Of a stretch of DNA of 64,000 bases, positions 1 to 64,000 are shown one piece after another. The notes beneath the pieces were generated by a model. It was not told the DNA's origin. It was given only the letters and a program-made list of their open reading frames with translations, and did no database searches. Numbering within the stretch: the first letter of the stretch is position 1; each line of letters opens with the position of its first letter. Source of the stretch: Klebsiella phage KP13-16; the sequence record OP617741.1. One strand, 5' to 3'. The position numbers and the translations under genes were made by a program.

Positions 1-813
1 AAACACTAGAACTACAGCAACGGCTTTTTCCAGATGAACCAAGTATTTAACTGCTACACTCAGTACAAAGAACAGTGCACGGAGACCAAGAATTGCAAAT
101 AACATTGCAGAGTAAACCAGCAGAGGTTCTTGCGTCACACCAATTACAGCCGGGACAGAGTCAAAGGAGAAAATTACATCAGTAAACTCCACTACAAAGA
201 CACACAACAAAGCCGGAGTTGCATACTTGATCCCGTTCTTAATGGTGATAAATTTCTCGCCATCTAGAGCCGGATGAACAGGAAGAATCTTACCAACCAG
301 ACGAGTCGCCCAGTGTTTAGAGTAATCAACTTCATCTTCCTCATCATCACCGCCTTTGATAATAGCCAGTGCAGACCATGCTACAATCAGACCGAACAGC
401 ACTTGGAAAAACCAGTGTAAATTAAAGATTGCCGTACCTGCTGCCACAAAGATACCTCGAAATACAATGGCACCAGCAATACCCCAAAGAAGAATCTTAT
501 GCTGTAAGTGTGTTGATTTGATCCCGAAGCTAGCGAATATTGCCATGAACACCATCAAGTTATCCACAGACAATGATTTTTCTAGCACATACCCACTCAG
601 AAACAAAGAGGCAAATTCTTTGCCATACTCTACCCAAATAAAACCATAGTATGCAAATGCTAATGCGATCCAAAATGCAGACCAAGCCAATGCAGACTTA
701 ATACCGATCTCTTTATTTTCCTTGTGTCCAAAGAAATCTACAAGGATTGATAGTGCAAGAACTCCAACAAGAACTGCAATATCCAGAAGGGGGAACCCAA
801 AATGATGTGTCAC
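1..813 (-). CDS. TerC-family integral membrane protein (GTG start at 813; partial, continues beyond window start)
   Basis: Minus-strand translation gives multi-TM protein with TerC-like motifs (SVDNLMVF, TDVIFSFDSVPAV); RBS GAGGAGAG before GTG. Confidence 0.55.
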   Translation of the reverse strand, partial: MTHHFGFPLLDIAVLVGVLALSILVDFFGHKENKEIGIKSALAWSAFWIALAFAYYGFIWVEYGKEFASLFLSGYVLEKSLSVDNLMVFMAIFASFGIKSTHLQHKILLWGIAGAIVFRGIFVAAGTAIFNLHWFFQVLFGLIVAWSALAIIKGGDDEEDEVDYSKHWATRLVGKILPVHPALDGEKFITIKNGIKYATPALLCVFVVEFTDVIFSFDSVPAVIGVTQEPLLVYSAMLFAILGLRALFFVLSVAVKYLVHLEKAVAVVLVF

Positions 814-841
814 TATTTTACTCTCCTCAGTTTAAAATAAA

Positions 842-1048
842 TTATTTTTGCTTATCAAAACAGTACATTGCGTTACTACCTGCATCATTATACACAATAT
901 AACAGAATTTTCCATTAATATCATCATTCATGATGTAAATCTTGTTAACAGCAGAGTAGCCGTTGTACACTCGTTCAACTGTAACGCTATCTTCAGCCAT
1001 TGTCAAACTACAAAACAGGATCAGACAAAGAGCCATCATTATTTTCAT
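842..1048 (-). CDS. small secreted protein (signal peptide)
   Basis: 68 aa, N-terminal hydrophobic signal MKIMMALCLILFCSLTMA, RBS GAGGTG. Confidence 0.5.
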   Translation of the reverse strand: MKIMMALCLILFCSLTMAEDSVTVERVYNGYSAVNKIYIMNDDINGKFCYIVYNDAGSNAMYCFDKQK

Positions 1049-1199
1049 TTAACACCTCAATTATCGTTTGTTTACATTTACCACAACAAGTGGCGACTGG
1101 TATATATCTTTGCACATCCTCTAATGACTTGCAAGAAAAATCTTTTATAACTTTTTGTAGCATTTTGTCATTAATTTTATTACAAAGACATATAAACAT
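1008..1199 (-). CDS. Bfd-like [2Fe-2S] ferredoxin (bacterioferritin-associated ferredoxin family)
   Basis: 63 aa; CLCN ... CGKC spacing and overall similarity to E. coli Bfd (MYVCLCNG...IPVGNQCGKC). Confidence 0.55.
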   Translation of the reverse strand: MFICLCNKINDKMLQKVIKDFSCKSLEDVQRYIPVATCCGKCKQTIIEVLNENNDGSLSDPVL

Positions 1200-1218
1200 A
1201 AGACCGCCGTATATTTAA

Positions 1219-1461
1219 TTATGAAGAACCTAGAAATCCTTTCTTCCAAGGATCTGCTTCACTGGAGTTTGGAGTATATTCACTTTCTTCTTCAACATAA
1301 AGTATACCCATAAACTCAAATGATCGGGTATCGCCTTTGTATGCTGGCTCTTTTTGAGTAACAACCCAAGTTGTGACATTCTCACAAACTTTTTCCAACA
1401 GAAGGTGATAAGCCAATCGTGGAAGTTTAATAACACGTTTTTGATTTGTATAATGGATCAT
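1219..1461 (-). CDS. hypothetical protein
   Basis: ORF with internal start MIHYTN preceded by GAGG RBS. Confidence 0.45.
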   Translation of the reverse strand: MIHYTNQKRVIKLPRLAYHLLLEKVCENVTTWVVTQKEPAYKGDTRSFEFMGILYVEEESEYTPNSSEADPWKKGFLGSS

Positions 1462-1468
1462 ATTTACC

Positions 1469-1882
1469 TCATTCATAAGTATCAAAATTTTCTGTCTTTA
1501 AAGTTTTTTCTAAATTGTTTAACATCTCTTCAGAAATATTTTTACTTTCTTGCATTTTCAGAAAGACAATCATTGCTGCACGAAGAGAATTCTTATCATT
1601 AAAACTGATATCAGAATTATTAGTATCATAACATAACCAATAACTAGGCTCATCAGTAATCATCGGGGCTGATACTGTGATGTTATTGTTGTAGATAATA
1701 TCCCATGCATCTGCGGGATTATTACAAGGATTGAAAACAAGCAAAGATCCATCTTTCCAGTAGCATAGATTACTGTAATTTTCATCAAGATCCGCCCATT
1801 CAAGCTTAATGACGTCTCCAACTCTTTTATTAATCTCAAAATCACTCATTCTGCTGTAATCAGTATTGCTCATAAGCTTCAT
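1469..1882 (-). CDS. hypothetical protein
   Basis: 137 aa ORF in operon context. Confidence 0.5.
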   Translation of the reverse strand: MKLMSNTDYSRMSDFEINKRVGDVIKLEWADLDENYSNLCYWKDGSLLVFNPCNNPADAWDIIYNNNITVSAPMITDEPSYWLCYDTNNSDISFNDKNSLRAAMIVFLKMQESKNISEEMLNNLEKTLKTENFDTYE

Positions 1883-2048
1883 CTTCTCTGTAAGTTAAGA
1901 CTCTATCTTGTGAGATTAGAGCTTTTGTTTTAGCTTTTATTACCAATCTCTTACAACGAAAGAGTGTAGTGTGGTCTTCTGGCAACCACAAACTCATCGC
2001 AACATAAGCGCCATAGTAGTAAAAGAACTCTTGCCATACCTCTTTCAT
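1860..2048 (-). CDS. hypothetical protein
   Basis: 62 aa ORF overlapping neighbours by a few codons. Confidence 0.4.
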   Translation of the reverse strand: MKEVWQEFFYYYGAYVAMSLWLPEDHTTLFRCKRLVIKAKTKALISQDRVLTYREDEAYEQY

Positions 2049-2057
2049 TATATCACC

Positions 2058-2441
2058 TTAATTTATTGAATTTGATTGTGATTTTATTACTTCTGCATGT
2101 ATGCACCAACCATTTTCATATCTCTGAAGCAAATATTTCTTATTCCAAGGGTTAAAAGATAAAATCTCATTTTTGACTTTCTTAATAACCTTGTAAACTC
2201 CAAAAAGATTGGTGGTATCATGGAAATGGTTTAACATTTCATAGTGGCAAGATAACCATTCCACTTCACTCATCTTTTGCAACGGTTCATAAAATGAATG
2301 TGCACCATTATTTCCATTTACATGTTGGATAAGAAAATATGTATTCCCTCTCTTCAAATCTTCATAACCACCAAGAACAATGTTAAAATTGTAAATATTG
2401 TTCAGTACATGGATTTCTAAATCAGCTTTCCCACTTACCAT
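2058..2441 (-). CDS. hypothetical protein
   Basis: 127 aa ORF, start overlaps nrdG stop. Confidence 0.5.
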   Translation of the reverse strand: MVSGKADLEIHVLNNIYNFNIVLGGYEDLKRGNTYFLIQHVNGNNGAHSFYEPLQKMSEVEWLSCHYEMLNHFHDTTNLFGVYKVIKKVKNEILSFNPWNKKYLLQRYENGWCIHAEVIKSQSNSIN

Positions 2442-2901
2442 TAACTTTTCTCCATAAAACTTGGTTATCAGATCCCCTAAAAGGTTTCTTTGTAGGAAGG
2501 TTTTTCACAAACTTCCCATCTATGATGACATCCACTGTATCCAGTATTTGAGCATAAAGCAAGTTATTTTTTATCTCTTGCATTGTTTGCCCACACCACA
2601 GCCAAATACTCTTTTCTGGCATCTCTTGTTTAACAGAATAGCAAAGCTTTAACACTGTGTCAAAATTTTTTCTTTCTAAAGGGTTTCCTCCCAAGATGCT
2701 TAACCCATTAATAAAAGGTTTTTTCAAATCTTTCAACAAGTTGTCTTGAAAATCTTTAGTAAAAGGTTGCCCATAGTTATAGTTCCATGTCTCTTTGTTG
2801 AAGCATCCTTCACAACCTTGTGAACACCCAGAAACAAAAAGGGAGCACCTGGCTCCCTCTCCATTAACCAAGTCACCAAAAATGTAACCTGAATAATTCA
2901 T
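2422..2901 (-). CDS. nrdG: anaerobic ribonucleotide reductase activating protein (radical SAM)
   Basis: CSQGCEGC radical-SAM cluster motif near N-terminus, size and position next to nrdD. Confidence 0.9.
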   Translation of the reverse strand: MNYSGYIFGDLVNGEGARCSLFVSGCSQGCEGCFNKETWNYNYGQPFTKDFQDNLLKDLKKPFINGLSILGGNPLERKNFDTVLKLCYSVKQEMPEKSIWLWCGQTMQEIKNNLLYAQILDTVDVIIDGKFVKNLPTKKPFRGSDNQVLWRKVNGKWES

Positions 2902-3053
2902 TACTGCTCCCGATAGTCATCCAATGCATTTGCAATAGTTTCAATAGGATCATGTTCTTGATTAATGATCTCATAAATGCTTTCTGCACTCGCATAGTAA
3001 CCATCATCTCCAAAGTACCAAGCTAAGGCTGTCATAATTTCTTCATATGCACT
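2898..3053 (-). CDS. small hypothetical protein (51 aa)
   Basis: Unlisted ORF MSAYEEIMTALAWYFG..., RBS GGAGGTG, stop overlaps nrdG start (TAATG). Confidence 0.4.
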
Positions 3054-3065
3054 CATAAACACCTC

Positions 3066-3356
3066 CTAATAACAGAACCTTGCACCACAAGTAGTACATA
3101 CCGCACCACCTCTATGAGCACTACCCACGTTCAGATGAATGCAATCGGCAGCACCGTACCAAAGGTCATTATTCTTTTTATATGCTTCAATAATGGCAGA
3201 ATAGCCATCTATATAGTTTTCTTTGCCATCAGTAAGATCTATATACTGAAAGTAGTTTTCACCGATACCACGCATCCAGTTAATAGCTTCTAAGATAGTT
3301 TCAAACTCTCTATATCTCTCAAAAGTATCCATTAACTGGTAGTTAACAATCACCAT
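3066..3356 (-). CDS. hypothetical protein
   Basis: 96 aa ORF between nrdD and nrdG. Confidence 0.5.
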   Translation of the reverse strand: MVIVNYQLMDTFERYREFETILEAINWMRGIGENYFQYIDLTDGKENYIDGYSAIIEAYKKNNDLWYGAADCIHLNVGSAHRGGAVCTTCGARFCY

Positions 3357-3360
3357 AAAA

Positions 3361-5481
3361 TTAAACCCTTATATGTTTTACACGTTGAACAACTTCCTGC
3401 ATCTTCCCCTTGTTAAAAGGTCTACTGTTAGGTGCAGATAAGTAACCTGAGACTCTCCGAATGACGTTGATCGTTCCTTCCTCAGTATTGCCACAATCAG
3501 GGCATTCAAAGCCTTCTGCTGTTGCTTTAAACTCTCCATGAAAGCCACACTTCAGACATTTATCAACAGGTTGATTAATCCCAAAGTAATGAATATTTTC
3601 ATATCCATAGTCAATCAAAGCTTCCAAGCCTTTCATGTTATTTTTGAGATTTGGTGTCTCGACATAACCTATATTACCACCTGAACTGATAAAGTCAAAC
3701 CCTGATTCAACATCCCATTTAGTAAAAGGATCAACTTGTTGGTCTACAGGAACATGGAAAGAGTTAGTCAAGTATTCTCTCTTGATAGTTCCAGGAAATT
3801 TCGCATTGATTTTACTGGCAAATTTATAACACAAAGACTCCGCTGGAGTTCCGTAGATACCAAAACCAATACCTGTTTTCTTCTTATAAGCCTCTGCCAT
3901 TTCTGACATAAGACTTAAAATCTTTTTCCCGTAAGCTTTATATTCCTCTAAACTACAATTTGGATAGAGAATTTGAATTGCTTCATATAACCCTACATAA
4001 CCAAAACTTGCTGAAGCATAACCTTTGTAGAAAAGTTTGTCAATAGTTTCTTCAGGATCTAGTCTAGCTAATGCTCCTTCAACAAACATCACAGGATTTT
4101 GTTTTGCTTTAGTTCCCTTAAGGCGATTAATCCTCAACATATGTGCTTCATATGCTGTTTGCATATGCTTATAGAGTTCTTCCAGGAAAAGTTTACCACT
4201 ACTGACAGAATCTTTAGCTATCATTGGTAAATTCAAAGAAACTACACCAAGATTAAATCTACCATCATATTTCTCACCTTGTTCTGTAGCAAAATAAGAA
4301 AGGAAACTACGACATCCCATGCTAGTAACGTGACCTTTTGAAGATTTTGTAACCAGTTTATTTCTAGGGACTGAAATAAAATCTGGGTAAATTCTTTCTG
4401 CACAACACTCCATTGCTAATTGTTTAAGGTCATAATTAGGATCACCAGGATTCATGTTGACACCTTCTTCAAGGAAGAAAATTACTTTTGGGAACACAGG
4501 CGTTACTTTATCCTTACCTAAACCCTCTTTGTGGATTTTTAGATAGTTACGAGTAATCATTCTACCAAATTCTGAGGTATCTAAACCAAGACTAATGGTG
4601 ATAAATGGAGATTGTCCATTTACACTCATTAATGTGTTAACCTGGTAGATAAGAGTTTGCATTGCATCGTAGACATCTTGCTCTGTAAGTTGCATTGCAT
4701 TTATTTTGACTTCAGCACCAAATAAATTTCTAATAAGTTTTACATTTTTATTATAAGTCAGTTCTACATATTGCTTTAAACCTGTATCAATATGTGCGCA
4801 AGTTTGTCCACCATATTGGCTAGAGGCTACAGCCTGAATAATTTGTGTCAACACTGTAGTAGCAACACCAATTGATTTAGGTTTTTCAATGAAAGCATTT
4901 CCAATATGGAAACCATTTTCTAACATGTCTTGGTAATTAACGAGACAACAGTTGCTGAGAGGGCTGATTAGATAATCTAAGTCATGAATATGTCCAAAAC
5001 CGCTTGTATGCCATTCTGAGAGGTCTTTAGGTAGTATTTGAGTCAATGCTACATGCTTACTTAAAATCCCTGCTAAGAGGTCTCTATGAGTATTTACAAC
5101 GTTACTGGGTTTGTTAGCATTCTCACGAGTAAATTCTTCTGCTGTTTGTTCTAAGAAGCCAGATATGTCATTATAAAGTTTCCCATTACCTTCACGGATT
5201 TTATCTCTGTCGTGCCTATACTCAATATAAGTTCTGGCTATGTCATATGTCTTTGGATTAGACATAAGGAAATCTTCAATCATTTTTTGAACATTTGAGA
5301 CTGACTTATTCTCATTGAGATTTTTAACAATATATTCTGTAACCTCGTGAGCAACAAGTTCTGCTGTGATTGATAATGAAGAGTTAGCTAGTGCTGCTTG
5401 ATATATTGCATTGTAAACTTTACGTTCATCAAATTGTTCTGTGCGCCCGTCGCGTTTTATAATTTTATGTTGATACTGCAT
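3361..5481 (-). CDS. nrdD: anaerobic ribonucleoside-triphosphate reductase (class III RNR)
   Basis: Approx 706 aa; C-terminal glycyl-radical motif RRVSGYL and Zn-ribbon CxxC...CxxC; start at MQYQHK after GGAGGAATA RBS. Confidence 0.95.
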   Translation of the reverse strand: MQYQHKIIKRDGRTEQFDERKVYNAIYQAALANSSLSITAELVAHEVTEYIVKNLNENKSVSNVQKMIEDFLMSNPKTYDIARTYIEYRHDRDKIREGNGKLYNDISGFLEQTAEEFTRENANKPSNVVNTHRDLLAGILSKHVALTQILPKDLSEWHTSGFGHIHDLDYLISPLSNCCLVNYQDMLENGFHIGNAFIEKPKSIGVATTVLTQIIQAVASSQYGGQTCAHIDTGLKQYVELTYNKNVKLIRNLFGAEVKINAMQLTEQDVYDAMQTLIYQVNTLMSVNGQSPFITISLGLDTSEFGRMITRNYLKIHKEGLGKDKVTPVFPKVIFFLEEGVNMNPGDPNYDLKQLAMECCAERIYPDFISVPRNKLVTKSSKGHVTSMGCRSFLSYFATEQGEKYDGRFNLGVVSLNLPMIAKDSVSSGKLFLEELYKHMQTAYEAHMLRINRLKGTKAKQNPVMFVEGALARLDPEETIDKLFYKGYASASFGYVGLYEAIQILYPNCSLEEYKAYGKKILSLMSEMAEAYKKKTGIGFGIYGTPAESLCYKFASKINAKFPGTIKREYLTNSFHVPVDQQVDPFTKWDVESGFDFISSGGNIGYVETPNLKNNMKGLEALIDYGYENIHYFGINQPVDKCLKCGFHGEFKATAEGFECPDCGNTEEGTINVIRRVSGYLSAPNSRPFNKGKMQEVVQRVKHIRV

Positions 5482-5565
5482 TATTCCTCCAAAATAAGAA
5501 GCCAGCATTAACTGGCTTAAAAGTAGATCCTTATTTTAGCTTTTATTCTGGTTTCAAATCTTGAT

Positions 5566-5973
5566 TTAAATCAGATAAGTTTGAAGAATAGTCTTTGCTA
5601 ATTGATTATCTACTGTTTTGCCAGCAGCTTTAGCAACCATGTTAATTTTACCCATGAAACTCATAGTGATTTTATCACCATTCTGTACCGCAGTATCCAA
5701 GAAATCACGAATCTCTTCTTCACTCAACTGTGCAGGAAGATAACTTTCCATAAAAGCAATTTCTTCTTCATACTGTTTCAGTTGTGCTTCATGACCTTCA
5801 AGACTTGCACGAGTAGATTTTACAGTAGACTTAATCAAGGCAATAGCATCTTCATCAGTTGAATTTTTATCTTGTGACAATTTTCCTAAAAGAAAGGTTA
5901 GAGTAGCAACCTTTTCTTTATCACCGGATTTACGAAAAGCAAGTTGGTCTTGTTTCATTTTCTCAATAATCAT
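5566..5973 (-). CDS. GatB/YqeY-domain protein
   Basis: ESYLPAQLSEEEIRDFL closely matches YqeY EEYLPEQLSEEEIEAIV; start MIIEKMK after AGGAGA, TAATG overlap with upstream gene. Confidence 0.7.
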   Translation of the reverse strand: MIIEKMKQDQLAFRKSGDKEKVATLTFLLGKLSQDKNSTDEDAIALIKSTVKSTRASLEGHEAQLKQYEEEIAFMESYLPAQLSEEEIRDFLDTAVQNGDKITMSFMGKINMVAKAAGKTVDNQLAKTILQTYLI

Positions 5974-6605
5974 TAATATTCTCCTATTCCACAATAAAGA
6001 GTTTCTCTTGTATTATTTAAATCTTCAGAAACTCTATTAATTTCTTTTTGTAAGATATCCTTATACTGAGGATATTTTTCTATCAAAGTTAAACCTTGAT
6101 TTATATACAACATTTGCCAAGCTCTATGTGCTTCAACAGGATCTGTGAAACCATGTATGGCAATATCATGAAACCTAGCCCTATATCGAGGTACTTTCTG
6201 ATATTTATTTTTCTGTTCAGAAACTCCCAATGGTAAATTATTTTTAGAGTATCTTTTTATAATATAATTATTTAAATCTTTACCTACAAAACCACAGGTG
6301 CTTGGAGAGTATATTTTACTAACCCCAGATAAGAGATCCTTGTCCAGTTCCTTTCCTTCCCAATCTTGGGTTTCCATCCAGGCACGAAAATTACCAAATG
6401 TCAACCATTCTTCACAAACACTACAACCTTTATAAGTAGGAAATCTTCTTTGGTAATTTTCACTATAACAACGCCTTAGCATATTCGTCCAACGATCATA
6501 ATATGGATCTCGCCAAAATACAACTTCTTTACCATTCATACGTTTACTTTTTTGAGTTATATCTTCTAGATCATTGTATCCCTTACCAAAAAGTAATTTA
6601 TTCAT
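5973..6605 (-). CDS. putative homing-endonuclease-like / AP2-type DNA-binding protein (paralog A)
   Basis: Shares W..ML.RCY, C.V.EEW..F.NF..W, LPLGVS, AH..WQ, NRETL blocks with ORF 10999-11661. Confidence 0.5.
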   Translation of the reverse strand: MNKLLFGKGYNDLEDITQKSKRMNGKEVVFWRDPYYDRWTNMLRRCYSENYQRRFPTYKGCSVCEEWLTFGNFRAWMETQDWEGKELDKDLLSGVSKIYSPSTCGFVGKDLNNYIIKRYSKNNLPLGVSEQKNKYQKVPRYRARFHDIAIHGFTDPVEAHRAWQMLYINQGLTLIEKYPQYKDILQKEINRVSEDLNNTRETLYCGIGEY

Positions 6606-7894
6606 TACAATTCTATCTCAAGTAAGTAATCAAGTCTAACTTGACTCAGGTCAAAGACTACAATCTCATCATTTCTCACCCCAGAGTATCCAGCCTTAGC
6701 CCAATAAGATTGGTATCCTTTTGGAGGGCGTTGACTTGTTGGTCCTGTTGGGGTATAAGCATTTCCAACAGCCACTGAAACTAGAAACATGTAAACTTTT
6801 CCATTCCCCTGACCACCACCCGTATAATACATGTTATCACAATATTGGAGACTTTTTGAAGATTGATTTGCGAAATACAATCCTGTTGAGAACATGGCCC
6901 CTGCCTTAACACCAGGACTATCTTTAGGCATCATTAACCCTTTACAGAAAATAGATAACAAATTAGCTACACGTGTTCCGTGCCACAGTTCATGAACATT
7001 ACCATACTCTGTGATAGCTTTATCAAATGGTGCTTGCTGATTTCCAAGATTAATTTTATAGATATTCTTAACTTTAGAACCCATGATGCGACCGCCGTGT
7101 TGGGCATTTTTACTTTCATTGTAGTAATTAACAATACGATCAATTGTAGCAGAATCTTCAACATGAGAGATACCAAAATTAAAGATTTTTTCTACTTCAA
7201 CTTCTTCTTTAGGTTTATCTTCCTGATTCTTTTTAAGTTCTTCAATAAGGTCTAATGTTTCCAGAAGTGCTTTACAGATTTCACGTTGTTCGTCAATGTT
7301 TTTGTGACTAAACAGCAAGTGACGTTTATCACGTGTAGTTGCAACTTTATTAGGAATAAGAACAAAATAAGAATCATTTAAAGTTAAGATCTCATCTTCA
7401 CCTTTACCACTCTTTTCATATTCATCCAAAAGGGATTCAATATTACCAAGATGGATCATTGCTTCTTCCACAGCAGCTTTCTTTACAACTCCTAAAGGAG
7501 TCTTAAACAGACCATCTTTTTCATCATATTTAATGTTAGTAGAACTGGTGATATTATGGATGTTTGCTTTAGCAATTGCTTGAATAAGATTACGACTTGT
7601 GTCGTCTTTACAATCAATTTGCTTAAGTGCAATGTCTACTACGTTAACTTTTTGAGTCAACCCAGTTTCACCAGAGACAGCTTCTAGTTGTGCTTCTTTA
7701 TAACCTTTCTTGATTTTAGATGCAACAAGACTGTCAAACTTCTTTTTACCACCAGAGTAGGAGGTAGTTTGAACCCCGCCACCTACCCGACCAAAACGAA
7801 CTGCAATATTTCCAACGTCATCTAAGGTTGCTTCATAGAATTTATTGTTATTATTCTTTGAATCAAACATGATTAGCATTTTACTCTCAGACAT
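6605..7894 (-). CDS. WGR-domain poly/mono-ADP-ribose polymerase (PARP)-like protein
   Basis: N-terminal KFYEA...RFGRVGGGVQ...KKGYKE matches WGR consensus; LWHGTR...GAMFSTGLYFANQSSKSLQYC matches the PARP1 H-G-S / Y-Y block and a later NDEIVVFD glutamate; RBS GGGGGTGAA. Confidence 0.85.
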   Translation of the reverse strand: MSESKMLIMFDSKNNNNKFYEATLDDVGNIAVRFGRVGGGVQTTSYSGGKKKFDSLVASKIKKGYKEAQLEAVSGETGLTQKVNVVDIALKQIDCKDDTSRNLIQAIAKANIHNITSSTNIKYDEKDGLFKTPLGVVKKAAVEEAMIHLGNIESLLDEYEKSGKGEDEILTLNDSYFVLIPNKVATTRDKRHLLFSHKNIDEQREICKALLETLDLIEELKKNQEDKPKEEVEVEKIFNFGISHVEDSATIDRIVNYYNESKNAQHGGRIMGSKVKNIYKINLGNQQAPFDKAITEYGNVHELWHGTRVANLLSIFCKGLMMPKDSPGVKAGAMFSTGLYFANQSSKSLQYCDNMYYTGGGQGNGKVYMFLVSVAVGNAYTPTGPTSQRPPKGYQSYWAKAGYSGVRNDEIVVFDLSQVRLDYLLEIEL

Positions 7895-7931
7895 TTCACC
7901 CCCTGTTAAGTGAATAAAAGGGCTTTCGCCC

Positions 7932-8369
7932 TTAAAGTTTTTCGAGAAGTTTCAACACAGCTTCTTTATCAAGAACAGTTGAACCGAGGAGTGCTTCAAC
8001 CTCTTCAATTTGGAATACATCTCCAAGTTGGTGGGTATTGACTGGAGGACGGATCTTATCTTTGTGGTTCAGAAAAAGATCTTCTTCAAATCCATCTCGA
8101 ACATATTTCCCTTTCAAATCTGTAATTTCAACAAGCTTAATCAACTTATGAAGTTTTTCAACACGAAACTCAGGTGCTACTTTAGCTTCAACTTCTTCAC
8201 GGAGGTCATCCAAAGAGCTTCGAACAGTATCAAGTTTCTCATAAACTTCTTCAAAGAAGCTAGAATCTAAAATATATTCCATATCTTTAAGAAACTCTTT
8301 GGGAGAGTTTTCAGCATACTCTTTAAGATCTTCAAACCAATCATTAATTTTATCAAACAGTGGATTCAT
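7932..8369 (-). CDS. hypothetical acidic protein
   Basis: 145 aa ORF. Confidence 0.5.
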   Translation of the reverse strand: MNPLFDKINDWFEDLKEYAENSPKEFLKDMEYILDSSFFEEVYEKLDTVRSSLDDLREEVEAKVAPEFRVEKLHKLIKLVEITDLKGKYVRDGFEEDLFLNHKDKIRPPVNTHQLGDVFQIEEVEALLGSTVLDKEAVLKLLEKL

Positions 8370-8396
8370 AAATTACTCCTCTAATTAGTACTACAA

Positions 8397-8756
8397 TTAT
8401 ACCTTTTCAAAATCAATATCATCGCAATCGTTGACATCTTCATAAACGTCACCAAAGTCTTTAATTGCATCTTTAATAATCTCCATATAGATTTGGTGGT
8501 CTCCCCAGTGACCTATGCTAAAGATAATCTTCTCCCCATCATAAATCTCTTTATAATCTACAGAACATGAGTGTGTCATAAAGATGATCCTAGACTCTTT
8601 TGCAGTAACAAAACCTAACCAAAAATGGTTAAAATCTGAGGTAGAAATTTCTCCTTTAATTCGAGTGAAATCTCGTAGAGCAGAATACACTGCCCCATAA
8701 ACTTCTAAAGCTTTATCTTTTGAACAACAAACAAACACTTTATGATCAACACTCAC
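8397..8756 (-). CDS. hypothetical protein
   Basis: 119 aa ORF. Confidence 0.5.
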   Translation of the reverse strand: MSVDHKVFVCCSKDKALEVYGAVYSALRDFTRIKGEISTSDFNHFWLGFVTAKESRIIFMTHSCSVDYKEIYDGEKIIFSIGHWGDHQIYMEIIKDAIKDFGDVYEDVNDCDDIDFEKV

Positions 8757-8768
8757 AATATGCCTCCC

Positions 8769-9416
8769 TTAAAAGGTCTGATTTAGCTCCGTTAGAGTCA
8801 TAACAGAACCTTCTTGAGTCAGAATAAACTCATTGTCTCCAACAGAGTCAAGAGTATAACTTCCTTTTGGTGTTTTTACAAGGAAAGAATCCACATTTAC
8901 AGTAGTGAAACCAAAAGAATTTTCCTCAAAATATCCATTTTTAACCTCTGGAGTCAAACCAATGCAGATAGCATCACCTTTAACACATAAAGCTTTTACA
9001 TTTTTAATGGTATATTTTTCACCTGTTGAATAGTAAACGGTAATGTCAGTTTTCTTACGAACTGGGACTGGTTTACGCTTCTTGTGAAAACGTGGTTTTG
9101 CTACTTTAATTTCTTTATTCATTTCTTCTCCTAAAAGTGCATTAACAAATTCTTCTGGTTTAACATAATAGTATTCATTATTAGACATGGCATCTAAGTG
9201 CCATCCGGTGAGTGTAGTCCCGGCATTATGACTTACAAGACACCATATATCTTTTTCATCATAACTATTGAAATTATTGAAAAATCTAATAAAATCTTTA
9301 TAACTCCAGTCTTCTGAAACATCAAGAGAAAGAAATATTTTTCCTAAAATACTACGATAATTATCTTCACCATAAAATTTAACAAATTCATTTTTTAAAA
9401 CATAGCCTTTATACAT
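8769..9416 (-). CDS. hypothetical protein
   Basis: 215 aa ORF. Confidence 0.5.
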   Translation of the reverse strand: MYKGYVLKNEFVKFYGEDNYRSILGKIFLSLDVSEDWSYKDFIRFFNNFNSYDEKDIWCLVSHNAGTTLTGWHLDAMSNNEYYYVKPEEFVNALLGEEMNKEIKVAKPRFHKKRKPVPVRKKTDITVYYSTGEKYTIKNVKALCVKGDAICIGLTPEVKNGYFEENSFGFTTVNVDSFLVKTPKGSYTLDSVGDNEFILTQEGSVMTLTELNQTF

Positions 9417-9535
9417 ATTCTATTTACCTATACGATCAATTAAAGTTAAGTCCAATACCACCGGAAGGAATAACAACCATCCAGGATAATCTTCTTGAAA
9501 TAAGTGTCTTAAGACAATATAACTAATTACTGTAA

Positions 9536-10465
9536 TCACTTCTTATCTCCACTTTTACTTTTCATAATAGAGCTTAAAGATACAAGCGGGGTTTTGGGTA
9601 CAGGTTTCTTTCTAGGGACATAATTTTTGACAAATGGATTAAGATTTTTAGCAATCTCTGGGATGGACATTCCTAAGAGTTTGCTTGCTTCTACCATTTT
9701 TGATCCCACCTCTTTTCCTACAATTACCATGTTATCTTTAGTATAACCTTGGGTTTGGTCTAACAGGATAAAGACTTTTTGAGACAGTTCAATTGTCTCT
9801 CCTGTTAATTTGCACTTAGTTCCTGAAAACTTAGCTTTAAACTCTGCAAAACTAACTGTAAACTCTTTCTTTTCCGCAGAGGCATGTTTAGCCATATCAG
9901 AATAGTAAGAGGCAATGCGTACATCTGGGGCAATCTGTTTATCTGACATCTTCAGGACTCCTTGATCATTACGGGATAGTTCAATTTTTTGTGTTAAGAC
10001 ACCATTCAAGTTATCATAAAAATTTGTATAGTCAATATCTTTAAAATAATTTTTATAAACATTAGATTCAAATTTAATTAAATGGTTGTATTTATAAGAT
10101 AAAAACTTTTTATACCCTGGTGTAACTTTCTCTTGAACCACTCTCAAGATTGCTTCAGATGTTTCATTGATCCTTACTACTTGTACTTCGGTTTTGTCAA
10201 GAGCATAATCTTTTATTCTATTTACTGCTGCTGAAGTTAAACAAACATTCCCTCGTTCATAACCGAGTTTATCATCTAAACGTTCAATGGATATCTTATG
10301 TTTATCCTCATCAAAGGTAACACCAGTATAATCACACTTACCGTCATTCCGTAAGAAAAGTACTTTCATATCTTCAAGGGTTAATTTGAAATCAATACCA
10401 CGCTTCCTGGCATCTTTTTTCTTAGATTCAAAACGTTTTTTGAGTTCTTGTTCGTCTAACTTCAT
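9536..10465 (-). CDS. HNH-endonuclease-like protein with two tandem HNH-type repeats
   Basis: Two copies of C.YTG....S(I/L)(E/D)R(L/I)D...GY...N(V/M) pattern typical of phage HNH nucleases. Confidence 0.5.
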   Translation of the reverse strand: MKLDEQELKKRFESKKKDARKRGIDFKLTLEDMKVLFLRNDGKCDYTGVTFDEDKHKISIERLDDKLGYERGNVCLTSAAVNRIKDYALDKTEVQVVRINETSEAILRVVQEKVTPGYKKFLSYKYNHLIKFESNVYKNYFKDIDYTNFYDNLNGVLTQKIELSRNDQGVLKMSDKQIAPDVRIASYYSDMAKHASAEKKEFTVSFAEFKAKFSGTKCKLTGETIELSQKVFILLDQTQGYTKDNMVIVGKEVGSKMVEASKLLGMSIPEIAKNLNPFVKNYVPRKKPVPKTPLVSLSSIMKSKSGDKK

Positions 10466-10474
10466 ATAGACCTC

Positions 10475-10990
10475 TTATTTGATCACAGTGGCATTTTCAG
10501 GGATTTCAGCTTCATCAAGTACATAGATGGTAACATTGTACCCGGCTTCACACAATGTCTTTTTGATAATATCTTCAACAGAAGACCACTCTGCTCCTCC
10601 AAGACCTGCACCAAGTTTGGGAAGTCCAATTTTAAGATCCTGATTTTCAAAAAGCATTAGCTGTTTAGACATAGCTTTGAAAGAAGATTCAAGCTTATCT
10701 AAATCTGTATTTGGTTTTCCATCCTCACGTTTCCACCAACCCCACCGTCCGTATAAATTATAAATACTTAAATTATACAATGGAGAATGGGCATATGAGA
10801 AATCTCCAAATTTTTTAGGGTCTCCTTTAATAGTTGAATCATCTGCAATAGCGACTTCCGGGAAAGCTTTATCTAAAAGTGGGGCAATCCCACGTTTACG
10901 TGCATTAAAACAGTTACATTGTTGTGCAATAACATTTACTTCTCCACTTTTTGCAGCCAATAACAAATCCATCACTTTATATTTCAACAT
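10475..10990 (-). CDS. macro-domain protein (ADP-ribose binding / hydrolase)
   Basis: VNVIAQQCNCFNARKRGIAPLL and IGLPKLGAGLGG resemble the macro-domain N..N...GG.gv..ai and P.i..G.gG blocks. Confidence 0.6.
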   Translation of the reverse strand: MLKYKVMDLLLAAKSGEVNVIAQQCNCFNARKRGIAPLLDKAFPEVAIADDSTIKGDPKKFGDFSYAHSPLYNLSIYNLYGRWGWWKREDGKPNTDLDKLESSFKAMSKQLMLFENQDLKIGLPKLGAGLGGAEWSSVEDIIKKTLCEAGYNVTIYVLDEAEIPENATVIK

Positions 10991-10998
10991 ATTACCCC

Positions 10999-11661
10999 CT
11001 ATAATTTTAATGTCTCTCTATTTAAACTTATATCTTCTTTTATATCTTGGATCCTATCAAGTAAGGCAGTTTCAACAACCTTATTAAAGTGTGCAGATTC
11101 TTTATATTTTTGTAAGCTTTCCTTGATTGCAATAATTTTATAATCTTGCCACTGTTTATGAGCAAGGTCTGGTGAGTTATGATAACCTAGATAAACAATC
11201 TTACCAGATACATGACAATAAGCTTGGAACCTATCCCTATGATGAGGCTTTTTCTTCTTTTTAAGACTTACCCCTAGTGGGAGGTGTCCTCTTGCAGATC
11301 TACTATCTGTTAATAGGCAGTTAATATAGTTCGGAACCATAACGCAAGTCTCTTTACTATAAAGCTTATTACCTTTAATTAATATATCCTTATCAATGCA
11401 TAAATTATCAAAATCCTTAGATATGGCCCAAGCTTTAAAATTTGAAAAGTATTTCCACTCTTCACTTACAGTACAACCTTCATAGACAAAATAATATGGA
11501 TCTTTTTGTTTTAAATTATAACATCTTCTAAGAATGTCTTTCCATCGGCTATATATCGGACAGAGCCAAATTTGCTTCCATTTACCATCTTCAAATCTAT
11601 TTATAGAGACAGGGTCTACACTATCATTAATGCCATAGTTATGTACAAGTTTTTGTTTCAA
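10999..11661 (-). CDS. putative homing-endonuclease-like protein (paralog B of 5973-6605)
   Basis: Paralogous to 5973-6605 across whole length. Confidence 0.5.
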   Translation of the reverse strand: MKQKLVHNYGINDSVDPVSINRFEDGKWKQIWLCPIYSRWKDILRRCYNLKQKDPYYFVYEGCTVSEEWKYFSNFKAWAISKDFDNLCIDKDILIKGNKLYSKETCVMVPNYINCLLTDSRSARGHLPLGVSLKKKKKPHHRDRFQAYCHVSGKIVYLGYHNSPDLAHKQWQDYKIIAIKESLQKYKESAHFNKVVETALLDRIQDIKEDISLNRETLKL

Positions 11662-11675
11662 TCAAATCTCCAACT

Positions 11676-12059
11676 TTATAGACTAACTTGTTCTGCATCC
11701 TTCATCTCCATAAGTTTATCTAAATAATCTTTTGCCATCTTCTTATAATCTTCCGGGAAGTATTCACGATAGTAGTCTTCAAGAAGCATCATGATGCTTG
11801 GCTCTGGTCCACTTTCAATACTTGCACATTGCGGGCGCAAGTCGAAGAAATTCTTTTCTTTCTGTAACTTTGCTTCTTCGATTAACTTATCAACTTCTTT
11901 AATTTCAAGTTTAATCTTATGACAAGTTTTACTGAAATAACTTTGATCCATCTTTTTCCTGTTCACCGAACATTTTCGAAAGGAATGCAAATCTCTGATA
12001 AGTTCATTTCTAAAATTATTCAAAGCTATAACTAGTTTTTTGTTTTTATTCATTACCAA
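11676..12059 (-). CDS. hypothetical protein (paralog of 14443-14718)
   Basis: ALNNFRNELIRDLHSFRKCSVNRKK...EVDKLIEEAKL aligns with AVLRKQRNNVIEDFRHFKRDRVNRKW...EMDKLIAGVKL. Confidence 0.5.
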   Translation of the reverse strand: MVMNKNKKLVIALNNFRNELIRDLHSFRKCSVNRKKMDQSYFSKTCHKIKLEIKEVDKLIEEAKLQKEKNFFDLRPQCASIESGPEPSIMMLLEDYYREYFPEDYKKMAKDYLDKLMEMKDAEQVSL

Positions 12060-12292
12060 GGTGCCTCTTCTAATTGGGAATGGGAGATGCCCATCATATC
12101 TGCCAGATCGTCTTTTGTCAACAATTTTCTTTCAAACAAATTTGTAACCAGCAAAACAAACATCTCACCTACGTTATTATTAGATTGCTCTAATAGTAAC
12201 TGCTCAAGGTTAAAAGTTTTAGTATCACTATAATCCTCATTCGTAAGGAAGAAATGCTTTTGTTGTGGGTTTAGCATAGGTCTTTTCCTCAA
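12053..12292 (-). CDS. hypothetical protein
   Basis: 79 aa ORF. Confidence 0.4.
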   Translation of the reverse strand: MRKRPMLNPQQKHFFLTNEDYSDTKTFNLEQLLLEQSNNNVGEMFVLLVTNLFERKLLTKDDLADMMGISHSQLEEAPW

Positions 12293-12518
12293 ATCTCAGT
12301 TCGCCGTTAAGTTTTTCAATTCTATGTGGGAGAACATCCTGGCCCCACCAAGGCTTTTCATGAATACGATAACTCCAGACTGTCATGAAAGAGTCTTCTT
12401 CAGTGCCTTCTCCTTTGATTCTAACAGTCTTATTATAGATATCCCGGATAGTAGCTTCTATCCCATCTACTAAGACAATCTCATGAATTCTGTAAGGCAT
12501 CTGGTATTCATTAGTCAC
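12237..12518 (-). CDS. hypothetical protein (GTG start overlapping nadR-like stop)
   Basis: GTGA start/stop overlap, RBS GGAG. Confidence 0.4.
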   Translation of the reverse strand: MTNEYQMPYRIHEIVLVDGIEATIRDIYNKTVRIKGEGTEEDSFMTVWSYRIHEKPWWGQDVLPHRIEKLNGELRFEEKTYAKPTTKAFLPYE

Positions 12519-14116
12519 AAATATGCTCCAAGAATATGTTCTGAATAAACCTCTTCTAGAAAATCTTCCCAAAATTCCTTATCTACTGAAGAAGGATAAT
12601 GAGAGTTTTCTGCTAAAATTTCAACTTCCTGTACAACCTTCTCAAGTTCTTCCTGAACCTCATTGAAAGGCATGTTACCAGTCTTAACAGATAAAATCAA
12701 GGGATTTTGTTCCATAGGATAAACAAGATCACCATGCTTATAAATGTTAATAAGTTGATATCCACCACGAAGAGCGTGGCTCAGAGCTTTCCAATCCACA
12801 CCTTGATTAGCCTCAGCCAAACGTGCTCTATCGCCATATTCTTCCCACAGTTTAAATAAAGACGTCTTCATTTCTTTTACTGAGACTGTTTGTTGAAACT
12901 TTCTTCCAAGAACTTCATAAAAGATTTGATTTACACCATTTTTATCCGTAGCAAAGATCCAATATGCAAACTCATTGAGTGGAAAATATTCTTTGAAATC
13001 ACCAACCTTTTTAGAATCATCTATTGTTTTAATACATTCTACAACTTCACGTAATGCTGCAAGCCTGGAGCCTTTAATTCCATACTTAGATGCTTGTTTC
13101 CTTACATAACCAAAAAGCCCTGTCAGCTTTTTAGTATAAAAACGGTGACGATTGTCACGAATATATTGCCACGTTTCAGAATTGGTTACGAGCTTACTAT
13201 CTGTATCTTGCAAACGGAGAGGATCAGCCACCCACTCAACTTCTGGGGAAAGGTATAGCACCATGTCGTAGAAGTTATGAGCTTCTTCAACAGCCAACGA
13301 CATAAACATACCATCATTGTAGCTCACTTTACCAGCACAAATTGCAGAAAAATGTGTTATAAGATTGGTTGTATCTGAAATATGCACCACATGTGCCTGA
13401 TTTGAGTTACTAAATTCCTCAATACGGTGGATCATAGCAATCTTAAGATATGCTTCACGATCCATTAAAAATTCACTGCCATTGTACATCTGTTCGCAAA
13501 TATGCCGCCCTACTTCGGGTGTTGATGTTGTTCCATAGTGCTGTGCTAGAAGCTCAGTCATAGTGGATTTGCCAGTGCTCTCAACACCAATGATAGCTAC
13601 ACGTTTTACAAAACGAGGACGAGCTTGATCTGAAAGATACTCGAAGTTATCACGTAGATTAGTACGAATACGTGTTGCAGAGATATCCACTCCTGTACGC
13701 TCTGCATCCAACACAACATGCTCCACCTCTGGGAAATGCTCAGAGAAGTACTCAGTATACTCCGGCTCAGAAGAGAAAGCATGTGTCAACACTTCCCCTT
13801 CTGGGATTTTAGCACGAATCAACTCAGCATAAGCCTTACCACCTTCTGGATAACCAGGAATATCAGACTCATCCACATAATCTACAATCACTTTGTGTTG
13901 TAACCCTGAGTCTTGAATTAAAGATTTAAGATCCAATAAACGCTGGGTTAAACCTAGACGGTCTTGCATCCAAGGTGTTTGAGTGTCGTTAAACTTCTGG
14001 TCAAACGACAGAAACAGGTATAGCCGATCAATACCTGAATCTACAGCCATACGAATGAAGTTGACGTGTCCTGCTGTCAGGGGTGCAAATTTACCTAAAA
14101 TTAAGCCTACGTTCAT
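12515..14116 (-). CDS. nadR: NadR-like bifunctional NMN adenylyltransferase / ribosylnicotinamide kinase with extra C-terminal domain
   Basis: N-terminal GKFAPLTAGHVNFI (HxGH-type nucleotidyltransferase), central P-loop GVESTGKSTMTELLA as in NadR RNK domain, about 180 extra C-terminal residues of unknown family; no HTH. Confidence 0.8.
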   Translation of the reverse strand: MNVGLILGKFAPLTAGHVNFIRMAVDSGIDRLYLFLSFDQKFNDTQTPWMQDRLGLTQRLLDLKSLIQDSGLQHKVIVDYVDESDIPGYPEGGKAYAELIRAKIPEGEVLTHAFSSEPEYTEYFSEHFPEVEHVVLDAERTGVDISATRIRTNLRDNFEYLSDQARPRFVKRVAIIGVESTGKSTMTELLAQHYGTTSTPEVGRHICEQMYNGSEFLMDREAYLKIAMIHRIEEFSNSNQAHVVHISDTTNLITHFSAICAGKVSYNDGMFMSLAVEEAHNFYDMVLYLSPEVEWVADPLRLQDTDSKLVTNSETWQYIRDNRHRFYTKKLTGLFGYVRKQASKYGIKGSRLAALREVVECIKTIDDSKKVGDFKEYFPLNEFAYWIFATDKNGVNQIFYEVLGRKFQQTVSVKEMKTSLFKLWEEYGDRARLAEANQGVDWKALSHALRGGYQLINIYKHGDLVYPMEQNPLILSVKTGNMPFNEVQEELEKVVQEVEILAENSHYPSSVDKEFWEDFLEEVYSEHILGAYL

Positions 14117-14135
14117 GGGGTCTCCTTTGTCTAAT

Positions 14136-14172
14136 CAGTTTGTATCTTAGATTACTATTAAGTAATTGTCAA
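14136..14172 (-). promoter_or_regulatory. sigma70-like promoter upstream of nadR-like gene
   Basis: Minus strand TTGACA-17-TAAGAT followed by AAGGAGA RBS and ATG. Confidence 0.5.
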
Positions 14173-14442
14173 CTGTTAATTGGTTAATTAGGTATGTAGT
14201 TTGTTTTACACTTACAATGATACACCTCTAGGTAGGATAATCAAGGAAATAATAGTAAATCGTATAACTACTATGGACATAGTATCCATAATACCTCCTA
14301 TAAAAGAAAAGCTATCCGTCCCTTCCTATCTAACGATAGTCAGGAACGAATAGCTATAGAATCTCCCCTCGCTTCGCTCGGCACCTTGTAGGGTTAGGGT
14401 AGCATATTTTTCAGCGAAAGTCAATATCCCTGAGACATTTAT

Positions 14443-14718
14443 TTAAGGCAGTGGAAAGTAAATTGTGTTGGACTCGTAATCGTAGTAGTATTGTATTCCA
14501 GTTTCACGAGATACACGTAGCGCCAGCTTAACTCCTGCAATGAGTTTGTCCATTTCAGCAATCTCTTTACGGAAGCGTGTTACTGTGTGAGAGAATGCAC
14601 TATGTGGCACCCATTTACGGTTTACACGATCACGTTTGAAGTGACGGAAATCTTCAATGACGTTATTGCGCTGTTTACGCAGTACAGCCATCAGGTGGTA
14701 ATACGGATGTTTGTTCAT
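14443..14718 (-). CDS. hypothetical protein (paralog of 11676-12059)
   Basis: Paralog alignment, higher GC context. Confidence 0.5.
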   Translation of the reverse strand: MNKHPYYHLMAVLRKQRNNVIEDFRHFKRDRVNRKWVPHSAFSHTVTRFRKEIAEMDKLIAGVKLALRVSRETGIQYYYDYESNTIYFPLP

Positions 14719-14729
14719 TATTTTACTCC

Positions 14730-15008
14730 TTACTTAGGGAACACAGAACCGGGGGTAGCTTCTTCCATTTGCAGAAGCTGTTCACACATACCATACACCT
14801 CTCCGTATGTGATCTCGGTTATACCTGTGTCGTCACAAATCATTTCACACAGTTTATTAATGTCTATGCCACCGCAACGCTGCTCGGACTTACGCATCCC
14901 TTCACCTTCTTTCCAGTCAACTGGAGACTGGAGAAGAATCAGTTCTCCATTACCCAGTTCAACCAGGTAATCTGCAATATTTTCGCGTGGGGTATATTGT
15001 TCAGTCAT
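14730..15008 (-). CDS. hypothetical protein
   Basis: 92 aa ORF. Confidence 0.45.
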   Translation of the reverse strand: MTEQYTPRENIADYLVELGNGELILLQSPVDWKEGEGMRKSEQRCGGIDINKLCEMICDDTGITEITYGEVYGMCEQLLQMEEATPGSVFPK

Positions 15009-15430
15009 TTTATCTCCTTAACAAAATCAGATGCACGATCAAACCAGAATGTGCAATGTTTTTCAGTGGCTTCTATTAAAGCATCAAATGCTTCTTGTGT
15101 CAACTCCACAGGGGTATACCGATTTGGACGCTCATAGTATAAACCAGTATAAGTCCTTTCAAAGTCTTTCTGGCGTTCTTTCAGGCCTTCCACGGTTAAG
15201 CCTACCATATACCCATCCTGTTTACTACCCCAGCCTGCTTCAGATTCGATAACAGGGATACAGAAGCCATAAAAACGCTCTGTATCGCTCTCCACCGGGT
15301 TTTTAGCAGAAGCCGCACCGTTTTCCCATCCCTCTTTAAAAATCGTATACAGCTTCTCGTAGAGGCTTCTATTCGAGCCTTCTTTGTATGGGTGAAGTTC
15401 TTCAAACTTCGCACGAATAGTGTTTGTCAT
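15005..15430 (-). CDS. hypothetical protein
   Basis: 141 aa ORF. Confidence 0.5.
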   Translation of the reverse strand: MTNTIRAKFEELHPYKEGSNRSLYEKLYTIFKEGWENGAASAKNPVESDTERFYGFCIPVIESEAGWGSKQDGYMVGLTVEGLKERQKDFERTYTGLYYERPNRYTPVELTQEAFDALIEATEKHCTFWFDRASDFVKEIK

Positions 15431-15441
15431 AAAAGCTCCTT

Positions 15442-15573
15442 ACTCCATTAATGAAAAAATCAAACAAAGAATTTGTCCACCAATACAAATAAATCCTGCG
15501 GTAAGGTTATCAAAACCCCAAATGAAAACATTTGCTAAAATCATCAATAAAATATTAAGACCAAACCACATCA
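15442..15573 (-). CDS. small hydrophobic membrane protein (43 aa)
   Basis: Unlisted ORF MMWFGLNILLMILANVF..., strong RBS AGGAGGTGA. Confidence 0.4.
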
Positions 15574-15897
15574 TTCACCTCCTTTAGGGATGTATTGCGG
15601 CATAGGCATGTATGCCACTACAGGCTCCCAGTCAAAGTAGAAACGACCATTAATCACTGCAAACTTACCACTACCACCCTGTACAACTTGGCAAACACCG
15701 TATTCCCCATCAGCCATGATGACAACCCAGTTGCCGAATGGCATGTTGTGGATACCATCAACATCAATCCAAGGATGTTGTAAACTGTAAATCTTGTTTA
15801 CGACCTCTGTGAAGTCTGGATCATACAAACCGAGGTCATGCGCAATGTTCAACAACATTTCTTTGTACAGTTCTTCACGTGTCATAGATTCAGCCAT
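15571..15897 (-). CDS. hypothetical protein
   Basis: 108 aa ORF. Confidence 0.5.
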   Translation of the reverse strand: MAESMTREELYKEMLLNIAHDLGLYDPDFTEVVNKIYSLQHPWIDVDGIHNMPFGNWVVIMADGEYGVCQVVQGGSGKFAVINGRFYFDWEPVVAYMPMPQYIPKGGE

Positions 15898-16274
15898 TAG
15901 CGTACTTCCAAGCTTGGGATTAAGGTTTGTGGAGCAAAGATAACACGAGTGTGATCAACACTCACCTGAGCACCATCAATTTGCTCAATGAAATAGGTGG
16001 TATCCGTAGAGAGTCCCATATAATGTTTCTTCACAGAACCGTTAGCCTTATCACGACAAGTGATGATCAGTGTACGATCAGTGCTACTGTTATCTTTCGC
16101 ACAGTAACCTTCAATACGCATTAACTCTTTGTCTGTACGAGTGTTGATGAAGTGGGTGGAACGCAACACTTCGAAGTTATCGCCAGCGGTGGCGATGTTA
16201 CGACTTGCAACGTCAGCAGCTTGTTCACAACCAGCCAAACCCAAGCATAAAGCAATCAGCAGAATCTTTTTCAT
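15897..16274 (-). CDS. lipoprotein
   Basis: Signal peptide with lipobox LAGC (MKKILLIALCLGLAGC). Confidence 0.65.
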   Translation of the reverse strand: MKKILLIALCLGLAGCEQAADVASRNIATAGDNFEVLRSTHFINTRTDKELMRIEGYCAKDNSSTDRTLIITCRDKANGSVKKHYMGLSTDTTYFIEQIDGAQVSVDHTRVIFAPQTLIPSLEVR

Positions 16275-16440
16275 TTTACTCTCCTTCTTTATTCACAATT
16301 TTGTAGTATGGAAGTTTCTTAATCAACTCTTCCGGTATACCGCTTTCAGACCAAGTGGCTCCACCGTCTGTAGAGGCGTAGCCCTTGTTGCCAACGTACT
16401 TACGCATGATAGCACGAAACATGTTTTGATAGATAGTCAT
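16270..16440 (-). CDS. hypothetical protein (56 aa)
   Basis: Unlisted ORF MTIYQNMFRAIMRKYVGNKG..., ATGA overlap with upstream ORF. Confidence 0.4.
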
Positions 16441-16517
16441 TTACAAATACACCCACCAGAGAAAATACTACCATAACATTTCTCGCACATAACATCTTCA
16501 ATAAATAATATTTTCAT
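16440..16517 (-). CDS. tiny Cys-rich peptide (25 aa)
   Basis: MKILFIEDVMCEKCYGSIFSGGCICK with RBS GGAGGAAG; ATGA-coupled on both sides. Confidence 0.3.
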
Positions 16518-16975
16518 TTCTTCTTCCTCCTTTTAAGTTTGTTGTGACCACGACCTTTCGTGATACGGAAGTTGTAGTTCTCCTTCTCACGAGGCAGTGT
16601 AGGAGATCGTGGAGAGATACCTACCCAGTAGTCCATAGTATCAGCAGTGTAGCATCCTCCTGTGAACAAAGCAATAACCCTACCCTCTAGTGCAGAGTAA
16701 TTGTCACATAAAACTACCGCTTTAACTTTCTGACGGTCTTTCCCCGTAGATGCTCCAATAACACGCAACTCATCTTTTGTCTCACTTTCAAGAATCATCC
16801 ATCCTTCATGCTGCCAATCATAGCCTTTGTCCCAACCAGCCATAGGGTAGCCATGCTCATCGAAAATTTTACCATCTTCCATATAGAAGAACTCCTCGCT
16901 GGTAAAGTGACGGTTCTTAACACGTTTACCTTCACGCATTGCTTCTTGGGCTTGAGTCCAGGTTAATTCGTACAT
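16514..16975 (-). CDS. hypothetical protein, possible DUF2829 (Tad2-like) fold
   Basis: Start MYELTWTQAQEAMREGKRVKNRHF... resembles DUF2829 N-terminal alpha-helix/GKKV.R.gW pattern; basic C-terminus. Confidence 0.35.
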   Translation of the reverse strand: MYELTWTQAQEAMREGKRVKNRHFTSEEFFYMEDGKIFDEHGYPMAGWDKGYDWQHEGWMILESETKDELRVIGASTGKDRQKVKAVVLCDNYSALEGRVIALFTGGCYTADTMDYWVGISPRSPTLPREKENYNFRITKGRGHNKLKRRKKK

Positions 16976-16976
16976 T

Positions 16977-17216
16977 TTACCCTCTCTTTTCAATTTTAGT
17001 AACATTACGAGGCCAGATGATATCTCTGCTATTATAACTAATTGTATCACCTCCTCGGATGAAACGATAGTTATTTCCCCACCCTTGTTCCCAAGCGAGG
17101 GCAACTTTAAAACGTTCACCATCTTTTGTTTCTATAAAGAAAGTTTCTTCATAATCTGGGTTGTCATAAATATTATCACAAGCCTGCTCTGTACCACTAA
17201 AATTCTTAAAATCCAT
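16977..17216 (-). CDS. hypothetical protein
   Basis: 79 aa ORF, TAAAATG junction with downstream gene. Confidence 0.5.
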   Translation of the reverse strand: MDFKNFSGTEQACDNIYDNPDYEETFFIETKDGERFKVALAWEQGWGNNYRFIRGGDTISYNSRDIIWPRNVTKIEKRG

Positions 17217-17218
17217 TA

Positions 17219-17596
17219 CTATACTCCTTTACAGAAGTTAACCACATCTTCATACGAGAGTCCAGCACGCTGGACCGCGTTCCGAATAGTTTCCTTTGCT
17301 GATTGAATGGCTTGCTCTTTTTCTTTCAAAAGTTGAGCGTTAGTTTTAACTTTACCAACCCAACCACCATAAGATTGCTGTCTGATTTCTGCAAACAGAT
17401 GTTCTAATTCATTAGCTGGTTTAGCTATGAGTACTGGATTACCTACCTGAGTAATACTATACTCATAATATTCATTTTTACCAATACTTTTCAAGTACTT
17501 AATTGCATGTTCCGGGTTGTCTGCTTCAACATAGCCAAGATGCTTGATAGTACGGCCTTCGCAATCACCTTCAGTAGTTACTTTATAAATAGGCAT
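17219..17596 (-). CDS. hypothetical protein
   Basis: Start MPIYKVTT after AGAGGAGAGAAAAG. Confidence 0.5.
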   Translation of the reverse strand: MPIYKVTTEGDCEGRTIKHLGYVEADNPEHAIKYLKSIGKNEYYEYSITQVGNPVLIAKPANELEHLFAEIRQQSYGGWVGKVKTNAQLLKEKEQAIQSAKETIRNAVQRAGLSYEDVVNFCKGV

Positions 17597-17656
17597 CTTT
17601 TCTCTCCTCTTGTTTGTATGCAACAATCTTAGCAAACTGAAAATTAAAGTCAATAG

Positions 17657-17684
17657 TTGACATCAAATATTTTTAGAGTAAAAT
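17657..17684 (+). promoter_or_regulatory. sigma70-like promoter at strand-switch point (TTGACA-16/17-TAAAAT)
   Basis: Perfect -35 hexamer, AT-rich -10, located at divergence of minus and plus gene blocks. Confidence 0.5.
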
Positions 17685-17990
17685 GTGTGTATCTTAACCA
17701 AGAAAGCAGGTCAATCTCATAATGAGTACCTTTCAGGCATTTTGTATTCTTCTGATGCGTGTCGTGTGAAGCTGGCTGACCTTCGTCACAACATAGATAT
17801 TCGTCGTTTAAAAGGTTTGCGAGAAAAAGACTTTGCAAGAATGCAAAAGTATCTTAAGATGTACAAAACTATTGAGATGATGCTTGAATGGGATGTTTTG
17901 CATAGCCCAGCAGCTTACTTTTCTCTTGGGGATTATTATGAACATCGTGTTAGTCACATTGAGGAACTCTTGAATGATAAAGGCAACTAA
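17685..17990 (+). CDS. hypothetical protein (start uncertain; ORF begins inside promoter -10)
   Basis: Open frame only; listed GTG start overlaps the -10 so true start must be internal. Confidence 0.3.
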   Translation: MCILTKKAGQSHNEYLSGILYSSDACRVKLADLRHNIDIRRLKGLREKDFARMQKYLKMYKTIEMMLEWDVLHSPAAYFSLGDYYEHRVSHIEELLNDKGN

Positions 17991-18261
17991 AAACATTTCA
18001 GAAACTGTTGACGGTTATGGGATCATAATTGCTGTCCATGGTGACAATGAAAAGTGGTTAGCTTCTTTTGAGGAGGACGAAGACCGTAACATCCGTCTGG
18101 ATGCACCAATCAAGGTTTTGCATCAAGTTGGTGAACAGAAAACATGCTTGAGGTCTTACAAAGAGTATAGTGTGACGAATGATCTAATAAAAATGCTTGA
18201 CTTTGTAATTGAGTTGTTCGAAAATGCACCAAAAGACATCAAACGTGTACTTGCATTCTGA
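17974..18261 (+). CDS. hypothetical protein
   Basis: RBS GAGGAA. Confidence 0.45.
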   Translation: MIKATKNISETVDGYGIIIAVHGDNEKWLASFEEDEDRNIRLDAPIKVLHQVGEQKTCLRSYKEYSVTNDLIKMLDFVIELFENAPKDIKRVLAF

Positions 18262-18272
18262 GGAGAACTAAA

Positions 18273-18542
18273 ATGTCCATTGGAAAACTTGAGGTTGGAG
18301 ATTTACTTTTAACACAGACTTATAGTGGGAAAGAGATTGTTGAGATTTGCCAGTACCGTGGAGAGACAGGATCTTTAATGTATACGCTTTATCATCCAGA
18401 TTTACTGTTAAAATCAAATCTTGAACGTTTTGTAAAAGATACAGATTCAATGCCATACTGTATGAGTATTGTTCGTAAGAGTAACGCAGAAAAATATCAA
18501 TATATTATTGATATGATTTTAAAAAGTTCTCAGGAGGGATAA
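18273..18542 (+). CDS. hypothetical protein
   Basis: RBS GAGGAGAA. Confidence 0.5.
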   Translation: MSIGKLEVGDLLLTQTYSGKEIVEICQYRGETGSLMYTLYHPDLLLKSNLERFVKDTDSMPYCMSIVRKSNAEKYQYIIDMILKSSQEG

Positions 18543-19009
18543 TGGCTATTCCAGATTATGCAGATCAACGTTCCTACAACCGTTTTCGTAAAAGTTTTGT
18601 AGGTAGTTTTCATGGTGAAAATGGCAGTAGTTATAGGATGTATTGGAGTCCTGAATGTAACACACAACCAACTAAGATGGTCTTTAGCTCAGGTGCTCCA
18701 ATTTGTGCATACTGTGGTCATGAAGGTTTACCTTTACAACCTTATATTGAAGAAGGTGATTATCAGGTTTACGGTTATGCTTGTGTATGTAAAGGTGCCA
18801 TGGATGAAGAAGCTTGGCAACAAGAACAAGCTACATTGATAAGCAACCATCAAAAAGAAATGGAACTACTTTTAGAACGTAAACCCAAAACAAATCCTGC
18901 TGTGATTAAGGGTTTAATTAATACTCTGACTCGTCGTCTCCAAGAAGCTGAAACTTTAGATGACGTCAACACAATCTTAGATAAATTAAAATCTATTCAC
19001 GAAGATTGA
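18542..19009 (+). CDS. hypothetical protein with Cys-rich (Zn-ribbon-like) segment
   Basis: CAYCGHEG...CVCKG. Confidence 0.5.
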   Translation: MAIPDYADQRSYNRFRKSFVGSFHGENGSSYRMYWSPECNTQPTKMVFSSGAPICAYCGHEGLPLQPYIEEGDYQVYGYACVCKGAMDEEAWQQEQATLISNHQKEMELLLERKPKTNPAVIKGLINTLTRRLQEAETLDDVNTILDKLKSIHED

Positions 19010-19035
19010 TTTTTATTTAAATTCAGGAGTTTATT

Positions 19036-19404
19036 ATGAATGGTTACTATGTACCGATTAAAGTTCAGATTGTACAAGATAAAGATCTGATTAAACAAGA
19101 GTTTGATTCCATTAACCCAGATGGGCGTTATAGTTTAAATGAGTTATTCCCTGGTGTTACTTCTGGGAAATTTGTCAAAATTGATAGTTTCTTTATCAAT
19201 GAAGATGATGAACAAATCCTTACTGTTTCTTTCTTCAGGGATGGTGGTCAAGGTACACCTTACAAAGAAGTTTTATGCAAACAAGAAGCAAAACTTTGCA
19301 TGGACCACAGTAAACGTAAATTTTATATTGACACTCGTTTTGGTGTGTATTATCTTTCTAAAGGGGATTTAGACATCGTTCATAAGTTGAAGAGTAGAAA
19401 ATAA
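19036..19404 (+). CDS. hypothetical protein
   Basis: RBS AGGAG. Confidence 0.5.
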   Translation: MNGYYVPIKVQIVQDKDLIKQEFDSINPDGRYSLNELFPGVTSGKFVKIDSFFINEDDEQILTVSFFRDGGQGTPYKEVLCKQEAKLCMDHSKRKFYIDTRFGVYYLSKGDLDIVHKLKSRK

Positions 19405-19625
19405 TGAATCAAAATACTTTTGTTTGTCCGGGAATGATTGTAAAACTACCATATAAGCTAGGTGATTCCGTAGTGTATGCTCACTGTGTAGTTGTTCAAG
19501 TTTTTAGGTATACAGTTGATATGGAAAATCTTAAAACACGAAATATTTTCCCTGTTGACATTTCTTCACTTAGGCAACACGGTGAATTAATTGGCTATAG
19601 TTATAAGGAAAAATGGAATGATTAA
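19404..19625 (+). CDS. hypothetical protein
   Basis: ATGA-coupled to upstream ORF. Confidence 0.45.
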   Translation: MNQNTFVCPGMIVKLPYKLGDSVVYAHCVVVQVFRYTVDMENLKTRNIFPVDISSLRQHGELIGYSYKEKWND

Positions 19626-19712
19626 ACCTTTAGAGTATCATGGGACGAATAAACCTTACACAGCAATGGATTTAATCCTTGCTAAACAAAAACTTATGAA
19701 TGAGGTAAAATA

Positions 19713-19868
19713 ATGAAATTACTTATTACTGATATCCGTGCATTTGAAAATTACGGTGCTGCTTTATCCTGCTTAGGTGCATATTCTGTTGGTGATATTT
19801 TAGAATACAATGAACATATGCCAATCTTTGAAATCTTAATTGAAAGAGGCTGGGTGGCTAAAGTATGA
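19713..19868 (+). CDS. small hypothetical protein (51 aa)
   Basis: Unlisted ORF MKLLITDIRAFENYG..., RBS GAGGT. Confidence 0.35.
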   Translation: MKLLITDIRAFENYGAALSCLGAYSVGDILEYNEHMPIFEILIERGWVAKV

Positions 19869-20062
19869 TAACTTTATCTGGTTGGGTTGTAGTTGCTACT
19901 TTGAATGGTAAGCAAGAAATAGACCAAGCACAAATTTATAAAACTCCTGCAGAATGTTATGTAGCTTTGCATTGGCCTACTACTCAAGGAGATAAAGCTT
20001 CATATGATTGTTTTTATATTGAAGGTAAGCCCGTCAAATTAGAAGTTAAGGAGATAAAATGA
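19865..20062 (+). CDS. hypothetical protein
   Basis: ATGA-coupled. Confidence 0.45.
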   Translation: MITLSGWVVVATLNGKQEIDQAQIYKTPAECYVALHWPTTQGDKASYDCFYIEGKPVKLEVKEIK

Positions 20063-20253
20063 GTATTGTTAGCAAAGAGACACTTGATTATATTAAGAAA
20101 AAACGTTCAGATGCTTTAGCTAGAACCTATTATGAAAACAAATATCATAATGCAATGCGTGGTTTAGATTCAGCAATTGCTATCTTAGAGCAAATTGAGC
20201 ATACCACACAAGGTTTGTCTATTGAGACTAAAATTACATTGAGTAAGGATTAG
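20059..20253 (+). CDS. hypothetical protein
   Basis: ATGA-coupled. Confidence 0.45.
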   Translation: MSIVSKETLDYIKKKRSDALARTYYENKYHNAMRGLDSAIAILEQIEHTTQGLSIETKITLSKD

Positions 20254-20261
20254 GAGGAAAT

Positions 20262-20510
20262 TTGACTAAAGAAAATATTCAAGAGAACACTATTGACTTC
20301 TCTGCACACATCTATGATAGTCCACATTTTGATGCCTGGCGTTATTCAGTTAAAACTTCTCCAGATTTTCCTGATGTTGTCGTCCTTTCATATGAAGAAT
20401 TTAATGAAAACTTAAAAGACTATGTAAGTAATGGTGAGATCTCTTTTGATCTTGAAACATGGAATAAAATTCAACATGCTGTAGATGTTTTATTCAAAAA
20501 CAATAAGTGA
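20262..20510 (+). CDS. hypothetical protein (TTG start)
   Basis: AGGAGG before TTG. Confidence 0.4.
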   Translation: MTKENIQENTIDFSAHIYDSPHFDAWRYSVKTSPDFPDVVVLSYEEFNENLKDYVSNGEISFDLETWNKIQHAVDVLFKNNK

Positions 20511-20518
20511 GGAACTAA

Positions 20519-21871
20519 ATGAGTAAAGAATTTGTTATTGAGACTGTATTAAATACATTTAAATATGAAAAAGCTCTTTTCAAAGAGTGTAATATGATGA
20601 TTGCAGGCGGTGTTTTTACTTCCCTTTTTACCAAGAAAGAAGTAAATGATGTTGATTGCTATTTTCGATCTAAAGCTGATCTTGTTCGCTTTCTGAATTA
20701 TATTTCTGAGTACGGCGATAATCGTTTTTGTATCTCTATTACTGATAAATCTGTGACGTTGGTTGGTGGAAGTGTACCAATTCAATTGATCTATTTTAAG
20801 TATTTTGAAGATCTTCAAGATGTTTTCAACACTTTTGACTTCACAATCTCAATGTGTGGATATGATTTCAAAACTGAAAAACTAGAATATCATCCTGATT
20901 TCTTTAGTGATTTATCACAACGCCGTCTGAGTTTTAATAAAAATACAGCATATCCTTTGGTTAGTGCTTTACGTGTAAATAAATTTAAAGATCGTGGGTA
21001 TCAGATTTCTCGTAGTGAAATGATTAAGCTTCTTTTAACTGTTTCACAGCTTGAAATTAAAACACCCCGCCAGTTTATTGAGCAGATTGGTGGTTTCTAT
21101 GGCAACAGTGCTTTGGCTGCGCTTTCCAAACTGGATGATAAAGATTTTGATCTTGAAAAAGGTCTGAAGGTCTTGCATGAATCTTCTGAAGGAAGTAACC
21201 CAGAAATCAATAAAGTTATTTCTAAACCTAACGAATCTAAGCTTGCTGTTCATCAACTTGCTCGCTTGATTGATTCAGATAATCCATTAGAGGGTGGTTG
21301 GTATCGAGAAGATAATGTGGCCTATTATAAATCTAAATATGGTCGTCATAGTATTCCTTTGGATATTGCTTTGCTGTTTGCACCTCAAAATGAAGTCTTT
21401 GAAAATGTAAACCCAGAAGAGCCTACTAGTGGAATGTTTTATAAATGGGTGCATAAAACAGAGAATCCAAATATCTTTAAATCTATTCACCGAGATTCTT
21501 TCTTATACGAACTGGGTAAAGATGCCGTAGATGAGCAATCTGGCTTATTCTTCTGCAAGGATACAGATATTAAAGACCACTACTTTGCAAATCGTGAAGG
21601 CGTTGTTATGTTGATGTGTCTTGCAGAAATTAAAGATCGAACGGCTCACAGATCTAATGAACTTCGTTTCACTAAGGTTAAAGTTCTGAGTGTTGTTAAT
21701 GAGCCTTATGTCAAATCTCCTGACCTGTCTACTGTAGATATTAGTAGTAAATTTAATATCAAAGTCTCAGAGAATCATTGTCGAAATGAAGAACTGGATT
21801 TGGAAGATTTGCCTGAAGAAAATGAAGGGAGTACTGTTGAACCCCTCAGTGTAACCGGACCAGTGTTTTGA
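20519..21871 (+). CDS. Pol-beta-superfamily nucleotidyltransferase-like protein
   Basis: IAGGVFTSLFTKKEVNDVDCYF fits hG[GS]-x(9-13)-DhD; downstream FDFTISM provides third acidic residue. Confidence 0.45.
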   Translation: MSKEFVIETVLNTFKYEKALFKECNMMIAGGVFTSLFTKKEVNDVDCYFRSKADLVRFLNYISEYGDNRFCISITDKSVTLVGGSVPIQLIYFKYFEDLQDVFNTFDFTISMCGYDFKTEKLEYHPDFFSDLSQRRLSFNKNTAYPLVSALRVNKFKDRGYQISRSEMIKLLLTVSQLEIKTPRQFIEQIGGFYGNSALAALSKLDDKDFDLEKGLKVLHESSEGSNPEINKVISKPNESKLAVHQLARLIDSDNPLEGGWYREDNVAYYKSKYGRHSIPLDIALLFAPQNEVFENVNPEEPTSGMFYKWVHKTENPNIFKSIHRDSFLYELGKDAVDEQSGLFFCKDTDIKDHYFANREGVVMLMCLAEIKDRTAHRSNELRFTKVKVLSVVNEPYVKSPDLSTVDISSKFNIKVSENHCRNEELDLEDLPEENEGSTVEPLSVTGPVF

Positions 21872-21887
21872 TAATCAAAAATTAGCG

Positions 21888-21970
21888 GTCTAGAAAGCAA
21901 TATGAGAGGTTTTTAGAGAGAAGATATCCGTATGGGTTACTTTAAACTAAAACCTCTCAAAATCGTTTCT
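21888..21970 (+). terminator. nested inverted repeat (CTAGAAA/TTTCTAG outer, GAGAGGTTTT/AAAACCTCTC inner) downstream of NTase-like gene
   Basis: Seen directly; possible terminator or structured RNA. Confidence 0.35.
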
Positions 21971-22008
21971 AGGTGTCTTAAATTTGATCTGTAGTTTTAA
22001 AGGAAAAT

Positions 22009-22293
22009 ATGAGACGATTAACAGATAGAGAACAGATAGAATTCCTTATGGCTTACTTACCTTCTGTAGGACATACAAAAGGTACACCATTTGAAGAGGC
22101 AACTCTTACTCTGGATAGTGGAAGACCTTTTGACATCTACTCTATGAAAGAAATTTTAGAGCTTTTGCACCATATGAACATAGTTGCTGCAACAGGTGCT
22201 GTATCACCCACAGATAAATTTGTTTATATTTGGTTAAAGCATCATGGAATTATTGATGCGTTTTCTTACCTAAATGAACATATAAATAGTTAG
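22009..22293 (+). CDS. hypothetical protein
   Basis: 94 aa ORF. Confidence 0.45.
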   Translation: MRRLTDREQIEFLMAYLPSVGHTKGTPFEEATLTLDSGRPFDIYSMKEILELLHHMNIVAATGAVSPTDKFVYIWLKHHGIIDAFSYLNEHINS

Positions 22294-22480
22294 TAACCAC
22301 TATACCTATATGTTGTGTGTTTTGTCTTTTACAGACACTATAAAAGTCATGAACTTTGATCGGGCTGGAAGCCTTGGTATCTCTGGCCTGGAAGCAAAAC
22401 AGTATTAGGATGGAGTATAGTACCCTCCCAGAAATTATAATAATTATAATTAATCATATTAATATTAAGTAAGGAGTTAG

Positions 22481-23761
22481 ATGAGTAAGATAGAATATGA
22501 AACATCTTATGAAAGGATCCTAAGATTAGATAATAAAAGAATTGGTCAGATGTACCCTATAATCTTCAGAGGAAGAAAAGATGGGTGTCATGATATTGTA
22601 GAAAATATCTTAGGGTTAATTACAGATCATACTACTAAGCAGAAAGAGATTGAGTGTTACAGAACTTTACTTTATAATCTAGTTTATTCTTATTGTTACA
22701 AAGGTTATGAAGGTATAGTTTTTTCTTCTAATAAAAATAATTTTAAGAGTTATTATGTACTGAATGGAACTAAACATAAAACTAAAATTTATTATGATGG
22801 ATCCAGAAGATTCTTGGACAAGATGAAAAACCTAGGATACCTAACTTCAGCCCCAGGTGGGAGTTTAGGTGTACATGGATACAAACCAGGTTATATTCTT
22901 TTCACTGATAAGTTCAAAAGAGAAGTTGGAGAATATGATCTTGTAGAGATCGTTCCAGAAAAGAATTTAGTCCGTATGAGAAACAGAAAAACAGGAGAGT
23001 ATATGATCTTTAAGGAAACAGATGAAGTCATTGAAATGATAAAGTTGACTCGTGAGTATAACCAGATGATGGAACAATGGAATGTTGAACTCAATGGTGT
23101 CCCTATCAACAGTGACATTTATCGTCTCTTTCTGGACTCTATGGATTACTATGCAAGATGGCATGGTGAATTCCAGATTATTCCTTCTGAACAACGGCAG
23201 GATATAACGTTTGATTTAAATCCTACTAAAGAGATTGACTTTCAGGCTAGTCACATCACCATTATGTATGCTATGAAAGGTCTTCAGATCACTGATTCAG
23301 ATCCTTATGATCCTCAAAAGGTTATGGCAAATATTGACTTGGATGAGGTGGACTTCAATGGTTGTAGTCTCACTAGAAAAGATCTTAAAACCTTTGTCAT
23401 GATGATGATCAATTGTAAATCTCATACCTCTGCTGTCAAAGCACTTGCAAACGAGGAATCTTTGAGTTATAAGTATGGGAAAGGTCATACTTTCTATAGC
23501 AGTATCCTTCTTGCTCTCGAAATGATCCACCATGAGATCTCTGATTTATTCTATGTTCCTGGCTTCTCTATGACGTTGATGAAACAAGAATCCGAGGTTA
23601 TGGCAGAGATTTTAAGAAAATGTGTAGAAAATGAGTTGCCTGTTCTACCAATTCATGATAGTGTTGTCTGCATGGAAGAACATGTGAGAGAGGTCAATCA
23701 AATCATGCTTGACAGTTTCTTTGAAAAGTGGCATGTTCAATGTACAACTAAGATTAAGTGA
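22481..23761 (+). CDS. hypothetical protein (very AT-rich gene)
   Basis: 426 aa ORF, RBS AAGGAG. Confidence 0.5.
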   Translation: MSKIEYETSYERILRLDNKRIGQMYPIIFRGRKDGCHDIVENILGLITDHTTKQKEIECYRTLLYNLVYSYCYKGYEGIVFSSNKNNFKSYYVLNGTKHKTKIYYDGSRRFLDKMKNLGYLTSAPGGSLGVHGYKPGYILFTDKFKREVGEYDLVEIVPEKNLVRMRNRKTGEYMIFKETDEVIEMIKLTREYNQMMEQWNVELNGVPINSDIYRLFLDSMDYYARWHGEFQIIPSEQRQDITFDLNPTKEIDFQASHITIMYAMKGLQITDSDPYDPQKVMANIDLDEVDFNGCSLTRKDLKTFVMMMINCKSHTSAVKALANEESLSYKYGKGHTFYSSILLALEMIHHEISDLFYVPGFSMTLMKQESEVMAEILRKCVENELPVLPIHDSVVCMEEHVREVNQIMLDSFFEKWHVQCTTKIK

Positions 23762-23771
23762 GGTATTTACT

Positions 23772-24281
23772 ATGGTGAGTATTAAATTAGATACATATGC
23801 AGTTCGTCAGTTGTTCCCAGAAGGAACTCAAGCTTATGTAGATTTGCAACAATCAGTTATTTCAAATATTGCTAAAGACCTTATCATTAAGGATACTGGC
23901 AATAAAGTTCGTAAACTGATTCAAGACGAAATCAATGCTTATGGACTAGTTGTTCCTGATGTATCAGACATTGTCAAGAAAGAAGTCGATACTTGGTTCG
24001 AATCCCGTGGTTATGGCTCTGTTTATTATAATGTGTCAAATGTCTTTAAAGGACGTATGCAAGAAGCAGCAGATCGTGAAGCACGTGCAACTATTGACGC
24101 TGTTATCAGTGATGTAATTAAAACCGCTACTGATAGAGCAATGAAAGATATTGAATACAAAATCGAAGCTGCTACTCAACGTATTGAGAAAATCATTGTT
24201 GATCGTGTTAACCAGAGCTTTGCTTCAATCATCGATCAGGCTGTAGCAGAGAAAATCAAGAAAGCTATCCCAGGATTATAA
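23772..24281 (+). CDS. hypothetical protein
   Basis: Internal start MVSIKLD after GAGG. Confidence 0.45.
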   Translation: MVSIKLDTYAVRQLFPEGTQAYVDLQQSVISNIAKDLIIKDTGNKVRKLIQDEINAYGLVVPDVSDIVKKEVDTWFESRGYGSVYYNVSNVFKGRMQEAADREARATIDAVISDVIKTATDRAMKDIEYKIEAATQRIEKIIVDRVNQSFASIIDQAVAEKIKKAIPGL

Positions 24282-24415
24282 ACTAGAGTGCAAAATAACA
24301 CGTCTAGAATCAAATCTGAGGTGTTTAATATCTAAAAATGAGTTACCCTACAGCTTAAAATAATAACGTCTTATAATCGCTTATAGAAGCTTTAAAATAA
24401 TATAGGAGTTAATTA

Positions 24416-24598
24416 ATGAGTAAGACTAAAGTTTGTGTAAGTTCATTTGATAACCCAAAAATTGCTGCTTGTGGTGGCCCCTATAATGACTTTTACATTA
24501 CACCCTATTGTAGGGAAGTAATTACATGCAAAAAATGTCGTAAAACAAAAGAGTTTAAGAACTTACCAAATGCTCATGCAAAGGGGTTTAAGAAATGA
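24416..24598 (+). CDS. small Cys-rich protein
   Basis: RBS AGGAG. Confidence 0.4.
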   Translation: MSKTKVCVSSFDNPKIAACGGPYNDFYITPYCREVITCKKCRKTKEFKNLPNAHAKGFKK

Positions 24599-25005
24599 AT
24601 AAAACTATTGAAACTTGGATTAAAAATGTAAAAACATACCCTCCTGCTGAGATCTTCTTTGAAAAGTATGGAAAAGAGGCCAAATCAGAGAAAAGAATCC
24701 AGGATCTTTGTGAAGAAGTTTATCGGTTTTGCTTCCCTGAAGGAGAGAAGAATCCATTATCAGATCTTTCTCAATCATATCGAGAACTTGAAGTAGCTTA
24801 TATTCTTGGTTTTGAGGGAATGAAGAAAGAATATCTTCAAAAGGTTAAAGATAAATTTCTTGAAGATGCCAAGTATGCTATTAAAGCATTAGACAACCTC
24901 TTCAAAAAAGATCAATTACTTCAAAAATATTATGTAGACTGGAAACTTAAATATTCTGAATTGGAAACAGAAGTATATAAAATGACTAAGGGGTATTTGC
25001 AATGA
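24595..25005 (+). CDS. hypothetical protein
   Basis: ATGA-coupled. Confidence 0.5.
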   Translation: MNKTIETWIKNVKTYPPAEIFFEKYGKEAKSEKRIQDLCEEVYRFCFPEGEKNPLSDLSQSYRELEVAYILGFEGMKKEYLQKVKDKFLEDAKYAIKALDNLFKKDQLLQKYYVDWKLKYSELETEVYKMTKGYLQ

Positions 25006-25244
25006 AAGTTATTATTACAGCAGAGGCACGTGTTCATCTTTCTAAAATTGTAGAAATGAGTGAAGAAGATTATGAAAAATATAAAGAAATTGTTGTTGAT
25101 TCTACGGGTTTAACTTATAGAGAAATAGATCAAGAGATTGCAAAACTCGCAGATAAATATGATTTTGGTTATGGTGACGATATAGAGGACATGGAAGACC
25201 CGGAAGAGGTTACTTTTCAGGTTTTTAAAGAGGGTTCAAATTGA
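25002..25244 (+). CDS. hypothetical acidic protein
   Basis: ATGA-coupled. Confidence 0.45.
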   Translation: MKVIITAEARVHLSKIVEMSEEDYEKYKEIVVDSTGLTYREIDQEIAKLADKYDFGYGDDIEDMEDPEEVTFQVFKEGSN

Positions 25245-28200
25245 AAAAATTTTCACCTACAAAAGAGCAAAAAGAATCTTTAAATGTTTTTGAAATTGAA
25301 CAGATTCTAAAGATTTCAGCAAAGGCTGGTACAGGTAAGGCCCAACCACTCACAGCAGTAGTAAAAACCCCAAACGGGGATGTAGAATTAGGAAAAATTA
25401 ATATTGGAGATTCTGTATTTAGAAAAGATGGCAGTATTGGTAAAGTAACAGGAGTTTTTCCTCAAGATGGACTTCAACCAACATATAAAGTAACGTTTCG
25501 AGATGGATCTAGTACAGAATGTAATGGTGAGCACATTTGGAGTGTATATGGAGGGAAATATAAGGATAAAATTGTTAACAGAACTTTAAATGAAATGCTT
25601 GAAAAAGGCTTATATAATTCTCTGGGAGATATGAAGTATAAGATTCCTATGGCAGAACCAGTCCAATATCAAACAAAAGCCTTTGATATTGATCCATATG
25701 TTTTAGGAGTTTTAATTGGTGATGGCTATCTTTGTGGAACAACACCAGCGTTTAGTGTAGGAGAAAAAGATAAAGAAATCTTAGAGTTGGTTCAAAAAAT
25801 TTATCCAAATTGGATTTATGGGAAACATATTACAGGTAAAAATTGTATCCAGTATAGTATCTCAGAGCCAACGAAAGGTAGAGTAAATAATATTAAAAAT
25901 AAAATAGAAAATCTTGGTTTAAATGTAAAATCAAGCTTTAAATTTATACCTAATGAGTATTTATATGGAGATGTCCGCCAAAGAATCCAATTACTTAGAG
26001 GGTTAATGGATACAGATGGAAGTTGCGTTAAAAATAGAACAAGTTTTACATCAACATCAAAAAACTTAATATTAGACTTAAAGACTCTTGTTCAAAGTCT
26101 TGGTGGAACAGCCATTGAAACTTATGTAGATGTGAGGAGTGAAAATTCATGTTATACATTGAATATTAAAACTCCAATGTGTCCTTTTAAGGTTAAAAGT
26201 AAAGCTTCACTTTGGACTAAAAGCAGTAAAAATCCTCCATCAAGATATATCAAGAGTGTTGAGTATGTAGGTGAAAAAGAACAAGTCTGTATCTCCGTTG
26301 ACAGCGATGACCAATTATATTTAACAGATGAGTTTATTGTTACACATAATACATCAACACTTAAATTTATTGCTGAATCTCATCCTGAGTTGACTTTCTT
26401 ATATGTAGCTTTTAATAAGAGTATGGCAAACGATGCAGCCAAGAAGTTCCCAGATAACGTGCATGTTATGACCATTCATTCACTGGCATATCGTAACATT
26501 GGTAAGCACTATGCTCATAAATTGACTCGCCCAACTGGTCGTTATATTAATATGGCTGGGACAGGATCTGAGATTGCACAACATTACGGTATTTTTGATA
26601 TGAAAGACCATAATGGGGCGGTCTTGACTAAAAATTATCTTGGATTAATTGTAAAAGATACAGTTAATACTTTTGAAAGGTCTGATAAAGATAAAATTAC
26701 AGAATTTCATATTCCTAAGTTCCATATGGATGATGTCAAACGTCGATTTGCTCTTAAAGAATCTAAAGTTAAAAAGGAAATTTTGAGTGTTGCTAAAAAA
26801 CTTTGGGAAGATCGTTGTGACAAAGAGGAACGAATCCTTTGCACACATGATACTTATCTAAAACTGTATCAGATGAGTAAACCTAAGTTTGAAACTTATG
26901 ACTGTGTTCTGATTGACGAAGCACAGGATACTAGTGATGTAATGATTTCACTTTTCTCTAATATTAAACCTAAAATCGTCTATGTTGGTGATAAACACCA
27001 ATGTGTTTCTGGAGAAACTGTACTTGAGACACCTTGTGGTAATAAGCTTATGCAAGATCTTTCCATAGGAGATGAAGTAAAATCTTACAGAAACGGTCAA
27101 CAAGTCTATCGTAGAGTGTTGAATAAAACTTTATCAAATCGTACAGAAGGATTAAGTGTTGCTACTCGGAATGGTAATATCCTAGATATGACACTAAATC
27201 ATAAAATTTGGGCTACCAGTTTTAATTTACAAGAAAAACAGATGATTGTATATCTTATGTGGAGAAAAGACCTTGGATTCCGTGTTGGTATTACCAATAA
27301 GATAAAAGATAGTTATGGTAATATTAGTTTTGGTCAGAGAACTTTACATGAACGTGCACAAAAATTTTGGATTCTAGATGTTGTAGCTAATCGTGAGGAA
27401 GCTCTTGAAAAAGAACTTACATATAGCTTACAGTATGGTATCCCAATGTGCGTATATGAAGCAAAATCACGAGGTCTGAATCAAGATCGTATTAATAACA
27501 TTTTTAAAATTTTTGGCAAAAATGGTTTCATTTTATTATCAGAAAAAGATTACTCTTTTGAATACCCGCATTGGCACAATATCAATTCACGCTCAGTTAA
27601 CCGTAAAATGTTAACAGTACATTTGACAGCACATTGTGTCAAAGGTAGCCAAGTTTCTTTTGAGTGGACAGAGGAAGACATGCCAATTACTTCTACTTTA
27701 GAAGATGCTGGAATTAAAGTTACATATGCTAAAAAGAGTGGAAGATTTCGTGTACGTAAATGGTTTAGTAGCTACATTGAAGCATTAGAGTTTTCTAATG
27801 ATATTTGTGATTTAGTACCTTATGCATCAATTACAGAGCGAATGGCCTACACATCTGAGCACAAGTTAAATTTATTACCTGCGGCTTGTCTGTTTGAAGG
27901 GATGTCTGTACTAATAGATGATGGATGTGGAAATACTGTAATAGATGAGATTATCTCTATTACCCCACATAAAGGTGAGTATTTTGATATTGAAGTAGAA
28001 GATACTGCTAATTTCTTTGGTAATGGAATTCTTAGCCATAACTGCATTTACGGTTGGCGTGGATCAGTTAACGCTATGGAGAAAATCAGTGCACCAGAAG
28101 TTAAATTAACTCAATCATTCCGATTTGGTAAAGATATTGCAGATGTAGCAAAATTGATTATTGATGAAGAGGTAACAGGACTGGAATCTATTAAGTCAAT

Positions 28201-28837
28201 TGTTGGTGAGATTGATCCTAATAAGCCTTATACTGTCCTTTATCGTAAGAATGTGACCTTAATTTTTGAAGCACTTGAGATGATTGCAAGAGGTGAGAAA
28301 ATCTTCCTGAATATTGATGTAAGGGACTTTGTCTCTATGCTCGAATCTGCTCTATATCTTCACAATAAACAAATTAAGAAGGTTAAACATGAGCTTATTG
28401 TACCATACGCAACATGGGGAGATTTAGTCAATGAAGCACAATCTGATCCAAGTATGGGTAAACTCGTTAAAATTGTCCAGGAAGGTCGTGCTCAAGAAGT
28501 TATCAACAATTTAAACTTTAGTGAAAAGAGTGAAGCGACTGCTGATGTTATTTTGACAACTAGCCATAAAGCGAAGGGTCTTGAATGGGATCAGGTTGTC
28601 CTTGCAGATGATTTTAAGTCTTGTTATGACAGTAAAGGTAAACTTCAGAAAGTTGACCAAGAAGAAGATAACCTACTTTATGTAGCTTGTACTCGTGCAC
28701 GTAAAGTCCTGAAACCAAACAGTGTTGTTGAAGAAAAATTTCTGTTAAAAGGAATCCCTATCCCTTATAAAATTGCACATTTTGGTGTAGGCGATAGTGA
28801 AAGTATTGACCAATTTTTTGTTACTGAGGAGCAATAA
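25241..28837 (+). CDS. UvrD/Rep-like SF1 DNA helicase precursor containing two inteins
   Basis: Extein motifs: I AGTGK|T(STL), Ia TIHSLA, II VLIDEAQDT, III VGDKHQ|CIYGWRGS, IV LTQSFRF, V TSHKAKGLEWD, VI YVACTRARKVL; the two | positions are interrupted by intein-like inserts. Confidence 0.85.
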   Translation: MKKFSPTKEQKESLNVFEIEQILKISAKAGTGKAQPLTAVVKTPNGDVELGKINIGDSVFRKDGSIGKVTGVFPQDGLQPTYKVTFRDGSSTECNGEHIWSVYGGKYKDKIVNRTLNEMLEKGLYNSLGDMKYKIPMAEPVQYQTKAFDIDPYVLGVLIGDGYLCGTTPAFSVGEKDKEILELVQKIYPNWIYGKHITGKNCIQYSISEPTKGRVNNIKNKIENLGLNVKSSFKFIPNEYLYGDVRQRIQLLRGLMDTDGSCVKNRTSFTSTSKNLILDLKTLVQSLGGTAIETYVDVRSENSCYTLNIKTPMCPFKVKSKASLWTKSSKNPPSRYIKSVEYVGEKEQVCISVDSDDQLYLTDEFIVTHNTSTLKFIAESHPELTFLYVAFNKSMANDAAKKFPDNVHVMTIHSLAYRNIGKHYAHKLTRPTGRYINMAGTGSEIAQHYGIFDMKDHNGAVLTKNYLGLIVKDTVNTFERSDKDKITEFHIPKFHMDDVKRRFALKESKVKKEILSVAKKLWEDRCDKEERILCTHDTYLKLYQMSKPKFETYDCVLIDEAQDTSDVMISLFSNIKPKIVYVGDKHQCVSGETVLETPCGNKLMQDLSIGDEVKSYRNGQQVYRRVLNKTLSNRTEGLSVATRNGNILDMTLNHKIWATSFNLQEKQMIVYLMWRKDLGFRVGITNKIKDSYGNISFGQRTLHERAQKFWILDVVANREEALEKELTYSLQYGIPMCVYEAKSRGLNQDRINNIFKIFGKNGFILLSEKDYSFEYPHWHNINSRSVNRKMLTVHLTAHCVKGSQVSFEWTEEDMPITSTLEDAGIKVTYAKKSGRFRVRKWFSSYIEALEFSNDICDLVPYASITERMAYTSEHKLNLLPAACLFEGMSVLIDDGCGNTVIDEIISITPHKGEYFDIEVEDTANFFGNGILSHNCIYGWRGSVNAMEKISAPEVKLTQSFRFGKDIADVAKLIIDEEVTGLESIKSIVGEIDPNKPYTVLYRKNVTLIFEALEMIARGEKIFLNIDVRDFVSMLESALYLHNKQIKKVKHELIVPYATWGDLVNEAQSDPSMGKLVKIVQEGRAQEVINNLNFSEKSEATADVILTTSHKAKGLEWDQVVLADDFKSCYDSKGKLQKVDQEEDNLLYVACTRARKVLKPNSVVEEKFLLKGIPIPYKIAHFGVGDSESIDQFFVTEEQ
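25340..26350 (+). mobile_element. intein 1 (337 aa) with LAGLIDADG homing endonuclease domain, inserted in helicase P-loop
   Basis: Hint block A-like start AQPLTAVVKTPNG, LGVLIGDGYL and LLRGLMDTDGSC LAGLIDADG motifs, terminal IVTHN followed by Thr+1; begins with Ala not Cys/Ser. Confidence 0.7.
27002..28042 (+). mobile_element. intein 2 (347 aa) inserted in helicase motif III
   Basis: Starts CVSGETVLE (Cys1), block B TLNH, ends FFGNGILSHN followed by Cys+1; removal restores VGDKHQCIYGWRGS. Confidence 0.7.
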
Positions 28838-28839
28838 AA

Positions 28840-29085
28840 ATGCGATTAATTTCCCCATACCCAAGGCCACAAAAGCCAGGTAGAGCCTACTATGAATCTG
28901 TGTATAAAGATTGTGTTATGGTTTATGCAGAAGATTTGGCAATTGGTGATACCCTCCGCTATGGAGGGATTGTTGAAAGTGTAGTCGTTTATAGACAGAC
29001 AGGAAAGGTTCAATTTTCTATAGCAGGAAAATCTAATAATATTGAAATTTCTGTTGGGTCAATGATAAATCTTAAGGTGAATTAA
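28840..29085 (+). CDS. hypothetical protein
   Basis: 81 aa. Confidence 0.45.
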   Translation: MRLISPYPRPQKPGRAYYESVYKDCVMVYAEDLAIGDTLRYGGIVESVVVYRQTGKVQFSIAGKSNNIEISVGSMINLKVN

Positions 29086-29565
29086 ATGAGTAATGAAATA
29101 TTAATTGAAGTGAATAATGAGTTAGTAGCAACTATCGATAAGTGTCGTGAAATTGTCAACTGTCCGAAGGGTATAGATTTGCAGGACCATCTGCGACAGT
29201 TGGCTGCGGAGAATATGGCGCTATCGAAGGATGCTCAGCGTTATCGCTTTATCAGAGAAAGGGACATGTTCGGTTCAGACAATGAATCTGGATTGTTGAG
29301 TTGGGAGGAACTCACCGAGCTTGAGTGCAAAGAATTCGATGATGCACTTGATGCAAGAATTAACCATCCAAATACTGGTTTTATAGAGTTTGACGCCAAG
29401 CTGCAAGCTCGCGAAACCCTCGCCACCGATCGGATCCTAGCCGGGATTAAGGCTGATGGGGTAGAGGAGTTTGCAAAGTACATCTCACTCTATAATAGCG
29501 GTGCTAAACATCATACGATTAATTTTGCAAAACATCTGCGTGAGGGTCTGACAAATGAATTTTAA
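29086..29565 (+). CDS. hypothetical protein (locally GC-rich gene)
   Basis: 159 aa ORF, higher GC than neighbours. Confidence 0.5.
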   Translation: MSNEILIEVNNELVATIDKCREIVNCPKGIDLQDHLRQLAAENMALSKDAQRYRFIRERDMFGSDNESGLLSWEELTELECKEFDDALDARINHPNTGFIEFDAKLQARETLATDRILAGIKADGVEEFAKYISLYNSGAKHHTINFAKHLREGLTNEF

Positions 29566-29902
29566 TTTTAAGTCAGGTACTGGTAAGATTACTATCAATG
29601 GACAGGATTATATTGGTGGTAATATGTATATTAATGGTGATAAAGTTGTGATAGATGGAAAAGTTATCATGGATAGTCTTGTTGGAGACCTAAATATCAC
29701 TATTCATGGAGACGTCGATAAGCTTGAGACGGGTTCAGGAGATGCTACTATTTACGGAAATGTTGAGAGTGCTTCGACCATGAGCGGAGATCTTTTTTGT
29801 GAAACAGTTAAAGGAGATGCAAGCACTATGTCAGGGGATATCAATGCTAAGACAATTCATGGTAAAGCTAAATCAATGTCTGGAGATATTAACTATAAAT
29901 GA
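29555..29902 (+). CDS. repeat protein with reiterated MSGD(I/L) motifs
   Basis: Three TMSGD/SMSGD repeats, Gly/Asp-rich. Confidence 0.45.
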   Translation: MNFNFKSGTGKITINGQDYIGGNMYINGDKVVIDGKVIMDSLVGDLNITIHGDVDKLETGSGDATIYGNVESASTMSGDLFCETVKGDASTMSGDINAKTIHGKAKSMSGDINYK

Positions 29903-30576
29903 ATAAAGTCATCTATTGTATGTATGACGGATCTGGAATAGCAGGATTGCCATGGGCAGAAGCAGGATTTAACGTCTATTGCTTTAATGCCGATGAAGGT
30001 GATCATGGTGAATACTTCATTAAAATGCAACACCCTAATCTTCATTATATTAATATCTGGATTGATAAAGATTTTAGACTAAAAGTAAAAGATATGGGAA
30101 TACCTGATCCTAATTTTATTTTTGCTTTCCCAGACTGTACTAATGTTGCTGTAAGCGGTGCTCAACATGAAAAGACATCTGAACAAAAGAATGATGTAGT
30201 CCGTTCAGCTAAGTATGTAGAGTGGCTAGGTAATTATTATAATTGTCCTTGGATTGTCGAGAATCCTGTTTCTCAATTAGCAACTAAGTGGAGAAAACCA
30301 AATTCATATTTTGACCCGTATGAGTACGGCGGCTATCTCACAGGTGAAGAAGAACAGTTTCATCCAAAAATGCCAAAGTTTGATGCTTATACTAAGAAAA
30401 CATCTCTTTGGTATGGAAATGGCTTTAAAGTTCCACCTAAGAAGCCAGTGCAACACATTGGCTATTGTTGGTCTTGGAGACATCTAGGCGGGAAGGGCAA
30501 GAAAACTAAAATTTTACGTTCTTTAACTCCACGTGGATGGGCGAAGGCTGTTTTTGAAAGTAACTCAGGATTGTGA
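29899..30576 (+). CDS. C5-methyltransferase-fold protein (atypical)
   Basis: Motif I-like YDGSGIAG, motif IV-like FPDCTNVAVSG (PDC not PCQ), motif VI WIVENPV. Confidence 0.35.
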   Translation: MNKVIYCMYDGSGIAGLPWAEAGFNVYCFNADEGDHGEYFIKMQHPNLHYINIWIDKDFRLKVKDMGIPDPNFIFAFPDCTNVAVSGAQHEKTSEQKNDVVRSAKYVEWLGNYYNCPWIVENPVSQLATKWRKPNSYFDPYEYGGYLTGEEEQFHPKMPKFDAYTKKTSLWYGNGFKVPPKKPVQHIGYCWSWRHLGGKGKKTKILRSLTPRGWAKAVFESNSGL

Positions 30577-30736
30577 TATTTTATTGATCAGAGCTTTTAT
30601 ATTTTGACTTAAAAATCTGCACAAGAGAAGGCTTCACCTAAAATCTATGAGAAATTACGGTCTAGCTTTCTTTATATTAGGTGTATATTTAGTTTAAATA
30701 AAGTTTCATGTTAAAAGCATGTTCGATCTAGCATTT

Positions 30737-30765
30737 TTGACATTTCGGATTTTAAAATCCATAAT
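30737..30765 (+). promoter_or_regulatory. strong sigma70-type promoter P1 (TTGACA-17-CATAAT)
   Basis: Seen directly. Confidence 0.5.
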
Positions 30766-30922
30766 TTTTTAGTGAAAAGTCAATTCCATGTTTTTAAAAG
30801 TGACATTTACAATGCAATGCAGTATAGCAAATACAGATTTTTATTCAAAATGTTTAATATTCAAACCGTTTTAAATTTTATGAAAATTTTTTGTGGCAAA
30901 TCGGGAAAAATTTGTAGCATTT

Positions 30923-30951
30923 TGGACATCCCTATTTTCAAAATCCATAAT
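30923..30951 (+). promoter_or_regulatory. strong sigma70-type promoter P2 (TGGACA-17-CATAAT), shares 15-bp AAAATCCATAATTTT with P1
   Basis: Seen directly. Confidence 0.45.
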
Positions 30952-31035
30952 TTTCTGGTTCACATCATACCCATGTTTTTATCCAGGCAGTTTCTTGGGA
31001 ATATCTCTAAGTGAGAATGGTTCTCATTTGAGAAG

Positions 31036-31057
31036 TTGAATGATAATCATTCTCATT
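31036..31057. promoter_or_regulatory. Fur-box-like operator TTGAATGATAATCATTCTCATT
   Basis: Contains AATGATAATCATT, the central 13-mer of the Fur consensus GATAATGATAATCATTATC; 17-mer identical to 38855-38871. Confidence 0.45.
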
Positions 31058-31080
31058 TATAAAACGAAATAAGACTCATT

Positions 31081-31343
31081 CGCATTTGCGGAATGACGGG
31101 CAGGTTCGGTGTTTGTCTCGCGATTCCCGTTACCCCTCGCCATGTAGAAATAATAACATAACCAACACTAGGATCAAGCGTCTTTACATTTCTTTACAAA
31201 ACTATTCAAGGCGAGCTACCGGCGATTCACCTTCCGACCTGGCCCCCGCGCCTGGTACGTTAGCCCCGCCTTTTCGCCGTGGGGTGGCGTGTCCTCTTCT
31301 TTATGGATACATTATGCCCCATTCCCTGGGGCGTGTCAACACA
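31081..31343 (+). ncRNA. candidate structured non-coding RNA (GC-rich, no credible ORF)
   Basis: About 60 percent GC segment downstream of two tandem promoters; only a compositionally implausible ORF. Confidence 0.25.
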
Positions 31344-31553
31344 TTAAACACCATATTTGATAAAATCCCTGGCGGCTTGTGTAGGCTGATATTCTACGCC
31401 GTAAGCGTCATCCACCTGCACAAGAAAACCTTTCTTAATCAAGCCCGTTATTGCCCGGCGAGCTGCTGTATAACTGGTGAAATGTGAATCATTGCTAAAA
31501 GTGAAACCGTGTTTAATAGCTATTTCAAGAGTGAGTTTTTCTGTTTTGGTCAT
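31344..31553 (-). CDS. small putative winged-helix DNA-binding protein
   Basis: 69 aa, RBS GAGGA; flanked by 11-bp direct repeats TGGCGGCTTGT. Confidence 0.45.
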   Translation of the reverse strand: MTKTEKLTLEIAIKHGFTFSNDSHFTSYTAARRAITGLIKKGFLVQVDDAYGVEYQPTQAARDFIKYGV

Positions 31554-31655
31554 TGTCCGATCCTCGTTATGCCTCCACCGTGGCGGCTTGTTAATTACTA
31601 TATACTAATGAAGGGAAAACGCAAGCGAAAAATTTAGAAAAATATTTGCATCCAA

Positions 31656-31685
31656 GTATTGACGGGAAGATCAAGAGGGACTATT
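31656..31685 (+). promoter_or_regulatory. sigma70 promoter TTGACG-17-TATTAT
   Basis: Seen directly, upstream of 31751 ORF. Confidence 0.45.
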
Positions 31686-31750
31686 ATTCACTACACAAGG
31701 CGAGGCGATAGGCGCACCGTGAGAGCAACGATAACCAGGAAGAAAAGAAA

Positions 31751-31972
31751 ATGGCAACATTACACGTAGTAGTTTATAAGCACGCGGTAACGGGCGATGA
31801 TATGATCCAGGTGCTTGTTAATGGCTTTTGTGAAATGGAACGAGAAGGCGATTTCAACGGTTATTGCATTGTGTGTGCTTTCCTTGATTCCCTGGTTGAA
31901 ATGTGTGTTATCACTCATGAGCAGCGCGAAGCGAAGATCAACCGCCTGAAAAAACTTTTAGATATCGAATAA
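31751..31972 (+). CDS. hypothetical protein
   Basis: 73 aa, E. coli-like codon usage. Confidence 0.5.
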   Translation: MATLHVVVYKHAVTGDDMIQVLVNGFCEMEREGDFNGYCIVCAFLDSLVEMCVITHEQREAKINRLKKLLDIE

Positions 31973-31979
31973 AAACCGC

Positions 31980-32038
31980 TTGACAGATTCGCACAGTAAC
32001 GTATAATTCACTTCATAGGCAGCGGGAATGGTTCCCGC
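31980..32038 (+). promoter_or_regulatory. promoter TTGACA-16-TATAAT followed by 5' UTR hairpin GCGGGAATGGTTCCCGC
   Basis: Seen directly. Confidence 0.55.
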
Positions 32039-32061
32039 GCCGATATAAAGAGATTTGAAAA

Positions 32062-32352
32062 ATGAAAATTTCAGAGAACAAAGATTTAATTTTCACCGTT
32101 AAAAATTATATCCGCCACCCGTATGAATTTGGCGGATATCCGAAAATTTTAATTATGCGTGATGGTAGTTGCCTTTGTTCAAAGTGTACGCATGAAAATT
32201 TTCCCCGCCTATTGGAAGAATTAAGAGATGAGAGTGATCTAGCATGGATGCCCGCGGACGTGGATGTTTTCTGGGAAGGTGCGGATTTCCCGTGTGGTAA
32301 TTGCCAGACTCCGATCCATAGTGCATATGGAGATCCCGAAGAAGAAGAATAA
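32062..32352 (+). CDS. hypothetical Zn-ribbon protein
   Basis: CLCSKC ... CGNC. Confidence 0.55.
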   Translation: MKISENKDLIFTVKNYIRHPYEFGGYPKILIMRDGSCLCSKCTHENFPRLLEELRDESDLAWMPADVDVFWEGADFPCGNCQTPIHSAYGDPEEEE

Positions 32353-32354
32353 AT

Positions 32355-32411
32355 ATTGACAAGCATCTAAAAGATAGTAAACTGTTAATCAAAGGGCGGG
32401 AATGGTTCCCG
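32355..32411 (+). promoter_or_regulatory. promoter TTGACA-16-TAAACT followed by identical hairpin GCGGGAATGGTTCCCGC
   Basis: Seen directly. Confidence 0.5.
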
Positions 32412-32431
32412 CCAAAACAAAGAGAGAAAAT

Positions 32432-32593
32432 TATGATTGCTATGAATACCCGCGAAGCCGCTCGCAACGTAGCCCGTAAAGTTAATGCCGTTGCACCTGC
32501 TAAATTGAAAGCACCAGTGAAAGGCGAAAACGGCTGGATCTTCCCTGGCTTGTCTCATGCCGACAACAAAGGCACTTTGAGCCTGAAAAAATA
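32432..32593 (+). CDS. small hypothetical protein (53 aa)
   Basis: Unlisted ORF MIAMNTREAARNV... Confidence 0.4.
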
Positions 32594-32595
32594 AG

Positions 32596-32633
32596 TTGAC
32601 TTTTCGTTATAGCGCCTTATAATGGGCGCTATA
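32596..32633 (+). promoter_or_regulatory. promoter TTGACT-16-TATAAT with -10 embedded in perfect 9-bp inverted repeat TATAGCGCC/GGCGCTATA
   Basis: Seen directly. Confidence 0.55.
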
Positions 32634-32658
32634 GAGAAGAGAAACCAGGAGTAGAAAA

Positions 32659-32802
32659 ATGAAAATGTATAACGTGGTAGTAGTGAACAATAAAACAGGC
32701 GTCAAAGTGATCATGAATGCTTCACCGTTAACCCATTTAGAAGGTTGCACTATGTTAGCTAAACTAACCAAATACACCTGGCGAACAGAAAAATTAGAAG
32801 AA
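32659..32802 (+). CDS. small hypothetical protein (47 aa)
   Basis: RBS AGGAG. Confidence 0.4.
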
Positions 32803-32807
32803 ATTTG

Positions 32808-32846
32808 TTGACTTTCTGTGATGCCTCTTTATAATAAGGGGCATTG
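32808..32846 (+). promoter_or_regulatory. promoter TTGACT-17-TATAAT with -10 inside inverted repeat GATGCCTCTT/AAGGGGCATT
   Basis: Seen directly. Confidence 0.5.
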
Positions 32847-32880
32847 AAGAGAGAAGCCAAACAATCTAACGAGGTGTAAA

Positions 32881-33102
32881 ATGGTTACATTCGCAATTAT
32901 TTCTCTGGTAGCTGGTAACGTGTTTATTAATGACACTTTCCCGGCGGATGATAGCAAACCTGGCGAGATCAGCACAGTTTATGCAGATTGTAAAGCCGCC
33001 GAACGTATGTTATCACCTTGCTTGCTGATGAGTGAACGCGACGACGGGAAGATCGTATTCACGAACGTGGAAACATGGTATCAATTGGTAGTAGAAAAAT
33101 GA
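32881..33102 (+). CDS. hypothetical protein
   Basis: RBS GAGGTG. Confidence 0.5.
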   Translation: MVTFAIISLVAGNVFINDTFPADDSKPGEISTVYADCKAAERMLSPCLLMSERDDGKIVFTNVETWYQLVVEK

Positions 33103-33248
33103 ATCCTAAGCATAAAATGATGATGGAAGCAAGCCGTTTCATCAATAAAACAGAAAAAAGAAAATGTTTTGTTTTATGTCTTACAACGCTTGCAATTGGT
33201 TTAGTGTGTGTTATTATTACTTACACGAACATTGAAGCAGGAAATTAA
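33099..33248 (+). CDS. small membrane protein (49 aa)
   Basis: ATGA-coupled, hydrophobic core. Confidence 0.4.
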   Translation: MNPKHKMMMEASRFINKTEKRKCFVLCLTTLAIGLVCVIITYTNIEAGN

Positions 33249-33250
33249 AA

Positions 33251-33595
33251 ATGGCTAAAAATATTAATAAAGCAGAAAAAAGTTTTGTTAAATTGTCGGA
33301 TGTTGAATGCGTACATATTAATGCACGCCGATGGTTTCAACGTTCATATGGTAATACATACTTTTCTTTAAAAGTAGACGTAGAAGTTAACGGACAGATT
33401 ATTAATATTGTTAATGTGCCTTTTGAGTATGGTTATGGGGATCATTATGATTCTGTAGCTTTAAAAGAATTTAAAGAAGCTGTTATATTAGATGAAAAAT
33501 TGGAGGACTACTGCTATTTATCACGTGCCCTTAAAGAATCTGGTATTTTAGTTTATAATCATTGCTCTGATGTAGACCGTAAAAAAGATTTATAA
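33251..33595 (+). CDS. hypothetical protein
   Basis: 114 aa. Confidence 0.5.
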   Translation: MAKNINKAEKSFVKLSDVECVHINARRWFQRSYGNTYFSLKVDVEVNGQIINIVNVPFEYGYGDHYDSVALKEFKEAVILDEKLEDYCYLSRALKESGILVYNHCSDVDRKKDL

Positions 33596-33600
33596 TTTAT

Positions 33601-33640
33601 TTGACTTTTCGTTATGCCCTGTTAGAATATAGGGCATAGA
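33601..33640 (+). promoter_or_regulatory. promoter TTGACT-16-TAGAAT with -10 inside inverted repeat TTATGCCCTGT/ATAGGGCATAG
   Basis: Seen directly. Confidence 0.5.
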
Positions 33641-33673
33641 GAAAAGAAATAACACTAACCAGGAATATCTAAA

Positions 33674-33874
33674 ATGACTAAATCTACTTTTGACTTTTCA
33701 AAAATGGTTGTTGAATCTACCGAATCCTTGAAAGGATTCAGAAAAGAAAGCGGCTATTATAAATCATTGTCACTTGTTGGTTTACATGATAATCAAATTA
33801 AATCATTTGCCGAGATCCGCCATTATGCAACAAAAGCAACTACGTTTGTTTTTGGATTCATTCCCCTATCTTAG
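33674..33874 (+). CDS. hypothetical protein; downstream -1 frame stays open to 34073 (possible frameshift extension)
   Basis: Frame -1 has no start codon yet is open from 33802 to 34073. Confidence 0.4.
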   Translation: MTKSTFDFSKMVVESTESLKGFRKESGYYKSLSLVGLHDNQIKSFAEIRHYATKATTFVFGFIPLS

Positions 33875-34079
33875 GTTTATATGGTCAAGTAGGCGCAAAG
33901 GCTGGCGGTTATGGTTATAATAGATCTGAAGCAGCTATTTCTCAGGCAGCAAGAAAATTTAATATTGATGTCCCTAGCTGGTGCGATCAGCAAACATTAT
34001 TAGAAGAACTTGCAAAATATTTAGGTTTAGAGGTATATTCTGTAATTGAAACAAATGCTTAAAACTTAAAGGTAGCATT

Positions 34080-34370
34080 ATGTTAAAACAGGCGAAAACT
34101 TATGTATTGAGTAAGTTTATTAAACGGGTATTAAATGACCCAGTTTATAAAACTTACTACTGTTACAAAATACTTGATAACAAAGGTGATTATTTAATTT
34201 CTTCTGTGATGTGCCATGAGCAAGCGATGATCTTTGAAATAGGTTTAAGACAAAAGAAAGTTTTAAACGAAATAATTTCATTTGAAATTATTGCTCAAGG
34301 CGGCGAAGATGAAGTAACAGAAGAAAAATATCATGAAGAAAATTATATTAAACAAACATTGGAAGATTAA
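34080..34370 (+). CDS. hypothetical protein
   Basis: 96 aa. Confidence 0.5.
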   Translation: MLKQAKTYVLSKFIKRVLNDPVYKTYYCYKILDNKGDYLISSVMCHEQAMIFEIGLRQKKVLNEIISFEIIAQGGEDEVTEEKYHEENYIKQTLED

Positions 34371-34372
34371 AG

Positions 34373-34504
34373 ATGCAAAGCAAAAATTTTGAAAAGATTA
34401 AGAGCAGTAAGCAACGTTTAGAATGTAATGAGACAGATGAACGCCGGGAGCGTAGTAATAAACGCAATAAGCCGCAGCGTAAGCGTTTTAATTGGGAAGA
34501 ATAG
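34373..34504 (+). CDS. small basic protein (43 aa)
   Basis: Unlisted ORF. Confidence 0.3.
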   Translation: MQSKNFEKIKSSKQRLECNETDERRERSNKRNKPQRKRFNWEE

Positions 34505-34637
34505 GGAAACCTATTAATAAAGATTAAAGCCTCTTAGAATGGATTTTAGGGGCTTTAAATTTGATTTAAATTTTTCTTGCTTTTTCCATTTTGTTGATCT
34601 ATTCTCTTAATCAGGCAAACAAAGAGAGATTTACAAA

Positions 34638-34898
34638 ATGGAAACATTAAACATTTTAAATGATAGATTCTGTTTTGATTTAATAGGTCTGTTAATTATT
34701 TCACCTGTAACTATTATTTACGCTATCCTAACTTTTAAAGGTCTAACTATGAAACAAAATGTAATGAAGATCCACACTAACACCGGATCTACAATTGTTA
34801 CCCCGTTTCATTTTGCAATGAAAAGCCGTTGCAAACGTCTTAAAAGTGAGTTAAAATCTAACACAAATACAGGTTTTAAACGTTGGGGTAAAATCTAA
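34638..34898 (+). CDS. hypothetical membrane protein
   Basis: RBS AGAGAG. Confidence 0.45.
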   Translation: METLNILNDRFCFDLIGLLIISPVTIIYAILTFKGLTMKQNVMKIHTNTGSTIVTPFHFAMKSRCKRLKSELKSNTNTGFKRWGKI

Positions 34899-35200
34899 TG
34901 AAAGCGAATGATTCTTTTTTCTTCTCAGAATGTAAAGATCATGTTTTAGTTGACATTCAGTCATTTTCTAATACTATGAATTTTAGATTCACTAGTGAAA
35001 GAATAGTTGACAAAGGTCTATTGTTGACTATTACAACAAAGAAAGAAAAAGGTTGTTTTGAATTAAATTATAAGCTTTCACAAGACAATCAATTATTAGC
35101 CCAGGATGGCGGGAAAAATATTCCACCGAAAGATCTATTCTATGTCATTAGTGACATTGTTAATGATGCTTTTTCTTGCGAGATAAGATTAACAGCTTAA
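34898..35200 (+). CDS. hypothetical protein
   Basis: ATGA-coupled. Confidence 0.5.
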   Translation: MKANDSFFFSECKDHVLVDIQSFSNTMNFRFTSERIVDKGLLLTITTKKEKGCFELNYKLSQDNQLLAQDGGKNIPPKDLFYVISDIVNDAFSCEIRLTA

Positions 35201-35555
35201 AAAGAAAGTCAATAGCTTTTCCAATTATTTTTCATTTTTGCGTTATGCAAAAAAGTGAATTTAAAGACTTCTCACACAAGATGATTAAGGGTATGGCAAA
35301 CGGCTAGAACCTCTTAGAATGCGTTTTAGAGCGTTTTACGGGGTATTGACTTTTACCGAAAGGCTCAAAACGTCATATAGTTAGTTTCATCGTGCGATTG
35401 TTGCGGTACGAAATTACATGGCGACCGCTACAAATGGGACAATGCTGGATTAAAATAATGTGCATTATTTACGCCCTGGGGCTTGATCTCCCTGGGGCGT
35501 TTTGCTATCCTTATTTTGTGGCGGCAATGATGCCAACCACTAACGAGGATTTAAC

Positions 35556-35855
35556 ATGGAACCTTTACAACTTCTTTCCACTTTACGCGCTATTGCCAAC
35601 AACACTTTGATCGCTTGCCAGCGCCAGGAGTTTAAACCGGAATTCATCTATAAGAATCATAACCAGCAGTTAGCCACCATTGAACAGGCGATCAGCGGTT
35701 ACAATATGGGGGCAAAGGTTAACGCGAAATATAAAGCGGAGATCAAGAAAATAATGCTTGCACCAATGAAAGATAAGAATTATTATCTTATCTCAGAACA
35801 AGTAAAGCAAGGCGTAAATAAATTATCAAGCGCTATTGACTTTATGAAACGATAA
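35556..35855 (+). CDS. hypothetical protein
   Basis: RBS GAGGA. Confidence 0.5.
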   Translation: MEPLQLLSTLRAIANNTLIACQRQEFKPEFIYKNHNQQLATIEQAISGYNMGAKVNAKYKAEIKKIMLAPMKDKNYYLISEQVKQGVNKLSSAIDFMKR

Positions 35856-35900
35856 ACTACAAAGGCGGCAGCAATGCCACCAATGTTAGACAGGTGAAAA

Positions 35901-36194
35901 ATGTTACAATCTAACAAAAATTTAAAATTACGTCAATCCCTCGTAAACATGGCGATCAATGTCGAGCCGTACAAACGAAAGGAACCTAAGCAAGATATGC
36001 GAGGGAGAAAAATCACTTGGACAGATCAACAGGTATTAGAGATCCGCGCCCTACATAAATTTACAGCAATGAAACCAGCGGAGATCGCAGAAAAATATAA
36101 TACAACAAAAGGCGCGATCACCTATTTACTAACATATAATACTCGTGTACTCTTAGAGCCAGAAAGAAAACATTTACCAATTGAGGCGAAATAA
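35901..36194 (+). CDS. putative HTH DNA-binding protein
   Basis: MKPAEIAEKYNTTKGAITYLL helix-turn-helix-like. Confidence 0.45.
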   Translation: MLQSNKNLKLRQSLVNMAINVEPYKRKEPKQDMRGRKITWTDQQVLEIRALHKFTAMKPAEIAEKYNTTKGAITYLLTYNTRVLLEPERKHLPIEAK

Positions 36195-36195
36195 A

Positions 36196-36501
36196 ATGGC
36201 TAAAGTATTGAATAGTAAACAATTGTCTGATACAATCTCAATTACTGAATGCACAGATGGATTCTGGCTATATGACGAAACGCGCGGGATGAATCTGTCA
36301 ATGCGGGCAAAGAGCAGCGAGGCGGCATTATTTGAGGCGCTGGAATATTACCAGGAGCGTTTCCAGGAAGTGCAAAACAATTACAACAGCCTTAAAGCGA
36401 AAGTAGATCATTTTGTCGGGCAGGTGGTAGATCATGATTGCGGTGATTATTATTGCAATCGTTGCGGATCATCCAGTGAGATAGAATATCACGGCAATTA
36501 A
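36196..36501 (+). CDS. hypothetical protein with C-terminal Cys cluster
   Basis: Start MAKVLNSK after GAGG. Confidence 0.5.
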   Translation: MAKVLNSKQLSDTISITECTDGFWLYDETRGMNLSMRAKSSEAALFEALEYYQERFQEVQNNYNSLKAKVDHFVGQVVDHDCGDYYCNRCGSSSEIEYHGN

Positions 36502-36577
36502 CAGCACTTTTTGCTAAAACAGAATATCTCTTTGTGTTATTATCTTTATAGAAAGAAAATTAACCGGAGAGAAGAAA

Positions 36578-36715
36578 ATGGGACTTGTAACAGCTTTTAT
36601 TATCTTTGTTGTTTTAAGCGCTGTATTTGGTGGCGGAAAAGGCAAGAAAGGCAAACGTAAGAGCCGCGCTGGATCTGGTCAGAATGGCTATGTTTACTCT
36701 CATAAAAATCATTAA
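36578..36715 (+). CDS. small membrane protein (45 aa)
   Basis: RBS GGAGAG. Confidence 0.4.
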   Translation: MGLVTAFIIFVVLSAVFGGGKGKKGKRKSRAGSGQNGYVYSHKNH

Positions 36716-36729
36716 TAGGAATAATTATC

Positions 36730-36972
36730 ATGAATGCTGTAGATATCTTTTTAGCGGCTTATGTTAAAGCAATGTTGTGGAGTAGTAGCGGCACAGACCA
36801 GGACGGCGAAGATCTGGAAAGTCTGGAAGGGTTCGAACTTTCCACCGAATCGCTGAAAAAAGCTAAAGAAGATTGCGAATCATTCTTATTTGCATCAAAA
36901 GCGCTTTTCGCTGATTTGCCTACCTGGTACGGGAAAGGCGACGGCGGGATCTATGCTTATCTCAGAGCATGA
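36730..36972 (+). CDS. hypothetical protein
   Basis: 80 aa. Confidence 0.5.
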   Translation: MNAVDIFLAAYVKAMLWSSSGTDQDGEDLESLEGFELSTESLKKAKEDCESFLFASKALFADLPTWYGKGDGGIYAYLRA

Positions 36973-37139
36973 TTAATGAGATTGATTCTCGTTATTCAAT
37001 GGCGCTTGAATATCAAGCACAAGCACAATACTTACAGCTTGATATTGAAGAGCAACAAGATCAAGACGCTTTTTGGGAACACCAGGACGCTCAAGCGGAT
37101 TTTGATGCAAAACTCAATATGTATTATAACGAATATTAA
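36969..37139 (+). CDS. small acidic protein (56 aa)
   Basis: ATGA-coupled; preferred over listed 36976-37242 frame. Confidence 0.4.
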   Translation: MINEIDSRYSMALEYQAQAQYLQLDIEEQQDQDAFWEHQDAQADFDAKLNMYYNEY

Positions 37140-37146
37140 TACAACA

Positions 37147-37215
37147 GGGGGCCGCTATGGTTCCCCGCTTTTTATCCAAATAAAAACCATTTCAAATAGG
37201 GCGCACAAAGCGCCC
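37147..37215 (+). terminator. tandem rho-independent terminators ending the GC-rich island operon (GGGCGC acaaa GCGCCC + T-run)
   Basis: Stem-loops followed by T tracts. Confidence 0.6.
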
Positions 37216-37687
37216 TTTCTTTTTGCCTGTTATTCTCAATAACCCTTAATAGCGTGAATCATAGATTCTGCCTATTGAAATCATTCACAGCAAAAAAGTG
37301 AATAAATCGCGTTATAAGGTTTTCTAAGCTAGATTGACTAACTACCAGGGGTAAGCGGTAAACCTCTTAGGATGGCTTACAGGAGCTTTAAGGGCCATAT
37401 GACTATACAAAACAGAGCTTATTTTACAATTTTTGATTGAAATTAATTAAATAATAACTATTATCATCTAAGTATGTATAATTATTCACTTTATTGCATA
37501 AGTAAGATCAATTCTCATTAACTCTAACCTTCCTAACCTTATTCAATTCTATGTAATAAACTTTATATTAATTAGAAAACTAATCATTTATTATTTATAA
37601 ATTGCGAAGCAATAAATAACGGTTCCCGATTGCAACATTTATTTAAATTATGTTATTATAAACAATTAAAACTAATAGGAAGTATTT

Positions 37688-38170
37688 ATGGCACTATTGA
37701 AAACAGATCACATTATTAAAACTTTTGAGAATTGGTATATTTGCAAATGTGAACTTTGTAATGATTTATTTGCTATAACTATTGATGGAAGAAGAAAAAG
37801 TTATTGCTCTTGTAGTCTAAGTATAAGTAAGTTAAATAATAAACAAAATATTGTTTATATATTAGAAAACGGACAATCTTTTTATAAAATAGGCTTATCC
37901 TCTAAATCAAGTTTAGATTATAGAATAAAGGTTATAAACGAGGGATTTATTAAGTTAAATTTAAAACCATTTTATTGTATTAAAACCTTAAATATTAAAT
38001 CAAGATCTATTGCATATTCTATAGAGAGAATGCTTTTATATTCATTTAAAGATTTAAAAGCCTTTCCTATTAAACCTTATATTTTTGAAGGTCAAAGAGA
38101 AATAATTAAAGATTTAAATATATTTGCTTTAAATAATAGAATAAAAACTTTAATTTCTCTTTTCAAATAA
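37688..38170 (+). CDS. GIY-YIG-like / T5orf172-family putative nuclease (extremely AT-rich)
   Basis: NIVYILENGQSFYKIGLSS resembles GIY..YIG core; about 25 percent GC. Confidence 0.45.
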   Translation: MALLKTDHIIKTFENWYICKCELCNDLFAITIDGRRKSYCSCSLSISKLNNKQNIVYILENGQSFYKIGLSSKSSLDYRIKVINEGFIKLNLKPFYCIKTLNIKSRSIAYSIERMLLYSFKDLKAFPIKPYIFEGQREIIKDLNIFALNNRIKTLISLFK

Positions 38171-38180
38171 AAATGTTCGC

Positions 38181-38410
38181 GACGAAGTTTTAACGAGGAG
38201 CGAACATATATAGAGTAAAGTAACACCCTCCCTTTGGTCGTGAGTTCCTCTCTATATTGTTCGCTTGAGAACATTATGAGAGAATATCTCACCTTATAAA
38301 TTATCGAACAATATAGAGAGTGATCCTAAAAGCTTTCAGTTGAAAGCTTTAAGTCTCCCTTTACTCTATATATGTTCGTTTTCTGAATGATTGCAAGTGC
38401 AATCAATTGC
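38181..38410. repeat. nested imperfect palindrome with TGTTCG motif in both orientations
   Basis: CGAACATATATAGAGTAAAG (38201-38220) pairs with 38359-38378; CTCTATATTGTTCG (38250-38263) pairs with 38305-38318; local hairpins AAAGCTTTCA/TGAAAGCTTT and GATTGCA/TGCAATC. Confidence 0.6.
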
Positions 38411-38854
38411 TACGCAATCAAATATGTTCGATAATGCTTTGTCAAGAATATAATGGATAATGTTATAAATAAATATCTTTACTTTTAATAAAATTTGCCT
38501 GTTTACAGGTGGGCATAGCCCATCCCGGAAGGGACAAAATTTATGTGTGCAAATCCATTAAAATACTAAACAAGATTTTGATTGACTTTGTCAATTTGAT
38601 GCGGGCATCAACTTAGCGAATAGCTAAGCATTGTTTTCTCTTTTCACTTGACAAGGCACCTTTTCAAAAATTTTTTCTTATGCGTAAACGCAAATGAGAT
38701 TTATTCTCACTTGACCATGAATGAGAATTATTCTAAATCTGATAATAATTCGTATTTGTTATTGATTGCGCGATGTCGCAGAGCCGACAGAAAGCGCGAG
38801 GATCCTACGTGTAACAGTTATCAAACAGGCGGTTGACCTGTTATAAAGCTTGAT

Positions 38855-38871
38855 TGATAATCATTCTCATT
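38855..38871. promoter_or_regulatory. Fur-box-like 17-mer TGATAATCATTCTCATT (identical to 31041-31057)
   Basis: 13/14 match to TGATAATCATTATC half of Fur consensus. Confidence 0.45.
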
Positions 38872-38913
38872 CAAGATTTGTTTTAGAGCAGAACTTGCAG
38901 AAAATGTCAAGAA

Positions 38914-39204
38914 TCTGGGAGGAAATATATTTTTTATTTTGCTTGATATTTTAAAATTATCAGGGTTCAAAATCTGGCACAACTTCGGCTATTAAGCACT
39001 GAGGACATAGAGCTTGAGCACTGTGGATGTAAATCCTAGAAGTAGATATATTCTGGGAGGGTTATGCCTTTTGTTAATTGAATCAATACTTTATAGATAT
39101 TAAGGTTGCGTAAAGCAACTCAGACGTGAACGTCCATTATATTTTCTGGGAGGATATTTTAAAGATGGTGCCCCTGTTTTTAATTCTGAAATTTGGGGGA
39201 GGGG
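38914..39204. repeat. four direct repeats of (T)TCTGGGAGG / TTGGGGGAGGGG
   Basis: Copies at 38914, 39052, 39145, 39195. Confidence 0.5.
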
Positions 39205-39233
39205 TGTAAAATTGAGTGGAAAACAGAGGTTAG

Positions 39234-39273
39234 TCAAATTGACTATTAATTAGTGGTTAAATTGACTATTAAT
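39234..39273. repeat. tandem direct repeat AAATTGACTATTAAT x2
   Basis: Seen directly. Confidence 0.5.
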
Positions 39274-39394
39274 GAATAATTATTCAGGGGTGTTTGATGG
39301 TAAGCAGGTTAGATGTTTATGCTATCGACACATTAGAGGAATATGTTTAAGAAATGTCATTTTATCGACATATTGATGAGAATAGTAACTAATC

Positions 39395-39775
39395 TTATTT
39401 GGTATATGACGGGCAGATCTGGTGGTTGTTTCGTGTAGCATCAGCAACATATAAAATCTCATTAAAAGATGAGAAGATGTTTTCATCTCGGAATGTAAAA
39501 TCTACACCTTTATACGTGGTATCTAAGGGATAGAATTTATGATGTGATACACCCTCAGAATAATGGATTATATCACCTTTAATAAGATAAGGTTGCAAGC
39601 GCTCTAAGAATTCTTCATGAAATTCTTCACTAAGATTGGTAACATAGGTATTGGGCAAAGGTAACTTTTTAATAACCATTGGCCTAGATACCTTCTCAAA
39701 TGGGATCGTGTACCAATTACGCTCGCCATTACGTTGACGTGGTTCTACTGCAAAAATTTTAAAATCAGACATTTT
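39395..39775 (-). CDS. hypothetical protein
   Basis: Start MSDFKIF after AGGAGAACAAA. Confidence 0.5.
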   Translation of the reverse strand, partial: KMSDFKIFAVEPRQRNGERNWYTIPFEKVSRPMVIKKLPLPNTYVTNLSEEFHEEFLERLQPYLIKGDIIHYSEGVSHHKFYPLDTTYKGVDFTFRDENIFSSFNEILYVADATRNNHQICPSYTK

Positions 39776-39995
39776 GTTCTCCTGTTTTATTTTCAAGGTA
39801 AGCATCAATCACTCCGTACACACTAGAGTAATCCATGTCAGGGTACACATTTAAAATATTGTTGTAACAGTCTGAGGTTGTTTTATTTTTAGACTTTTTA
39901 GTCCCAAAAACAGTAAAATAGCTCTTACATGTCATTCGTGCTTGTTTAACCTGTTTACGATCCCCGGTATCTTCAAAATTTAATTCTTTAATCAT
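39765..39995 (-). CDS. hypothetical protein
   Basis: 76 aa. Confidence 0.4.
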   Translation of the reverse strand: MIKELNFEDTGDRKQVKQARMTCKSYFTVFGTKKSKNKTTSDCYNNILNVYPDMDYSSVYGVIDAYLENKTGEQNV

Positions 39996-40000
39996 GGTTG

Positions 40001-40342
40001 TCATCTCCACTTTCTCATGGATTGCATACTGTTTTCCATCTCATCAATAAGAGTCTGTTCGTCAGGTGCAATACAATCCCAGATTGGTTGAAGCATTTCA
40101 AACCAACTGTCGATAGAGGTGTTTACCACAACAATTACATAGTTACCTTTAGGATCAACATAGTGAACCAATCCAGTTGTACCATGACAATACTTACCAT
40201 GATCATTTTTGCAATATGCAATCACTTTCCCTTGTTGAGCAAAAGACAGGACATCTTTCCAACCAGGATGCTGAAGACAAAGTGGTGAATAGTTTGGCAC
40301 CTTAAAACAACTCTTATCTTTTGTATGATATTCTAATTTCAT
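40001..40342 (-). CDS. hypothetical protein
   Basis: 113 aa. Confidence 0.5.
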   Translation of the reverse strand: MKLEYHTKDKSCFKVPNYSPLCLQHPGWKDVLSFAQQGKVIAYCKNDHGKYCHGTTGLVHYVDPKGNYVIVVVNTSIDSWFEMLQPIWDCIAPDEQTLIDEMENSMQSMRKWR

Positions 40343-40566
40343 TCTTTATCCTTATACCAAACAAGAACTACAAAAGGAACCCAAGAACTAGCCCAACCCA
40401 TAATTGCAGCTAATACCAGTGCAGCAGACCAATTCCATACCAGATCAAATCCCAGAATGTATTTAAGTCCAAGATAAGTCACTCCCCAAGAGATAAATGA
40501 GGAAACCATCATCAAAATTAGACTATTAATAGCAAAAACAACACCTTTCATCTTATAACTCCTCAT
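40339..40566 (-). CDS. small two-TM membrane protein
   Basis: Hydrophobic segments. Confidence 0.5.
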   Translation of the reverse strand: MRSYKMKGVVFAINSLILMMVSSFISWGVTYLGLKYILGFDLVWNWSAALVLAAIMGWASSWVPFVVLVWYKDKE

Positions 40567-40578
40567 TATGTTTTAAAC

Positions 40579-41001
40579 TCATTTATCAAGCCTCTCCAAA
40601 AGAATCTTAATTTCTTCAAGATCTACATCTTGCCAACTTTGTTGTATGAAGTCAAGTGTTCCACGAGAATTTTTACGTGTAGTGGTACATTTTCCACCTG
40701 ATGCTAATCTATCTGAAATATTCTTAATGAGTTCATCTTTTGAACTCTTAGTCAAACAGCTATCGAAGCTCCCATGAAGGACGCCTTTAATTAATCCCAT
40801 ATTGTCACCAAACATTATGATGTTATGGTAAACTATAGAACCTCTAAGACCTTCTTCAGTATTGAAGATTGAGTCTTTGTCAAACTTAACTAAAGGAGTT
40901 CCATCAATAGCTCTTTTATAGACTTGAGTAGATCTGCACTCCTCAATGTCAAATAGCCATTTAAACAGATTGTTTACAACACTTTTACCTAAGCTTCTCA
41001 T
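40579..41001 (-). CDS. hypothetical protein
   Basis: 140 aa. Confidence 0.5.
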   Translation of the reverse strand: MRSLGKSVVNNLFKWLFDIEECRSTQVYKRAIDGTPLVKFDKDSIFNTEEGLRGSIVYHNIIMFGDNMGLIKGVLHGSFDSCLTKSSKDELIKNISDRLASGGKCTTTRKNSRGTLDFIQQSWQDVDLEEIKILLERLDK

Positions 41002-41200
41002 GTAGATTTTCTCTTACTTTACGTATAATGTGATTGGGTATAAACAATAAAACAAGAATAAAAGGCCATATAATTATGCAAATTGTACTATAGAGAGCTT
41101 TTAATAATAAAGACCCTCCATCCTTGATCATCATAACAGAAATAAATTCAATAACACCTAAAACTAAACCTGTAAAAAGATAGATCTGTAATATCTGCAC
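40985..41200 (-). CDS. membrane protein
   Basis: 71 aa hydrophobic. Confidence 0.45.
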   Translation of the reverse strand: MQILQIYLFTGLVLGVIEFISVMMIKDGGSLLLKALYSTICIIIWPFILVLLFIPNHIIRKVRENLHEKLR

Positions 41201-42351
41201 TATTCTTTACCTTCTGCAATACGAAGGAGTTTAACAACACCTTCAATTTCTCGTCTTGGTTTAGAGTATAGACGACGCTTATGCTTTGTCAAGAATGATT
41301 CCAGAAAATCTAGTGGTTTAAATGACAAAATCTGTTCTACTTGGTGATCAACATCATAGGAATTCTGAACCATACGATAAACAGCTTGTTTTACAGTCAC
41401 TGGAGTCCAACCTTTCGCAATGGCAGTCTCGGTCACAACACGCCTCTTACCTTCAGACCAACCTTCATTAATTGGGTAAGCATTTTCACCGTATTTCTTT
41501 TCAAACAACTCTACGGCTTTGTCTGCTAACTGGTCTTCTTCGTCTTCTGTGCGGGAATAGCTATAAAATGAACTGTTTTTCTTCCTACGACCACTAAACA
41601 GAGCAAGATCATCATAGTTTTCTAGGGCAAGTTGTGCCAGCAGTTCAATGTCATCACTTTCTGACAGAAGGTTGTTAGCATTGTACTTGAGTTCATATTC
41701 ATTAACAGAATCACGATCCCGGTCTAACACAAAAGTCTCTGGTTTGAAGTCATAATCGAACTTATATTTACCATTTCTTAACGTGGTTACATACAAACCA
41801 TTTACAAACAGTGTACACTCTTGGTTGTTTGAGTCTTTTGCATAAGCTTTCCCACGAGAATTCTCAATAATGATATCTCGTGATGTTGTAGGGGCATAGT
41901 TATCTTTAATTTCATCCATAGCCCAAGAAGGGATGTTGTAGATATTGACCTCAACGTAGTCTTCTCCACCTTCAAGGCACCCTTCGTCAATCTCAATAGC
42001 TAAAACCTTTGATTCAAACATATCATCGTAAACAAATTTTGGTTTCCATCGGTCTACTCCGTTCAGCACCTCAATTTCTGCACCTTCACGAAGTAAAACA
42101 AGAAAGCCCAACTTCATACCTTCACCAAACTTTCCAATTGTAGTTGGATCCTCTTTTTTAGAGGATTTTCCCATCAAAAGTGCGTTAACAGGGATCTTAC
42201 CACCATGAGAGATAATATGCAAACTATCGTGTTTAAAGTTAACATCAAACTTACCTGTGTCGATAGCATTTTGCAGTAATTCACGAGCACCCTGCCACCA
42301 GGACCAGTGTGAGACATAATCTTCTGTAAGACTAAGTTTAACTAATTTCAT
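41200..42351 (-). CDS. GHKL (Bergerat-fold) ATPase-domain protein
   Basis: N-box ELLQNAIDTG, G2-box GKFGEGMKLGF. Confidence 0.5.
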   Translation of the reverse strand: MKLVKLSLTEDYVSHWSWWQGARELLQNAIDTGKFDVNFKHDSLHIISHGGKIPVNALLMGKSSKKEDPTTIGKFGEGMKLGFLVLLREGAEIEVLNGVDRWKPKFVYDDMFESKVLAIEIDEGCLEGGEDYVEVNIYNIPSWAMDEIKDNYAPTTSRDIIIENSRGKAYAKDSNNQECTLFVNGLYVTTLRNGKYKFDYDFKPETFVLDRDRDSVNEYELKYNANNLLSESDDIELLAQLALENYDDLALFSGRRKKNSSFYSYSRTEDEEDQLADKAVELFEKKYGENAYPINEGWSEGKRRVVTETAIAKGWTPVTVKQAVYRMVQNSYDVDHQVEQILSFKPLDFLESFLTKHKRRLYSKPRREIEGVVKLLRIAEGKE

Positions 42352-42364
42352 ATCTTTCCTTATC

Positions 42365-42985
42365 TTATCCTAACATTGGGAGGAATAACCTGTTGTTACT
42401 CAGAATTAACTCTTTTTGAATAAGTCCATAAATGACAAAGGCATGACCACACTTCTTATCTTCTGCATGGATCACATCGAAGTAAGTCATACCCAGTTCC
42501 TGATAGTAGTACCCATCAAAATCAAGTAATGCGATCTTATCACCACTGGCTACACGAGTCCATAAATCTTTAAATGTTTCTGTCTTGACGACTGCACGTG
42601 CGTACATAGGGAAGTAGAGATTCCTTCGTGCTGAGATGTAGTCTAATTTTTTGCCATCCCAAATACTATACAAAGGTTTTCTGCCTTTTCCCATAGGATA
42701 TCTTTCCGCTCTCCAGTTAGCCCAACCTGTTTTAGCCCACTTATAATACTCTTCAGTAGGGTTTCCATTTTCATCTACGTGTTCTTCATAGACTTTACTG
42801 AATTGCCAAGCGTTTTCCATGTTCTTTGCTACAATACCATTATACATGGGAATGTCACGAAGATAGAAAGGGCTAAGTTGCTGTCCATAACCTTCTTTAT
42901 CACGGCTTGTAGTGTTGACTACTTTAAATCCCTCTGGAACTTTATCACGCATACCAACTACAATGAGATTATCAAACTTCATCAT
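42365..42985 (-). CDS. hypothetical protein, weak NADAR(YbiA)-like features
   Basis: SPFY ... NMENAWQFSK loosely like NADAR SNF...EHYFQA.K. Confidence 0.45.
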   Translation of the reverse strand: MMKFDNLIVVGMRDKVPEGFKVVNTTSRDKEGYGQQLSPFYLRDIPMYNGIVAKNMENAWQFSKVYEEHVDENGNPTEEYYKWAKTGWANWRAERYPMGKGRKPLYSIWDGKKLDYISARRNLYFPMYARAVVKTETFKDLWTRVASGDKIALLDFDGYYYQELGMTYFDVIHAEDKKCGHAFVIYGLIQKELILSNNRLFLPMLG

Positions 42986-43217
42986 TATCTCCGTAGTTAT
43001 TATGATAGTATTGGATAGCCTCCTCTAGGTCCATTCCACACATACCTGTTTCATTGATACTCACAGTATATTTATTCTGATATCGCTCGACAACATTACC
43101 TTCCTCGTCATGTCGTGTCCACCAACCTCCTCCTGGGATAACAGTAACCACATTATTCAGTATGAAATCAAACATCTGTTCTTTAGTTAGTTTCATCAGT
43201 TTTCTCCGTAATCTCAT
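42972..43217 (-). CDS. hypothetical protein
   Basis: 81 aa. Confidence 0.45.
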   Translation of the reverse strand: MRLRRKLMKLTKEQMFDFILNNVVTVIPGGGWWTRHDEEGNVVERYQNKYTVSINETGMCGMDLEEAIQYYHNNYGDNDEV

Positions 43218-43419
43218 CCAAGAAGCCTAGAAGTGCCTTACCTGTTTCATCACAATTCTTCATTGATCGTTCAAGATTCATCGTTATGAGTTCTCTGACA
43301 CTCGGATCCTCACTATTGTCAAACTTCCACATGTGACTAAACACTTCATATTGTGCCTCGCTGACTAAGACGTTCTCAATTAATCTCATTAAAGTATTAC
43401 GCTGCCGTTTTGTGATCAT
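43183..43419 (-). CDS. hypothetical protein
   Basis: Start MITKRQR after GGTGG. Confidence 0.45.
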   Translation of the reverse strand: MITKRQRNTLMRLIENVLVSEAQYEVFSHMWKFDNSEDPSVRELITMNLERSMKNCDETGKALLGFLDEITEKTDETN

Positions 43420-43420
43420 A

Positions 43421-43891
43421 TTACCACCATAAACACTGATAATACTTACCAAATAAAACTAAACCTTCTTCAACTTTAGTTCTATATAGGGCTTCATCAA
43501 CCTTGTAACGAGAGTATTCATTCTCGTTTGTTGCTTTTATGTTGACTGAAACATTACCATCTTCTCTCTGTTGGGTTACATGATTGAATTTAAACGCATA
43601 ATCTTTTAGATTAGGTTCATTCTTAGTATTAAAAGCATAGATCATTTTATCAATAATTTCAATCCAAAGTTTCGAACCTTCCTCTAGTTGTTCATCTGAA
43701 TAATTTCCTTGATGTTCTGGATAGAGATCACCTAAAACAAGACTTGGTACACCTACCCAATCTTTACGAGAAGGGTGTGTGATAACTTCTTTAAATTTTT
43801 TCAGTGCAGAGAGTATAATTGGATTAAGGGTGCTATCTAAGCTCCAAGTGTCTTTTACACCAAACTGAATACCTTTACGATTCATATACAT
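43421..43891 (-). CDS. hypothetical protein
   Basis: 156 aa. Confidence 0.5.
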   Translation of the reverse strand: MYMNRKGIQFGVKDTWSLDSTLNPIILSALKKFKEVITHPSRKDWVGVPSLVLGDLYPEHQGNYSDEQLEEGSKLWIEIIDKMIYAFNTKNEPNLKDYAFKFNHVTQQREDGNVSVNIKATNENEYSRYKVDEALYRTKVEEGLVLFGKYYQCLWW

Positions 43892-43991
43892 TATTCTTTC
43901 TCCTTCTCTTTTTCTTCATTTTGTTTCTGCATTCTTTCACGTAAGATTTTAGCTTGTTCTTCTGTTAAAGGTCCATAACTCATAAATTACC

Positions 43992-44240
43992 TCACAGGAT
44001 TAAATATAGAATAAAGACTATAGCAAGAAAAATCCAAATAGTCTTACCAGAAACTTTAGATCGTTTAGTTTCATAACTAAGACCAGTTCCATGTGCACCG
44101 ATTGTATTCTTTACTCCATCTTTGTTGATATTTGAAGTAAACCATCCTGCCCGAACACTGGTTGAATTAATACCTTTCTTCCCAAGATTGATGTAAACTC
44201 CAGGTAGTATTTTAATACGTTGTCTAAATCTGAATCCCAT
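43992..44240 (-). CDS. hypothetical protein with C-terminal TM
   Basis: 82 aa. Confidence 0.45.
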   Translation of the reverse strand: MGFRFRQRIKILPGVYINLGKKGINSTSVRAGWFTSNINKDGVKNTIGAHGTGLSYETKRSKVSGKTIWIFLAIVFILYLIL

Positions 44241-44248
44241 AATTTTCC

Positions 44249-44527
44249 TTAAGATTTATTCCACTTTTTAAGTAATTTAGATGCAAGTTGATAATTACCA
44301 TTTGCATGACCATCTGTCTTTGCGGCTTCCCGAAGATAGGGTAGAGATTGTTCAAGAACATCTGCAAGTTCAGGAGAAATAGCGATAACTTTGGCAAGCT
44401 CTTTCGTTTCTGCCTCACAAATAGGTTGGCATGAAGTAAAACCAGGACCAAGGCGCTCAAAACTTCCTTTTCGAATAACACGATGTTCATCACCAAACTG
44501 TTTATATTCCCACTTTTCTTTAGTCAT
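44249..44527 (-). CDS. hypothetical protein
   Basis: Start MTKEKWEY after AAGGTG. Confidence 0.45.
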   Translation of the reverse strand: MTKEKWEYKQFGDEHRVIRKGSFERLGPGFTSCQPICEAETKELAKVIAISPELADVLEQSLPYLREAAKTDGHANGNYQLASKLLKKWNKS

Positions 44528-44537
44528 TTTATACACC

Positions 44538-44864
44538 TTAGAATTCGTTATTGTAACCTTTGTACATCCCAGTATTGGCAATTGCATCTTTGATTAATCC
44601 ATCAAAGAGTTTTACAAACTGAGTGGCTGTTGAATTATAATCCCAATAATAGTCAGCAGTATCATTATAAGCACCGACACACAAAGAAGATCCGTTTCCG
44701 AAGTTTTCATGTTCAATAAATAGATAATCATTAAAGAATTGTTTTAGTTTCTGGTTATCAGTCTCAATGAAACGCCCCCAACCACAATAAGGACCTTCAT
44801 CATCACCTAAACCACGAATTTCATTAACAAACTCATTTTTCTTAATTTTGTACTTTATTTTCAT
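44538..44864 (-). CDS. hypothetical protein
   Basis: 108 aa. Confidence 0.5.
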   Translation of the reverse strand: MKIKYKIKKNEFVNEIRGLGDDEGPYCGWGRFIETDNQKLKQFFNDYLFIEHENFGNGSSLCVGAYNDTADYYWDYNSTATQFVKLFDGLIKDAIANTGMYKGYNNEF

Positions 44865-45189
44865 ATTTTATTTTTGCCCATTCGATTGCCGCAAGTATCA
44901 CATCACAATGACATGCCACTTCTTTGTTCGGCTGTTTACAGAAGCATACAAGGTCTTTACCATCTAAGTCAAGCAGATCTTGAATAGTAATTTTACCTGT
45001 ACGGATTTGTTGCCACAACCACACTCGGTATTGTTCAATAACCTCAGCACGATTTGAACCGTCTTTATTCAATCTAAATTTATTAGCAAACTTAGATCCC
45101 TTCAAACCAAGATGGGGCATAGCTCGCCCCATATATTCAGCATTCTCAGGGATCACTTTACCGATGTGGTAAAAGTTTAATACTCTCAT
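44842..45189 (-). CDS. DUF4326-like protein
   Basis: GKDLVCFCKQPNKEVACHCDVIL pattern. Confidence 0.45.
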   Translation of the reverse strand: MRVLNFYHIGKVIPENAEYMGRAMPHLGLKGSKFANKFRLNKDGSNRAEVIEQYRVWLWQQIRTGKITIQDLLDLDGKDLVCFCKQPNKEVACHCDVILAAIEWAKIKYENKVQN

Positions 45190-45250
45190 TTCTTCCTCTT
45201 AAAGATAACGTCTGTTGCCCAGATAATCAACAGAAAGATAAATACACTTA

Positions 45251-45496
45251 CTATGATATTAACTGTCTCCCAGTCCATACGTCACCTCCAGGATCTGTTG
45301 AGATTAAATTATACTCAATACCCTCTATGATTGCTACATCTTTTTCATAGATAACCAACCATTTATCATCGACACAAGAGGGTTTACAGATAGGTGTGTA
45401 ACCTAATAATGCCGTCATAGTGTCTACTGCAAGTCTTCTGGTATTGAACTCTTTTACAACTATGTCTTTCTCAGATTTAATAGTGCATGTTAACAT
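45251..45496 (-). CDS. hypothetical protein (tandem paralog of 45564-45785)
   Basis: VKEFNTRRLAVDTMTALL...DKWLVIYEK vs KIFNTRSKAVSTMSALL...DKWLVSYEK. Confidence 0.45.
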   Translation of the reverse strand: MLTCTIKSEKDIVVKEFNTRRLAVDTMTALLGYTPICKPSCVDDKWLVIYEKDVAIIEGIEYNLISTDPGGDVWTGRQLIS

Positions 45497-45563
45497 AAAA
45501 CCTCCTAAAGTGTTATACTACTATTTTACCGTAGTATTGACCTTAAGAGGTTAAGAATCATCC

Positions 45564-45785
45564 CTATTGTGAATTATCTGTTAATTTTTCAGCATCGTCT
45601 GCTTCAGCCCTAGTAAACTCCCCATCCATAATGATAGAGGTCTCTTTTTCGTAAGAGACTAACCATTTATCCTGCATCTTGTTTATCTGAAATTTATCTT
45701 CCAGCAACGCAGACATTGTTGAAACTGCTTTGCTCCTGGTATTGAAGATTTTTCCTACAACTTCTCTCTGATTAATTATTTCCAT
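45564..45785 (-). CDS. hypothetical protein (tandem paralog)
   Basis: See above. Confidence 0.45.
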   Translation of the reverse strand: MEIINQREVVGKIFNTRSKAVSTMSALLEDKFQINKMQDKWLVSYEKETSIIMDGEFTRAEADDAEKLTDNSQ

Positions 45786-45791
45786 TAGATC

Positions 45792-46460
45792 TCACTCAAT
45801 ATTTAAACGTTTACACATACGTTGAACTTGAATAGGTGAATATTCACCACCATTACGTGCTTTGATCCCTTTCTTGTTAAAGTTATCTGCAATCTGTGCA
45901 TAGGTTAAACCAATGGAGCGCATGGTGTCAAGCTTTTCTTTGTACTGCTCTGCAAAATTTGTAGCAGATTTGGCAAGACGTTGACCGAACACTTTACTAC
46001 TTTTGTTTCTGTGTACCGCAGCACCAATAAGAACACCTTTTGATTTAGCAACACTCAGGGCTGCTTTGGTTCGGGATGAGATAGCTCGTGCCTCTTCCTC
46101 TGCCATTACAGACATAATCTGAATAACCATGTTAGTGGCACTTGGCATTGTAGCAATTCGTACATTGATTCGGTTTAACAGGTGGCTGACAGACTCTACC
46201 TGACGACCAAGACGGTCAACTTTAGAAACCAGAAGAGTTGAGCCAGTCTCCTCGCAGAGTTTAACTGCCTTTACTAGCTCTTTACGCTCAGTCCAGATAG
46301 ACTTACCGGAATATGTCTCTGAAAACTCTGCAATTACTTCTGCCCCTGGAATCTGTTTAAGGAAACATTGGATATCATGGTCCTGTGAACCAAAACCATA
46401 CTGATTACCTTCAACTTTTTCTTTAGAAAGACGTTTGTAAACTACAAATTTCTCTGACAT
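45792..46460 (-). CDS. serine recombinase (resolvase/invertase family)
   Basis: N-terminal YKRLSKEK with catalytic Ser, SKVDRLGR block, C-terminal HTH GLTYAQIADNF. Confidence 0.75.
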   Translation of the reverse strand: MSEKFVVYKRLSKEKVEGNQYGFGSQDHDIQCFLKQIPGAEVIAEFSETYSGKSIWTERKELVKAVKLCEETGSTLLVSKVDRLGRQVESVSHLLNRINVRIATMPSATNMVIQIMSVMAEEEARAISSRTKAALSVAKSKGVLIGAAVHRNKSSKVFGQRLAKSATNFAEQYKEKLDTMRSIGLTYAQIADNFNKKGIKARNGGEYSPIQVQRMCKRLNIE

Positions 46461-46530
46461 TTTAAAACTCCGATTTGTTCTGTTCTTGTTATGTAGTTTG
46501 GCCTAGTCTCAGACTTTTGTCAAGTCTAAA

Positions 46531-46556
46531 AATGAAAAAAGCACCCGAAGGTGCTT
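46531..46556 (-). terminator. rho-independent terminator (AAGCACC cgaa GGTGCTT + U-run on minus strand)
   Basis: Seen directly. Confidence 0.6.
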
Positions 46557-46566
46557 GTATAAAGTT

Positions 46567-46761
46567 TTAGGTTGTCGTTGGTGTCTCAGATTCCAGTGTG
46601 GTTTCTACTACAGTCAGTGTGTTAGGATCAATCGTTACACCGAAAGCCCTTTGAAGAAGAACTGCTGCAACTTGTTTAGCTTGGTCTTCTGTTGCTGCAT
46701 AGACACCTACACCACGTCTGGTATTTGAACCAGAATCAATATAACAAACTTCAAAATACAT
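46567..46761 (-). CDS. hypothetical protein
   Basis: Start MYFEVCY after AAAAGGAAAA. Confidence 0.4.
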   Translation of the reverse strand: MYFEVCYIDSGSNTRRGVGVYAATEDQAKQVAAVLLQRAFGVTIDPNTLTVVETTLESETPTTT

Positions 46762-46804
46762 GATATTTTCCTTTTTAGTGATCACTATAGTATTTTAACA
46801 TATT

Positions 46805-47311
46805 TCACACAAAATAGAAAGTATCTTCTAGTCCTAATCTGTTCTTTCTGTCCCAGATGTAGTAACAGTATTCTGTCATATCATTTCTGCTACCTTTAAA
46901 TTTTGGTCTTTTTGTTAAAGTAATTAGTGCATCTGGTTTATTAGCATTCCAGAATTCTTTACGTTTCTTAGAACCAAGAAAATTAGCTCTTTGAAGGTAG
47001 ATTATCACATCTGCTTCAGTAAAGCTCTTTTCAAGAAAAGGTACAGATAAGCTGAATGGCGGATTTGTTATAATGCAATCAACGTGTTCAAATTTTGTAG
47101 TTAAATAATCTACACCTTCACTCAACTCTGCCCATTGCGATCCTTCTGGCATATACTTATAAAAAGATTTAGCTTCACCACGACAAGGTTCAAGATAAGT
47201 CCAATCCTGTCTCATAGGGATTACTTCAAAAAGATCTAGGACAGTATATTCTGGAGTGGGGTAATATTCGTTACTAGGTTTGTCATAATTATTTGCCAAC
47301 ATCACCTCCAT
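46805..47311 (-). CDS. DNA amino-methyltransferase (N6-adenine or N4-cytosine)
   Basis: DCIITNPPF motif IV and YYPTPE motif. Confidence 0.7.
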   Translation of the reverse strand: MEVMLANNYDKPSNEYYPTPEYTVLDLFEVIPMRQDWTYLEPCRGEAKSFYKYMPEGSQWAELSEGVDYLTTKFEHVDCIITNPPFSLSVPFLEKSFTEADVIIYLQRANFLGSKKRKEFWNANKPDALITLTKRPKFKGSRNDMTEYCYYIWDRKNRLGLEDTFYFV

Positions 47312-47867
47312 AAATCTTTCTAAACTCTGTCAAAACCTCTTCCCTACTTCTATCTCTAATATTGATACATGGTATATGAAGACTCTTTGCAAGATTCCAG
47401 GCAGTAGCCGTGCCACCTTCCACACGTTCGATATTATACTGGTCAAAATTAAAATCAGCACAAGCAATAAGGATTTCAGATGGTGTGTTTAAGTCTAAAC
47501 CTAAAACTTGATGGATATTCCTCTGGTGGAGTTTAAGAGCACCTTGAGTCAATCTATTAAAAGCTGGATGGATCTTTTTCACATATTCCAATGTCTCATC
47601 TGGCATAGGTAAGACAATTTCATCACCAATTAAAGCACTTCCACCTTTAAAGTTCTCCCAAGGAATATAAATTTCAGGTTTTAAGTATGTACCTTCTCTA
47701 AATCCAAGTTCTCCTGCCGTATCAGCACCATTTGCTTTACCAGAACGAATAATATATCCATGTTGAGCAAAATATTTAGCAATTCCAAATAGAGTTAAAT
47801 ATTCTTTCTCTGAAATATTCCTACTCCCCACTAAAGTAAAATATTTATTCATATTAATCAAATCCAA
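47289..47867 (-). CDS. DprA/Smf-like (SLOG-domain) protein
   Basis: TLVGSRNISEKEY ... GYIIRSGKANGADTAG resembles DprA Rossmann core. Confidence 0.5.
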   Translation of the reverse strand: MDLINMNKYFTLVGSRNISEKEYLTLFGIAKYFAQHGYIIRSGKANGADTAGELGFREGTYLKPEIYIPWENFKGGSALIGDEIVLPMPDETLEYVKKIHPAFNRLTQGALKLHQRNIHQVLGLDLNTPSEILIACADFNFDQYNIERVEGGTATAWNLAKSLHIPCINIRDRSREEVLTEFRKIYGGDVGK

Positions 47868-48132
47868 TCACCTGAGATTTAGGTTGATTTAACCAATACT
47901 CAATTCCACCAAAAGACCCAGGTTTCCACTCGGTAGGTTTATATATGGGATTTTCCCTTTTCCGTAACTCTTTAATTATTTCTTCAAGTTCTACTTTGGA
48001 TTCAACCTCGACTTTATCCTCTTCTCTATCTTTTGCTATAAAAGATTCTACAAAACTCTTATCTTCTGTCTCTATTTCATATGTGACTGAAATATCACCA
48101 ATAAGCCGAGTAATTTTTACTTTATATATCAT
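47854..48132 (-). CDS. hypothetical acidic protein
   Basis: 92 aa. Confidence 0.45.
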   Translation of the reverse strand: MIYKVKITRLIGDISVTYEIETEDKSFVESFIAKDREEDKVEVESKVELEEIIKELRKRENPIYKPTEWKPGSFGGIEYWLNQPKSQVIGFD

Positions 48133-48905
48133 TCTTCATCTTCTCCTGTGATATAATGATTAATATTATCGCCATCTAACCATGTGAAACACAATTTACC
48201 ATTAAATACTGAGCCTGTATCTGTATAAATCCTATTTTCAATGTGCAATGGTTTTTCTACATAGGAGTGTCCATGGAAAACATAATCAATACCCAAGACA
48301 GGTTTAACTTTACCAGAACCTTTTGGATTTTCTTTATGGTAAAAGAAAGCTTCTAAGGTATTACGATCCCACATTAAAGACTCTCTGCCTTTGTCAGTTT
48401 TTAGCATTGATAAAACTTGATCCCAAGTAGTGTCAAGATACTCAAACCCTACAGACTCATATTTACAAGGAATTCCACCATGAATGAATCCTAGTTTTTT
48501 ACCTCTGTGGTGGACTTCAAGTACAATAGGTTTCTGATTAAGCCATTTACACAAAACTTCCATTCCAGACTCACCCACTTCATCTAAGACACTATGTCCA
48601 CCATTCTGATACCAACAATGATACCAGTTTCGGTCTGATAAAGCATCCATCATCATCTTCTCATGGTTTCCTAAAACCATGTATCGATTTTCTTTCTGAG
48701 TAAACTCTACAAACATCTTTAGATTTTCTTTTCCGCGATCACCTAAATCACCGAGAGAAATAACTACATCAGAATCTTTGATGCCGAGTCTTTTACAGCC
48801 CTCCTTATAGAGGGCATGCATACCATGAACATCAGAGATGATGTAAAGATCTTTCTCATCAGGAATTATCAGTTTCTGATAGAACGGTTGGTAATTTTGA
48901 AGCAT
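48129..48905 (-). CDS. Ser/Thr protein phosphatase (calcineurin-like metallophosphoesterase)
   Basis: DVHGM, GDLGDRG, GNHE motifs; start MLQNYQ after AGGAGA. Confidence 0.85.
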   Translation of the reverse strand: MLQNYQPFYQKLIIPDEKDLYIISDVHGMHALYKEGCKRLGIKDSDVVISLGDLGDRGKENLKMFVEFTQKENRYMVLGNHEKMMMDALSDRNWYHCWYQNGGHSVLDEVGESGMEVLCKWLNQKPIVLEVHHRGKKLGFIHGGIPCKYESVGFEYLDTTWDQVLSMLKTDKGRESLMWDRNTLEAFFYHKENPKGSGKVKPVLGIDYVFHGHSYVEKPLHIENRIYTDTGSVFNGKLCFTWLDGDNINHYITGEDEE

Positions 48906-49773
48906 CTGAATGTTTCTCCTGAATCTCAACAAGTTTACTGTGAAGTTTAATTTTAAGATCTGACTTAAGTGATTTTTCTTTTGCAATAACACCAAACGCT
49001 TGTAGGTTATCCAAAATGTCTTTCTTGCTTAAGATTTCTAAGCATCGTTTCGCATCACCTTGAATTTTTATATTCAAGCACTCACCTTTTAAAGTTTCTC
49101 CATCACTAGAGAATACTTGAAGGAAGCCATCTTTAAAGAGTGCTAATGTAGCTGTTTCTGCAATAATCTGATCATCGTCATCTTCCTTATCTAGAATTTC
49201 AGATTTAACATCTTCATTAACAGGTTCCTCACCAAAGATATACTTAACCAACTCCTCTTTGGTCATCTCTTCAGCTTTTTCTTTCGTCAGTTCTTCTGGT
49301 TCTTCATCCAAATGTTCAATGAAAAGCTCTCCACCAGTAAAAACATCACGTTTAATTGCTACTTTAACTGCATCTTCAGCAGATGCCCCAGCATCCATAG
49401 CAGATAAGGCAAAATCTGCACCAGAACCAATAGCATAATACTCAGCCCCAACAATTTCATAGCAACGTTTACCACCTTCGTACATGAAGATAACTCCATC
49501 AGTAAAGACAACAATACCAGTGAAATCTTCATCGTCGATATTTTCAGGAATAAAAACTTGTACATGTGGTGACTCACCCTGGACAACTTGTGCATCACTC
49601 CATTCTTCAAACCACTTAAAGAATTGAAGTACACTGGAGAGTCTACCTGCACCACCAACTAAACAACCATTAATCTTTCTTACTTTTTTTAGATTTGTTT
49701 GATCAATACGATCACCCCAACTAACTTGACCGTCTGAAACCATCACCCCATTACGTGTTGCAATTGTAGTCAT
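48859..49773 (-). CDS. HslV-like Ntn peptidase (proteasome beta-type) with acidic C-terminal extension
   Basis: MTTIATRNGVMVSDGQVSWG ... matches HslV N-terminus with Thr2 nucleophile. Confidence 0.8.
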   Translation of the reverse strand: MTTIATRNGVMVSDGQVSWGDRIDQTNLKKVRKINGCLVGGAGRLSSVLQFFKWFEEWSDAQVVQGESPHVQVFIPENIDDEDFTGIVVFTDGVIFMYEGGKRCYEIVGAEYYAIGSGADFALSAMDAGASAEDAVKVAIKRDVFTGGELFIEHLDEEPEELTKEKAEEMTKEELVKYIFGEEPVNEDVKSEILDKEDDDDQIIAETATLALFKDGFLQVFSSDGETLKGECLNIKIQGDAKRCLEILSKKDILDNLQAFGVIAKEKSLKSDLKIKLHSKLVEIQEKHSDASKLPTVLSETDNS

Positions 49774-49812
49774 TGTACTCTCCTCTTTATGGGAGTCCTT
49801 TCCCTTGTTAAT

Positions 49813-50274
49813 TTATTCCTCTTCAATATAACTTAAGAGTTCCCACATACCTTTTTTATACTTCAAGAGATACTCTAAAGCACGTACTGTATCTTTGTCT
49901 GCCACGATACTGCCTGTAACAAGATTAGACTTATTTAAATCACCTAAATCTCTAACTAAAGATGCTTTTTTAAATGCTACGTCAGAAAGAACAAGTAACC
50001 TGACATCATCAATATCTATAAGTAAGCTTTCATCTTCTTTATAAGCTAAATCAAGGATAGCTTCAGATAAATTCTGGTGTTGATTATCTTTCAAGTAGTA
50101 TTGTGAAACAATATCCTTACCGAATACAAATTTATGCAGTAAATCCTCTGTTCTCAAGAAAATTTCACGCATAATTATATTATCCCTGATATAAGCATAT
50201 TCATTAGGTTTTACTAGGCCAAATCTATAAGCCTCGTCAATTTTCTCCTTATCTATAGTTGCATATGTTGCCAT
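49813..50274 (-). CDS. hypothetical protein
   Basis: 153 aa. Confidence 0.5.
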   Translation of the reverse strand: MATYATIDKEKIDEAYRFGLVKPNEYAYIRDNIIMREIFLRTEDLLHKFVFGKDIVSQYYLKDNQHQNLSEAILDLAYKEDESLLIDIDDVRLLVLSDVAFKKASLVRDLGDLNKSNLVTGSIVADKDTVRALEYLLKYKKGMWELLSYIEEE

Positions 50275-50281
50275 CTATACC

Positions 50282-51028
50282 TCATGCATAAAGTTCTGTG
50301 ATGAGTTTAGAGAGTTCACTACGTTGGTTTTCATCGGTTGTTAATTTAACATAGTGGATAAGTTCTTGAGTACTTTCTACAAACCCATCTTCGGCTTGTT
50401 CTGTTACTTTAGAAATCAAATCTGAGAAACCATCATCGCGTTTCTTGACAGAATATCGCTGCCGTGAATCTCCACAAACAACCACTCGACTACCCTCACC
50501 TGCACGTTCGAGCACAAGTTTCATTGTATTAGGTGAGAATGTTTGTCCTTCATCCACAATAATAATACAGTTATCAAAAGTTGTACCAAGCAGATAGTTT
50601 GGGATTGTAAATTCAAGTTTTGTACCTTCATCACTTTCTAACTTACCTTTAGATACAAAATTCAGGAAAATTCTTTTCATTTCAGAGAAATGGACAGCTA
50701 ACTTATCCTGGACTTCTCCTTTAAGATAGCCGATCATATCATCGCCAGCTTCTGTAGGGTTTTTAATAAACACAATTTTGCGGTAATGTCCCTGTTTAAG
50801 ATCCATCAAAGCTTTCCATACAGCAGTTGAAGTCTTACCAGTCCCAGAAGGACCATCAACAATGGTTAAGTCATGATTATTCATACCGTAGACAATCTCA
50901 CTCTGTGCTTCACTAGGAACGAACCAATCTAGCTTCCAGTCATTGTTTACTACAGCCTTTTCCTGGTATGCACTATGAACTTTCACTGCTTTACGATCAA
51001 TACGATCACGACGATTTTGCTTAGGCAT
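50282..51028 (-). CDS. phoH: PhoH-like ATPase
   Basis: P-loop DGPSGTGKT and PhoH-family blocks. Confidence 0.9.
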   Translation of the reverse strand: MPKQNRRDRIDRKAVKVHSAYQEKAVVNNDWKLDWFVPSEAQSEIVYGMNNHDLTIVDGPSGTGKTSTAVWKALMDLKQGHYRKIVFIKNPTEAGDDMIGYLKGEVQDKLAVHFSEMKRIFLNFVSKGKLESDEGTKLEFTIPNYLLGTTFDNCIIIVDEGQTFSPNTMKLVLERAGEGSRVVVCGDSRQRYSVKKRDDGFSDLISKVTEQAEDGFVESTQELIHYVKLTTDENQRSELSKLITELYA

Positions 51029-51047
51029 ACTACTCTCCTTTTGTTAT

Positions 51048-51066
51048 GCCCACCAAACTAGTGGGC
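51048..51066 (-). other. intergenic RNA hairpin GCCCAC..GTGGGC immediately upstream of phoH RBS
   Basis: Same stem sequence recurs at 53548-53563. Confidence 0.4.
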
Positions 51067-51105
51067 TAATTAACTTATATCAAATCTTCAATCAGAAGTC
51101 AAGCT

Positions 51106-51600
51106 TTACCATCTAGAATAGATGCCTTTTGTGTAAACATTCCACTCTGCATTTCTTCTGTTCAGTACACCTTGATTAAATTTACCTTGAGATTTATTCC
51201 AAGCTTTCCATGCAGCCTCTAAAGTTCTGTATGAGGTTGGCAAACCATTAACCATCTTAACAACAGATGAATTCTTAAACCCACTTATCCCAATGTTATA
51301 GCAAAGCATGACTAAAGCATCAAACTGAGACTGAGAAATTTTAACCTTAATACTTGAATTAACTGCATCCACATAAGGTTTGATTTTAACATCATATAGT
51401 GCATTAGCTTGTTCTACTGTGATCCCATTCTTATATTTATCCCATTCAGCCTGTGAAATCAAATAACCATACCCAATAGTAGCACCCTTAACCCAGGATT
51501 TAATAGGTGCGGATTTAATTCCTTTCTGATCATCATAAGGTTGTGTTGACAACACTTCTATACTTTTTAGGAGGTTTTCACCTTTCTCACTTAAGTTCAT
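51106..51600 (-). CDS. endolysin, T4-type lysozyme (GH24)
   Basis: E/D/T catalytic block ...GYGYLISQAEWDKY..., overall GH24 pattern. Confidence 0.85.
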   Translation of the reverse strand: MNLSEKGENLLKSIEVLSTQPYDDQKGIKSAPIKSWVKGATIGYGYLISQAEWDKYKNGITVEQANALYDVKIKPYVDAVNSSIKVKISQSQFDALVMLCYNIGISGFKNSSVVKMVNGLPTSYRTLEAAWKAWNKSQGKFNQGVLNRRNAEWNVYTKGIYSRW

Positions 51601-51608
51601 GTATTACC

Positions 51609-52010
51609 TCAATGTACCAGTTTCTTTTCTTGATTATGAATTAGATGTTTAGCAAGCTCAATAAAATGTTCATGAGTTGAGTCTTCTAATTTATAAGAGA
51701 TCTCCATACCTCTTTTCATGATTTCATAATCCTCTTCTGTAATCGTAGCCTTAATAAGCTTAATACCTTCAGTTAAGAACCACTCGCGAAGTTTAGGATT
51801 TTTTGCTTTTTCAATACCCTGTTTGATATTTTCAATGGTAACTTCAACTTCAGCTAGGTAATCTCTTGCTTCTTCCACTGTAAAATCTGAAGCATCTTTA
51901 TATGCCCTTTGGAGTTCTAGGTAATCCTCTAGTGATCGTTCTAACTCTGCTCTTACTGCCTCATAAGAGATAGTAAGTTGGTCTTCTAAAATTTTATCAA
52001 AGTCTGACAT
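51609..52010 (-). CDS. hypothetical protein
   Basis: 133 aa. Confidence 0.5.
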   Translation of the reverse strand: MSDFDKILEDQLTISYEAVRAELERSLEDYLELQRAYKDASDFTVEEARDYLAEVEVTIENIKQGIEKAKNPKLREWFLTEGIKLIKATITEEDYEIMKRGMEISYKLEDSTHEHFIELAKHLIHNQEKKLVH

Positions 52011-52012
52011 TA

Positions 52013-52150
52013 TTCTTCACCTTTATCCAACTGCTCAAACAGTTTATGTTCTACGCTACCAGCTTTTTTAGGTTTAGTTTTGTTAACTTTGGAACGCAGT
52101 TCTTTAGACATTTCAATTGCCATCATTTTACGACGAGTTTTACCTTTCAT
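52013..52150 (-). CDS. small basic protein (45 aa)
   Basis: Unlisted ORF MKGKTRRKMMAIEMSKE..., RBS AAGGGGAAAG, TAATG overlap downstream. Confidence 0.45.
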
Positions 52151-52160
52151 ATCTTTCCCC

Positions 52161-52415
52161 TTAAATATCAAACTTAATTGCTTTTTCTAACTCTTCAAAT
52201 CCACCGATGTAATCCATTTCACCAAAACTATCACAGAAAATTTGTGGTACTGTTCTTGGAATTACTCCAAACTCTTGACAGAATTCAAGGAGTTCTTCTT
52301 TTGTGGTGTCAACTCCAATTTGTTTGTAAGTGTATTTCTTTCCTTTTGCATCCAGTAGATTCTTCGCTGCCGTACAGAACTTACAGTTTTCTTTGCCATA
52401 AACTAAATAACTCAT
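52161..52415 (-). CDS. nrdC: glutaredoxin (NrdC-like)
   Basis: CKFC redox motif, glutaredoxin fold pattern, adjacent to nrdAB. Confidence 0.8.
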   Translation of the reverse strand: MSYLVYGKENCKFCTAAKNLLDAKGKKYTYKQIGVDTTKEELLEFCQEFGVIPRTVPQIFCDSFGEMDYIGGFEELEKAIKFDI

Positions 52416-52428
52416 CAAGTCTCCTATG

Positions 52429-53529
52429 TTAATCAAATTTCAATTTAGATAAAAAGTCTTCTGTGACATTAGTATCTAAACTACCAGTTAAATATGAATC
52501 TAATTCCCTTTCTTGTGGTGTAACCTGCACCATATTTGAATTAAGATAACTACTAATCCAGCTTATTGGGTTTCTTGTAGTTTGGAATGGTAATTCTAAC
52601 CCTACTGCTCGTGCTCTTTGTTCTGCGATATATTCAACATAATTTTTAAGGATCTGCGAGTTTAAACCAATCAGAGAACCATCCTTAAATAAATAATCTG
52701 CCCAATCTTTTTCTTGATTAACACATTCTAAGAATAGTGCTTCACATTCTTCTTTATGATCTTCAGCAACACGTGCCATTAAATCACCTTCATTACCATT
52801 CTGGAATTGTTTGATGATATACTGAGTTCCAGATAGATGCAGTGCTTCATCACGAGCAATAAGTTTGATGATACTCGCATTACCTGTCATTAAACGTAGC
52901 TGATCAAATGCAAAAGAGCAAGCAAAGCTGACGTAGAATCGAATAGCCTCAAGTGCGTTAACAGAGTGCATACAAAGATACAGTGCTCTAGCATGTGTAT
53001 ATGGATCTACTTTATCACCATACTCTTTTTTAATGTTAAGCTTGTACAGAGTATCATATGCTTCAGATACAGATTTTGCCCTAGCCATAATCTCTTTAGA
53101 TGTCAAAATATTATCAAGGATTTCTGTTGGATTTGGGAAAGCATTTCTCAGAATATGAGTGTAACTTCTTGCATGAATTGTTTCACTAAATGTCCAAGTT
53201 TCAATCCAGTTTTCAAGGGCTGGGTCAGAGACAATTGGTAGGAATACCGCATTTGGTCCACGTCCTTGAATACTATCTAAGAGTGTTTGATATTGCAAGT
53301 TCGATGTGAAGATGTGCTTTTCATGTGCTTCAAGACTTTTAAAATCTGATGCATCCTTTGAAACGTTAATCTCCTCCGGTCGCCAGAAAAAACCTAGTTG
53401 CTTGGTTGTAAGCTTTTCAAATTTTGGGTGGCGTTGCTGGTCAAATCTGGCAACGTTTACTGATTCACCAAAGAACATTGGTTGTTTCATAAAATCAAAG
53501 GTATTTTTATTAAATGCTGTGAAACTCAA
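52429..53529 (-). CDS. nrdB: ribonucleotide reductase small subunit (class Ia beta)
   Basis: KQPMFFGESVNVARFDQQ matches E. coli NrdB N-terminus; probable TTG start after GGGAG. Confidence 0.9.
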   Translation of the reverse strand: MSFTAFNKNTFDFMKQPMFFGESVNVARFDQQRHPKFEKLTTKQLGFFWRPEEINVSKDASDFKSLEAHEKHIFTSNLQYQTLLDSIQGRGPNAVFLPIVSDPALENWIETWTFSETIHARSYTHILRNAFPNPTEILDNILTSKEIMARAKSVSEAYDTLYKLNIKKEYGDKVDPYTHARALYLCMHSVNALEAIRFYVSFACSFAFDQLRLMTGNASIIKLIARDEALHLSGTQYIIKQFQNGNEGDLMARVAEDHKEECEALFLECVNQEKDWADYLFKDGSLIGLNSQILKNYVEYIAEQRARAVGLELPFQTTRNPISWISSYLNSNMVQVTPQERELDSYLTGSLDTNVTEDFLSKLKFD

Positions 53530-53547
53530 TTTTATCTCCCATAATAT

Positions 53548-53563
53548 GCCCACCGAAGTGGGC
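53548..53563 (-). other. UUCG-tetraloop hairpin GCCCAC uucg GUGGGC in nrdA-nrdB intergenic region
   Basis: Seen directly. Confidence 0.4.
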
Positions 53564-53573
53564 TTTTAAAAAT

Positions 53574-55871
53574 TTAAATCGCACAAGAATCACAATGTTC
53601 AGGTTCTTGAGGTTTAGTCTCTTCTGAAGGTTTGCTTACCTCTTGTTTTTCTTCTTGGATATTCCCGTCCTCAGTTTCATGATAATAGAGTGTCTTAATA
53701 CCATGAGCTTTAGCAAAAACAATATCCTTAATAATCACAGCAAGTGGAAGTTTACTATCTTTAAAAGTATGTGGTTTGTAAGGAGTATTTGTTGAGATTG
53801 ATTGGTCAACAAATTTTTGCATAATTGCTGCTAGTTCAAGATATGATCTACAGCTATGCATATCCCATTTGTACTCATACACATCTTTCAGTTTAGAGAC
53901 TTCTGGAACAAGCTGTTTAACCGTCCCACTCTTACTGGATTTAAACGACAGTGCAGATCTTGGTGGTTCGATACCATTTGTTGCATTGCTTACTTGTGAG
54001 CTTGATTCTGATGGCATTAATGCACTAAGTGTACAGTTCCTTAAACCATGAACCTTAATCTCCTCTCGTAATGCATCCCAATCTAACTGTAATTCAGCAT
54101 CATGTAAGTTGTCAACCTTTTTCACATAACGATCTACAGGCATCACACCATCAAAGTAAGTTGTCTTATCAAATTCTTTAGCTGCACCACGCTCTTTAGC
54201 TAGTTCCAATGACGCAGTAAGTAATGCATATTGAATCTTTTCAAATAATTCATGGGTTACTGTTTTAGCTTTTCTGTCAGAGTAACGCAAACCTTTTTTA
54301 GCTAAGAAGTATGCGTAGTTGATAACACCAACGCCAAGATTTCGCCAGTCTTTTCCTTTTTCAGCAGCTTTAACAGGATAATTCTGGTAGTCTAGGAGGT
54401 TATCCAATGCTCTGACAATAATCTTAGCCAAGCGAAGAATTTCTTCATATTTATCTACTTCACCAAGGTTAAATGCTGCTAATGTACATGTTGAAACTAA
54501 TCCATCACCTTCATAAATATTATTCATTGGTGAGGTAGGCAATGTGATTTCTACACACAAATTAGACTGTTTAATCGGAGCTTTATATTTATTGAAAGGA
54601 CCAGTGTCATTAACTGTGTCAACATTCATAATATAAATTCTTCCTGTTTGAGATCGTTCCAGTAAGAGATTTTTCCAAGCTTCAAATGCTGGCATGGTTT
54701 TCTTCTTCACATTAGGATCATTTTCAAGTTGAACATAAAGTTGTTCAAATTTATCCTGATCTTCAAAGAACAGTTTGTAAAGTTCACCATTTGCCACATT
54801 AGGATGGAAGAAACTGATATTACCATTTTCTTGTAAGCGTTTATACATTAAACGGTTTACTTGAACAGTATAATCTACATGTCTTGCACGTGTCTCCTCT
54901 GTACCTCTGTTATTTTTAAGTACTACCAGACTTTCATAATCCCAGTGCCACATTGGATAGAAATAGTTGGCACTACCTTTACGCAGACCTCCCTGACTAA
55001 CCCAACCAAGTGATTCTTGGAACATCCTGATGATAGGTACCAATCCAGAGTGTACAGTGCTGCCACCTCGTACAGGAGCACCATCCCCACGAATCATTCC
55101 TACATTAAGACCAATACCTGCACGTTGTGCTGAGTAGAAACCTTGCGCAGTGTTAGCATTGAAGATTTGGTCAATTGTATCACCAGCTTCAATAAGAACA
55201 CAACTACTAAACTGTCTTGTTGGTGTACGAACACCTGCGATAATTGGTGTTGGCAATGAAATAAGATTCTGAGAGGTCGCTTGGTAGAAATCTACAATAT
55301 GTTTTAAACGTTCCTCTTTAGAACAGGTCTCTTTAGAGTGGAGACACATACCTACTAACATAAAAGCCATCTGAGGTGTCTCAAAGACTGTACCTGTGAT
55401 CTTATCTTGAACCAAATATTTATCTTGGAAAGCACGAGAAGCAGCATATGCATACTCAAAATCTTGTTCATGATTAATTTTTGAATCTAGATAATTAAAC
55501 TCTTCCTCTGTAAAATCTAAGATAATTTCTTGATCATATTTACCAAGATTAATCATTTCAGTTACATGGTCAAAAAGACTTGGTGGTGTAAATGTTCCAT
55601 AAGCTTCTTTTCGTAATTTAAACATTAAAAGTCGTGCAGCTACATACTGATAATCAGGTTGTTCTACAGAGATCAGGTCTGCTGCACTTTTAATAATTGT
55701 TTCATGAATATTTTTGGTGGAGATACCATCGTAAATAGATAATTTGGCATTCATTGCGATGTCAGAGGCACATACATCTAAATCTTCACATGCCCACTCA
55801 ATTACTTGATTTATCTTTTCAGCAGAGAAAAGTTCTGTACTTCCATTTGATTTTACTACAGAGTTAATCAA
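53574..55871 (-). CDS. nrdA: ribonucleotide reductase large subunit (class Ia alpha)
   Basis: 765 aa, ATP-cone N-terminus, NrdA-like catalytic Cys blocks. Confidence 0.95.
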   Translation of the reverse strand: MINSVVKSNGSTELFSAEKINQVIEWACEDLDVCASDIAMNAKLSIYDGISTKNIHETIIKSAADLISVEQPDYQYVAARLLMFKLRKEAYGTFTPPSLFDHVTEMINLGKYDQEIILDFTEEEFNYLDSKINHEQDFEYAYAASRAFQDKYLVQDKITGTVFETPQMAFMLVGMCLHSKETCSKEERLKHIVDFYQATSQNLISLPTPIIAGVRTPTRQFSSCVLIEAGDTIDQIFNANTAQGFYSAQRAGIGLNVGMIRGDGAPVRGGSTVHSGLVPIIRMFQESLGWVSQGGLRKGSANYFYPMWHWDYESLVVLKNNRGTEETRARHVDYTVQVNRLMYKRLQENGNISFFHPNVANGELYKLFFEDQDKFEQLYVQLENDPNVKKKTMPAFEAWKNLLLERSQTGRIYIMNVDTVNDTGPFNKYKAPIKQSNLCVEITLPTSPMNNIYEGDGLVSTCTLAAFNLGEVDKYEEILRLAKIIVRALDNLLDYQNYPVKAAEKGKDWRNLGVGVINYAYFLAKKGLRYSDRKAKTVTHELFEKIQYALLTASLELAKERGAAKEFDKTTYFDGVMPVDRYVKKVDNLHDAELQLDWDALREEIKVHGLRNCTLSALMPSESSSQVSNATNGIEPPRSALSFKSSKSGTVKQLVPEVSKLKDVYEYKWDMHSCRSYLELAAIMQKFVDQSISTNTPYKPHTFKDSKLPLAVIIKDIVFAKAHGIKTLYYHETEDGNIQEEKQEVSKPSEETKPQEPEHCDSCAI

Positions 55872-55894
55872 CGTGTTCTCCTTTATTATTTTTA

Positions 55895-56173
55895 TTAATT
55901 TTCGAAACCTTCTCCAGAGGATGTCATATGAAGAACATCAACATCAAAACCATTATATTGAGAGTTACTAACTGAATTAAACCACAACCAACCAGCTAAA
56001 TGATATTCATCTTCAAACCCACGTTCACGTGCTTTTTCTCTTGCTAACTTTCTTTTAGGTGAGTTGTATGATTCAGAATCGATCTCAGTAATAATTTCAT
56101 CTGGAGAGGTTATTTTACCACAAGTTTTATTTTCTTTCAAAACCATAAAGTCTCCAGATTTACTCAATATCAT
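55895..56173 (-). CDS. hypothetical protein
   Basis: 92 aa. Confidence 0.45.
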   Translation of the reverse strand: MILSKSGDFMVLKENKTCGKITSPDEIITEIDSESYNSPKRKLAREKARERGFEDEYHLAGWLWFNSVSNSQYNGFDVDVLHMTSSGEGFEN

Positions 56174-56630
56174 TCTTATAAGAGTTTGAATTACTTAAAA
56201 TTTCATCCAAGAATTGTTCACGTGTACGTTTTTTCTTAGATTTATTTTTTGTTGTTTGGTAATATTCAAGACCAAATTCTGACAATTTAATTTTTTTAGT
56301 ATTTTGACCTAGATCATAGTTTAGAAGGGGAATGTTTTTAAAACTATGTTCTAGTTTATGACCACGTTTAACAGGGAATGTAAAAATACTTGTTTCAATG
56401 CCGAGAGTATTATCAGCAGAAGATCGTACAGTTACGAATCTTTGCTCTTTATATTTAAACTCACTATCAATATCATAGCCAAGTGTATAAAGACAAGCTG
56501 AAATAAGGTTCTGTCGCTTAACTGTAGGATTACCATTGTGGTCTACATATGCTTTCCAAGTTTCAGTGTTTTTAATAGTTTCTTCAGTAACTGCACCCCA
56601 GGTTGTTTCTTTAAAATCTTTTCGACTCAT
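56160..56630 (-). CDS. hypothetical protein
   Basis: 156 aa. Confidence 0.5.
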   Translation of the reverse strand: MSRKDFKETTWGAVTEETIKNTETWKAYVDHNGNPTVKRQNLISACLYTLGYDIDSEFKYKEQRFVTVRSSADNTLGIETSIFTFPVKRGHKLEHSFKNIPLLNYDLGQNTKKIKLSEFGLEYYQTTKNKSKKKRTREQFLDEILSNSNSYKNDIE

Positions 56631-56701
56631 TTTCTCTCCTTTATAGGGACTTCTTCAGTCCCTGATATTATTATAACTCACTACCTAAAGTCAACACTTA
56701 T

Positions 56702-57691
56702 TTACCATTTAGTATGATTATCTAGTAATTGACGATGTTGAATCCACCCTTTAAAATTACCAGACCATAAATTTTTCTGCCTATCCATGTGGGTAATTCC
56801 TTTCTCCCATGTGTCAGGATCAGTGGGCTTGTTAATATGTCCTATAGTTAGATAATCTGAATTTTCAATTTCCTTGTAAGGTTGCATAGGAGTAGATTGG
56901 TGCTCAAACGGAGAAGCATGAACTTTATCTCCACTAAGAAGACGAGAATAGATATCTAATGCTTTATCCTTAGTTGAGATAAGACGTCGATAACTTACTT
57001 GAGCACAACATGAGGCTGAGATAGACAGTGCCTCTTCTTCAGTTAAAATAACAGGTTTATTATTTTCGTCTAGAATACAATATTCAAAATTATCTTCACT
57101 TGCATATTCTGTAATAGTCACAAGGTGATCAACATATGGCGTATGCCATTGACCCGGACTTAATGGCTCTGGGTCTGATTCTGTGTATACTTGGTACATA
57201 GCTTTACCAAGCGCTTCTATTGTTGGATCAGCATCTTTATCTAAACGTAACCACCAAAAGTTCTCATACTCTGTTGCTGTTAGTACCGTTTTCATGCGCT
57301 GGAAAGGCTCTAGCAGACGATTAGCGATCTGTTTATGATAACCAGCCTCTGCAAAAGCATCTGCCCAAAATGCTGCATCCTCAGCAGCAATGGCCCATGC
57401 TTTACGTGGAGAAAAATGATTGAGTACGAGTGCTGTATGTTCTTCGCCTTTATCTTGCATACCTGGTTGATTAGCACCAAATCTAACAGGCATTGCTGGT
57501 TCATTCCTTACCATCTCAATTAGTGTTTTCACTGGGATGGCTCGACTTGATGCTGCATTACGACTGAATAGACGATGGGTCATTAATTCACTATGGATGA
57601 TACGAGGATATTCCAGTTCGAAGGTTGTGATTCGCTGACCATCTTTTGAGATACTATCTGCAATAATCTTAGCACTTACTTGATCTAACAT
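56702..57691 (-). CDS. thyX: FAD-dependent thymidylate synthase
   Basis: ThyX signature THRLFSRNAASSRAIP (RHR..S...S.R). Confidence 0.85.
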   Translation of the reverse strand: MLDQVSAKIIADSISKDGQRITTFELEYPRIIHSELMTHRLFSRNAASSRAIPVKTLIEMVRNEPAMPVRFGANQPGMQDKGEEHTALVLNHFSPRKAWAIAAEDAAFWADAFAEAGYHKQIANRLLEPFQRMKTVLTATEYENFWWLRLDKDADPTIEALGKAMYQVYTESDPEPLSPGQWHTPYVDHLVTITEYASEDNFEYCILDENNKPVILTEEEALSISASCCAQVSYRRLISTKDKALDIYSRLLSGDKVHASPFEHQSTPMQPYKEIENSDYLTIGHINKPTDPDTWEKGITHMDRQKNLWSGNFKGWIQHRQLLDNHTKW

Positions 57692-58015
57692 TTACTCTCC
57701 TTGAAATTTAACCAGCATTGTCTCAATTACATCTTGATTATCTGTGAAGTATTTATTGATAAATTCTTCAGATCTTAAAGCCGCTGCATCCACTTTATCT
57801 TTATATTTTAAATTAAAAGCAATAATTTCATCTACATCTTGTTCAGTAAAACCCTCTCCATACATACTTTTAATCATACCAACAATTAACTCTTCAGGAT
57901 TTGGAAGTATATCAGCAACGCAAGTTACTCCAATCTCTCCAAATATTGCAGATAAAATTTTATTTACAATGCCTTCACAAATTGGTTTAAATGCTTCTAT
58001 TTGATCGTCTCTCAT
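57692..58015 (-). CDS. hypothetical protein
   Basis: 107 aa. Confidence 0.5.
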   Translation of the reverse strand: MRDDQIEAFKPICEGIVNKILSAIFGEIGVTCVADILPNPEELIVGMIKSMYGEGFTEQDVDEIIAFNLKYKDKVDAAALRSEEFINKYFTDNQDVIETMLVKFQGE

Positions 58016-58602
58016 TTAGTCTCCTCGTTAATTTTATTTACATATTTAACTATTTCACTCCAGTTAGAGGTTTGTAAGTCATAAACCTTTGGAGTTTCAT
58101 CTTGTGTATATCTTGTTTCAAATAAAACAGTTTTAACATCGTAGAACTGATTTAAAAATTTATTTCTATCATCAATCATGATGTTAAGTGCTGGACTTAA
58201 TACACCTTTCTCCTTAGTAGCAATAAATCCATCTTTAGATCCTGATTCAAATTCTAAGAATGGCAATTTACTTAACAATCTAAATTTAGAACTAAAATGC
58301 CCTGATCTTGTATGACTGATAAAGAGTAAATTATGACCAGACTCTTTTAATGCCTTAAGTGCATTATAGCAACCAGGGAGAAGTTCCATTTCATCATAAA
58401 GATGAGGGTTATCCCAGAAATCCATATGTTTTAATCCATTCTTAGATTCTTTAAAATATTTACCTAAGTTATAATCTGCATTCTCTTTAGGAATTTCAGA
58501 TATTTGTTCAAAATGTCTTTTTAACCATGCCTCCCAGTATACATCAGAAGGAACTATTGTCAAATCTATATCTACACCTATTGTTAACATTGTTTCCTCC
58601 AA
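58012..58602 (-). CDS. HAD-family 5'(3')-deoxyribonucleotidase
   Basis: N-terminal IGVDIDLT (DxDxT) and NT5C-like layout. Confidence 0.6.
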   Translation of the reverse strand: MEETMLTIGVDIDLTIVPSDVYWEAWLKRHFEQISEIPKENADYNLGKYFKESKNGLKHMDFWDNPHLYDEMELLPGCYNALKALKESGHNLLFISHTRSGHFSSKFRLLSKLPFLEFESGSKDGFIATKEKGVLSPALNIMIDDRNKFLNQFYDVKTVLFETRYTQDETPKVYDLQTSNWSEIVKYVNKINEETK

Positions 58603-58750
58603 CTAAACTGTGATGGTAACAGGTTAAACTTAAAGAATACTAACCTATTAAACATCTTAGGGCAAGTTTTTTCTTTTATTTTAATTTGCCCTAGAAGAGA
58701 GGAAGTACCTTTAGAATAAATATTAATCAGATCTCCCTCTGAGAAACACA

Positions 58751-59128
58751 TTAACCTTGCTCCAGAATCAGACCTTGTAACATATTTTTAGCTTTATCAT
58801 ATTCGCCAAAATACATATCTTTTAATACCATCTGATAAGTGATAACATCTGTATACTTTTCAATCATACTGACAACAAAATCTTCATCAATAGAAACAGC
58901 AAAATACTGCAATCCAATACCTTTGTTAGTTAACTCTTCCTCAATTTGAACACATGTTAGGGCTTTTTGCAAGTCTTGTTTATGTGTACCTTTCTTCCTA
59001 ACTAAATATTTAGCAACTTTTGTAAAACATGGCGTTCCATTGACCAAGTAAGCTAGTTCAAGAGGTTGCATTCCGAGTTCTGTATAGTGAGTACCGCCCA
59101 CTTGAAAATTTAATGCTGATTTGCTCAT
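58751..59128 (-). CDS. DUF3310-like protein
   Basis: GGTHY...QP.E......PC pattern. Confidence 0.45.
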   Translation of the reverse strand: MSKSALNFQVGGTHYTELGMQPLELAYLVNGTPCFTKVAKYLVRKKGTHKQDLQKALTCVQIEEELTNKGIGLQYFAVSIDEDFVVSMIEKYTDVITYQMVLKDMYFGEYDKAKNMLQGLILEQG

Positions 59129-59143
59129 TATTTCTCCCTATAA

Positions 59144-59157
59144 GGGGCTTTCGCCCC
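59144..59157 (-). other. GNRA-type hairpin GGGGC gaaa GCCCC upstream of RBS
   Basis: Seen directly; same type at 7918-7933. Confidence 0.4.
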
Positions 59158-59164
59158 ACTTAAG

Positions 59165-60103
59165 TTAGATGATATTAGATAAGATACTTTGACGCTTTTC
59201 TTTACTCAGAAGATTAGTACGACCACGGCGTTGCTGCCCAGTCTTCTTATTACGGTAACGCTGATATTTACCTAGCTGAGTATAATGATAACCATTCTTC
59301 TCCCAATCAGACATATCAAGAGGGTCATCGATATACAAATCAAAGTTAGGGAGTTTATTATCCCAAGGCATAAAGACTTCATAAAGTTCCTGATTTGAGA
59401 GAACATCAAAAATATTATATTCTTTCATTTCAATCCATGCCTCTGGATTTTTATTAAGACATGCTTGCCACAATTCATGCCCTGGGAACTTCTTATGTTT
59501 ACTTTTCTTATATTTTGTACAGAGTTTACTGGTCAGATATTCTAATTTATTAGAAGTAAAGCCAAAAATACGTTTTGCAATGTCTAAAGTGTCGATCATT
59601 CGATAAGTACTTGGTGGCTGAAAACCATTGAGAATAAACCTAGCATTGATTTTCTTAAGATCAAATTTCTTAATATTATGACCTATAACAAAATCTGCCT
59701 CATCAAGAAGTTCCCAAAGCTCTGAAAGAAGCCCTCGATCATTTTCAATATTATCTTCTCTGCTTTGGTCAAAGTAAATGATTTCATCTTTATCTGCCCA
59801 TTTTGCTGTGAAGGACAGGATATACCAATCACTAACCACCTGATTCAAACCAATACCATTCTGCCAAAGACTCCAAAGATGCCCAAGAATCGGTGCTGTT
59901 TCAATATCAATAAAGAGAACTTTAGATTTACAGTAATCAGAAGAACCTTCTGTAACTGGTGCATTCCGATTAATAAAATCATTTACAGTACTTTTTGCCG
60001 ATTCACGACCGATAACGAGTTTAGCTACTTGACGACTACTATGACCATTCTCAATTAATTCAATAATACTCTGTTTCTGTTCTTCTGTTAAGCGATTACT
60101 CAT
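59165..60103 (-). CDS. DEDDh 3'-5' exonuclease with N-terminal HTH
   Basis: FIDIETAP (Exo I), GHNIKKFD (Exo II). Confidence 0.7.
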   Translation of the reverse strand: MSNRLTEEQKQSIIELIENGHSSRQVAKLVIGRESAKSTVNDFINRNAPVTEGSSDYCKSKVLFIDIETAPILGHLWSLWQNGIGLNQVVSDWYILSFTAKWADKDEIIYFDQSREDNIENDRGLLSELWELLDEADFVIGHNIKKFDLKKINARFILNGFQPPSTYRMIDTLDIAKRIFGFTSNKLEYLTSKLCTKYKKSKHKKFPGHELWQACLNKNPEAWIEMKEYNIFDVLSNQELYEVFMPWDNKLPNFDLYIDDPLDMSDWEKNGYHYTQLGKYQRYRNKKTGQQRRGRTNLLSKEKRQSILSNII

Positions 60104-60303
60104 TTACTCTCCTCTTGGATGAATGTTAGGATATCTTTTACTGCAAAGTCTCTGAAGTCTTGTTTTTGTAAATCATATGCTCTGATAAGCCACTGTTTAC
60201 CTTTATGGTACTGTGTTTCACCGAACCAGAATTTAGGATCTTGTACAGTTCTTAAACTTTTCTCTCCTTTCCAATTAATATAATAGAACTTAAGTTTTTC
60301 CAT
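60100..60303 (-). CDS. hypothetical protein
   Basis: 67 aa. Confidence 0.45.
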   Translation of the reverse strand: MEKLKFYYINWKGEKSLRTVQDPKFWFGETQYHKGKQWLIRAYDLQKQDFRDFAVKDILTFIQEESK

Positions 60304-60874
60304 TCATTTCCTCATAAGCTTTTACAAATTCCACAAGATAAGCATAGATCATTTCTTCTTTACTCATTATATTTTCATCCAATATTAATTGGAATGAGTC
60401 TTTAGCTTTAATAGCTATAGTTGCTTTAGTGCATCTATTAAGATATTTTCTCTGATCTTCTACAAATCTGTGATGTAACATATTTTCAAAATGTTCAGCC
60501 CTTTCTAAATAATCTGCAAGATTCCTCATCACTTCTGAGAAAGAAAGATCAGTATGATTTGCTAAATATTTTTCATATACTCTGTTGAATCTTCCTTCTG
60601 CAAGATTACCTAGACTAGAGATAACCCCTCTCACTTCACCTGTTGCATGGTCATGATCCAGAGTCCAAATTCTAGGTTTTATTTTAAGGATAGGACATAG
60701 ACCAGATTCAGGTTTATGTTCTTCCCTCCATTTACGAACTTCTTCTGTATTTCTTAACCAAAAAGAAGGATTGAGTTCTACTGCTATTTTCTTTGTTTTA
60801 GATTTTGTAGAACTCTTCCTTTTAAATGTTTTCCTTGCTATACAACCTCCTTTAAGAAAGTTCTTGCTAACCAA
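60290..60874 (-). CDS. recombination endonuclease VII-like (HNH superfamily) protein
   Basis: LDHDHATGEVRGVISSLGNLAEG matches Endo VII HxDHxxxxGxxRGxLxxxCNxxEG. Confidence 0.6.
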   Translation of the reverse strand: MVSKNFLKGGCIARKTFKRKSSTKSKTKKIAVELNPSFWLRNTEEVRKWREEHKPESGLCPILKIKPRIWTLDHDHATGEVRGVISSLGNLAEGRFNRVYEKYLANHTDLSFSEVMRNLADYLERAEHFENMLHHRFVEDQRKYLNRCTKATIAIKAKDSFQLILDENIMSKEEMIYAYLVEFVKAYEEMNGKT

Positions 60875-61470
60875 TATGCATCTGGAAGGTCTTTAATACC
60901 TGTTTGAATTTTAACTGAACTTGCTGAATATCCATCAACAATCCACTTGTCATCTGTATTATTAAGAGCCTTAAGCATATCTGGTTTATCCATTTTCTTC
61001 AATTTAGGTTTTTTGTTCTTAGCTATTACAACATTACCTGACTTATCTTTCTCGTATTGATCATCTTCACTTAGGTGATCTCTCGCAAGTTTTTTAGCAG
61101 ATGTAGGCGTCACGGTATGTATATCTTTAATGTTAACAAGACCTTCCATTACTAGTGAAGTTGTAATGAAATAAAATAGCCCGCCAAGATCAAAAACTCT
61201 ATTACCGATAGAACCGAAGGATAAGCCCTCAAATACCAACTGACAAGGGGAATATTTAGATACCACTGGCTTGAATTCTGAGTAGAGGTATTGGAGTTGT
61301 TCTTGGGTTGAATTATAATACTTCCCGAACTGTTTTTTGGAATTAGATTCATTATTATCTCCTGTGTGCAAAACTCCTCTGTCTATTACTTGCTGATTAT
61401 TGTCAAAAATAACATAAGCAAAGTTGGAGTATGATTGGTCGATGCCTATTGTGTATATGCTACCTCCTAT
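60838..61470 (-). CDS. RuvC-like Holliday junction resolvase (no canonical start codon upstream of RuvC motif)
   Basis: In-frame upstream extension IYTIGIDQSYSNFAYVIFD is the RuvC beta1-beta2 motif; frame opens at 61470 right after the upstream stop with no ATG/GTG/TTG before 61371. Confidence 0.5.
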   Translation of the reverse strand: MGGSIYTIGIDQSYSNFAYVIFDNNQQVIDRGVLHTGDNNESNSKKQFGKYYNSTQEQLQYLYSEFKPVVSKYSPCQLVFEGLSFGSIGNRVFDLGGLFYFITTSLVMEGLVNIKDIHTVTPTSAKKLARDHLSEDDQYEKDKSGNVVIAKNKKPKLKKMDKPDMLKALNNTDDKWIVDGYSASSVKIQTGIKDLPDAYWLARTFLKEVV

Positions 61471-62504
61471 TTAAGAACTCCGTAGTGTTGAAGAAGTTTT
61501 GTGAAAGTTGTTGGATCATCTTTAATCCTGTGCATGTAGACAAGTTTAAACATCATATTAGCCCACTCTAAAGAGTTAAGTTTCATATGTTGACCATTCC
61601 ATGCATCATACTCTACACCATCAGGAAACCATTCTACGAATCTATTAAGAACTCTTGTAAATAGATCTTTAGCAGATTTTGCATCATGAAAATCGTGATA
61701 ACAAGATGTATCACCATAAACTATTCCAAAATCTTGATATGGCCTCACATGGTCAGATTCATCACCTTTACACATTTGAACTGCTAGCCATTTTGCACCA
61801 TAACCCTTAACTTCTCCTTTTTGCAGCCAGATTTCACCGAGTCCATCATCAATGAGAATTGGATCTGGATCTCTAAACTTCCCTTTTTGAGCAAAAATGT
61901 CAAAGTATAAGCAAGGTGTTCCACGTTGGTCTTTATCCATGGTGCCTACAAGGTAGGAAAATTTCCCCGTCTTTTTATAATCAAGCCAACCTCTGTAGCC
62001 ATAACGAGTTAACATATCATCGGCCTCAATACCAGTTACAATCTTACCTTCGTGGTATTCTACCAAATAATCTTTAGCTTCTGTTAACAGTAATGGTCTA
62101 AGAGCAGTATCTCGATTAGATTTATATTTTTGTGGGAGGGGTAACTCATGGCGGAATGTTTCACCTTTTCCGATTACTCCAAAATAATCTTCAATACCTA
62201 AATGCTTACAATAGTTTTCTATTCTACGTTTACATTCATAAAGGGTATGGGAGACTTCTGAGGCAATTTGAACATCTTCAATGTCAAATTCATCTTTGGA
62301 GAAAGGTCTTTGTCCTTTTGCTTCTCGCATAGTGTTTTGATCACCAAGCCAACTACCTTCCAATGAGTTTTTCTTTTTACCATAGAACTCAGTTCTATTT
62401 TTAAATGTCATACTACGACCAGATGCTTTATGAATAGCTTTGATTTCACGTTTTTCAAGAGCCGCAGCAGATTGAAATGCTGCCTGATCGTAGTCTATTA
62501 CCAA
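61467..62504 (-). CDS. 5'-3' exonuclease / flap endonuclease (T4 RNase H / T5 D15-like)
   Basis: GIEADDML acidic motif and H3TH-like GVKGYGAKWLA. Confidence 0.65.
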   Translation of the reverse strand: MVIDYDQAAFQSAAALEKREIKAIHKASGRSMTFKNRTEFYGKKKNSLEGSWLGDQNTMREAKGQRPFSKDEFDIEDVQIASEVSHTLYECKRRIENYCKHLGIEDYFGVIGKGETFRHELPLPQKYKSNRDTALRPLLLTEAKDYLVEYHEGKIVTGIEADDMLTRYGYRGWLDYKKTGKFSYLVGTMDKDQRGTPCLYFDIFAQKGKFRDPDPILIDDGLGEIWLQKGEVKGYGAKWLAVQMCKGDESDHVRPYQDFGIVYGDTSCYHDFHDAKSAKDLFTRVLNRFVEWFPDGVEYDAWNGQHMKLNSLEWANMMFKLVYMHRIKDDPTTFTKLLQHYGVLK

Positions 62505-62578
62505 TTTAGTATTTTCATCAATATACTTTGGTAAGTCTTCTATTTTTATTGTATTAAAACTAATAACACCTCCTAATT

Positions 62579-62806
62579 TTACTCATCTTCTACTGTAAAG
62601 GTTTTTGCATAAGGACATTTAGAATGTTCACCTACATAGATTACCTTAGTTACTTGTGAGTTTTCATAAACACACATCTTACCGTCTGAAGTGATTTGCT
62701 CATCTGGATCAGTTAGAGTGATTTGTGTTGCTCTTGAACTTTGAGAAAACAACAAAACAAGAGTAGCCACTAAAATGATAAAGATTGCCACAAATAGATT
62801 TTTCAT
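62579..62806 (-). CDS. small exported protein
   Basis: Signal-peptide-like N-terminus. Confidence 0.45.
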   Translation of the reverse strand: MKNLFVAIFIILVATLVLLFSQSSRATQITLTDPDEQITSDGKMCVYENSQVTKVIYVGEHSKCPYAKTFTVEDE

Positions 62807-62863
62807 ATTATCTCCTTTTTTGAACAGGCAAAGAGTATCACATCTCTGCCTGCCAAGTCAATA

Positions 62864-63799
62864 TTATTTTTTAAGCTCTTTAATCAATTCTAGTGTTGAA
62901 TCTTTAACCTCATTTGCTGCAAGCAAGAAAGTAGATTTGAAATCATTTCCAGATACAGTAAGATAGCTTTCAAACTTGAGATTAGAGAACACAAGGTCAT
63001 TAGAAACTACGAAAGATAATGTACCATCATAGTTTAGGCCAATCTTGCTTACAAAAGCATCTGATGATTGCTCCAGCACTTCTCCTGCAATCTCTGCACT
63101 ATATAAAGATTCTTTTTTGAATGTTACAATTCCAGAATCATTTTCAATCTCTGCAAAATCTTCCAGAGTAATTTTATCATTTAGTGGGACAGTAATAAAA
63201 TCAGAGAACTTCTTGCCAATGTCAACATTTTCTACACTAAGAGGAACAACAGGGAGTGACCCAATTACAGAACGGATAAGCCCATTAATTTGTTCTGCCT
63301 TCTTGAAAGAATTACTAAATACAAAAAACAGACCATTAGTTTTATCATGGAATGCAAATGTCTGGTATTCATCTACGAAGCATTTTGGCATAAGTTCTTT
63401 GATAGCTTCTTCTTTAAAGATTTCTTTGGTATCTTTATCAACCTTAACTTCTTCCTCGCCATTGTCTTTAGCTTGTTTAATAAAATCTTTAATTTTCTGG
63501 TTTACCAGTTTTTTAACTTCATTGCCAGGTACTTTACGCTTAGATGATCCAATAGATACTACCTGAAGACCGGAAAACTCTGACACAAACTCCTCTTCCC
63601 GAACAATTTCGCCATCGTCATTACACTCAAGCTCAACTGTAGGTAAAAAACCAATAGTAGACAGTTCATCTTCTTGCGCAATTTTATACTTGCGGTATTC
63701 AAAATTATCTGCTTTAAGAATTTCACTTAGATCAACTTCACCTTTAACTTCATATACCACAAAGCCTTTCATTGCTTTTACAATCTCTTTATTAGTCAT
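62864..63799 (-). CDS. rdgC: recombination-associated protein RdgC
   Basis: GSLPVVPLS block identical to E. coli RdgC, similar length. Confidence 0.8.
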   Translation of the reverse strand: MTNKEIVKAMKGFVVYEVKGEVDLSEILKADNFEYRKYKIAQEDELSTIGFLPTVELECNDDGEIVREEEFVSEFSGLQVVSIGSSKRKVPGNEVKKLVNQKIKDFIKQAKDNGEEEVKVDKDTKEIFKEEAIKELMPKCFVDEYQTFAFHDKTNGLFFVFSNSFKKAEQINGLIRSVIGSLPVVPLSVENVDIGKKFSDFITVPLNDKITLEDFAEIENDSGIVTFKKESLYSAEIAGEVLEQSSDAFVSKIGLNYDGTLSFVVSNDLVFSNLKFESYLTVSGNDFKSTFLLAANEVKDSTLELIKELKK

Positions 63800-63804
63800 T
63801 AAAA

Positions 63805-64000
63805 TCTCCCATTAACTTTTAACAATTTCTACCAAGTAAATAACACCATCCACACATACTGTGTAATCTGGTAATTTATCGAACCCTATATTTTTCAAAG
63901 TTCGTTGTGCAATCGTCTTACTTGTTTTCTTTTCCCATTGGTCTTCTGTGTACAATTGGATAACTAGAAGTTTTCCACCAACTGTAGCTTTAATAATTTC
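63805..64000 (-). CDS. hypothetical protein (partial, start beyond window end)
   Basis: Open minus-strand frame ending TAA at 63805-63807 before rdgC RBS. Confidence 0.35.

Follow-up and report, generated by a model that had tools for sequence, protein, structure and literature searches.

An intact PARP gene of known type in a lytic Klebsiella myovirus, and its probably independent macrodomain neighbour

The locus described here raises the question of whether a bacteriophage carries a genuine PARP, an ADP-ribosylating enzyme of the type with which animals detect DNA breaks, and, if so, what the enzyme might do during infection and whether a macrodomain encoded 2.6 kb away is its partner. We analysed a 64,000-nucleotide stretch of Klebsiella phage KP13-16 (OP617741.1), referred to as the window; its relevant features are collected in Table 1. 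The original prediction, made from the sequence, had described a eukaryote-type PARP with an N-terminal WGR domain, encoded by a phage and forming a writer/eraser pair with the macrodomain. That the gene belongs to a phage was borne out, as the window is near-identical to Klebsiella phage vB_KpM_FBKp34 (Stephanstirmvirinae; approximately 96% identity over 85% of the query). The PARP gene resides in a lytic Klebsiella myovirus, in a block of early/middle-type genes, and is intact, of known type and phage-encoded.

Table 1. Features of the PARP locus and of related genes in the window
Feature	Position	Strand	Details
PARP ORF	6605-7894	minus	429 aa; ATG 7894-7892, TAA 6607-6605; from ORF list
WGR domain	7688-7879	minus	aa 6-69; Pfam PF05406, E 3.3e-7, 30.8 bits (cutoff 22)
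WGR motif F34-G35-R36	7787-7795	minus	within WGR domain
PARP regulatory/helical domain	7214-7591	minus	aa 102-227; PF02877, E 2.2e-8, 34.7 bits (cutoff 26.8)
ART (PARP catalytic) domain	6608-7150	minus	aa 249-429; PF00644, E 3.6e-23, 82.5 bits (cutoff 26.7)
Catalytic codons	6980-6982; 6875-6877; 6665-6667	minus	H305; Y340; E410; checked
NAD+-site codons	6851-6856; 6842-6844	minus	K347/S348; Y351; checked
Shine-Dalgarno sequence	7897-7904	minus	AGGGGGTG; strong, just upstream of PARP start; read from sequence
Hairpin AAGGGC-GAAA-GCCCTT	7918-7933	minus	upstream of PARP start; sequence reading and terminator scan
Macrodomain ORF	10475-10990	minus	171 aa; ALC1/TARG1/DarG-like class, BT1257/SCO6735 subgroup
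Sigma-70-like promoter match TTGACA-17-TATGAT	12093-12121	minus	best in scan; matches annotated promoter of FBKp34
Terminator-like hairpin	5499-5518	minus	8-bp stem and T tail; matches annotated terminator of FBKp34 between YqeY and NrdD
NadR-like NMN adenylyltransferase/ribosylnicotinamide kinase	12515-14116	minus	aa 1-305, plus C-terminal domain with no assigned function
DUF6939 protein	42365-42985	minus	Pfam DUF6939, E 1.8e-9; NADAR-DarT1, E 0.007 (sub-threshold, faint)

All motifs quoted in the original prediction (NNNKFYEATL, VRFGRVGGGVQ, KIKKGYKEAQ, ELWHGTRVANLLSIFCKGLMMP, GAMFSTGLYFANQSSKSLQYC and RNDEIVVFD) are present in the 429-aa translation. Two points had been overlooked: the gene is on the minus strand, and between the WGR and catalytic domains it encodes a regulatory (helical) domain. 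The HMMER searches it had proposed, against PF00644 and PF05406, both exceeded the gathering scores, and the ORF matched PHROG 23333 (E 5e-52). The call of a WGR-containing PARP was upheld by the three domains, all above Pfam gathering scores, and by an intact H-Y-E triad: H305, Y340 and E410 align with PARP1 H862, Y896 and E988. In the same HMMER alignment, G306, K347, S348 and Y351 correspond to PARP1 G863, K903, S904 and Y907, and the PARP1 segments LWHGSR, GIYFAD, KSANYC and YNEYIVY are all aligned in the ART domain. The residues H305, G306, T307, Y340, K347, S348, Y351 and E410 were invariant in 36 homologs, down to 40% identity; so were K18, Y20, G35, R36, K60 and Y65 of the WGR domain. 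The catalytic Glu, upon which the original call had been made to depend, is therefore both present and invariant.

The resemblance is well beyond what chance would give: phmmer also retrieved PARP1 from the PDB (E 1e-17) and paired NDEIVVFD with YNEYIVYD. When a family profile was searched against the PDB, PARP1 WGR-CAT (4dqy_C, E 3.5e-37) was matched in one stretch spanning all three domains, and PARP2 (E 6.5e-37) with WGR, HD and ART likewise in a single stretch. For the WGR region the family profile was required, since this region alone gave no relevant match by phmmer against the PDB. The profile pairs 'ryGRVG' with 'sWGRVG' of PARP1, placing F34-G35-R36 opposite W-G-R; the first position of the motif is F, not W, and Y, W or F have been reported at this position in bacterial PARPs.

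The predicted structure points in the same direction. An AlphaFold (AF2) model (pLDDT 82, pTM 0.67) places helices at residues 98-117, 139-162, 166-179 and 197-225, i.e. in the region of the helical domain, and puts the catalytic and nicotinamide-site residues on beta strands that are predicted for the core of the ART domain. The best Foldseek matches in the PDB were WGR-CAT chains of PARP1 in complex with a DNA break (E 1e-25, TM 0.63-0.67; 8g0h_D at E 9.5e-26, 4dqy_C with TMq 0.66-0.67), and PARP2 in complex with HPF1 (6x0l) followed at E 6e-23. The model thus agrees in overall fold with the PARP1/2 WGR-HD-ART chain. Domain order and predicted fold are shared with human PARP2/PARP3 and the PARP1 core over the whole chain (Foldseek TM 0.6-0.67).

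Several differences from the human enzymes were also apparent. Human PARP1 has zinc fingers, BRCT and an N-terminal region, whereas in the phage protein no zinc fingers, BRCT or other Pfam domains were found, and the WGR domain begins at residue 6, leaving no N-terminal tail. With neither zinc fingers nor BRCT, the phage protein is not a PARP1 ortholog but a minimal enzyme of the PARP2/3 or bacterial type. Moreover, PARP1 has a much longer loop ahead of the catalytic Glu than the phage protein, and its Y986 is replaced by an Asn that is invariant in the homologs, so that chain elongation or branching may differ or be absent. Unlike for the human PARPs, HPF1 is not expected in the host of the phage; acidic residues would therefore be the likely ADP-ribose acceptors. 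PARP3 and PARP4 retain H-Y-E but only mono-ADP-ribosylate, making the triad necessary, not sufficient, for PAR synthesis. Chains named 'Protein mono-ADP-ribosyltransferase PARP4' were indeed among the PDB sequence matches of the phage protein; the designation 'bona fide H-Y-E PARP' hence holds for the triad, but not as proof of a poly-ART.

The gene appears to be maintained. Its dN/dS values (0.145 and 0.094, i.e. 0.09-0.15) indicate purifying selection, and on these values a pseudogene was rejected. Recent acquisition was rejected as well, as the GC content is the same as that of the genome (0.359 for the gene, 0.355 as window mean). That the gene is decaying or catalytically dead, left over from a horizontal acquisition and without present function, could be imagined from the sporadic spread of the gene and from the homing-endonuclease gene that adjoins its 3' end. 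We already disfavoured this reading and consider it most improbable, given the full-length ORF, the retention of all NAD+-site residues, the dN/dS values, the invariance of catalytic and WGR residues in the homologs, the genome-like GC content and the strong Shine-Dalgarno sequence. The hairpin upstream of the start has a weak T tail (TTATT) and for this reason may serve as an attenuator or a stabiliser without stopping transcription fully.

As for novelty, the gene was already known from annotation of the near-identical FBKp34. Its gp111 (QQV91759.1), named 'poly [ADP-ribose] polymerase' in GenBank, has the same three domains and 94% amino acid identity to the window protein; the PARP gene is not discussed in the preprint naming FBKp34. 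In Klebsiella phage 05F01, gene_103, annotated 'ADP-ribosylation', encodes a protein of 78% identity. Both orthologs are equal in length to the window protein and, as in the window, lie beside anaerobic ribonucleotide reductase genes. The window differs from FBKp34 by mosaic insertions or replacements around the PARP gene; directly downstream, an HNH endonuclease gene is found in the window and a different small ORF in FBKp34. More broadly, phage and bacterial PARPs of WGR-PARP_reg-PARP architecture were catalogued between 2005 and 2022, and 'PART (PARP)' is listed among the commonest viral ART families (PMC9503650). That such enzymes are rare in phages agrees with our count of 15 PARP-positive records among 50,697 phage records. 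An exhaustive representative search yielded 309 PARP clusters at E<=1e-30, while a GTDB genome scan returned four loci only and, having used exact peptide patterns, says little about bacterial prevalence.

The label 'eukaryote-type' proved imprecise. The closest relatives come from phage-like contigs and bacterial chromosomes, both at 40-60% identity, and from one fungal clade, and human PARP1-3 lie much further away (about 20-22% identity in structural alignments); WGR-HD-ART is also the usual architecture of bacterial PARPs (PMC5966428, PMC8120803). In a rough NJ tree, all phage, bacterial and fungal members stand together, and PARP1 falls outside them on a long branch. The fungal group is monophyletic, includes one Yarrowia species, of the yeasts said to lack PARPs, and groups with the phage-type clade, not with canonical eukaryotic PARP1-3. 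Basal to the clade of the window protein in this tree are full-length homologs, annotated as PARP, from Cellulophaga phage phi4:1 (gp031, included in a 2014 survey, PMC4245714), the Xanthomonas jumbo phages XacN1 (ORF414) and Xoo-sp13, and Stenotrophomonas phages CM1 and RAS14; they are only 26-34% identical to the window protein, and their hosts and neighbourhoods are unrelated.

We then come to the macrodomain ORF, which is separated by 2,581 bp from the start of the PARP gene. Under default Pfam thresholds this ORF had no match (Macro at E 0.026, below cutoff), and NCBIfam DarG also remained below cutoff (E 2e-6). PHROG 335 was matched at E 1e-42, and phmmer searches of the PDB retrieved BT1257 (2afc/2fg1, E 1e-6, aa 18-158), SCO6735 (5e3b, E 2e-4), TARG1 (E 0.015) and 5m31 (E 3e-3), the last deposited as 'Appr-1-p processing domain protein' and taken by us as a DarG macrodomain. 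The Gly-rich loop (LPKLGAGLGGAEW) has the form P-x-[IL]-G-[AC]-G-L-[AG]-G-x-x-W common to SCO6735, DarG and TARG1. Judged from these sequence matches, the 171-aa ORF does encode a macrodomain, and its class is ALC1/TARG1/DarG. The catalytic Lys of TARG1/DarG (TARG1 K84, DarG K80) is not conserved: DarG 'PTKKHW' aligns with 'YGRWGW' ('TKK' to 'GRW'). By motif comparison, TARG1 'GLDR' presumably corresponds to 'GLGG', which would put Gly at the position of the catalytic Asp125. In missing these residues the ORF resembles BT1257 and SCO6735, which according to their authors use different catalytic residues (PMC5087735) and are still active hydrolases (PMC5087735, PMC9411070). Unlike DarG, the ORF has no domain for binding DarT; its product is an orphan with a single domain.

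Do the two genes form a dedicated module, in which PARP would write ADP-ribose marks and the macrodomain specifically erase them? The macrodomain is real and lies where the original prediction had put it. Both genes are on the minus strand between the promoter-like and terminator-like sites of Table 1, at the places where FBKp34 has an annotated promoter and terminator; the former is likely the start, and the latter likely the end, of a unit holding both genes. The promoter scan overall showed no enrichment (29 found, 33.7 expected from shuffled controls), making the promoter match weak evidence by itself; co-transcription rests on this one strong site together with the FBKp34 annotation. The two genes thus probably share one transcription unit. 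Consistent with a module are also the class of the macrodomain, the hydrolysis of PARP-dependent protein ADP-ribosylation by SCO6735 of the same class (PMC5087735), and the presence of both genes in 05F01, about 5 kb apart.

Against this, the macrodomain family occurs in 662 phage records, compared with the 15 for PARP, and a macrodomain is carried by 41% of myoviruses (PMC9503650). The divergence of the two genes is also decoupled: between the window and 05F01, PARP is 78% and the macrodomain 42-46% identical, while between the window and FBKp34, PARP is 94% (dS 0.30) and the macrodomain 99.4% identical (dS 0). Four unrelated genes separate them; no macrodomain was seen in the examined annotated or Pfam-marked neighbourhoods of other PARP elements, and tblastn with the window macrodomain against all fetched PARP loci hit 05F01 only. 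SCO6735, furthermore, reverses thymidine-ADP-ribosylation of DNA by DarT as well (PMC9411070), and counter-defence against DarT2, for which the phage NADAR AdfN acting against DarTG1 provides an analogy (PMC11825919), would better explain the wide spread of the macrodomain. A PARG signature is absent, too: neither the GGG-X(5-9)-QEE motif nor its relaxed form was found in six frames of the 64-kb window, and no PARG annotation was present in the parts of FBKp34 examined, those outside about 56-100 kb. The complete bacterial PAR metabolism, i.e. PARP together with PARG (DUF2263, GGG-X6-8-QEE), is hence not seen within the window. Considering co-occurrence, adjacency and co-evolution, probable co-transcription was the sole positive evidence for pairing. 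Because of the wide distribution of the macrodomain family and its history decoupled from that of PARP, a dedicated pair is unsupported and we regard it as rather unlikely. The macrodomain probably hydrolyses ADP-ribose marks independently of PARP and may be an anti-DarT factor; it could remove PARP marks without being a dedicated partner.

As to the function of the PARP itself, bacterial enzymes offer the nearest comparison. By published description, HaPARP of Herpetosiphon aurantiacus and CdPARP of Clostridioides difficile share the WGR-PARP_reg-PARP_cat order, the size (about 400-450 aa) and H-Y-E with the phage protein, and bacterial PARPs of this type often have Y or F at the first WGR position, similarly to the F found here. 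Both make PAR in vitro; HaPARP had to be activated by DNA, and the CdPARP assays contained activated DNA (PMC5966428, PMC8120803, PMC4245714). In contrast to the window, which has no PARG signature, both bacteria also encode a PAR-reversing PARG (DUF2263). The phage protein has the compact design of clade-1 (PARP1/2/3) and 'bacterial PARP' enzymes, and from homology we consider it reasonably probable that it is an ADP-ribosyltransferase activated by nucleic-acid breaks and producing mono- or poly-ADP-ribose. The N-terminal WGR would serve as a nucleic-acid sensor, the helical domain as an autoinhibitor and the H-Y-E domain as the transferase. By analogy with the PARP family, the WGR would bind to breaks or ends in DNA (or RNA), this binding would lift the block imposed on the NAD+ site by the helical domain, and the enzyme would then use host NAD+ to ADP-ribosylate itself and other proteins. 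Activation by DNA breaks is deduced only from the conservation of WGR and HD and from HaPARP. In infection, the enzyme would most plausibly modify proteins of DNA metabolism, those of the host or of the phage, at a time when DNA ends of both abound.

Nucleic-acid ends are a possible alternative target. They might even be the main substrate, with phosphorylated DNA or RNA ends ADP-ribosylated, so that ends or nicks of the phage genome would be capped against host exonucleases, or repair of the host chromosome blocked. PARP2/3 have the same minimal WGR-HD-ART design, modification of DNA has been reported for PARP1, PARP2 and PARP3 (PMC5843604), the phi4:1 gene is flanked by genes for a CCA/poly(A) polymerase and a DNA ligase, and PolyA_pol and RlaP lie near PARP in two further elements (L007, L017). 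Such end-processing neighbourhoods are not conserved, though, and are absent in the window. Since the PARP gene lies outside the structural gene block, the enzyme would be made after genome entry, too late for incoming ends. We give this reading a low probability.

Phage ARTs are commonly used in host takeover and anti-defence (PMC9503650, PMC8120803), and the best-understood precedent is T4 Alt/ModA/ModB, NAD+-dependent ARTs active in infection (PMC8120803). Unlike the phage PARP, the T4 enzymes are mono-ARTs of the R-S-E (cholera-toxin-like) clade without WGR/HD regulation, Alt is packaged in the virion, and they are not family-level homologs. The PARP might similarly be a regulated NAD+ sink or conflict effector, working through superinfection exclusion, NAD+ starvation of host processes or defences, or inactivation of defence proteins by ADP-ribosylation, as do AcrIF11 and T4 Alt. 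Its sporadic, accessory-gene-like spread would fit, and the FBKp34 toolkit (NAMPT, Prs, NadR, PnuC and Sir2) could shield the NAD+ needs of the phage itself. However, the WGR and helical domains have been kept, and their key residues are invariant, which suggests a ligand-gated enzyme, not a constitutive NADase, and no defence-related neighbour or fusion was found by Pfam and PHROG. We find this reading improbable.

Returning to the break-activated transferase, its cost could be buffered by NAD+ salvage genes, namely the NadR-like gene of the window and NAMPT, Prs, NadR and PnuC of FBKp34. The NadR-like ORF (NCBIfam TIGR01526 E 1.5e-48; Pfam AAA_28 E 2.5e-15) lies in the neighbouring upstream unit, 4.6 kb upstream of PARP; at this locus FBKp34 has the C-terminal part only. 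The locus of the DUF6939 protein maps to FBKp34 gp012, a DUF1768 protein. When NAMPT, Prs, PnuC, Sir2 and DUF1768 of FBKp34 were compared by tblastn with the window and the PARP loci, only NadR-like and PnuC matches were obtained, indicating that of this toolkit the window holds only the NadR-like gene. Elsewhere, NUDIX, NadR-like and PnuC genes stand immediately upstream of PARP in one element (L018), SIR2 adjoins PARP in another (P0045), and one bacterial genome has NAPRTase, nicotinamidase-like and NMNAT-like genes within 6 kb. The occurrence of NAD genes near PARPs in several elements is anecdotal, and the base rate of such genes in large phages is high. A conserved neighbourhood was sought across PARP-carrying phages and was not found; for this reason, no pathway can be read with confidence from the genomic context.

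The gene is not of a new kind; what is gained is a well-documented member of its family along with evidence of selection, and the result cautions that the macrodomain neighbour is probably independent of PARP. The literature describes the PARPs of bacteria and phages as orthologues with catalytic activity but without a known function. Two leads emerge, the NAD+ salvage genes recurring beside PARPs and the fungal sister clade. Tentatively, and with more doubt than confidence, they could be combined: the compact WGR-HD-ART clade would have moved horizontally between phages/bacteria and fungi, and the phage enzyme may be a DNA-break-gated switch in a phage-encoded NAD+/ADP-ribose cycle, where PARP uses NAD+, macrodomain or NADAR-like hydrolases free ADP-ribose, and the NAD+ pool is restored through NadR, NAMPT, Prs and PnuC. 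If true, such a cycle could aid host takeover or counter-defence. The PARP phages of Klebsiella (FBKp34, 05F01 and the phage of the window) would represent a tractable system for knockouts, NAD+ measurement and target identification.

All motifs that the original prediction of a phage-encoded WGR-PARP had quoted were found in the translation of the minus-strand ORF 6605-7894, and its identification as a WGR and PARP catalytic protein proved correct, with Pfam matches over the curated thresholds (Table) and matches to PARP1 structures. The strand and the middle, regulatory/helical domain had not been mentioned there. In phmmer searches of solved structures, catalytic fragments of PARP1 matched the window PARP (E 1e-17), and its NDEIVVFD was aligned to YNEYIVYD of PARP1. 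When a family profile made from 36 homologs was run against PDB chains, it matched the PARP1 WGR-CAT chain 4dqy_C (E 3.5e-37) and PARP2 (E 6.5e-37), each in a single uninterrupted stretch across the WGR, regulatory and catalytic domains, with 'ryGRVG' of the profile placed over 'sWGRVG' of PARP1. The window PARP has Phe at the WGR tryptophan position, where Y, W or F occurs in bacterial PARPs (PMC5966428).

We then considered the residues on which activity would depend, using A1, an alignment of the window PARP and its homologs (36 sequences, identity down to 40%). Invariant positions comprised K18, Y20, G35, R36, K60 and Y65 in the WGR domain, leucines L149 and L210 in the helical domain, and H305, G306, T307, Y340, K347, S348, Y351, N408 and E410 in the ADP-ribosyltransferase (ART) domain. 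According to HMMER alignments, the first seven of the ART positions correspond to H862, G863, S864, Y896, K903, S904 and Y907 of PARP1, and E410 corresponds to E988; the catalytic glutamate, on which the prediction hinged, is therefore retained. As for the claim of a bona fide poly-ADP-ribosylating H-Y-E enzyme, the triad is indeed intact, but 'poly' was over-stated, since chain synthesis does not follow from a triad alone. Chains of PARP4 under the name 'mono-ADP-ribosyltransferase' were among the sequence matches and, compared with PARP1, the loop ahead of the catalytic Glu is much shorter and the Y986 position is occupied by Asn, invariant in A1. Foldseek searches of the PDB with an AlphaFold2 model based on A1 (mean pLDDT 82, pTM 0.67) ranked PARP1 WGR-CAT chains in complex with a DNA double-strand break first (TM 0.61-0.67, E 1e-25 to 1e-23) and PARP2/HPF1 bound to a DNA break next.

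The PARP gene is resident and under purifying selection. A remnant or dead gene was rejected on dN/dS values of 0.145 and 0.094 against the orthologs in Klebsiella phages vB_KpM_FBKp34 (FBKp34) and 05F01, respectively, and a fresh import on a GC content (0.359) matching the window mean (0.355). What the analysis shows is the domain set, catalytic residues, fold, selection and genomic setting. By analogy with PARP1-3 and HaPARP, the WGR domain would bind a nucleic-acid break and autoinhibition by the helical domain would be lifted, whereupon the ART domain would move ADP-ribose from NAD+ onto the PARP itself and other targets. Both HaPARP and CdPARP made PAR in vitro; DNA was required for activation of the former, and the assay of the latter used activated DNA (PMC5966428, PMC8120803). 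Modification of nucleic-acid ends, and action as an NAD+ sink or conflict effector, were also considered.

NAD+ metabolism genes lay near PARPs in several independent elements (Table), which is an anecdotal observation. In the window, a NadR-like NMN adenylyltransferase/ribosylnicotinamide kinase (aa 1-305 of 533) is joined to a C-terminal part 99.6% identical to the FBKp34 protein of the same locus, annotated 'putative thioredoxin'. The NadR part is absent from this locus in FBKp34, which has a 38%-identical NadR elsewhere, and the window phage appears to have a domain fusion or gene insertion of its own here. FBKp34 also encodes NAMPT, Prs, NadR, PnuC and Sir2 beyond the window region. The recurring NAD+ genes are consistent with a pairing of NAD+ consumption, by the enzyme, with NAD+ supply.

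The original prediction had further paired the PARP, as writer, with a macrodomain eraser 2.6 kb away. The macrodomain identity of the neighbouring gene was borne out: no Pfam match was found at default settings, and the ORF matched solved macrodomains of the ALC1/TARG1/DarG class almost end to end, namely BT1257 (E 1e-6), SCO6735 (E 2e-4), 5m31 (E 3e-3; under the deposited name 'Appr-1-p processing domain protein', which we take to be a DarG macrodomain) and TARG1 (E 0.015). DarG was also the top NCBIfam match (E 2e-6, under cutoff). The Gly-rich ADP-ribose loop is retained, whereas the catalytic Lys of TARG1/DarG is not, as in BT1257 and SCO6735.

A dedicated pair would fit the finding that the strongest promoter-like site and a terminator-like hairpin, which correspond to an annotated promoter and an annotated terminator of FBKp34, flank the two genes together, and SCO6735 does hydrolyse PARP-dependent protein ADP-ribosylation (PMC5087735). 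However, the pairing is weak. The macrodomain family was present in 662 phage records, mostly PARP-less Escherichia, Pseudomonas and Vibrio phages, while the PARP family occurred in 15. Macrodomains are encoded by 41% of myoviruses (PMC9503650), and one within a few kb is therefore expected by chance. Four unrelated genes separate the two, and their histories are decoupled: relative to 05F01, PARP identity is 78% and macrodomain identity 42-46%; relative to FBKp34, the values are 94% (dS 0.30) and 99.4% (dS 0). The other PARP-carrying elements examined had no macrodomain near PARP, as judged from annotation or Pfam marking of these neighbourhoods; a tblastn search of all fetched loci with the macrodomain of the window matched 05F01 alone, and no PARG signature was detected in any frame of the window. 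Moreover, SCO6735, DarG and TARG1 reverse thymidine ADP-ribosylation of DNA by DarT (PMC9411070), it is proven that orphan NADAR hydrolases of phages counteract DarTG1 (PMC11825919), and a 2022 census of NAD+/ADP-ribose systems in viruses argues for soluble ADP-ribose derivatives as the main targets of the ADP-ribose-processing domains of phages (PMC9503650). By analogy, an anti-DarT2 role would fit the distribution of the macrodomain better than a dedicated pair.

Several other parts of the window differed from FBKp34. A stretch of about 4.5 kb without FBKp34 counterpart, with GC of 0.38-0.41 against about 0.35 and containing small ORFs without family matches, is probably a mosaic insertion. 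Within a second, replaced segment lies the gene for a DUF6939 protein with a faint NADAR-DarT1 match, which may be regarded as a candidate ADP-ribosyl hydrolase of orphan, anti-DarT1-like type. The two HNH endonuclease genes are paralogs; in FBKp34, an unrelated 468-bp ORF occupies the position of the one that follows PARP in the window, and the two HNH genes are probably mobile homing endonucleases adding to local mosaicism. The anaerobic ribonucleotide reductase NrdD has 1,005 aa in FBKp34 compared with 715 aa in the window, and the approximately 900 bp extra located by alignment suggest that FBKp34 carries an intein, or some other mobile element inserted in frame, that is absent from the window phage. 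For the 309-aa ORF between macrodomain and PARP, PHROG matches were mixed, and its FBKp34 counterpart is annotated 'anti-sigma factor'.

Table. Coordinates of features in the window (OP617741.1) and in fetched loci (L001, FBKp34; L008, L017 and L018, other PARP-carrying loci)
Feature	Position	Strand	Remarks
NrdD	3361-5508	-	
Terminator-like hairpin	5518-5499		
HNH endonuclease	5973-6605	-	PHROG 953 E 1e-61; ATG overlapped by PARP stop codon (TAATG)
PARP ORF	6605-7894	-	429 aa; ATG 7894-7892, TAA 6607-6605
WGR	aa 6-69 of PARP		Pfam E 3.3e-7
PARP regulatory/helical domain	aa 102-227 of PARP		Pfam E 2.2e-8
PARP catalytic domain	aa 249-399 of PARP		Pfam E 3.6e-23
Strong Shine-Dalgarno AGGGGGTG	7897-7904	-	5' of PARP ATG
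309-aa ORF	9536-10465	-	Phage HNH endonuclease families and 'Srd anti-sigma factor / decoy of host sigma70' PHROGs
Macrodomain ORF	10475-10990	-	171 aa
HNH endonuclease	10999-11661	-	PHROG 953 E 1e-72; directly upstream of macrodomain gene
Promoter-like site	12121-12093		
NadR-like NMNAT/NR kinase	12515-14116	-	TIGR01526 E 1.5e-48; adjacent upstream unit
Segment without FBKp34 counterpart	13200-17700		
Likely lipoprotein	15897-16274		Among the small ORFs of 13200-17700
Segment replaced relative to FBKp34	40400-43420		
383-aa protein	41200-42351	-	Beside DUF6939 gene; faint Sacsin/HATPase-like matches
DUF6939 protein	42365-42985	-	Faint NADAR-DarT1 match; DUF1768 protein there in FBKp34
FBKp34 NrdD	L001 4965-7982		Extra stretch at L001 6557-7459
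Metagenomic contig	L018 6164-9305		NUDIX, RNase T, NadR-like, PnuC, PARP in order; NUDIX/NadR-like/PnuC immediately upstream of PARP
Bacterial genome	L008 3730-6516, 10001-11290		NAPRTase, nicotinamidase-like, NMNAT-like within 6 kb of PARP
Contig of PARP homolog P0045			SIR2 adjoins PARP homolog
Locus L017			NAD kinase 7 kb from PARP homolog

The predicted rarity among phages held, as tblastn searches matched the protein in only 15 of 50,697 phage records. These included two Klebsiella phages, Xanthomonas and Stenotrophomonas jumbo phages (33-34% identity), the Cellulophaga phi4:1/phi17:2 group (26%) and two uncultured jumbo phages. The family as a whole cannot be called small: 1.84 billion cluster representatives were searched exhaustively, and 309 clusters passed E<=1e-30, with 2,684 passing E<=1e-3. 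Close homologs (50-94% identity) were unnamed proteins from metagenomes, and one of these is encoded on a phage-like contig of 145 kb. One further protein, P0009 ('MAG: WGR domain-containing protein, partial [Actinobacteria bacterium]'), was 99% identical over 70% of the length; its 7.9-kb contig is probably a piece of the window phage or of a very near relative, mis-binned in a bacterial MAG. Relatives at 40-44% identity reside on bacterial chromosomes: one 589-kb contig also carries genes for flagellin, SmpB and NAD salvage, another contig has PhoH, M23 peptidase and a low-molecular-weight phosphatase (LMWPc), and further copies are in Thioploca and Sulfurovum MAGs. 'Eukaryote-type' is thus over-stated: it describes the architecture, not the ancestry. 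In a rough NJ tree, human PARP1 was a long-branch outgroup to the entire family.

Far nearer to the window PARP than human PARP1-3 was a group of fungal proteins, 44-57% identical over the full length bar low-complexity inserts (P0032 and P0033 of Yarrowia sp.; P0042, P0044 and P0053 of Smittium; P0043, P0048, P0050, P0051, P0056 and P0092; locus L015). The group covers Kickxellomycotina, Hesseltinella (which we take to belong to Mucoromycota), Trichomonascus and two Yarrowia species. A Yarrowia copy lies on a 2.29-Mb contig among eukaryotic neighbours (PEPCK, MT-A70, PAC4 and ESF1). The fungal sequences were monophyletic in 196 of 200 NJ bootstraps, and in 184 of 200 they formed, with the phage-type clade, a group from which the bacterial clade was excluded. 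These groupings suggest horizontal transfer, in either direction, between fungal and phage-type PARPs, which would involve yeasts, a lineage said to lack PARPs.

The novelty of the PARP gene itself is low, because an existing record names the same domains for a 94% identical ortholog, and earlier publications document the family in phages. FBKp34 (MW394390, Stephanstirmvirinae), 96% identical to the window with 85% of the window covered, encodes this ortholog as gp111, 'poly [ADP-ribose] polymerase', with WGR, regulatory and catalytic domains named in the record; the 05F01 ortholog is annotated 'ADP-ribosylation'. A PARP-like gene of phage Aeh1 was remarked upon in a 2005 survey (PMC1266365). 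A 2014 survey listed phage PARPs in Aeh1 and Cellulophaga phage phi4:1, along with 28 bacterial PARPs, mostly WGR plus catalytic, seven also having the regulatory domain (PMC4245714), and 'PART (PARP)' was among the commonest viral ART families in the 2022 census (PMC9503650). A preprint mentioning FBKp34 does not discuss its PARP gene, and no functional study of any phage PARP was found in the literature searched. The interest that is left lies in the side observations and in what PARPs do in phages whose host is tractable.

What the first reader, a model, noticed from the sequence alone, without database searches (positions are those of the whole stretch)
10475..10990. Macro-domain protein as candidate ADP-ribose eraser or reader partnered with the PARP
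The 171-aa ORF has macro-like blocks (VNVIAQQCNCFNARKRGIAPLL and IGLPKLGAGLGG) but lacks the usual Gly-rich GGGV stretch, so it may be a divergent subfamily. It sits in the same operon block as the PARP-like gene and the NadR-like gene.
Basis: partly seen in the sequence, partly recalled or inferred. Interest (0 to 1): 0.55.

Follow-up and report, generated by a model that had tools for sequence, protein, structure and literature searches.

The report
Common phage macrodomain hydrolase, odd allele
The gene really does encode an ADP-ribose-removing "macro" enzyme, but it belongs to a family found in hundreds of phages, one member of which protects phage T4 against a bacterial DNA-ADP-ribosylating toxin system, so it is probably not a dedicated partner of the neighbouring PARP gene.

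Summary
The 171-aa ORF at 10475-10990 (-) is real. It is a confident macrodomain: AF2 pLDDT 95, and the best folds are TARG1, BT1257, DarG, Poa1p and SCO6735.

It belongs to the ALC1/TARG1-like class, in the Gln-type subgroup (N26 plus an "NLYGQ" motif) that includes SCO6735 and T4 Tk.4. SCO6735 is a biochemically shown thymidine-ADPr DNA hydrolase. Tk.4 is AdfM, a genetically shown anti-DarTG2 factor. The PHROG family is phrog_335.

The family occurs in 662 phage records, whereas the PARP occurs in 15. None of 80 macro-seeded viral loci has a PARP within 10 kb, and PARP-less relatives keep the macro.

Five related Klebsiella-type phages or contigs do carry macro and PARP on the same strand, 3-5 kb apart. 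In other phage lineages, however, the macros sitting directly next to a PARP are true TARG1-type, with the Lys/Asp dyad. This protein lacks that dyad.

The NadR neighbour is a lineage-specific chimera, not a conserved partner.

One oddity remains. The only nucleotide difference from phage FBKp34 across 1.37 kb changes the otherwise invariant active-site Gln82 to Arg.

Verdict: a new member of a known kind. The PARP-partner reading is only partly supported.

The parts
10475..10990 (-). Macrodomain gene, 171 aa (identical to UYL04440.1 of Klebsiella phage KP13-16). ALC1/TARG1-like class, Gln-type subgroup, phrog_335.
10995..10999 (-). Shine-Dalgarno-like GGGGG, 4 nt before the ATG. It overlaps the stop codon of the upstream HNH gene.
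   Evidence: sequence read directly
10913..10915 (-). Codon of Asn26, invariant in 67/67 family members. It is equivalent to SCO6735 N27 and DarG N22.
   Evidence: PMC9411070; PMC13309987
10883..10906 (-). Loop 1, N29-A36 (NARKRGIA). The family's GxG (TMGSGIA) is replaced by a basic RKRG in this sub-clade.
10745..10747 (-). Codon 82, CGG (Arg). FBKp34 has CAG (Gln). This is the position of TARG1 K84, DarG K80 and SCO6735 Q85. It is Gln in 66 of the 66 other alignment members and in 89 of 101 HMM hits; none has Arg.
10586..10627 (-). Loop 2, G122-W135 (GLPKLGAGLGGAEW), the diphosphate-binding loop. G129 corresponds to SCO6735 G128. G131 occupies the place of TARG1 D125.
6605..7894 (-). PARP homologue (WGR + PARP_reg + PARP catalytic domains). 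The H305-Y340-E410 triad is intact. It lies 2.6 kb downstream of the macro on the same strand.
12093..12121 (-). Promoter-like site (TTGACA-17-TATGAT) upstream of the block that holds the macro and the PARP. It matches the position of a promoter annotated in FBKp34.
   Evidence: consensus match only
5499..5518 (-). Terminator-like hairpin plus T run, closing the block after the PARP. It matches the position of a terminator annotated in FBKp34.
   Evidence: consensus match only
12515..14116 (-). NadR-like ORF, in fact a chimera. Residues 1 to about 306 are NadR (NMNAT plus a truncated RNK domain). The C-terminal ~227 aa are RlaP/phrog_388-like. It is not a conserved neighbour of the macro.

Best explanation
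The ORF encodes a stand-alone macrodomain of the ALC1/TARG1-like class. It falls in the Gln-type subgroup typified by Streptomyces SCO6735, Bacteroides BT1257 and phage T4 Tk.4 (AdfM).

Shown here: the fold, the class, and membership of the widespread phage family phrog_335.

Inferred mechanism: ADP-ribose sits in the cleft between loop 1 (N26...G34-I-A) and loop 2 (G127-A-G129-L-G-G). The family's Asn26/Gln82 pair positions the distal ribose so that water cleaves the ribose-C1'' bond.

The most likely primary substrate is ADP-ribose placed on thymidines of single-stranded phage DNA by DarT2-type host toxins. That would make this a counter-defence enzyme of the AdfM kind. The long basic loop after residue 82 (K87, R88, K92) and the basic loop 1 (R31, K32, R33) fit a nucleic-acid substrate.

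A secondary activity on Glu/Asp-linked protein ADP-ribose made by the co-transcribed phage PARP is possible, because SCO6735 has both activities. The gene is not a PARP-specific partner, though.

In this particular phage (KP13-16) the active-site Gln82 is Arg. The allele may therefore be impaired or retargeted. This was not tested.
For: - Fold and class: AF2 pLDDT 95.4. Foldseek top hits are TARG1, BT1257, DarG, Poa1p and SCO6735, at TM 0.8-0.87 normalised to the target. The profile search against PDB gives BT1257 1e-21 and SCO6735 3e-17, ahead of TARG1 2e-13 and DarG 2e-9.
- Homology to T4 Tk.4: blastp 31% identity, E=2e-14; hhalign 99.8%, E=3e-30. Both proteins fall in phrog_335.
- Tk.4 is AdfM: knocking it out sensitises T4 to DarTG2 (bioRxiv 10.1101/2025.11.20.689424).
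- A different, Lys-type phage macro, PhiKZ AdfM, removes DarT2 ADPr from DNA in vitro (PMC13309987).
- SCO6735 cleaves thymidine-linked ADPr on DNA. It needs Q85 and N27 and has the extended basic mobile loop (PMC9411070). These positions align to Q82 (family), N26 and the 83-93 loop here.
- PADLOC's and NCBIfam's best hits are DarG.
- Independence from PARP: 662 against 15 phage records; 0 of 80 macro-seeded loci have a PARP; the macro is retained in the PARP-less relatives ukendt and P0008, and P0005's contig has no PARP in the 6.3 kb after its macro.
- The sister phage FBKp34 also carries a NADAR (DUF1768) gene. NADAR is the domain family of AdfN, the phage anti-DarTG1 factor. Whether the FBKp34 gene has that activity is not known.
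Against: - No biochemistry exists for any member closer than 31% identity. The Tk.4 evidence is genetic, from a preprint.
- Gln82, which is essential in SCO6735 (Q85A and Q85E are dead), is Arg in this allele.
- The host's defence content (whether it has DarT2) is unknown.
- In the five nearest genomes or contigs the gene shares a strand with a PARP, and in FBKp34 it is the only ALC1-class macro in the genome. A PARP-related role is therefore not excluded.
- Iyer et al. 2022 (PMC9503650) argue that most phage macros act on soluble ADPr derivatives.
Confidence: 0.5

Rival explanations
1. Dedicated eraser (or reader) of the phage's own PARP. The PARP ADP-ribosylates host or phage proteins early in infection, and the macro trims or resets Glu/Asp-linked mono-ADPr. 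Together they would form a phage-borne writer-eraser pair.
For: - Macro and PARP share a strand with no convincing terminator between them in the window, in FBKp34, in 05F01 and in metagenomic contigs L009 and L007.
- The PARP H-Y-E triad is intact.
- This is the only ALC1-class macro in the FBKp34 genome.
- PARP-macro coupling is real in other phages: 10 of 66 PARP loci have a TARG1-type macro (6 groups at under 70% identity), and in 8 of them (4 groups) it sits directly upstream.
- SCO6735 also de-modifies PARP1 E988Q.
- Cellulophaga phi4:1 has both a PARP and a Gln-type macro.
Against: - The PARP-adjacent macros elsewhere carry the TARG1 Lys84/Asp125 dyad and match human TARG1 at E=7e-25. 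This protein has Arg (family Gln) and Gly at those positions and matches TARG1 only at E=0.015.
- Gln-type macros occur near a PARP at roughly background frequency: 3 of 66 loci, from 2 lineages. The background figure is my rough estimate.
- 0 of 80 macro-seeded loci have a PARP.
- The RKRG sub-clade member P0005 has no PARP in the 6.3 kb after its macro. Four unrelated genes separate the two here.
Confidence: 0.2
2. Hydrolase of soluble ADP-ribose derivatives. Candidates are ADP-ribose-1''-phosphate (the origin of the database label 'phosphatase'), O-acetyl-ADP-ribose from the phage Sir2, and ADPr-based immune signals or toxins.
For: - Poa1p (an Appr-1''-p phosphatase) and TARG1/OARD1 (an O-acyl-ADPr deacylase) are among the closest folds.
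- FBKp34 encodes Sir2, RNA ligase, Nampt and NadR elsewhere in its genome.
- Iyer et al. [quoted passage not shown]
- One sub-clade member (P0006) is followed by a cREC_REC gene.
Against: - The closest characterised relatives (SCO6735, Tk.4) act on, or protect, DNA.
- No Tpt1/KptA gene was seen among the window ORFs tested (only 10 large ORFs were scanned).
- The basic loops suggest a polyanionic macromolecular substrate.
Confidence: 0.15
3. In KP13-16 the protein is catalytically dead or altered because of Q82R. It would then act only as an ADP-ribose binder or as a stoichiometric DarT inhibitor, or it is a decaying gene.
For: - Q82R is the sole difference from FBKp34 in 1.37 kb.
- No other family member examined has Arg there: Gln in the 66 other alignment members, and 89 Gln, 9 Lys and 2 Met among 101 HMM hits.
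- SCO6735 Q85A and Q85E lose all activity, yet catalytically dead SCO6735 still inhibits DarT by binding.
- The variant is present in an independent re-assembly of the reads.
Against: - Arg resembles the Lys used at this position by TARG1, DarG and PhiKZ AdfM, so activity may persist.
- It is a single genome and a single substitution. It could be a neutral or laboratory-passage mutation.
- The ORF is otherwise intact.
Confidence: 0.1

Closest known systems
Phage T4 Tk.4 (AdfM, anti-DarT factor macrodomain; phrog_335)
   Same: Stand-alone phage macro of about 155-171 aa in the same PHROG. It shares the CNCF...GxGIA, NLY[GT]Q and GAG[LI]G motifs. hhalign probability is 99.8%, and identity is 31% over 127 aa.
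   Different: Tk.4 has a short loop after the Gln, a normal GSG loop 1 and Gln at the key site. T4 has no PARP. Tk.4's role rests on genetics in a preprint; no enzymology was cited.
Streptomyces coelicolor SCO6735 (PDB 5E3B) and Bacteroides BT1257 (2FG1/2AFC)
   Same: These are the best sequence-profile matches (3e-17 and 1e-21). They share the Gln-type active site (N27/Q85 equivalents), the Gly-rich loop 2 lacking the TARG1 Asp, and the extended basic mobile loop.
   Different: They are cellular proteins at about 20-24% identity. The window allele has Arg at the Q85 position and RKRG in place of GWG in loop 1.
DarG2 antitoxin macrodomain (Thermus aquaticus 5M3E, M. tuberculosis 5M3I) and PhiKZ gp104 AdfM
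   Same: Same fold and class. DarG is the best PADLOC and NCBIfam hit. The Asn is conserved.
   Different: DarG uses Lys80, has a C-terminal DarT-binding domain and sits next to darT. None of these applies here. The NCBIfam score is 27 against a cut-off of 250.
Human TARG1/OARD1, and the TARG1-type macros next to phage PARPs
   Same: Same fold; TARG1 is the top Foldseek hit.
   Different: TARG1's Lys84/Asp125 dyad is absent (Arg82 and Gly131 here). The PARP-adjacent phage macros keep the dyad and match TARG1 at E=7e-25, against 0.015 for this protein.
Yeast Poa1p (ADP-ribose-1''-phosphate phosphatase, 6LFR)
   Same: Same class (profile E=9e-9, Foldseek TM about 0.7). It is the source of the 'phosphatase' label carried by this family in phage records.
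   Different: Only 16% identity. Its active-site residues (for example H23 and S30) were not checked here. No RNA-splicing or Tpt1 context was seen.

Membership tests
Macro domain superfamily (PF01661 fold) | Three-layer alpha/beta/alpha fold with a central mixed six-stranded sheet | tested here: met
   AF2 pLDDT 95.4, pTM 0.90. 196 PDB matches at E<=1e-3. The listed top 50 are macrodomain structures, apart from three designed serine hydrolases (OSH55 variants).
Macro domain superfamily (PF01661 fold) | Pfam PF01661 gathering score | tested here: not met
   14.9 bits against a cut-off of 22, E=0.026. Several homologues do pass, and the family profile hits solved macros at 1e-21.
ALC1/TARG1-like macro class | Closest relatives are TARG1, DarG, SCO6735, BT1257 and Poa1p rather than MacroD or PARG types | tested here: met
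TARG1 (OARD1) proper | Catalytic Lys84/Asp125 dyad | tested here: not met
   Arg82 (Gln in the family) and Gly131 occupy these positions.
DarG2 antitoxin | Catalytic Lys80, a C-terminal DarT-binding domain and an adjacent darT gene | tested here: not met
   Single 171-aa domain. NCBIfam DarG gives 27 bits against a cut-off of 250. The neighbours are an HNH gene and an Srd-like gene.
Gln-type subgroup (SCO6735 / BT1257 / T4 Tk.4-AdfM) | Conserved Asn (SCO6735 N27) | tested here: met
   N26, invariant in 67/67.
Gln-type subgroup (SCO6735 / BT1257 / T4 Tk.4-AdfM) | Gln at the position of TARG1 K84 (SCO6735 Q85, essential) | tested here: not met
   Arg82 in this allele. It is Gln in FBKp34 (which differs by this one nucleotide) and in all 66 other alignment members. 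The lineage is a member; this allele deviates.
Gln-type subgroup (SCO6735 / BT1257 / T4 Tk.4-AdfM) | Gly-rich loop 2 (SCO6735 G126/G128) without the TARG1 Asp, plus an extended basic mobile loop | tested here: met
   G127-A-G129-L-G131, and the loop W83-P93 with K87, R88 and K92.
Gln-type subgroup (SCO6735 / BT1257 / T4 Tk.4-AdfM) | Hydrolysis of thymidine-linked ADPr on ssDNA, or protection from DarT2 | not testable with these tools
   Needs enzymology or plaque assays.
PHROG phrog_335 ('phosphatase') | Significant match to the family HMM | tested here: met
   E=1e-42. T4 Tk.4 gives 1e-65 against the same family.
Phage PARP-macro writer/eraser module | Macro immediately adjacent to the PARP and of TARG1 type | tested here: not met
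   Four genes (2.6 kb) lie between them, and the protein is not TARG1-type. Compare L034, L037-41/54, L039 and L047.
Phage PARP-macro writer/eraser module | Co-occurrence of the two genes across lineages | tested here: inconclusive
   They co-occur in five related genomes or contigs and in Cellulophaga phi4:1. Against that, 0 of 80 macro-seeded loci have a PARP, and XacN1 has no such macro within 20 kb of its PARP. No phylogenetic correction was done.

The most novel reading that the evidence does not exclude
In this Klebsiella-phage lineage, an AdfM-type macro has been recruited into a phage-autonomous ADP-ribosylation circuit with a PARP writer. The basic RKRG loop 1 and, in KP13-16, the unique Gln82->Arg switch would retarget the enzyme from DarT2-modified DNA to PARP-made (poly)ADP-ribose, or convert it into a high-affinity reader or trap. 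The single-nucleotide change would then be an adaptive allele of the kind seen for AdfA and AdfB.
Probability: 0.12. Interest if true: 0.65.

Novelty: new member of a known kind. Interest (0 to 1): 0.35.

Why it matters
If the main reading is right, this is one more orphan-antitoxin-like counter-defence gene (AdfM type). It would be useful mainly for predicting which DarTG2-bearing Klebsiella strains a therapeutic phage can overcome.

The natural Q82/R82 pair (FBKp34 against KP13-16) differs by a single nucleotide within the macro gene. The two genes therefore form a ready-made isogenic test of the proposed Gln-dependent mechanism of this macro subgroup.

The side observation has more general interest. 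True TARG1-type macros sit directly upstream of phage PARPs in several uncultured phage lineages. That points to genuine writer-eraser ADP-ribosylation modules in phages, but it concerns other genomes, not this gene.

Tried and rejected
- ICP1 AdfB as a relative: rejected. AdfB is a 77-aa non-macro DarT binder, even though ICP1-like JSF12 does carry a homologue of this macro.
- Promoter/terminator scan as evidence for an operon: the counts do not exceed the shuffles (34 against 35 promoters; 7 against 5 terminators). Only the two sites that coincide with FBKp34's annotation are used, and they are labelled as consensus matches.
- NadR as a functional partner: rejected. The ORF is a NadR/RlaP chimera. 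The intact nadR+pnuC module sits in a different gene neighbourhood in KP13-26, with no macro or PARP annotated within the 13 kb read, and about 70 kb from the macro in FBKp34.
- A second macro or PARG as the 'real' PARP eraser in this lineage: none was found in the window or the whole FBKp34 genome with a Gln-type HMM and a TARG1-type HMM, and none is annotated. MacroD, PARG and ARH classes were not searched with their own models.
- XacN1-type jumbo phages: no family member within 20 kb either side of the PARP. The rest of those genomes was not read.
- Pfam scan of 76 immediate PARP neighbours: only Macro recurs (4 members). No PARG or ARH was found.
- Papers on FBKp34 and KP13-16: neither the FBKp34 genome paper nor the listing of papers that mention KP13-16 showed any discussion of the macro or the PARP.
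- Residue-level inspection of the AF2 model around R82 was not possible, because the coordinates are not exposed.

Full report
**What is there**

The minus-strand ORF at 10475-10990 encodes 171 aa. It starts at an ATG preceded by a GGGGG run 4 nt upstream. It is packed 8-9 nt from its neighbours: an HNH endonuclease gene upstream (10999-11661) and an Srd-like/HNH gene downstream (9536-10465).

The exact protein is UYL04440.1 of Klebsiella phage KP13-16. The nearest record in the phage collection is vB_KpM_FBKp34 (Stephanstirmvirinae), whose orthologue is annotated 'putative phosphatase'.

**Is it a macrodomain?**

Yes. The other evidence is strong:
- PHROGs gives phrog_335 at E=1e-42.
- phmmer finds BT1257, SCO6735, DarG and TARG1.
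- A profile of 67 homologues hits BT1257 at 1e-21, SCO6735 at 3e-17, TARG1 at 2e-13, DarG at 2e-9 and Poa1p at 9e-9.
- AlphaFold2 with that alignment gives pLDDT 95.4 and pTM 0.90.
- Foldseek ranks TARG1, BT1257, DarG, Poa1p and SCO6735 first.

**Which kind of macrodomain?**

All the best relatives belong to the ALC1/TARG1-like class. The missing 'GGGV' is a MacroD-type motif and is not expected in this class.

Within the class the family carries an invariant Asn26 and an 'NLYGQ' motif. The profile alignment to TARG1 puts the Gln (position 82) on TARG1 Lys84, and Gly131 on TARG1 Asp125 (the TARG1 sequence was confirmed).

That is the SCO6735/BT1257 arrangement. In SCO6735, Gln85 replaces the catalytic Lys. 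Q85A, Q85E and N27S cripple the enzyme. A longer basic 'mobile loop' follows. The enzyme efficiently removes DarT-made ADP-ribose from thymidines in DNA and also de-modifies PARP1 E988Q (PMC9411070). The window protein has the long loop (W83-P93, with K87, R88 and K92).

**Link to known phage biology**

T4 Tk.4 is a clear homologue: blastp 31% identity, E=2e-14; hhalign 99.8%; same PHROG. It also has 'NLYTQ'.

A 2025 preprint shows that tk.4 is the single T4 gene needed to resist DarTG2, and names it AdfM. A 2026 paper shows that a different, Lys-type phage macro (PhiKZ gp104, also named AdfM) removes DarT2 ADP-ribose from DNA.

FBKp34 additionally carries a DUF1768/NADAR gene. NADAR is the domain family of AdfN, the phage anti-DarTG1 factor. 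I found no NADAR homologue in the window.

The most economical reading is an AdfM-type counter-defence hydrolase. This is inference from homology at 20-31% identity, not a demonstration.

**Is it the PARP's partner?**

The PARP gene (6605-7894) is real. It has WGR, PARP_reg and PARP catalytic domains and an intact H-Y-E triad. It lies 2.6 kb downstream on the same strand.

For coupling:
- Macro and PARP share a strand in FBKp34, in 05F01 (macro 45% identical) and in metagenomic contigs L009 and L007.
- It is the only ALC1-class macro in the entire FBKp34 genome.

Against coupling:
- The macro family is in 662 phage records and the PARP in 15.
- None of 80 macro-seeded IMG/VR loci (1.37 Mb) has a PARP within 10 kb.
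- The PARP-less Phapecoctavirus ukendt keeps the macro in the same early region.
- P0005, a member of the same RKRG sub-clade, has no PARP in the 6.3 kb that follow its macro. P0008 (54% identical, outside the sub-clade) has none within 10 kb either side.

**What a real PARP-macro pair looks like**

I seeded 66 IMG/VR loci with the PARP.
- Ten of them have a macro of true TARG1 type, with Lys at the K84 position and Asp or Glu at the D125 position. These fall into 6 groups at under 70% identity.
- One of these macros matches human TARG1 at E=7e-25.
- In eight of the ten loci (4 groups) the macro sits within 50 nt upstream of the PARP.
- Macro is the only Pfam family that recurs among the immediate PARP neighbours.
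- Gln-type macros lie near a PARP in only 3 of the 66 loci (2 lineages). That is about what chance would give for a gene this common in large myoviruses; this background is my rough estimate and is not corrected for phylogeny.

So phage PARPs do have macro erasers, but of a different subtype from this gene.

**NadR**

The 533-aa ORF at 12515-14116 is a chimera.
- Its first ~306 residues are 93-96% identical at the DNA level to the nadR of KP13-26 and KP2025. There nadR is 355 aa and is followed by pnuC.
- Its last ~227 residues are the RlaP/phrog_388-like sequence shared with FBKp34.
- In FBKp34, nadR and pnuC lie about 70 kb from the macro.

The adjacency is therefore a lineage-specific rearrangement, not a conserved block.

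**An unexplained detail**

The macro gene differs from FBKp34's at one nucleotide out of 516. That is also the only mismatch between the two phages from 10379 to 11750. It changes CAG to CGG at window position 10746, turning Gln82 into Arg.

Position 82 is Gln in all 66 other alignment members. Among 101 HMM hits in the fetched loci it is Gln in 89, Lys in the 9 aligned TARG1-type proteins and Met in 2; Arg never occurs. The variant is present in an independent Logan re-assembly of run SRR21837335.

A random single substitution in that 1.37 kb would hit this codon non-synonymously about 0.2% of the time (my estimate, and post hoc). It could be inactivating, a specificity switch towards Lys-like chemistry, or a neutral or passage mutation. 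I cannot tell which.

**Verdict**

- Observation: confirmed.
- Interpretation: partly supported. Macro, yes. Eraser is likely for the family. A PARP-specific partnership is not supported as the primary role but is not excluded. NadR partnership is rejected.
- Novelty: a new member of a known, widespread phage macro family, with a sub-clade-specific basic loop 1 and one unusual allele.

Noticed in passing
L034:9521-9967, L037/L038/L040/L041/L054:9534-9959, L039:9510-9989, L047:1149-1568 (each directly upstream of a PARP); L035:8738-9187; L018:3321-3875: True TARG1-type macros sit immediately upstream of PARP genes in several uncultured phage lineages. They have Lys at the TARG1 K84 position and Asp or Glu at D125, and one matches human TARG1 at E=7e-25. 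This looks like genuine phage writer-eraser ADP-ribosylation modules. Macro is the only Pfam family that recurs among PARP neighbours.
   Followed up: partly
window 10746 (codon 10745-10747, minus strand): This is the single nucleotide difference from FBKp34 across window 10379-11750. It converts the family-invariant active-site Gln82 to Arg. It is also present in a Logan re-assembly of SRR21837335.
   Followed up: partly
window 12515-14116 (-), junction near 13192-13201: The NadR-like ORF is an in-frame chimera. Its N-terminal ~306 aa are NadR, with the RNK domain truncated relative to the 355-aa NadR of KP13-26. These are fused to ~227 aa of an RlaP/phrog_388 nucleotidyltransferase-like C-terminus. 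The pnuC gene that follows nadR in relatives is missing here.
   Followed up: partly
window 5973-6605 (-) and 6500-7000: An HNH (phrog_953) gene is inserted right after the PARP relative to FBKp34. The adjoining 3' end of the PARP is the most diverged stretch between the two phages (88 mismatches in 500 nt). This looks like a homing-endonuclease co-conversion tract. A paralogous HNH gene (10999-11661) abuts the macro.
   Followed up: no
window 6605-7894 (-): A full WGR + PARP_reg + PARP protein with an intact H305/Y340/E410 triad in a Klebsiella myovirus. PARP homologues occur in only 15 of 50,697 phage records. No experimental study of a phage PARP turned up in one literature search.
   Followed up: partly
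L160:3726-4265 (FBKp34 gene _012); whole window for comparison: FBKp34 carries a DUF1768/NADAR gene, the same domain family as the anti-DarTG1 factor AdfN. tblastn finds no homologue in the 64-kb window. A DUF4326 gene is shared (window 44842-45189).
   Followed up: partly
window 25241-28837 (+): A 1198-aa UvrD-type helicase ORF is interrupted by intein/Hint and LAGLIDADG domains.
   Followed up: no
L157:10508-10858: In the contig carrying P0006 (62% identical to the macro), the macro gene is directly followed by a cREC_REC (PF20274) gene. Aravind's group has predicted that this domain processes ADP-ribose derivatives.
   Followed up: no
window 9536-10465 (-): The gene directly downstream of the macro matches both HNH endonuclease PHROGs and the Srd anti-sigma / 'decoy of host sigma70' PHROGs. 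It is annotated 'anti-sigma factor' in FBKp34.
   Followed up: no

Follow-up and report, generated by a model that had tools for sequence, protein, structure and literature searches.

A NadR-like open reading frame of Klebsiella phage KP13-16 is probably a natural chimera formed by microhomology-mediated recombination

Analysis of a 64,000-nucleotide window of the Klebsiella phage KP13-16 genome (OP617741.1) revealed a 533-residue open reading frame (ORF) that joins parts of two parent proteins, a NadR-like enzyme and a RlaP/NrdC.11-family nucleotidyltransferase, with elements of both missing and in an architecture found in none of the collections searched. We consider it probable that this ORF is a natural chimeric gene, which arose when two lineages of Stephanstirmvirinae-type Klebsiella phages recombined illegitimately at stretches of microhomology. 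A preliminary description had placed the ORF, which starts with ATG, and both of its quoted motifs correctly, and had interpreted it as a three-domain enzyme, without recognizing in it a junction of two phage lineages. The third of these parts proved instead to be a non-catalytic RlaP remnant, joined at a 10-bp microhomology in place of 47 conserved kinase residues. The coordinates of all features are collected in Table 1.

Table 1. Features of the chimeric ORF and of the exchanged segment (window coordinates)
Feature	Position	Strand	Basis or remark
Chimeric ORF, 533 aa	12515..14116	-	Stop codon 12515-12517; ORF list, domain scans, two-parent origin
NMN adenylyltransferase domain, aa 1-166, apparently intact	13619..14116	-	Motifs, residue conservation
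TAGH motif	14066-14077	-	NMNAT domain
ISATRIR motif, aa 145-151	13664-13684	-	NMNAT domain
Ribosylnicotinamide kinase domain, aa 167-308, cut just past LID-like loop	13193..13618	-	PF13521, P0001 model, alignment
Walker A GVESTGKST, aa 177-185	13562-13588	-	Kinase domain
Walker B VVHISD, aa 243-248	13373-13390	-	Kinase domain
LID-like WVADPLRLQD, aa 295-304	13205-13234	-	Kinase domain
RlaP/NrdC.11-family nucleotidyltransferase remnant, C-terminal helical domain only, aa 309-533	12518..13192	-	
Promoter-like site TTGACA-17-TAAGAT, upstream of ORF	14144..14172	-	Consensus match only; such sites not enriched over shuffles
Left junction, 10-bp microhomology GATAGTAAGC, codons D306-S307-K308 plus 1 nt, common to both parent genes	13192..13201	-	blastn, three-way alignment
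Right junction, 11-bp microhomology TTAACCAAGAA	17694..17704	+	blastn, alignment
~4.5-kb segment of KP2025/FKP3-like (Justusliebigvirus-type) origin	13192..17704	.	blastn against L001, L002, L006, L007, L008; annotation
FBKp34 gp091 homologue (metal-dependent phosphohydrolase), 5'-truncated, with about 98 codons left at the 3' end	17685..17990	+	ORF list, blastn, alignment

Domain scans place the NadR-type assignment far above chance (phrog_3462, E = 1.3e-102; TIGR01526, E = 1.5e-48; PF13521, E = 2.5e-15), and the full NadR model NF005988 aligns only from profile position 65 on, in agreement with the original reading of a NadR-like protein without the HTH. Bacterial NadR proteins share the fold and motifs of the NMN adenylyltransferase (NMNAT) and ribosylnicotinamide kinase (RNK) domains with this phage family (P0001, an intact donor-type protein, matches H. 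influenzae 1LW7 with E = 2.8e-35, E. coli 8X7F with 6.4e-35 and L. lactis 6GYE with 2.7e-17), whereas the ORF lacks their HTH repressor domain and has a truncated kinase tail. The ORF and P0001 both score under the curated NCBIfam NadR cut-off of 341 bits (165.7 and 178.7 bits, respectively), which does not discriminate among phage NadR forms. The same two-domain NMNAT/RNK family comprises the NARP3 enzyme Bas30_86 of Escherichia phage TrudiRoth (PDB 9X6H, 9X6F; PMC13464706), which likewise has no HTH and to which P0001 aligns with E = 4e-52 over 350 residues (9x6f_A).

The NMNAT domain of the ORF carries both motifs expected of the NadR type, an (H/T)xGH and an ISSTxxR-type motif. The first, within GKFAPLTAGHVNF (residues 8-20), is the TAGH variant (residues 14-17), and the experimentally active Bas30_86 has TRGH at the corresponding position. 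[quoted passage not shown] Across residues 1-308, only F7L and L285M deviate from columns that are at least 85% conserved among 69 relatives. This conservation suggests that the NMNAT domain is probably intact and would still make NAD+ from NMN and ATP.

Recognizable motifs persist in the kinase domain as well, with Walker A in GVESTGKSTMTELLA (residues 177-191), Walker B and the LID all present, and with E234 and D284 as the counterparts of Bas30_86 E230 and D275. The earlier assignment of nucleotidyltransferase and kinase domains therefore stands as far as the motifs go, but it had overlooked that the kinase domain is cut. PF13521, which together with PF01467 had been proposed as a check of the domains, does match, but only over positions 1-135 of 164, against 1-164 in intact P0001; similarly, TIGR01526 coverage reaches 291 of 325 positions in the ORF and 324 of 325 in P0001, and the match to Bas30_86 ends at its residue 296 of 351. 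The break falls after K308, and the fusion removes the last 47 NadR residues, a conserved stretch that supplies the kinase domain with a helix, one of its core strands and its terminal helix. In the AF2 model of the intact parent P0001 (pLDDT 92.4; the two parent pieces were modelled separately, and the models represent the parents, not the 533-residue chimera), the part beyond the break comprises a helix (306-323), a strand (329-332) and a helix (337-353), so that the ORF lacks the C-terminal helix-strand-helix of a complete RNK fold. In L. lactis NadR, the RNK domain likewise runs on for about 60 residues past the LID (PMC7221760). Inactive catalytic motifs had been named as a possible refutation of the original reading; alignment shows that the residues mutated in Bas30_86 are all conserved, but that C-terminal kinase invariants are lost, namely R309, T312, L316, Y324, V329, G334 and R340 (R309, G334 and R340 being among those invariant in 69/69 relatives), along with the near-invariant I332. 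Owing to the loss of these residues and of the last helix-strand-helix, the kinase is probably misfolded or inactive, and nicotinamide riboside (NR) would then no longer be converted to NMN. The residues that follow the break are again helical in the model, and a few of them coincide with those of the lost helix (T312, N313, W317, D322), for which reason the kinase may be partly functional.

The C-terminal part of the ORF, which had been described as about 180 extra residues of no known family, comprises 225 residues (309-533) and has a clear affiliation. It matches positions 119-338 of 351 in phrog_388, annotated as 'nucleotidyltransferase' (E = 3.3e-70), aligns at 100% identity with P0025, a 318-residue PF10127/RlaP protein, over residues 94-318 of the latter, and is ~60% identical to RB43 NrdC.11. 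A domain scan of the ORF and the tail fragment returned no PF10127 match, and a search of PDB sequences with the RlaP-like family profile yielded nothing significant. Like the RlaP/PF10127 proteins (T4-type NrdC.11; PfRlaP, 10.64898/2025.12.29.696909), the tail has the C-terminal helical domain, helical also in the AF2 model, and the terminal helix; unlike them, the ORF has no N-terminal Pol-beta NTase domain, with its GS motif and three catalytic Asp, which corresponds to P0025 residues 1-90 and is deleted here. RlaP requires this N-terminal domain with its three Asp, and its last helix packs on it (10.64898/2025.12.29.696909). Judged from these matches, the tail corresponds to RlaP's helical, RNA-cleft half, and with the catalytic domain missing, nucleotide transfer, for instance to RNA, should be impossible. 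The RlaP gene of phage FBKp34 is itself interrupted by an in-frame stop (gp100|gp101), which we count in favour of RlaP being dispensable.

Comparison with related phages delimits the exchange. By blastn, window positions 11001-13201 are 99.2% identical to FBKp34 and positions 13192-14139 are 95.7% identical to Klebsiella phage KP2025, the two matches overlapping by only 10 bp; at the right junction, two FBKp34 HSPs (L001 8942-9187, 82%; L001 9456-10029, 99.3%) overlap at the junction only. The NadR-like protein of KP2025 (XCO36104.1, 355 aa) shows 94.7% amino acid and 95.7% nucleotide identity over residues 1-308/321. The homologues of KP2025, KP13-26, phi1_175008 and FKP3 have the same upstream gene neighbourhood as in the window and, unlike the ORF, encode full-length proteins. 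The FKP3 copy carries a 312-residue insert in its P-loop; the 312-residue insert of NadR homologue P0002 gave no match in a Pfam scan at E <= 1, and its motifs suggest a putative intein. Intact forms of both parents are known, as 355-residue NadR-like proteins (P0001 and others) and as the 318-residue P0025, whose contig shows a gene order like that of FBKp34 and lacks nadR in the vicinity. Neither the NadR tail nor the RlaP N-terminal domain was found anywhere in the window.

These comparisons are consistent with a double crossover in which the donor segment would have replaced ~3.4 kb of FBKp34-like backbone, comprising gp092-gp100 and the 5' ends of gp101 and gp091. With nadR at the same genomic slot in the donor, the left crossover would have fallen after codon 308 of 355 in nadR and after codon 93 of 318 in the backbone RlaP/NrdC.11 gene, where the 10-bp identity encodes D-S-K in both genes, which kept both genes in the same frame across the join. 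On the right, crossing over at the 11-bp identity would have cost a second backbone gene (gp091) its 5' end, and no PnuC gene would have been carried along. The most likely outcome is an ORF whose NMNAT domain is intact, whose kinase domain is crippled and whose tail is inert, that is, a degraded and probably redundant derivative of the NARP3 enzyme and not a purpose-built one. A simple deletion within one genome carrying nadR and RlaP side by side was ruled out, since in KP2025-type records tblastn matched at the nadR place alone, and FBKp34 and the P0025 contig have no nadR at this slot. A joint MAFFT alignment of the chimera and both parent families misaligned the RlaP rows across the NadR region and was dropped.

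Searches for the same fusion elsewhere were negative. No protein among 5.8 billion clusters contained both halves (maximum query coverage 62%), among 1.84 billion representatives none of the 150 top-scoring hits matched both, and no phage record covered at least 80% of the query. In IMG/VR, matches were confined to residues 1-308, with the fusion architecture and the exact junction 40-mer both absent, and the exact junction 30-mer was absent from JGI metagenome contigs. The NadR-like relatives in the cluster and representative searches and in the 69-relative comparison keep the kinase tail, and in the longer proteins P0138 and P0149 the extra domain is added after an intact kinase tail. Such uniqueness would also be expected if the reads of co-occurring FBKp34-like and KP2025-like phages had been joined during assembly or library preparation, leaving a fusion present in no virion, and both parental types do infect Klebsiella pneumoniae and could co-occur. 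We nevertheless judge this very unlikely. Identities of 10 and 11 bp are probably too short for assembler joins. The 4.5-kb segment, with its two clean junctions, shares only 77-96% identity with any known donor-type phage, and so is not a mere insertion of a second known genome. Also in keeping with a genuine double crossover are the in-frame join at the D-S-K codons common to both genes and the corresponding truncation at the opposite end. We infer that the recombination event is natural.

The resulting ORF appears expressible. A Shine-Dalgarno sequence, AAAGGAGA, lies 5 nt before its ATG, and given this good site, the uninterrupted frame and the promoter-like site, the 533-residue protein is probably made in the phage. 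By dN/dS (0.07 for the NadR half against KP2025; 0.05 for the tail against its parent) the ORF shows no apparent decay, yet most of the divergence from KP2025 is older than the fusion, and because post-fusion divergence is almost nil, these values are uninformative on selection since then. An intact ORF, lying 4.6 kb from a PARP gene (confirmed, with WGR, regulatory and catalytic domains) and 1.5 kb from a macro-like 'phosphatase' gene (the macro assignment being weak), could speak for a purpose-built three-domain enzyme whose C-terminal domain adds a selected function within the NAD/ADP-ribose module of the preliminary description. This is highly improbable: the two-parent origin already contradicts it, the tail lacks its catalytic half and matches, at 100% identity, part of a gene intact elsewhere, indicating that the fusion is very recent, and the architecture recurs nowhere in the collections searched. 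Moreover, FBKp34 has the PARP and macro-like genes at the same positions without nadR beside them, and in donor-type phages that carry nadR, no PARP is annotated within ~4 kb of this gene. This synteny rules out a conserved NadR-PARP-macro module; going by gene order, the linkage is a by-product of the recent recombination and is not conserved. Extremely improbable, too, is a neo-enzyme in which the helical half of RlaP, as an RNA-binding part, anchors an active NMNAT domain. If true, NAD+ synthesis or adenylyl transfer would be directed to RNA ends, for instance to feed NAD-capping or ADP-ribose-linked RNA chemistry with the PARP; we found nothing in support of such an enzyme, the ORF being simply intact and apparently expressible.

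The preliminary description had also proposed that the phage rebuilds NAD+, which is indeed what this family does: a NadR plus PnuC route was predicted in 2024 (10.1101/2024.02.11.579819), and in 2026 a phage NadR-type pathway from NR through NMN to NAD+ was shown experimentally, as NARP3, to rebuild NAD+ against Sir2-HerA defence (PMC13464706). The idea is therefore no longer new, and the window holds no detectable PnuC (tblastn with KP2025 PnuC, best E = 0.85). Whereas KP2025 has pnuC 750 bp downstream of nadR, the genes downstream of the ORF are FBKp34-type hypotheticals, and the ORF differs from Bas30_86 in its missing RNK helix-strand-helix, its 225-residue foreign tail and its lack of an adjacent PnuC-type nicotinamide riboside transporter gene (the Bas30_87 equivalent). 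FBKp34, the closest backbone relative, has its own NadR-like gp201 (38% identical) and PnuC gp203 just outside the window-equivalent region. By synteny, the ORF copy is probably redundant in the phage, and an FBKp34-type PnuC may lie elsewhere in its genome.

For the conversion of NR to NAD+, the sequence points to an intact NMNAT domain beside an incomplete RNK domain. The ORF could still encode a working enzyme if its kinase tolerates the RlaP helices, acting as a PnuC-less NARP3-type protein with a host or second phage PnuC. Its apparent expressibility, the conservation of motifs and of all Bas30_86-mutated residues as far as the break, the helical start of the tail, loosely like the lost helix, and the possible second PnuC all lean this way. 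We consider it unlikely, given that the lost part includes a strand of the central sheet and invariant residues, that relatives, P0138 and P0149 included, keep the kinase tail, and that the NARP3 study needed both genes and both domains (PMC13464706).

For NAD biology, little is gained from a truncated, PnuC-less and probably redundant copy of a route already characterised as NARP3, and for anti-defence annotation the ORF illustrates that a match to a model of NadR, NARP3 or NMNAT is no proof of a complete pathway. Its interest as a probable chimera lies in a cleanly resolved case of phage mosaicism, a 4.5-kb module swap in which both microhomology junctions (10 and 11 bp) are resolved and both parent genes are known intact. 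In genome scans, such fusions commonly give rise to misleading 'novel architectures'. A single event of this kind would create an in-frame multi-domain ORF at once, providing raw material for new phage proteins.

Domain scans showed that the 533-aa ORF consists of two unrelated parts. The first, residues 1 to ~308, matches NadR-type NMN adenylyltransferase/ribosylnicotinamide kinases (phrog_3462, E=1.3e-102; TIGR01526, E=1.5e-48; PF13521, E=2.5e-15), and this match is shortened at its C-terminal end, reaching 135/164 of PF13521 and 291/325 of TIGR01526, where the intact 355-aa relative P0001 spans 164/164 and 324/325. Residues 306-532 match phrog_388 'nucleotidyltransferase' (E=3.3e-70), covering only positions 119-338 of 351. 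Both peptides quoted in the preliminary description were found (aa 8-20 and aa 177-191), and alignment to the NadR profile confirmed the absence of an HTH that it had reported. The first motif reads TAGH, where Bas30_86, the active NARP3 enzyme of Escherichia phage TrudiRoth, has TRGH, the same (H/T)xGH variant. Expression of the protein is likely, since the ORF is preceded by a strong Shine-Dalgarno sequence and by a promoter-like site.

Features in and around the chimeric ORF
Feature	Position	Strand	Basis
PARP, eukaryote-type, with WGR, regulatory and catalytic domains	6605-7894	-	domain scan
HNH-endonuclease-like gene	9536-10465	-	phrog_3118, Srd-like similarity
Macro-like gene	10475-10990		PF01661 E=0.026 (weak); phrog_335 'phosphatase' E=1e-42
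HNH-endonuclease-like gene	10999-11661	-	phrog_953
Chimeric ORF, 533 codons, uninterrupted	12515-14116	-	ORF list
5'-truncated ORF, homologue of FBKp34 gp091 metal-dependent phosphohydrolase, last ~98 codons left	17685-17990	+	FBKp34 alignment
Right junction of foreign segment, 11-bp identity TTAACCAAGAA	17694-17704	+	alignment

The genome closest to the window is that of Klebsiella phage vB_KpM_FBKp34 (Stephanstirmvirinae), with 99.2% identity over 11001-13201 (blastn). At 13192, identity to FBKp34 ends and identity to nadR of the donor-type phage KP2025 starts (13192-14139, 95.7%, blastn), extending through the genes upstream of nadR to about 16976. At this left junction the two matches share exactly 10 bp, GATAGTAAGC, coding for D-S-K in both parents (...RLQDTDSK/REYTN... 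in NadR, ...IHADDSK/LVTNSE... in the FBKp34 protein), and the crossover therefore fused the frames in phase. At the right junction, codon 87 of the backbone's gp091 phosphohydrolase gene directly adjoins a promoter region of donor type. Two microhomology crossovers thus put ~4.5 kb of KP2025/FKP3-like DNA in place of ~3.4 kb of FBKp34-like DNA. This module replacement cut three genes, the gp091 homologue among them. Another mosaic segment is seen at 46805-56773, a 10-kb block 82.8% identical to FBKp34, against 95-99% for its neighbours. We regard the account as a whole, a real feature that is a natural recombination chimera, as probable, and the two-parent origin of the ORF as far more secure than that.

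No full-length counterpart of the ORF was found among 5.8 billion protein clusters (maximum coverage 62%) and no phage record covered 80% of it, while IMG/VR matched residues 1-308 only. When 1.84 billion representatives were scanned with index-free HMMER, none of the best 150 matches hit both halves, and junction oligomers were not found in viral and metagenome contigs. An assembly artefact is quite improbable as the source of the fusion. As the second parent we identified a PF10127/RlaP protein of 318 aa: the intact protein P0025 is 100% identical to ORF residues 309-533, FBKp34 gp101 differs from the tail by one amino acid, and the T4-type RB43 NrdC.11 is ~60% identical to it. The near-identity to P0025 and gp101 indicates that the fusion is very recent. 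The same comparison gave no evidence that selection maintains the fusion, and a selected three-domain enzyme has only a very slight probability.

RlaP attaches one or two nucleotides at RNA 3' ends. Its Pol-beta domain, at the N-terminus, contains three Asp that are essential; its C-terminal domain is helical, and the final helix folds back against the N-terminal domain (10.64898/2025.12.29.696909, a 2025 preprint). The GS motif, D23, D25 and D85 of P0025 all lie in residues 1-90, for which no counterpart was found in the chimeric ORF or anywhere in the window. With the defining catalytic domain missing, the RlaP-derived tail, judged from its sequence, cannot be catalytic. The new three-domain enzyme design previously proposed gives way to a recombination chimera of two parent genes with a non-catalytic tail. 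In FBKp34, the RlaP/NrdC.11-type gene (L001 5357-6328) is broken into gp100 and gp101 by one in-frame stop codon at a position where the intact P0025 has Q, which suggests that this lineage can do without the gene; the halves are annotated as separate CDSs, one as 'putative thioredoxin'.

On the NadR side the parent protein is 355 aa long, with P0001 94% identical and dozens of relatives of 339-384 aa. Past the breakpoint, the AlphaFold2 model of P0001 (pLDDT 92.4) has a helix (306-323), a strand (329-332) and a further helix (337-353), and this lost stretch holds R309, T312, L316, Y324, V329, G334 and R340, invariant across 69 aligned relatives, and the near-invariant I332. Before the break, the chimeric protein deviates from well-conserved columns of that alignment only at F7L and L285M, and the Bas30_86 mutagenesis residues (K10, F11, S37, E80, P84, G89, F110, S112, V139, I141, E230, D275) are all at conserved residues. 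In P-loop nucleotide kinases, the post-LID strand is part of the central sheet and the next loop helps hold the ATP adenine. The kinase domain of L. lactis NadR also runs about 60 residues past the LID (PMC7221760). Taken together, these observations lead us to infer an intact NMNAT domain and a kinase domain that is probably inactive or unstable; a kinase that still functions despite the fusion is unlikely.

NadR and PnuC phage operons were flagged in 2024 as a likely NAD+ reconstitution route (10.1101/2024.02.11.579819), and this pathway, NARP3, was demonstrated in 2026 with crystal structures, both genes and both domains being required (PMC13464706). The chimeric ORF corresponds at most to the NMNAT half of the NARP3 enzyme: its kinase domain is incomplete, it has no PnuC next to it, and no PnuC was found within the window. 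KP2025 carries pnuC 750 bp downstream of nadR, but the crossover left this gene out. Unlike KP2025, FKP3 (L008 3498-4732) has no PnuC-sized gene downstream of nadR, so that even close relatives with nadR at the same slot differ in whether they carry the transporter.

FBKp34 has a dense NAD cluster at 109568-121374 (L005 13569-25375), comprising gp196, gp198, gp201, the PnuC gp203 and a Sir2-family protein. The first two are annotated 'nicotinamide phosphoribosyltransferase' and 'ribose-phosphate pyrophosphokinase', the usual annotations of NARP1 genes (10.1101/2024.02.11.579819), and are probably Namat and Adps of NARP1. The NadR-like gp201, 38% identical to the N-terminal part of the chimera, appears to form a NARP3-type pair with PnuC. 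The window corresponds to FBKp34 54465..1 and 141376..124224, its right end lying ~3 kb short of this cluster; if KP13-16 resembles FBKp34 there, the chimera would be a second, partial copy.

As to the neighbours, the claimed PARP is borne out by its three domains, the macro assignment being weak. Both genes hold the same positions in FBKp34 (PARP as gp111) without nadR alongside, and in donor-type phages no PARP is annotated closer than about 4 kb to nadR; the proposed NAD/ADP-ribose-centred module is therefore a recent juxtaposition. Two HNH-endonuclease-like genes, also present in FBKp34, lie on either side of the macro-like gene, at 0.9-3 kb downstream from the chimeric ORF. NrdD, the anaerobic ribonucleotide reductase, has 715 aa in the window (3361-5508, minus strand) and a CDS of 3018 bp in FBKp34 (47975-50992), where ~900 bp (roughly 48500-49400) have no counterpart in the window, suggesting that FBKp34 nrdD carries an intein or homing-element insertion.

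Other long NadR-like homologues were also observed. P0002 and P0003 (667 aa) carry a 312-aa in-frame insertion exactly within the kinase P-loop (GVES/C...ITGN/CGKST), with a Cys both at position 1 and at +1, an Asn as its last residue, a TxxH block and LAGLIDADG-like motifs; a Pfam scan of the insertion gave no match at E<=1, and these hallmarks point to an intein. An FKP3 CDS with such an insertion (L008 4734-6740) is annotated 'RNA ligase', and P0136 (659 aa) and P0254 (701 aa) resemble P0002 and P0003. In the metagenomic P0138 (549 aa) and P0149 (516 aa) the kinase tail is complete, and a further ~175 aa without a Pfam match extend the C-terminus; these are genuine longer architectures unrelated to the tail of the chimeric ORF.

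The chimeric ORF adds little to NAD biology; its value, a modest one, is as a clean textbook example of how module exchange driven by microhomology yields an in-frame fusion.
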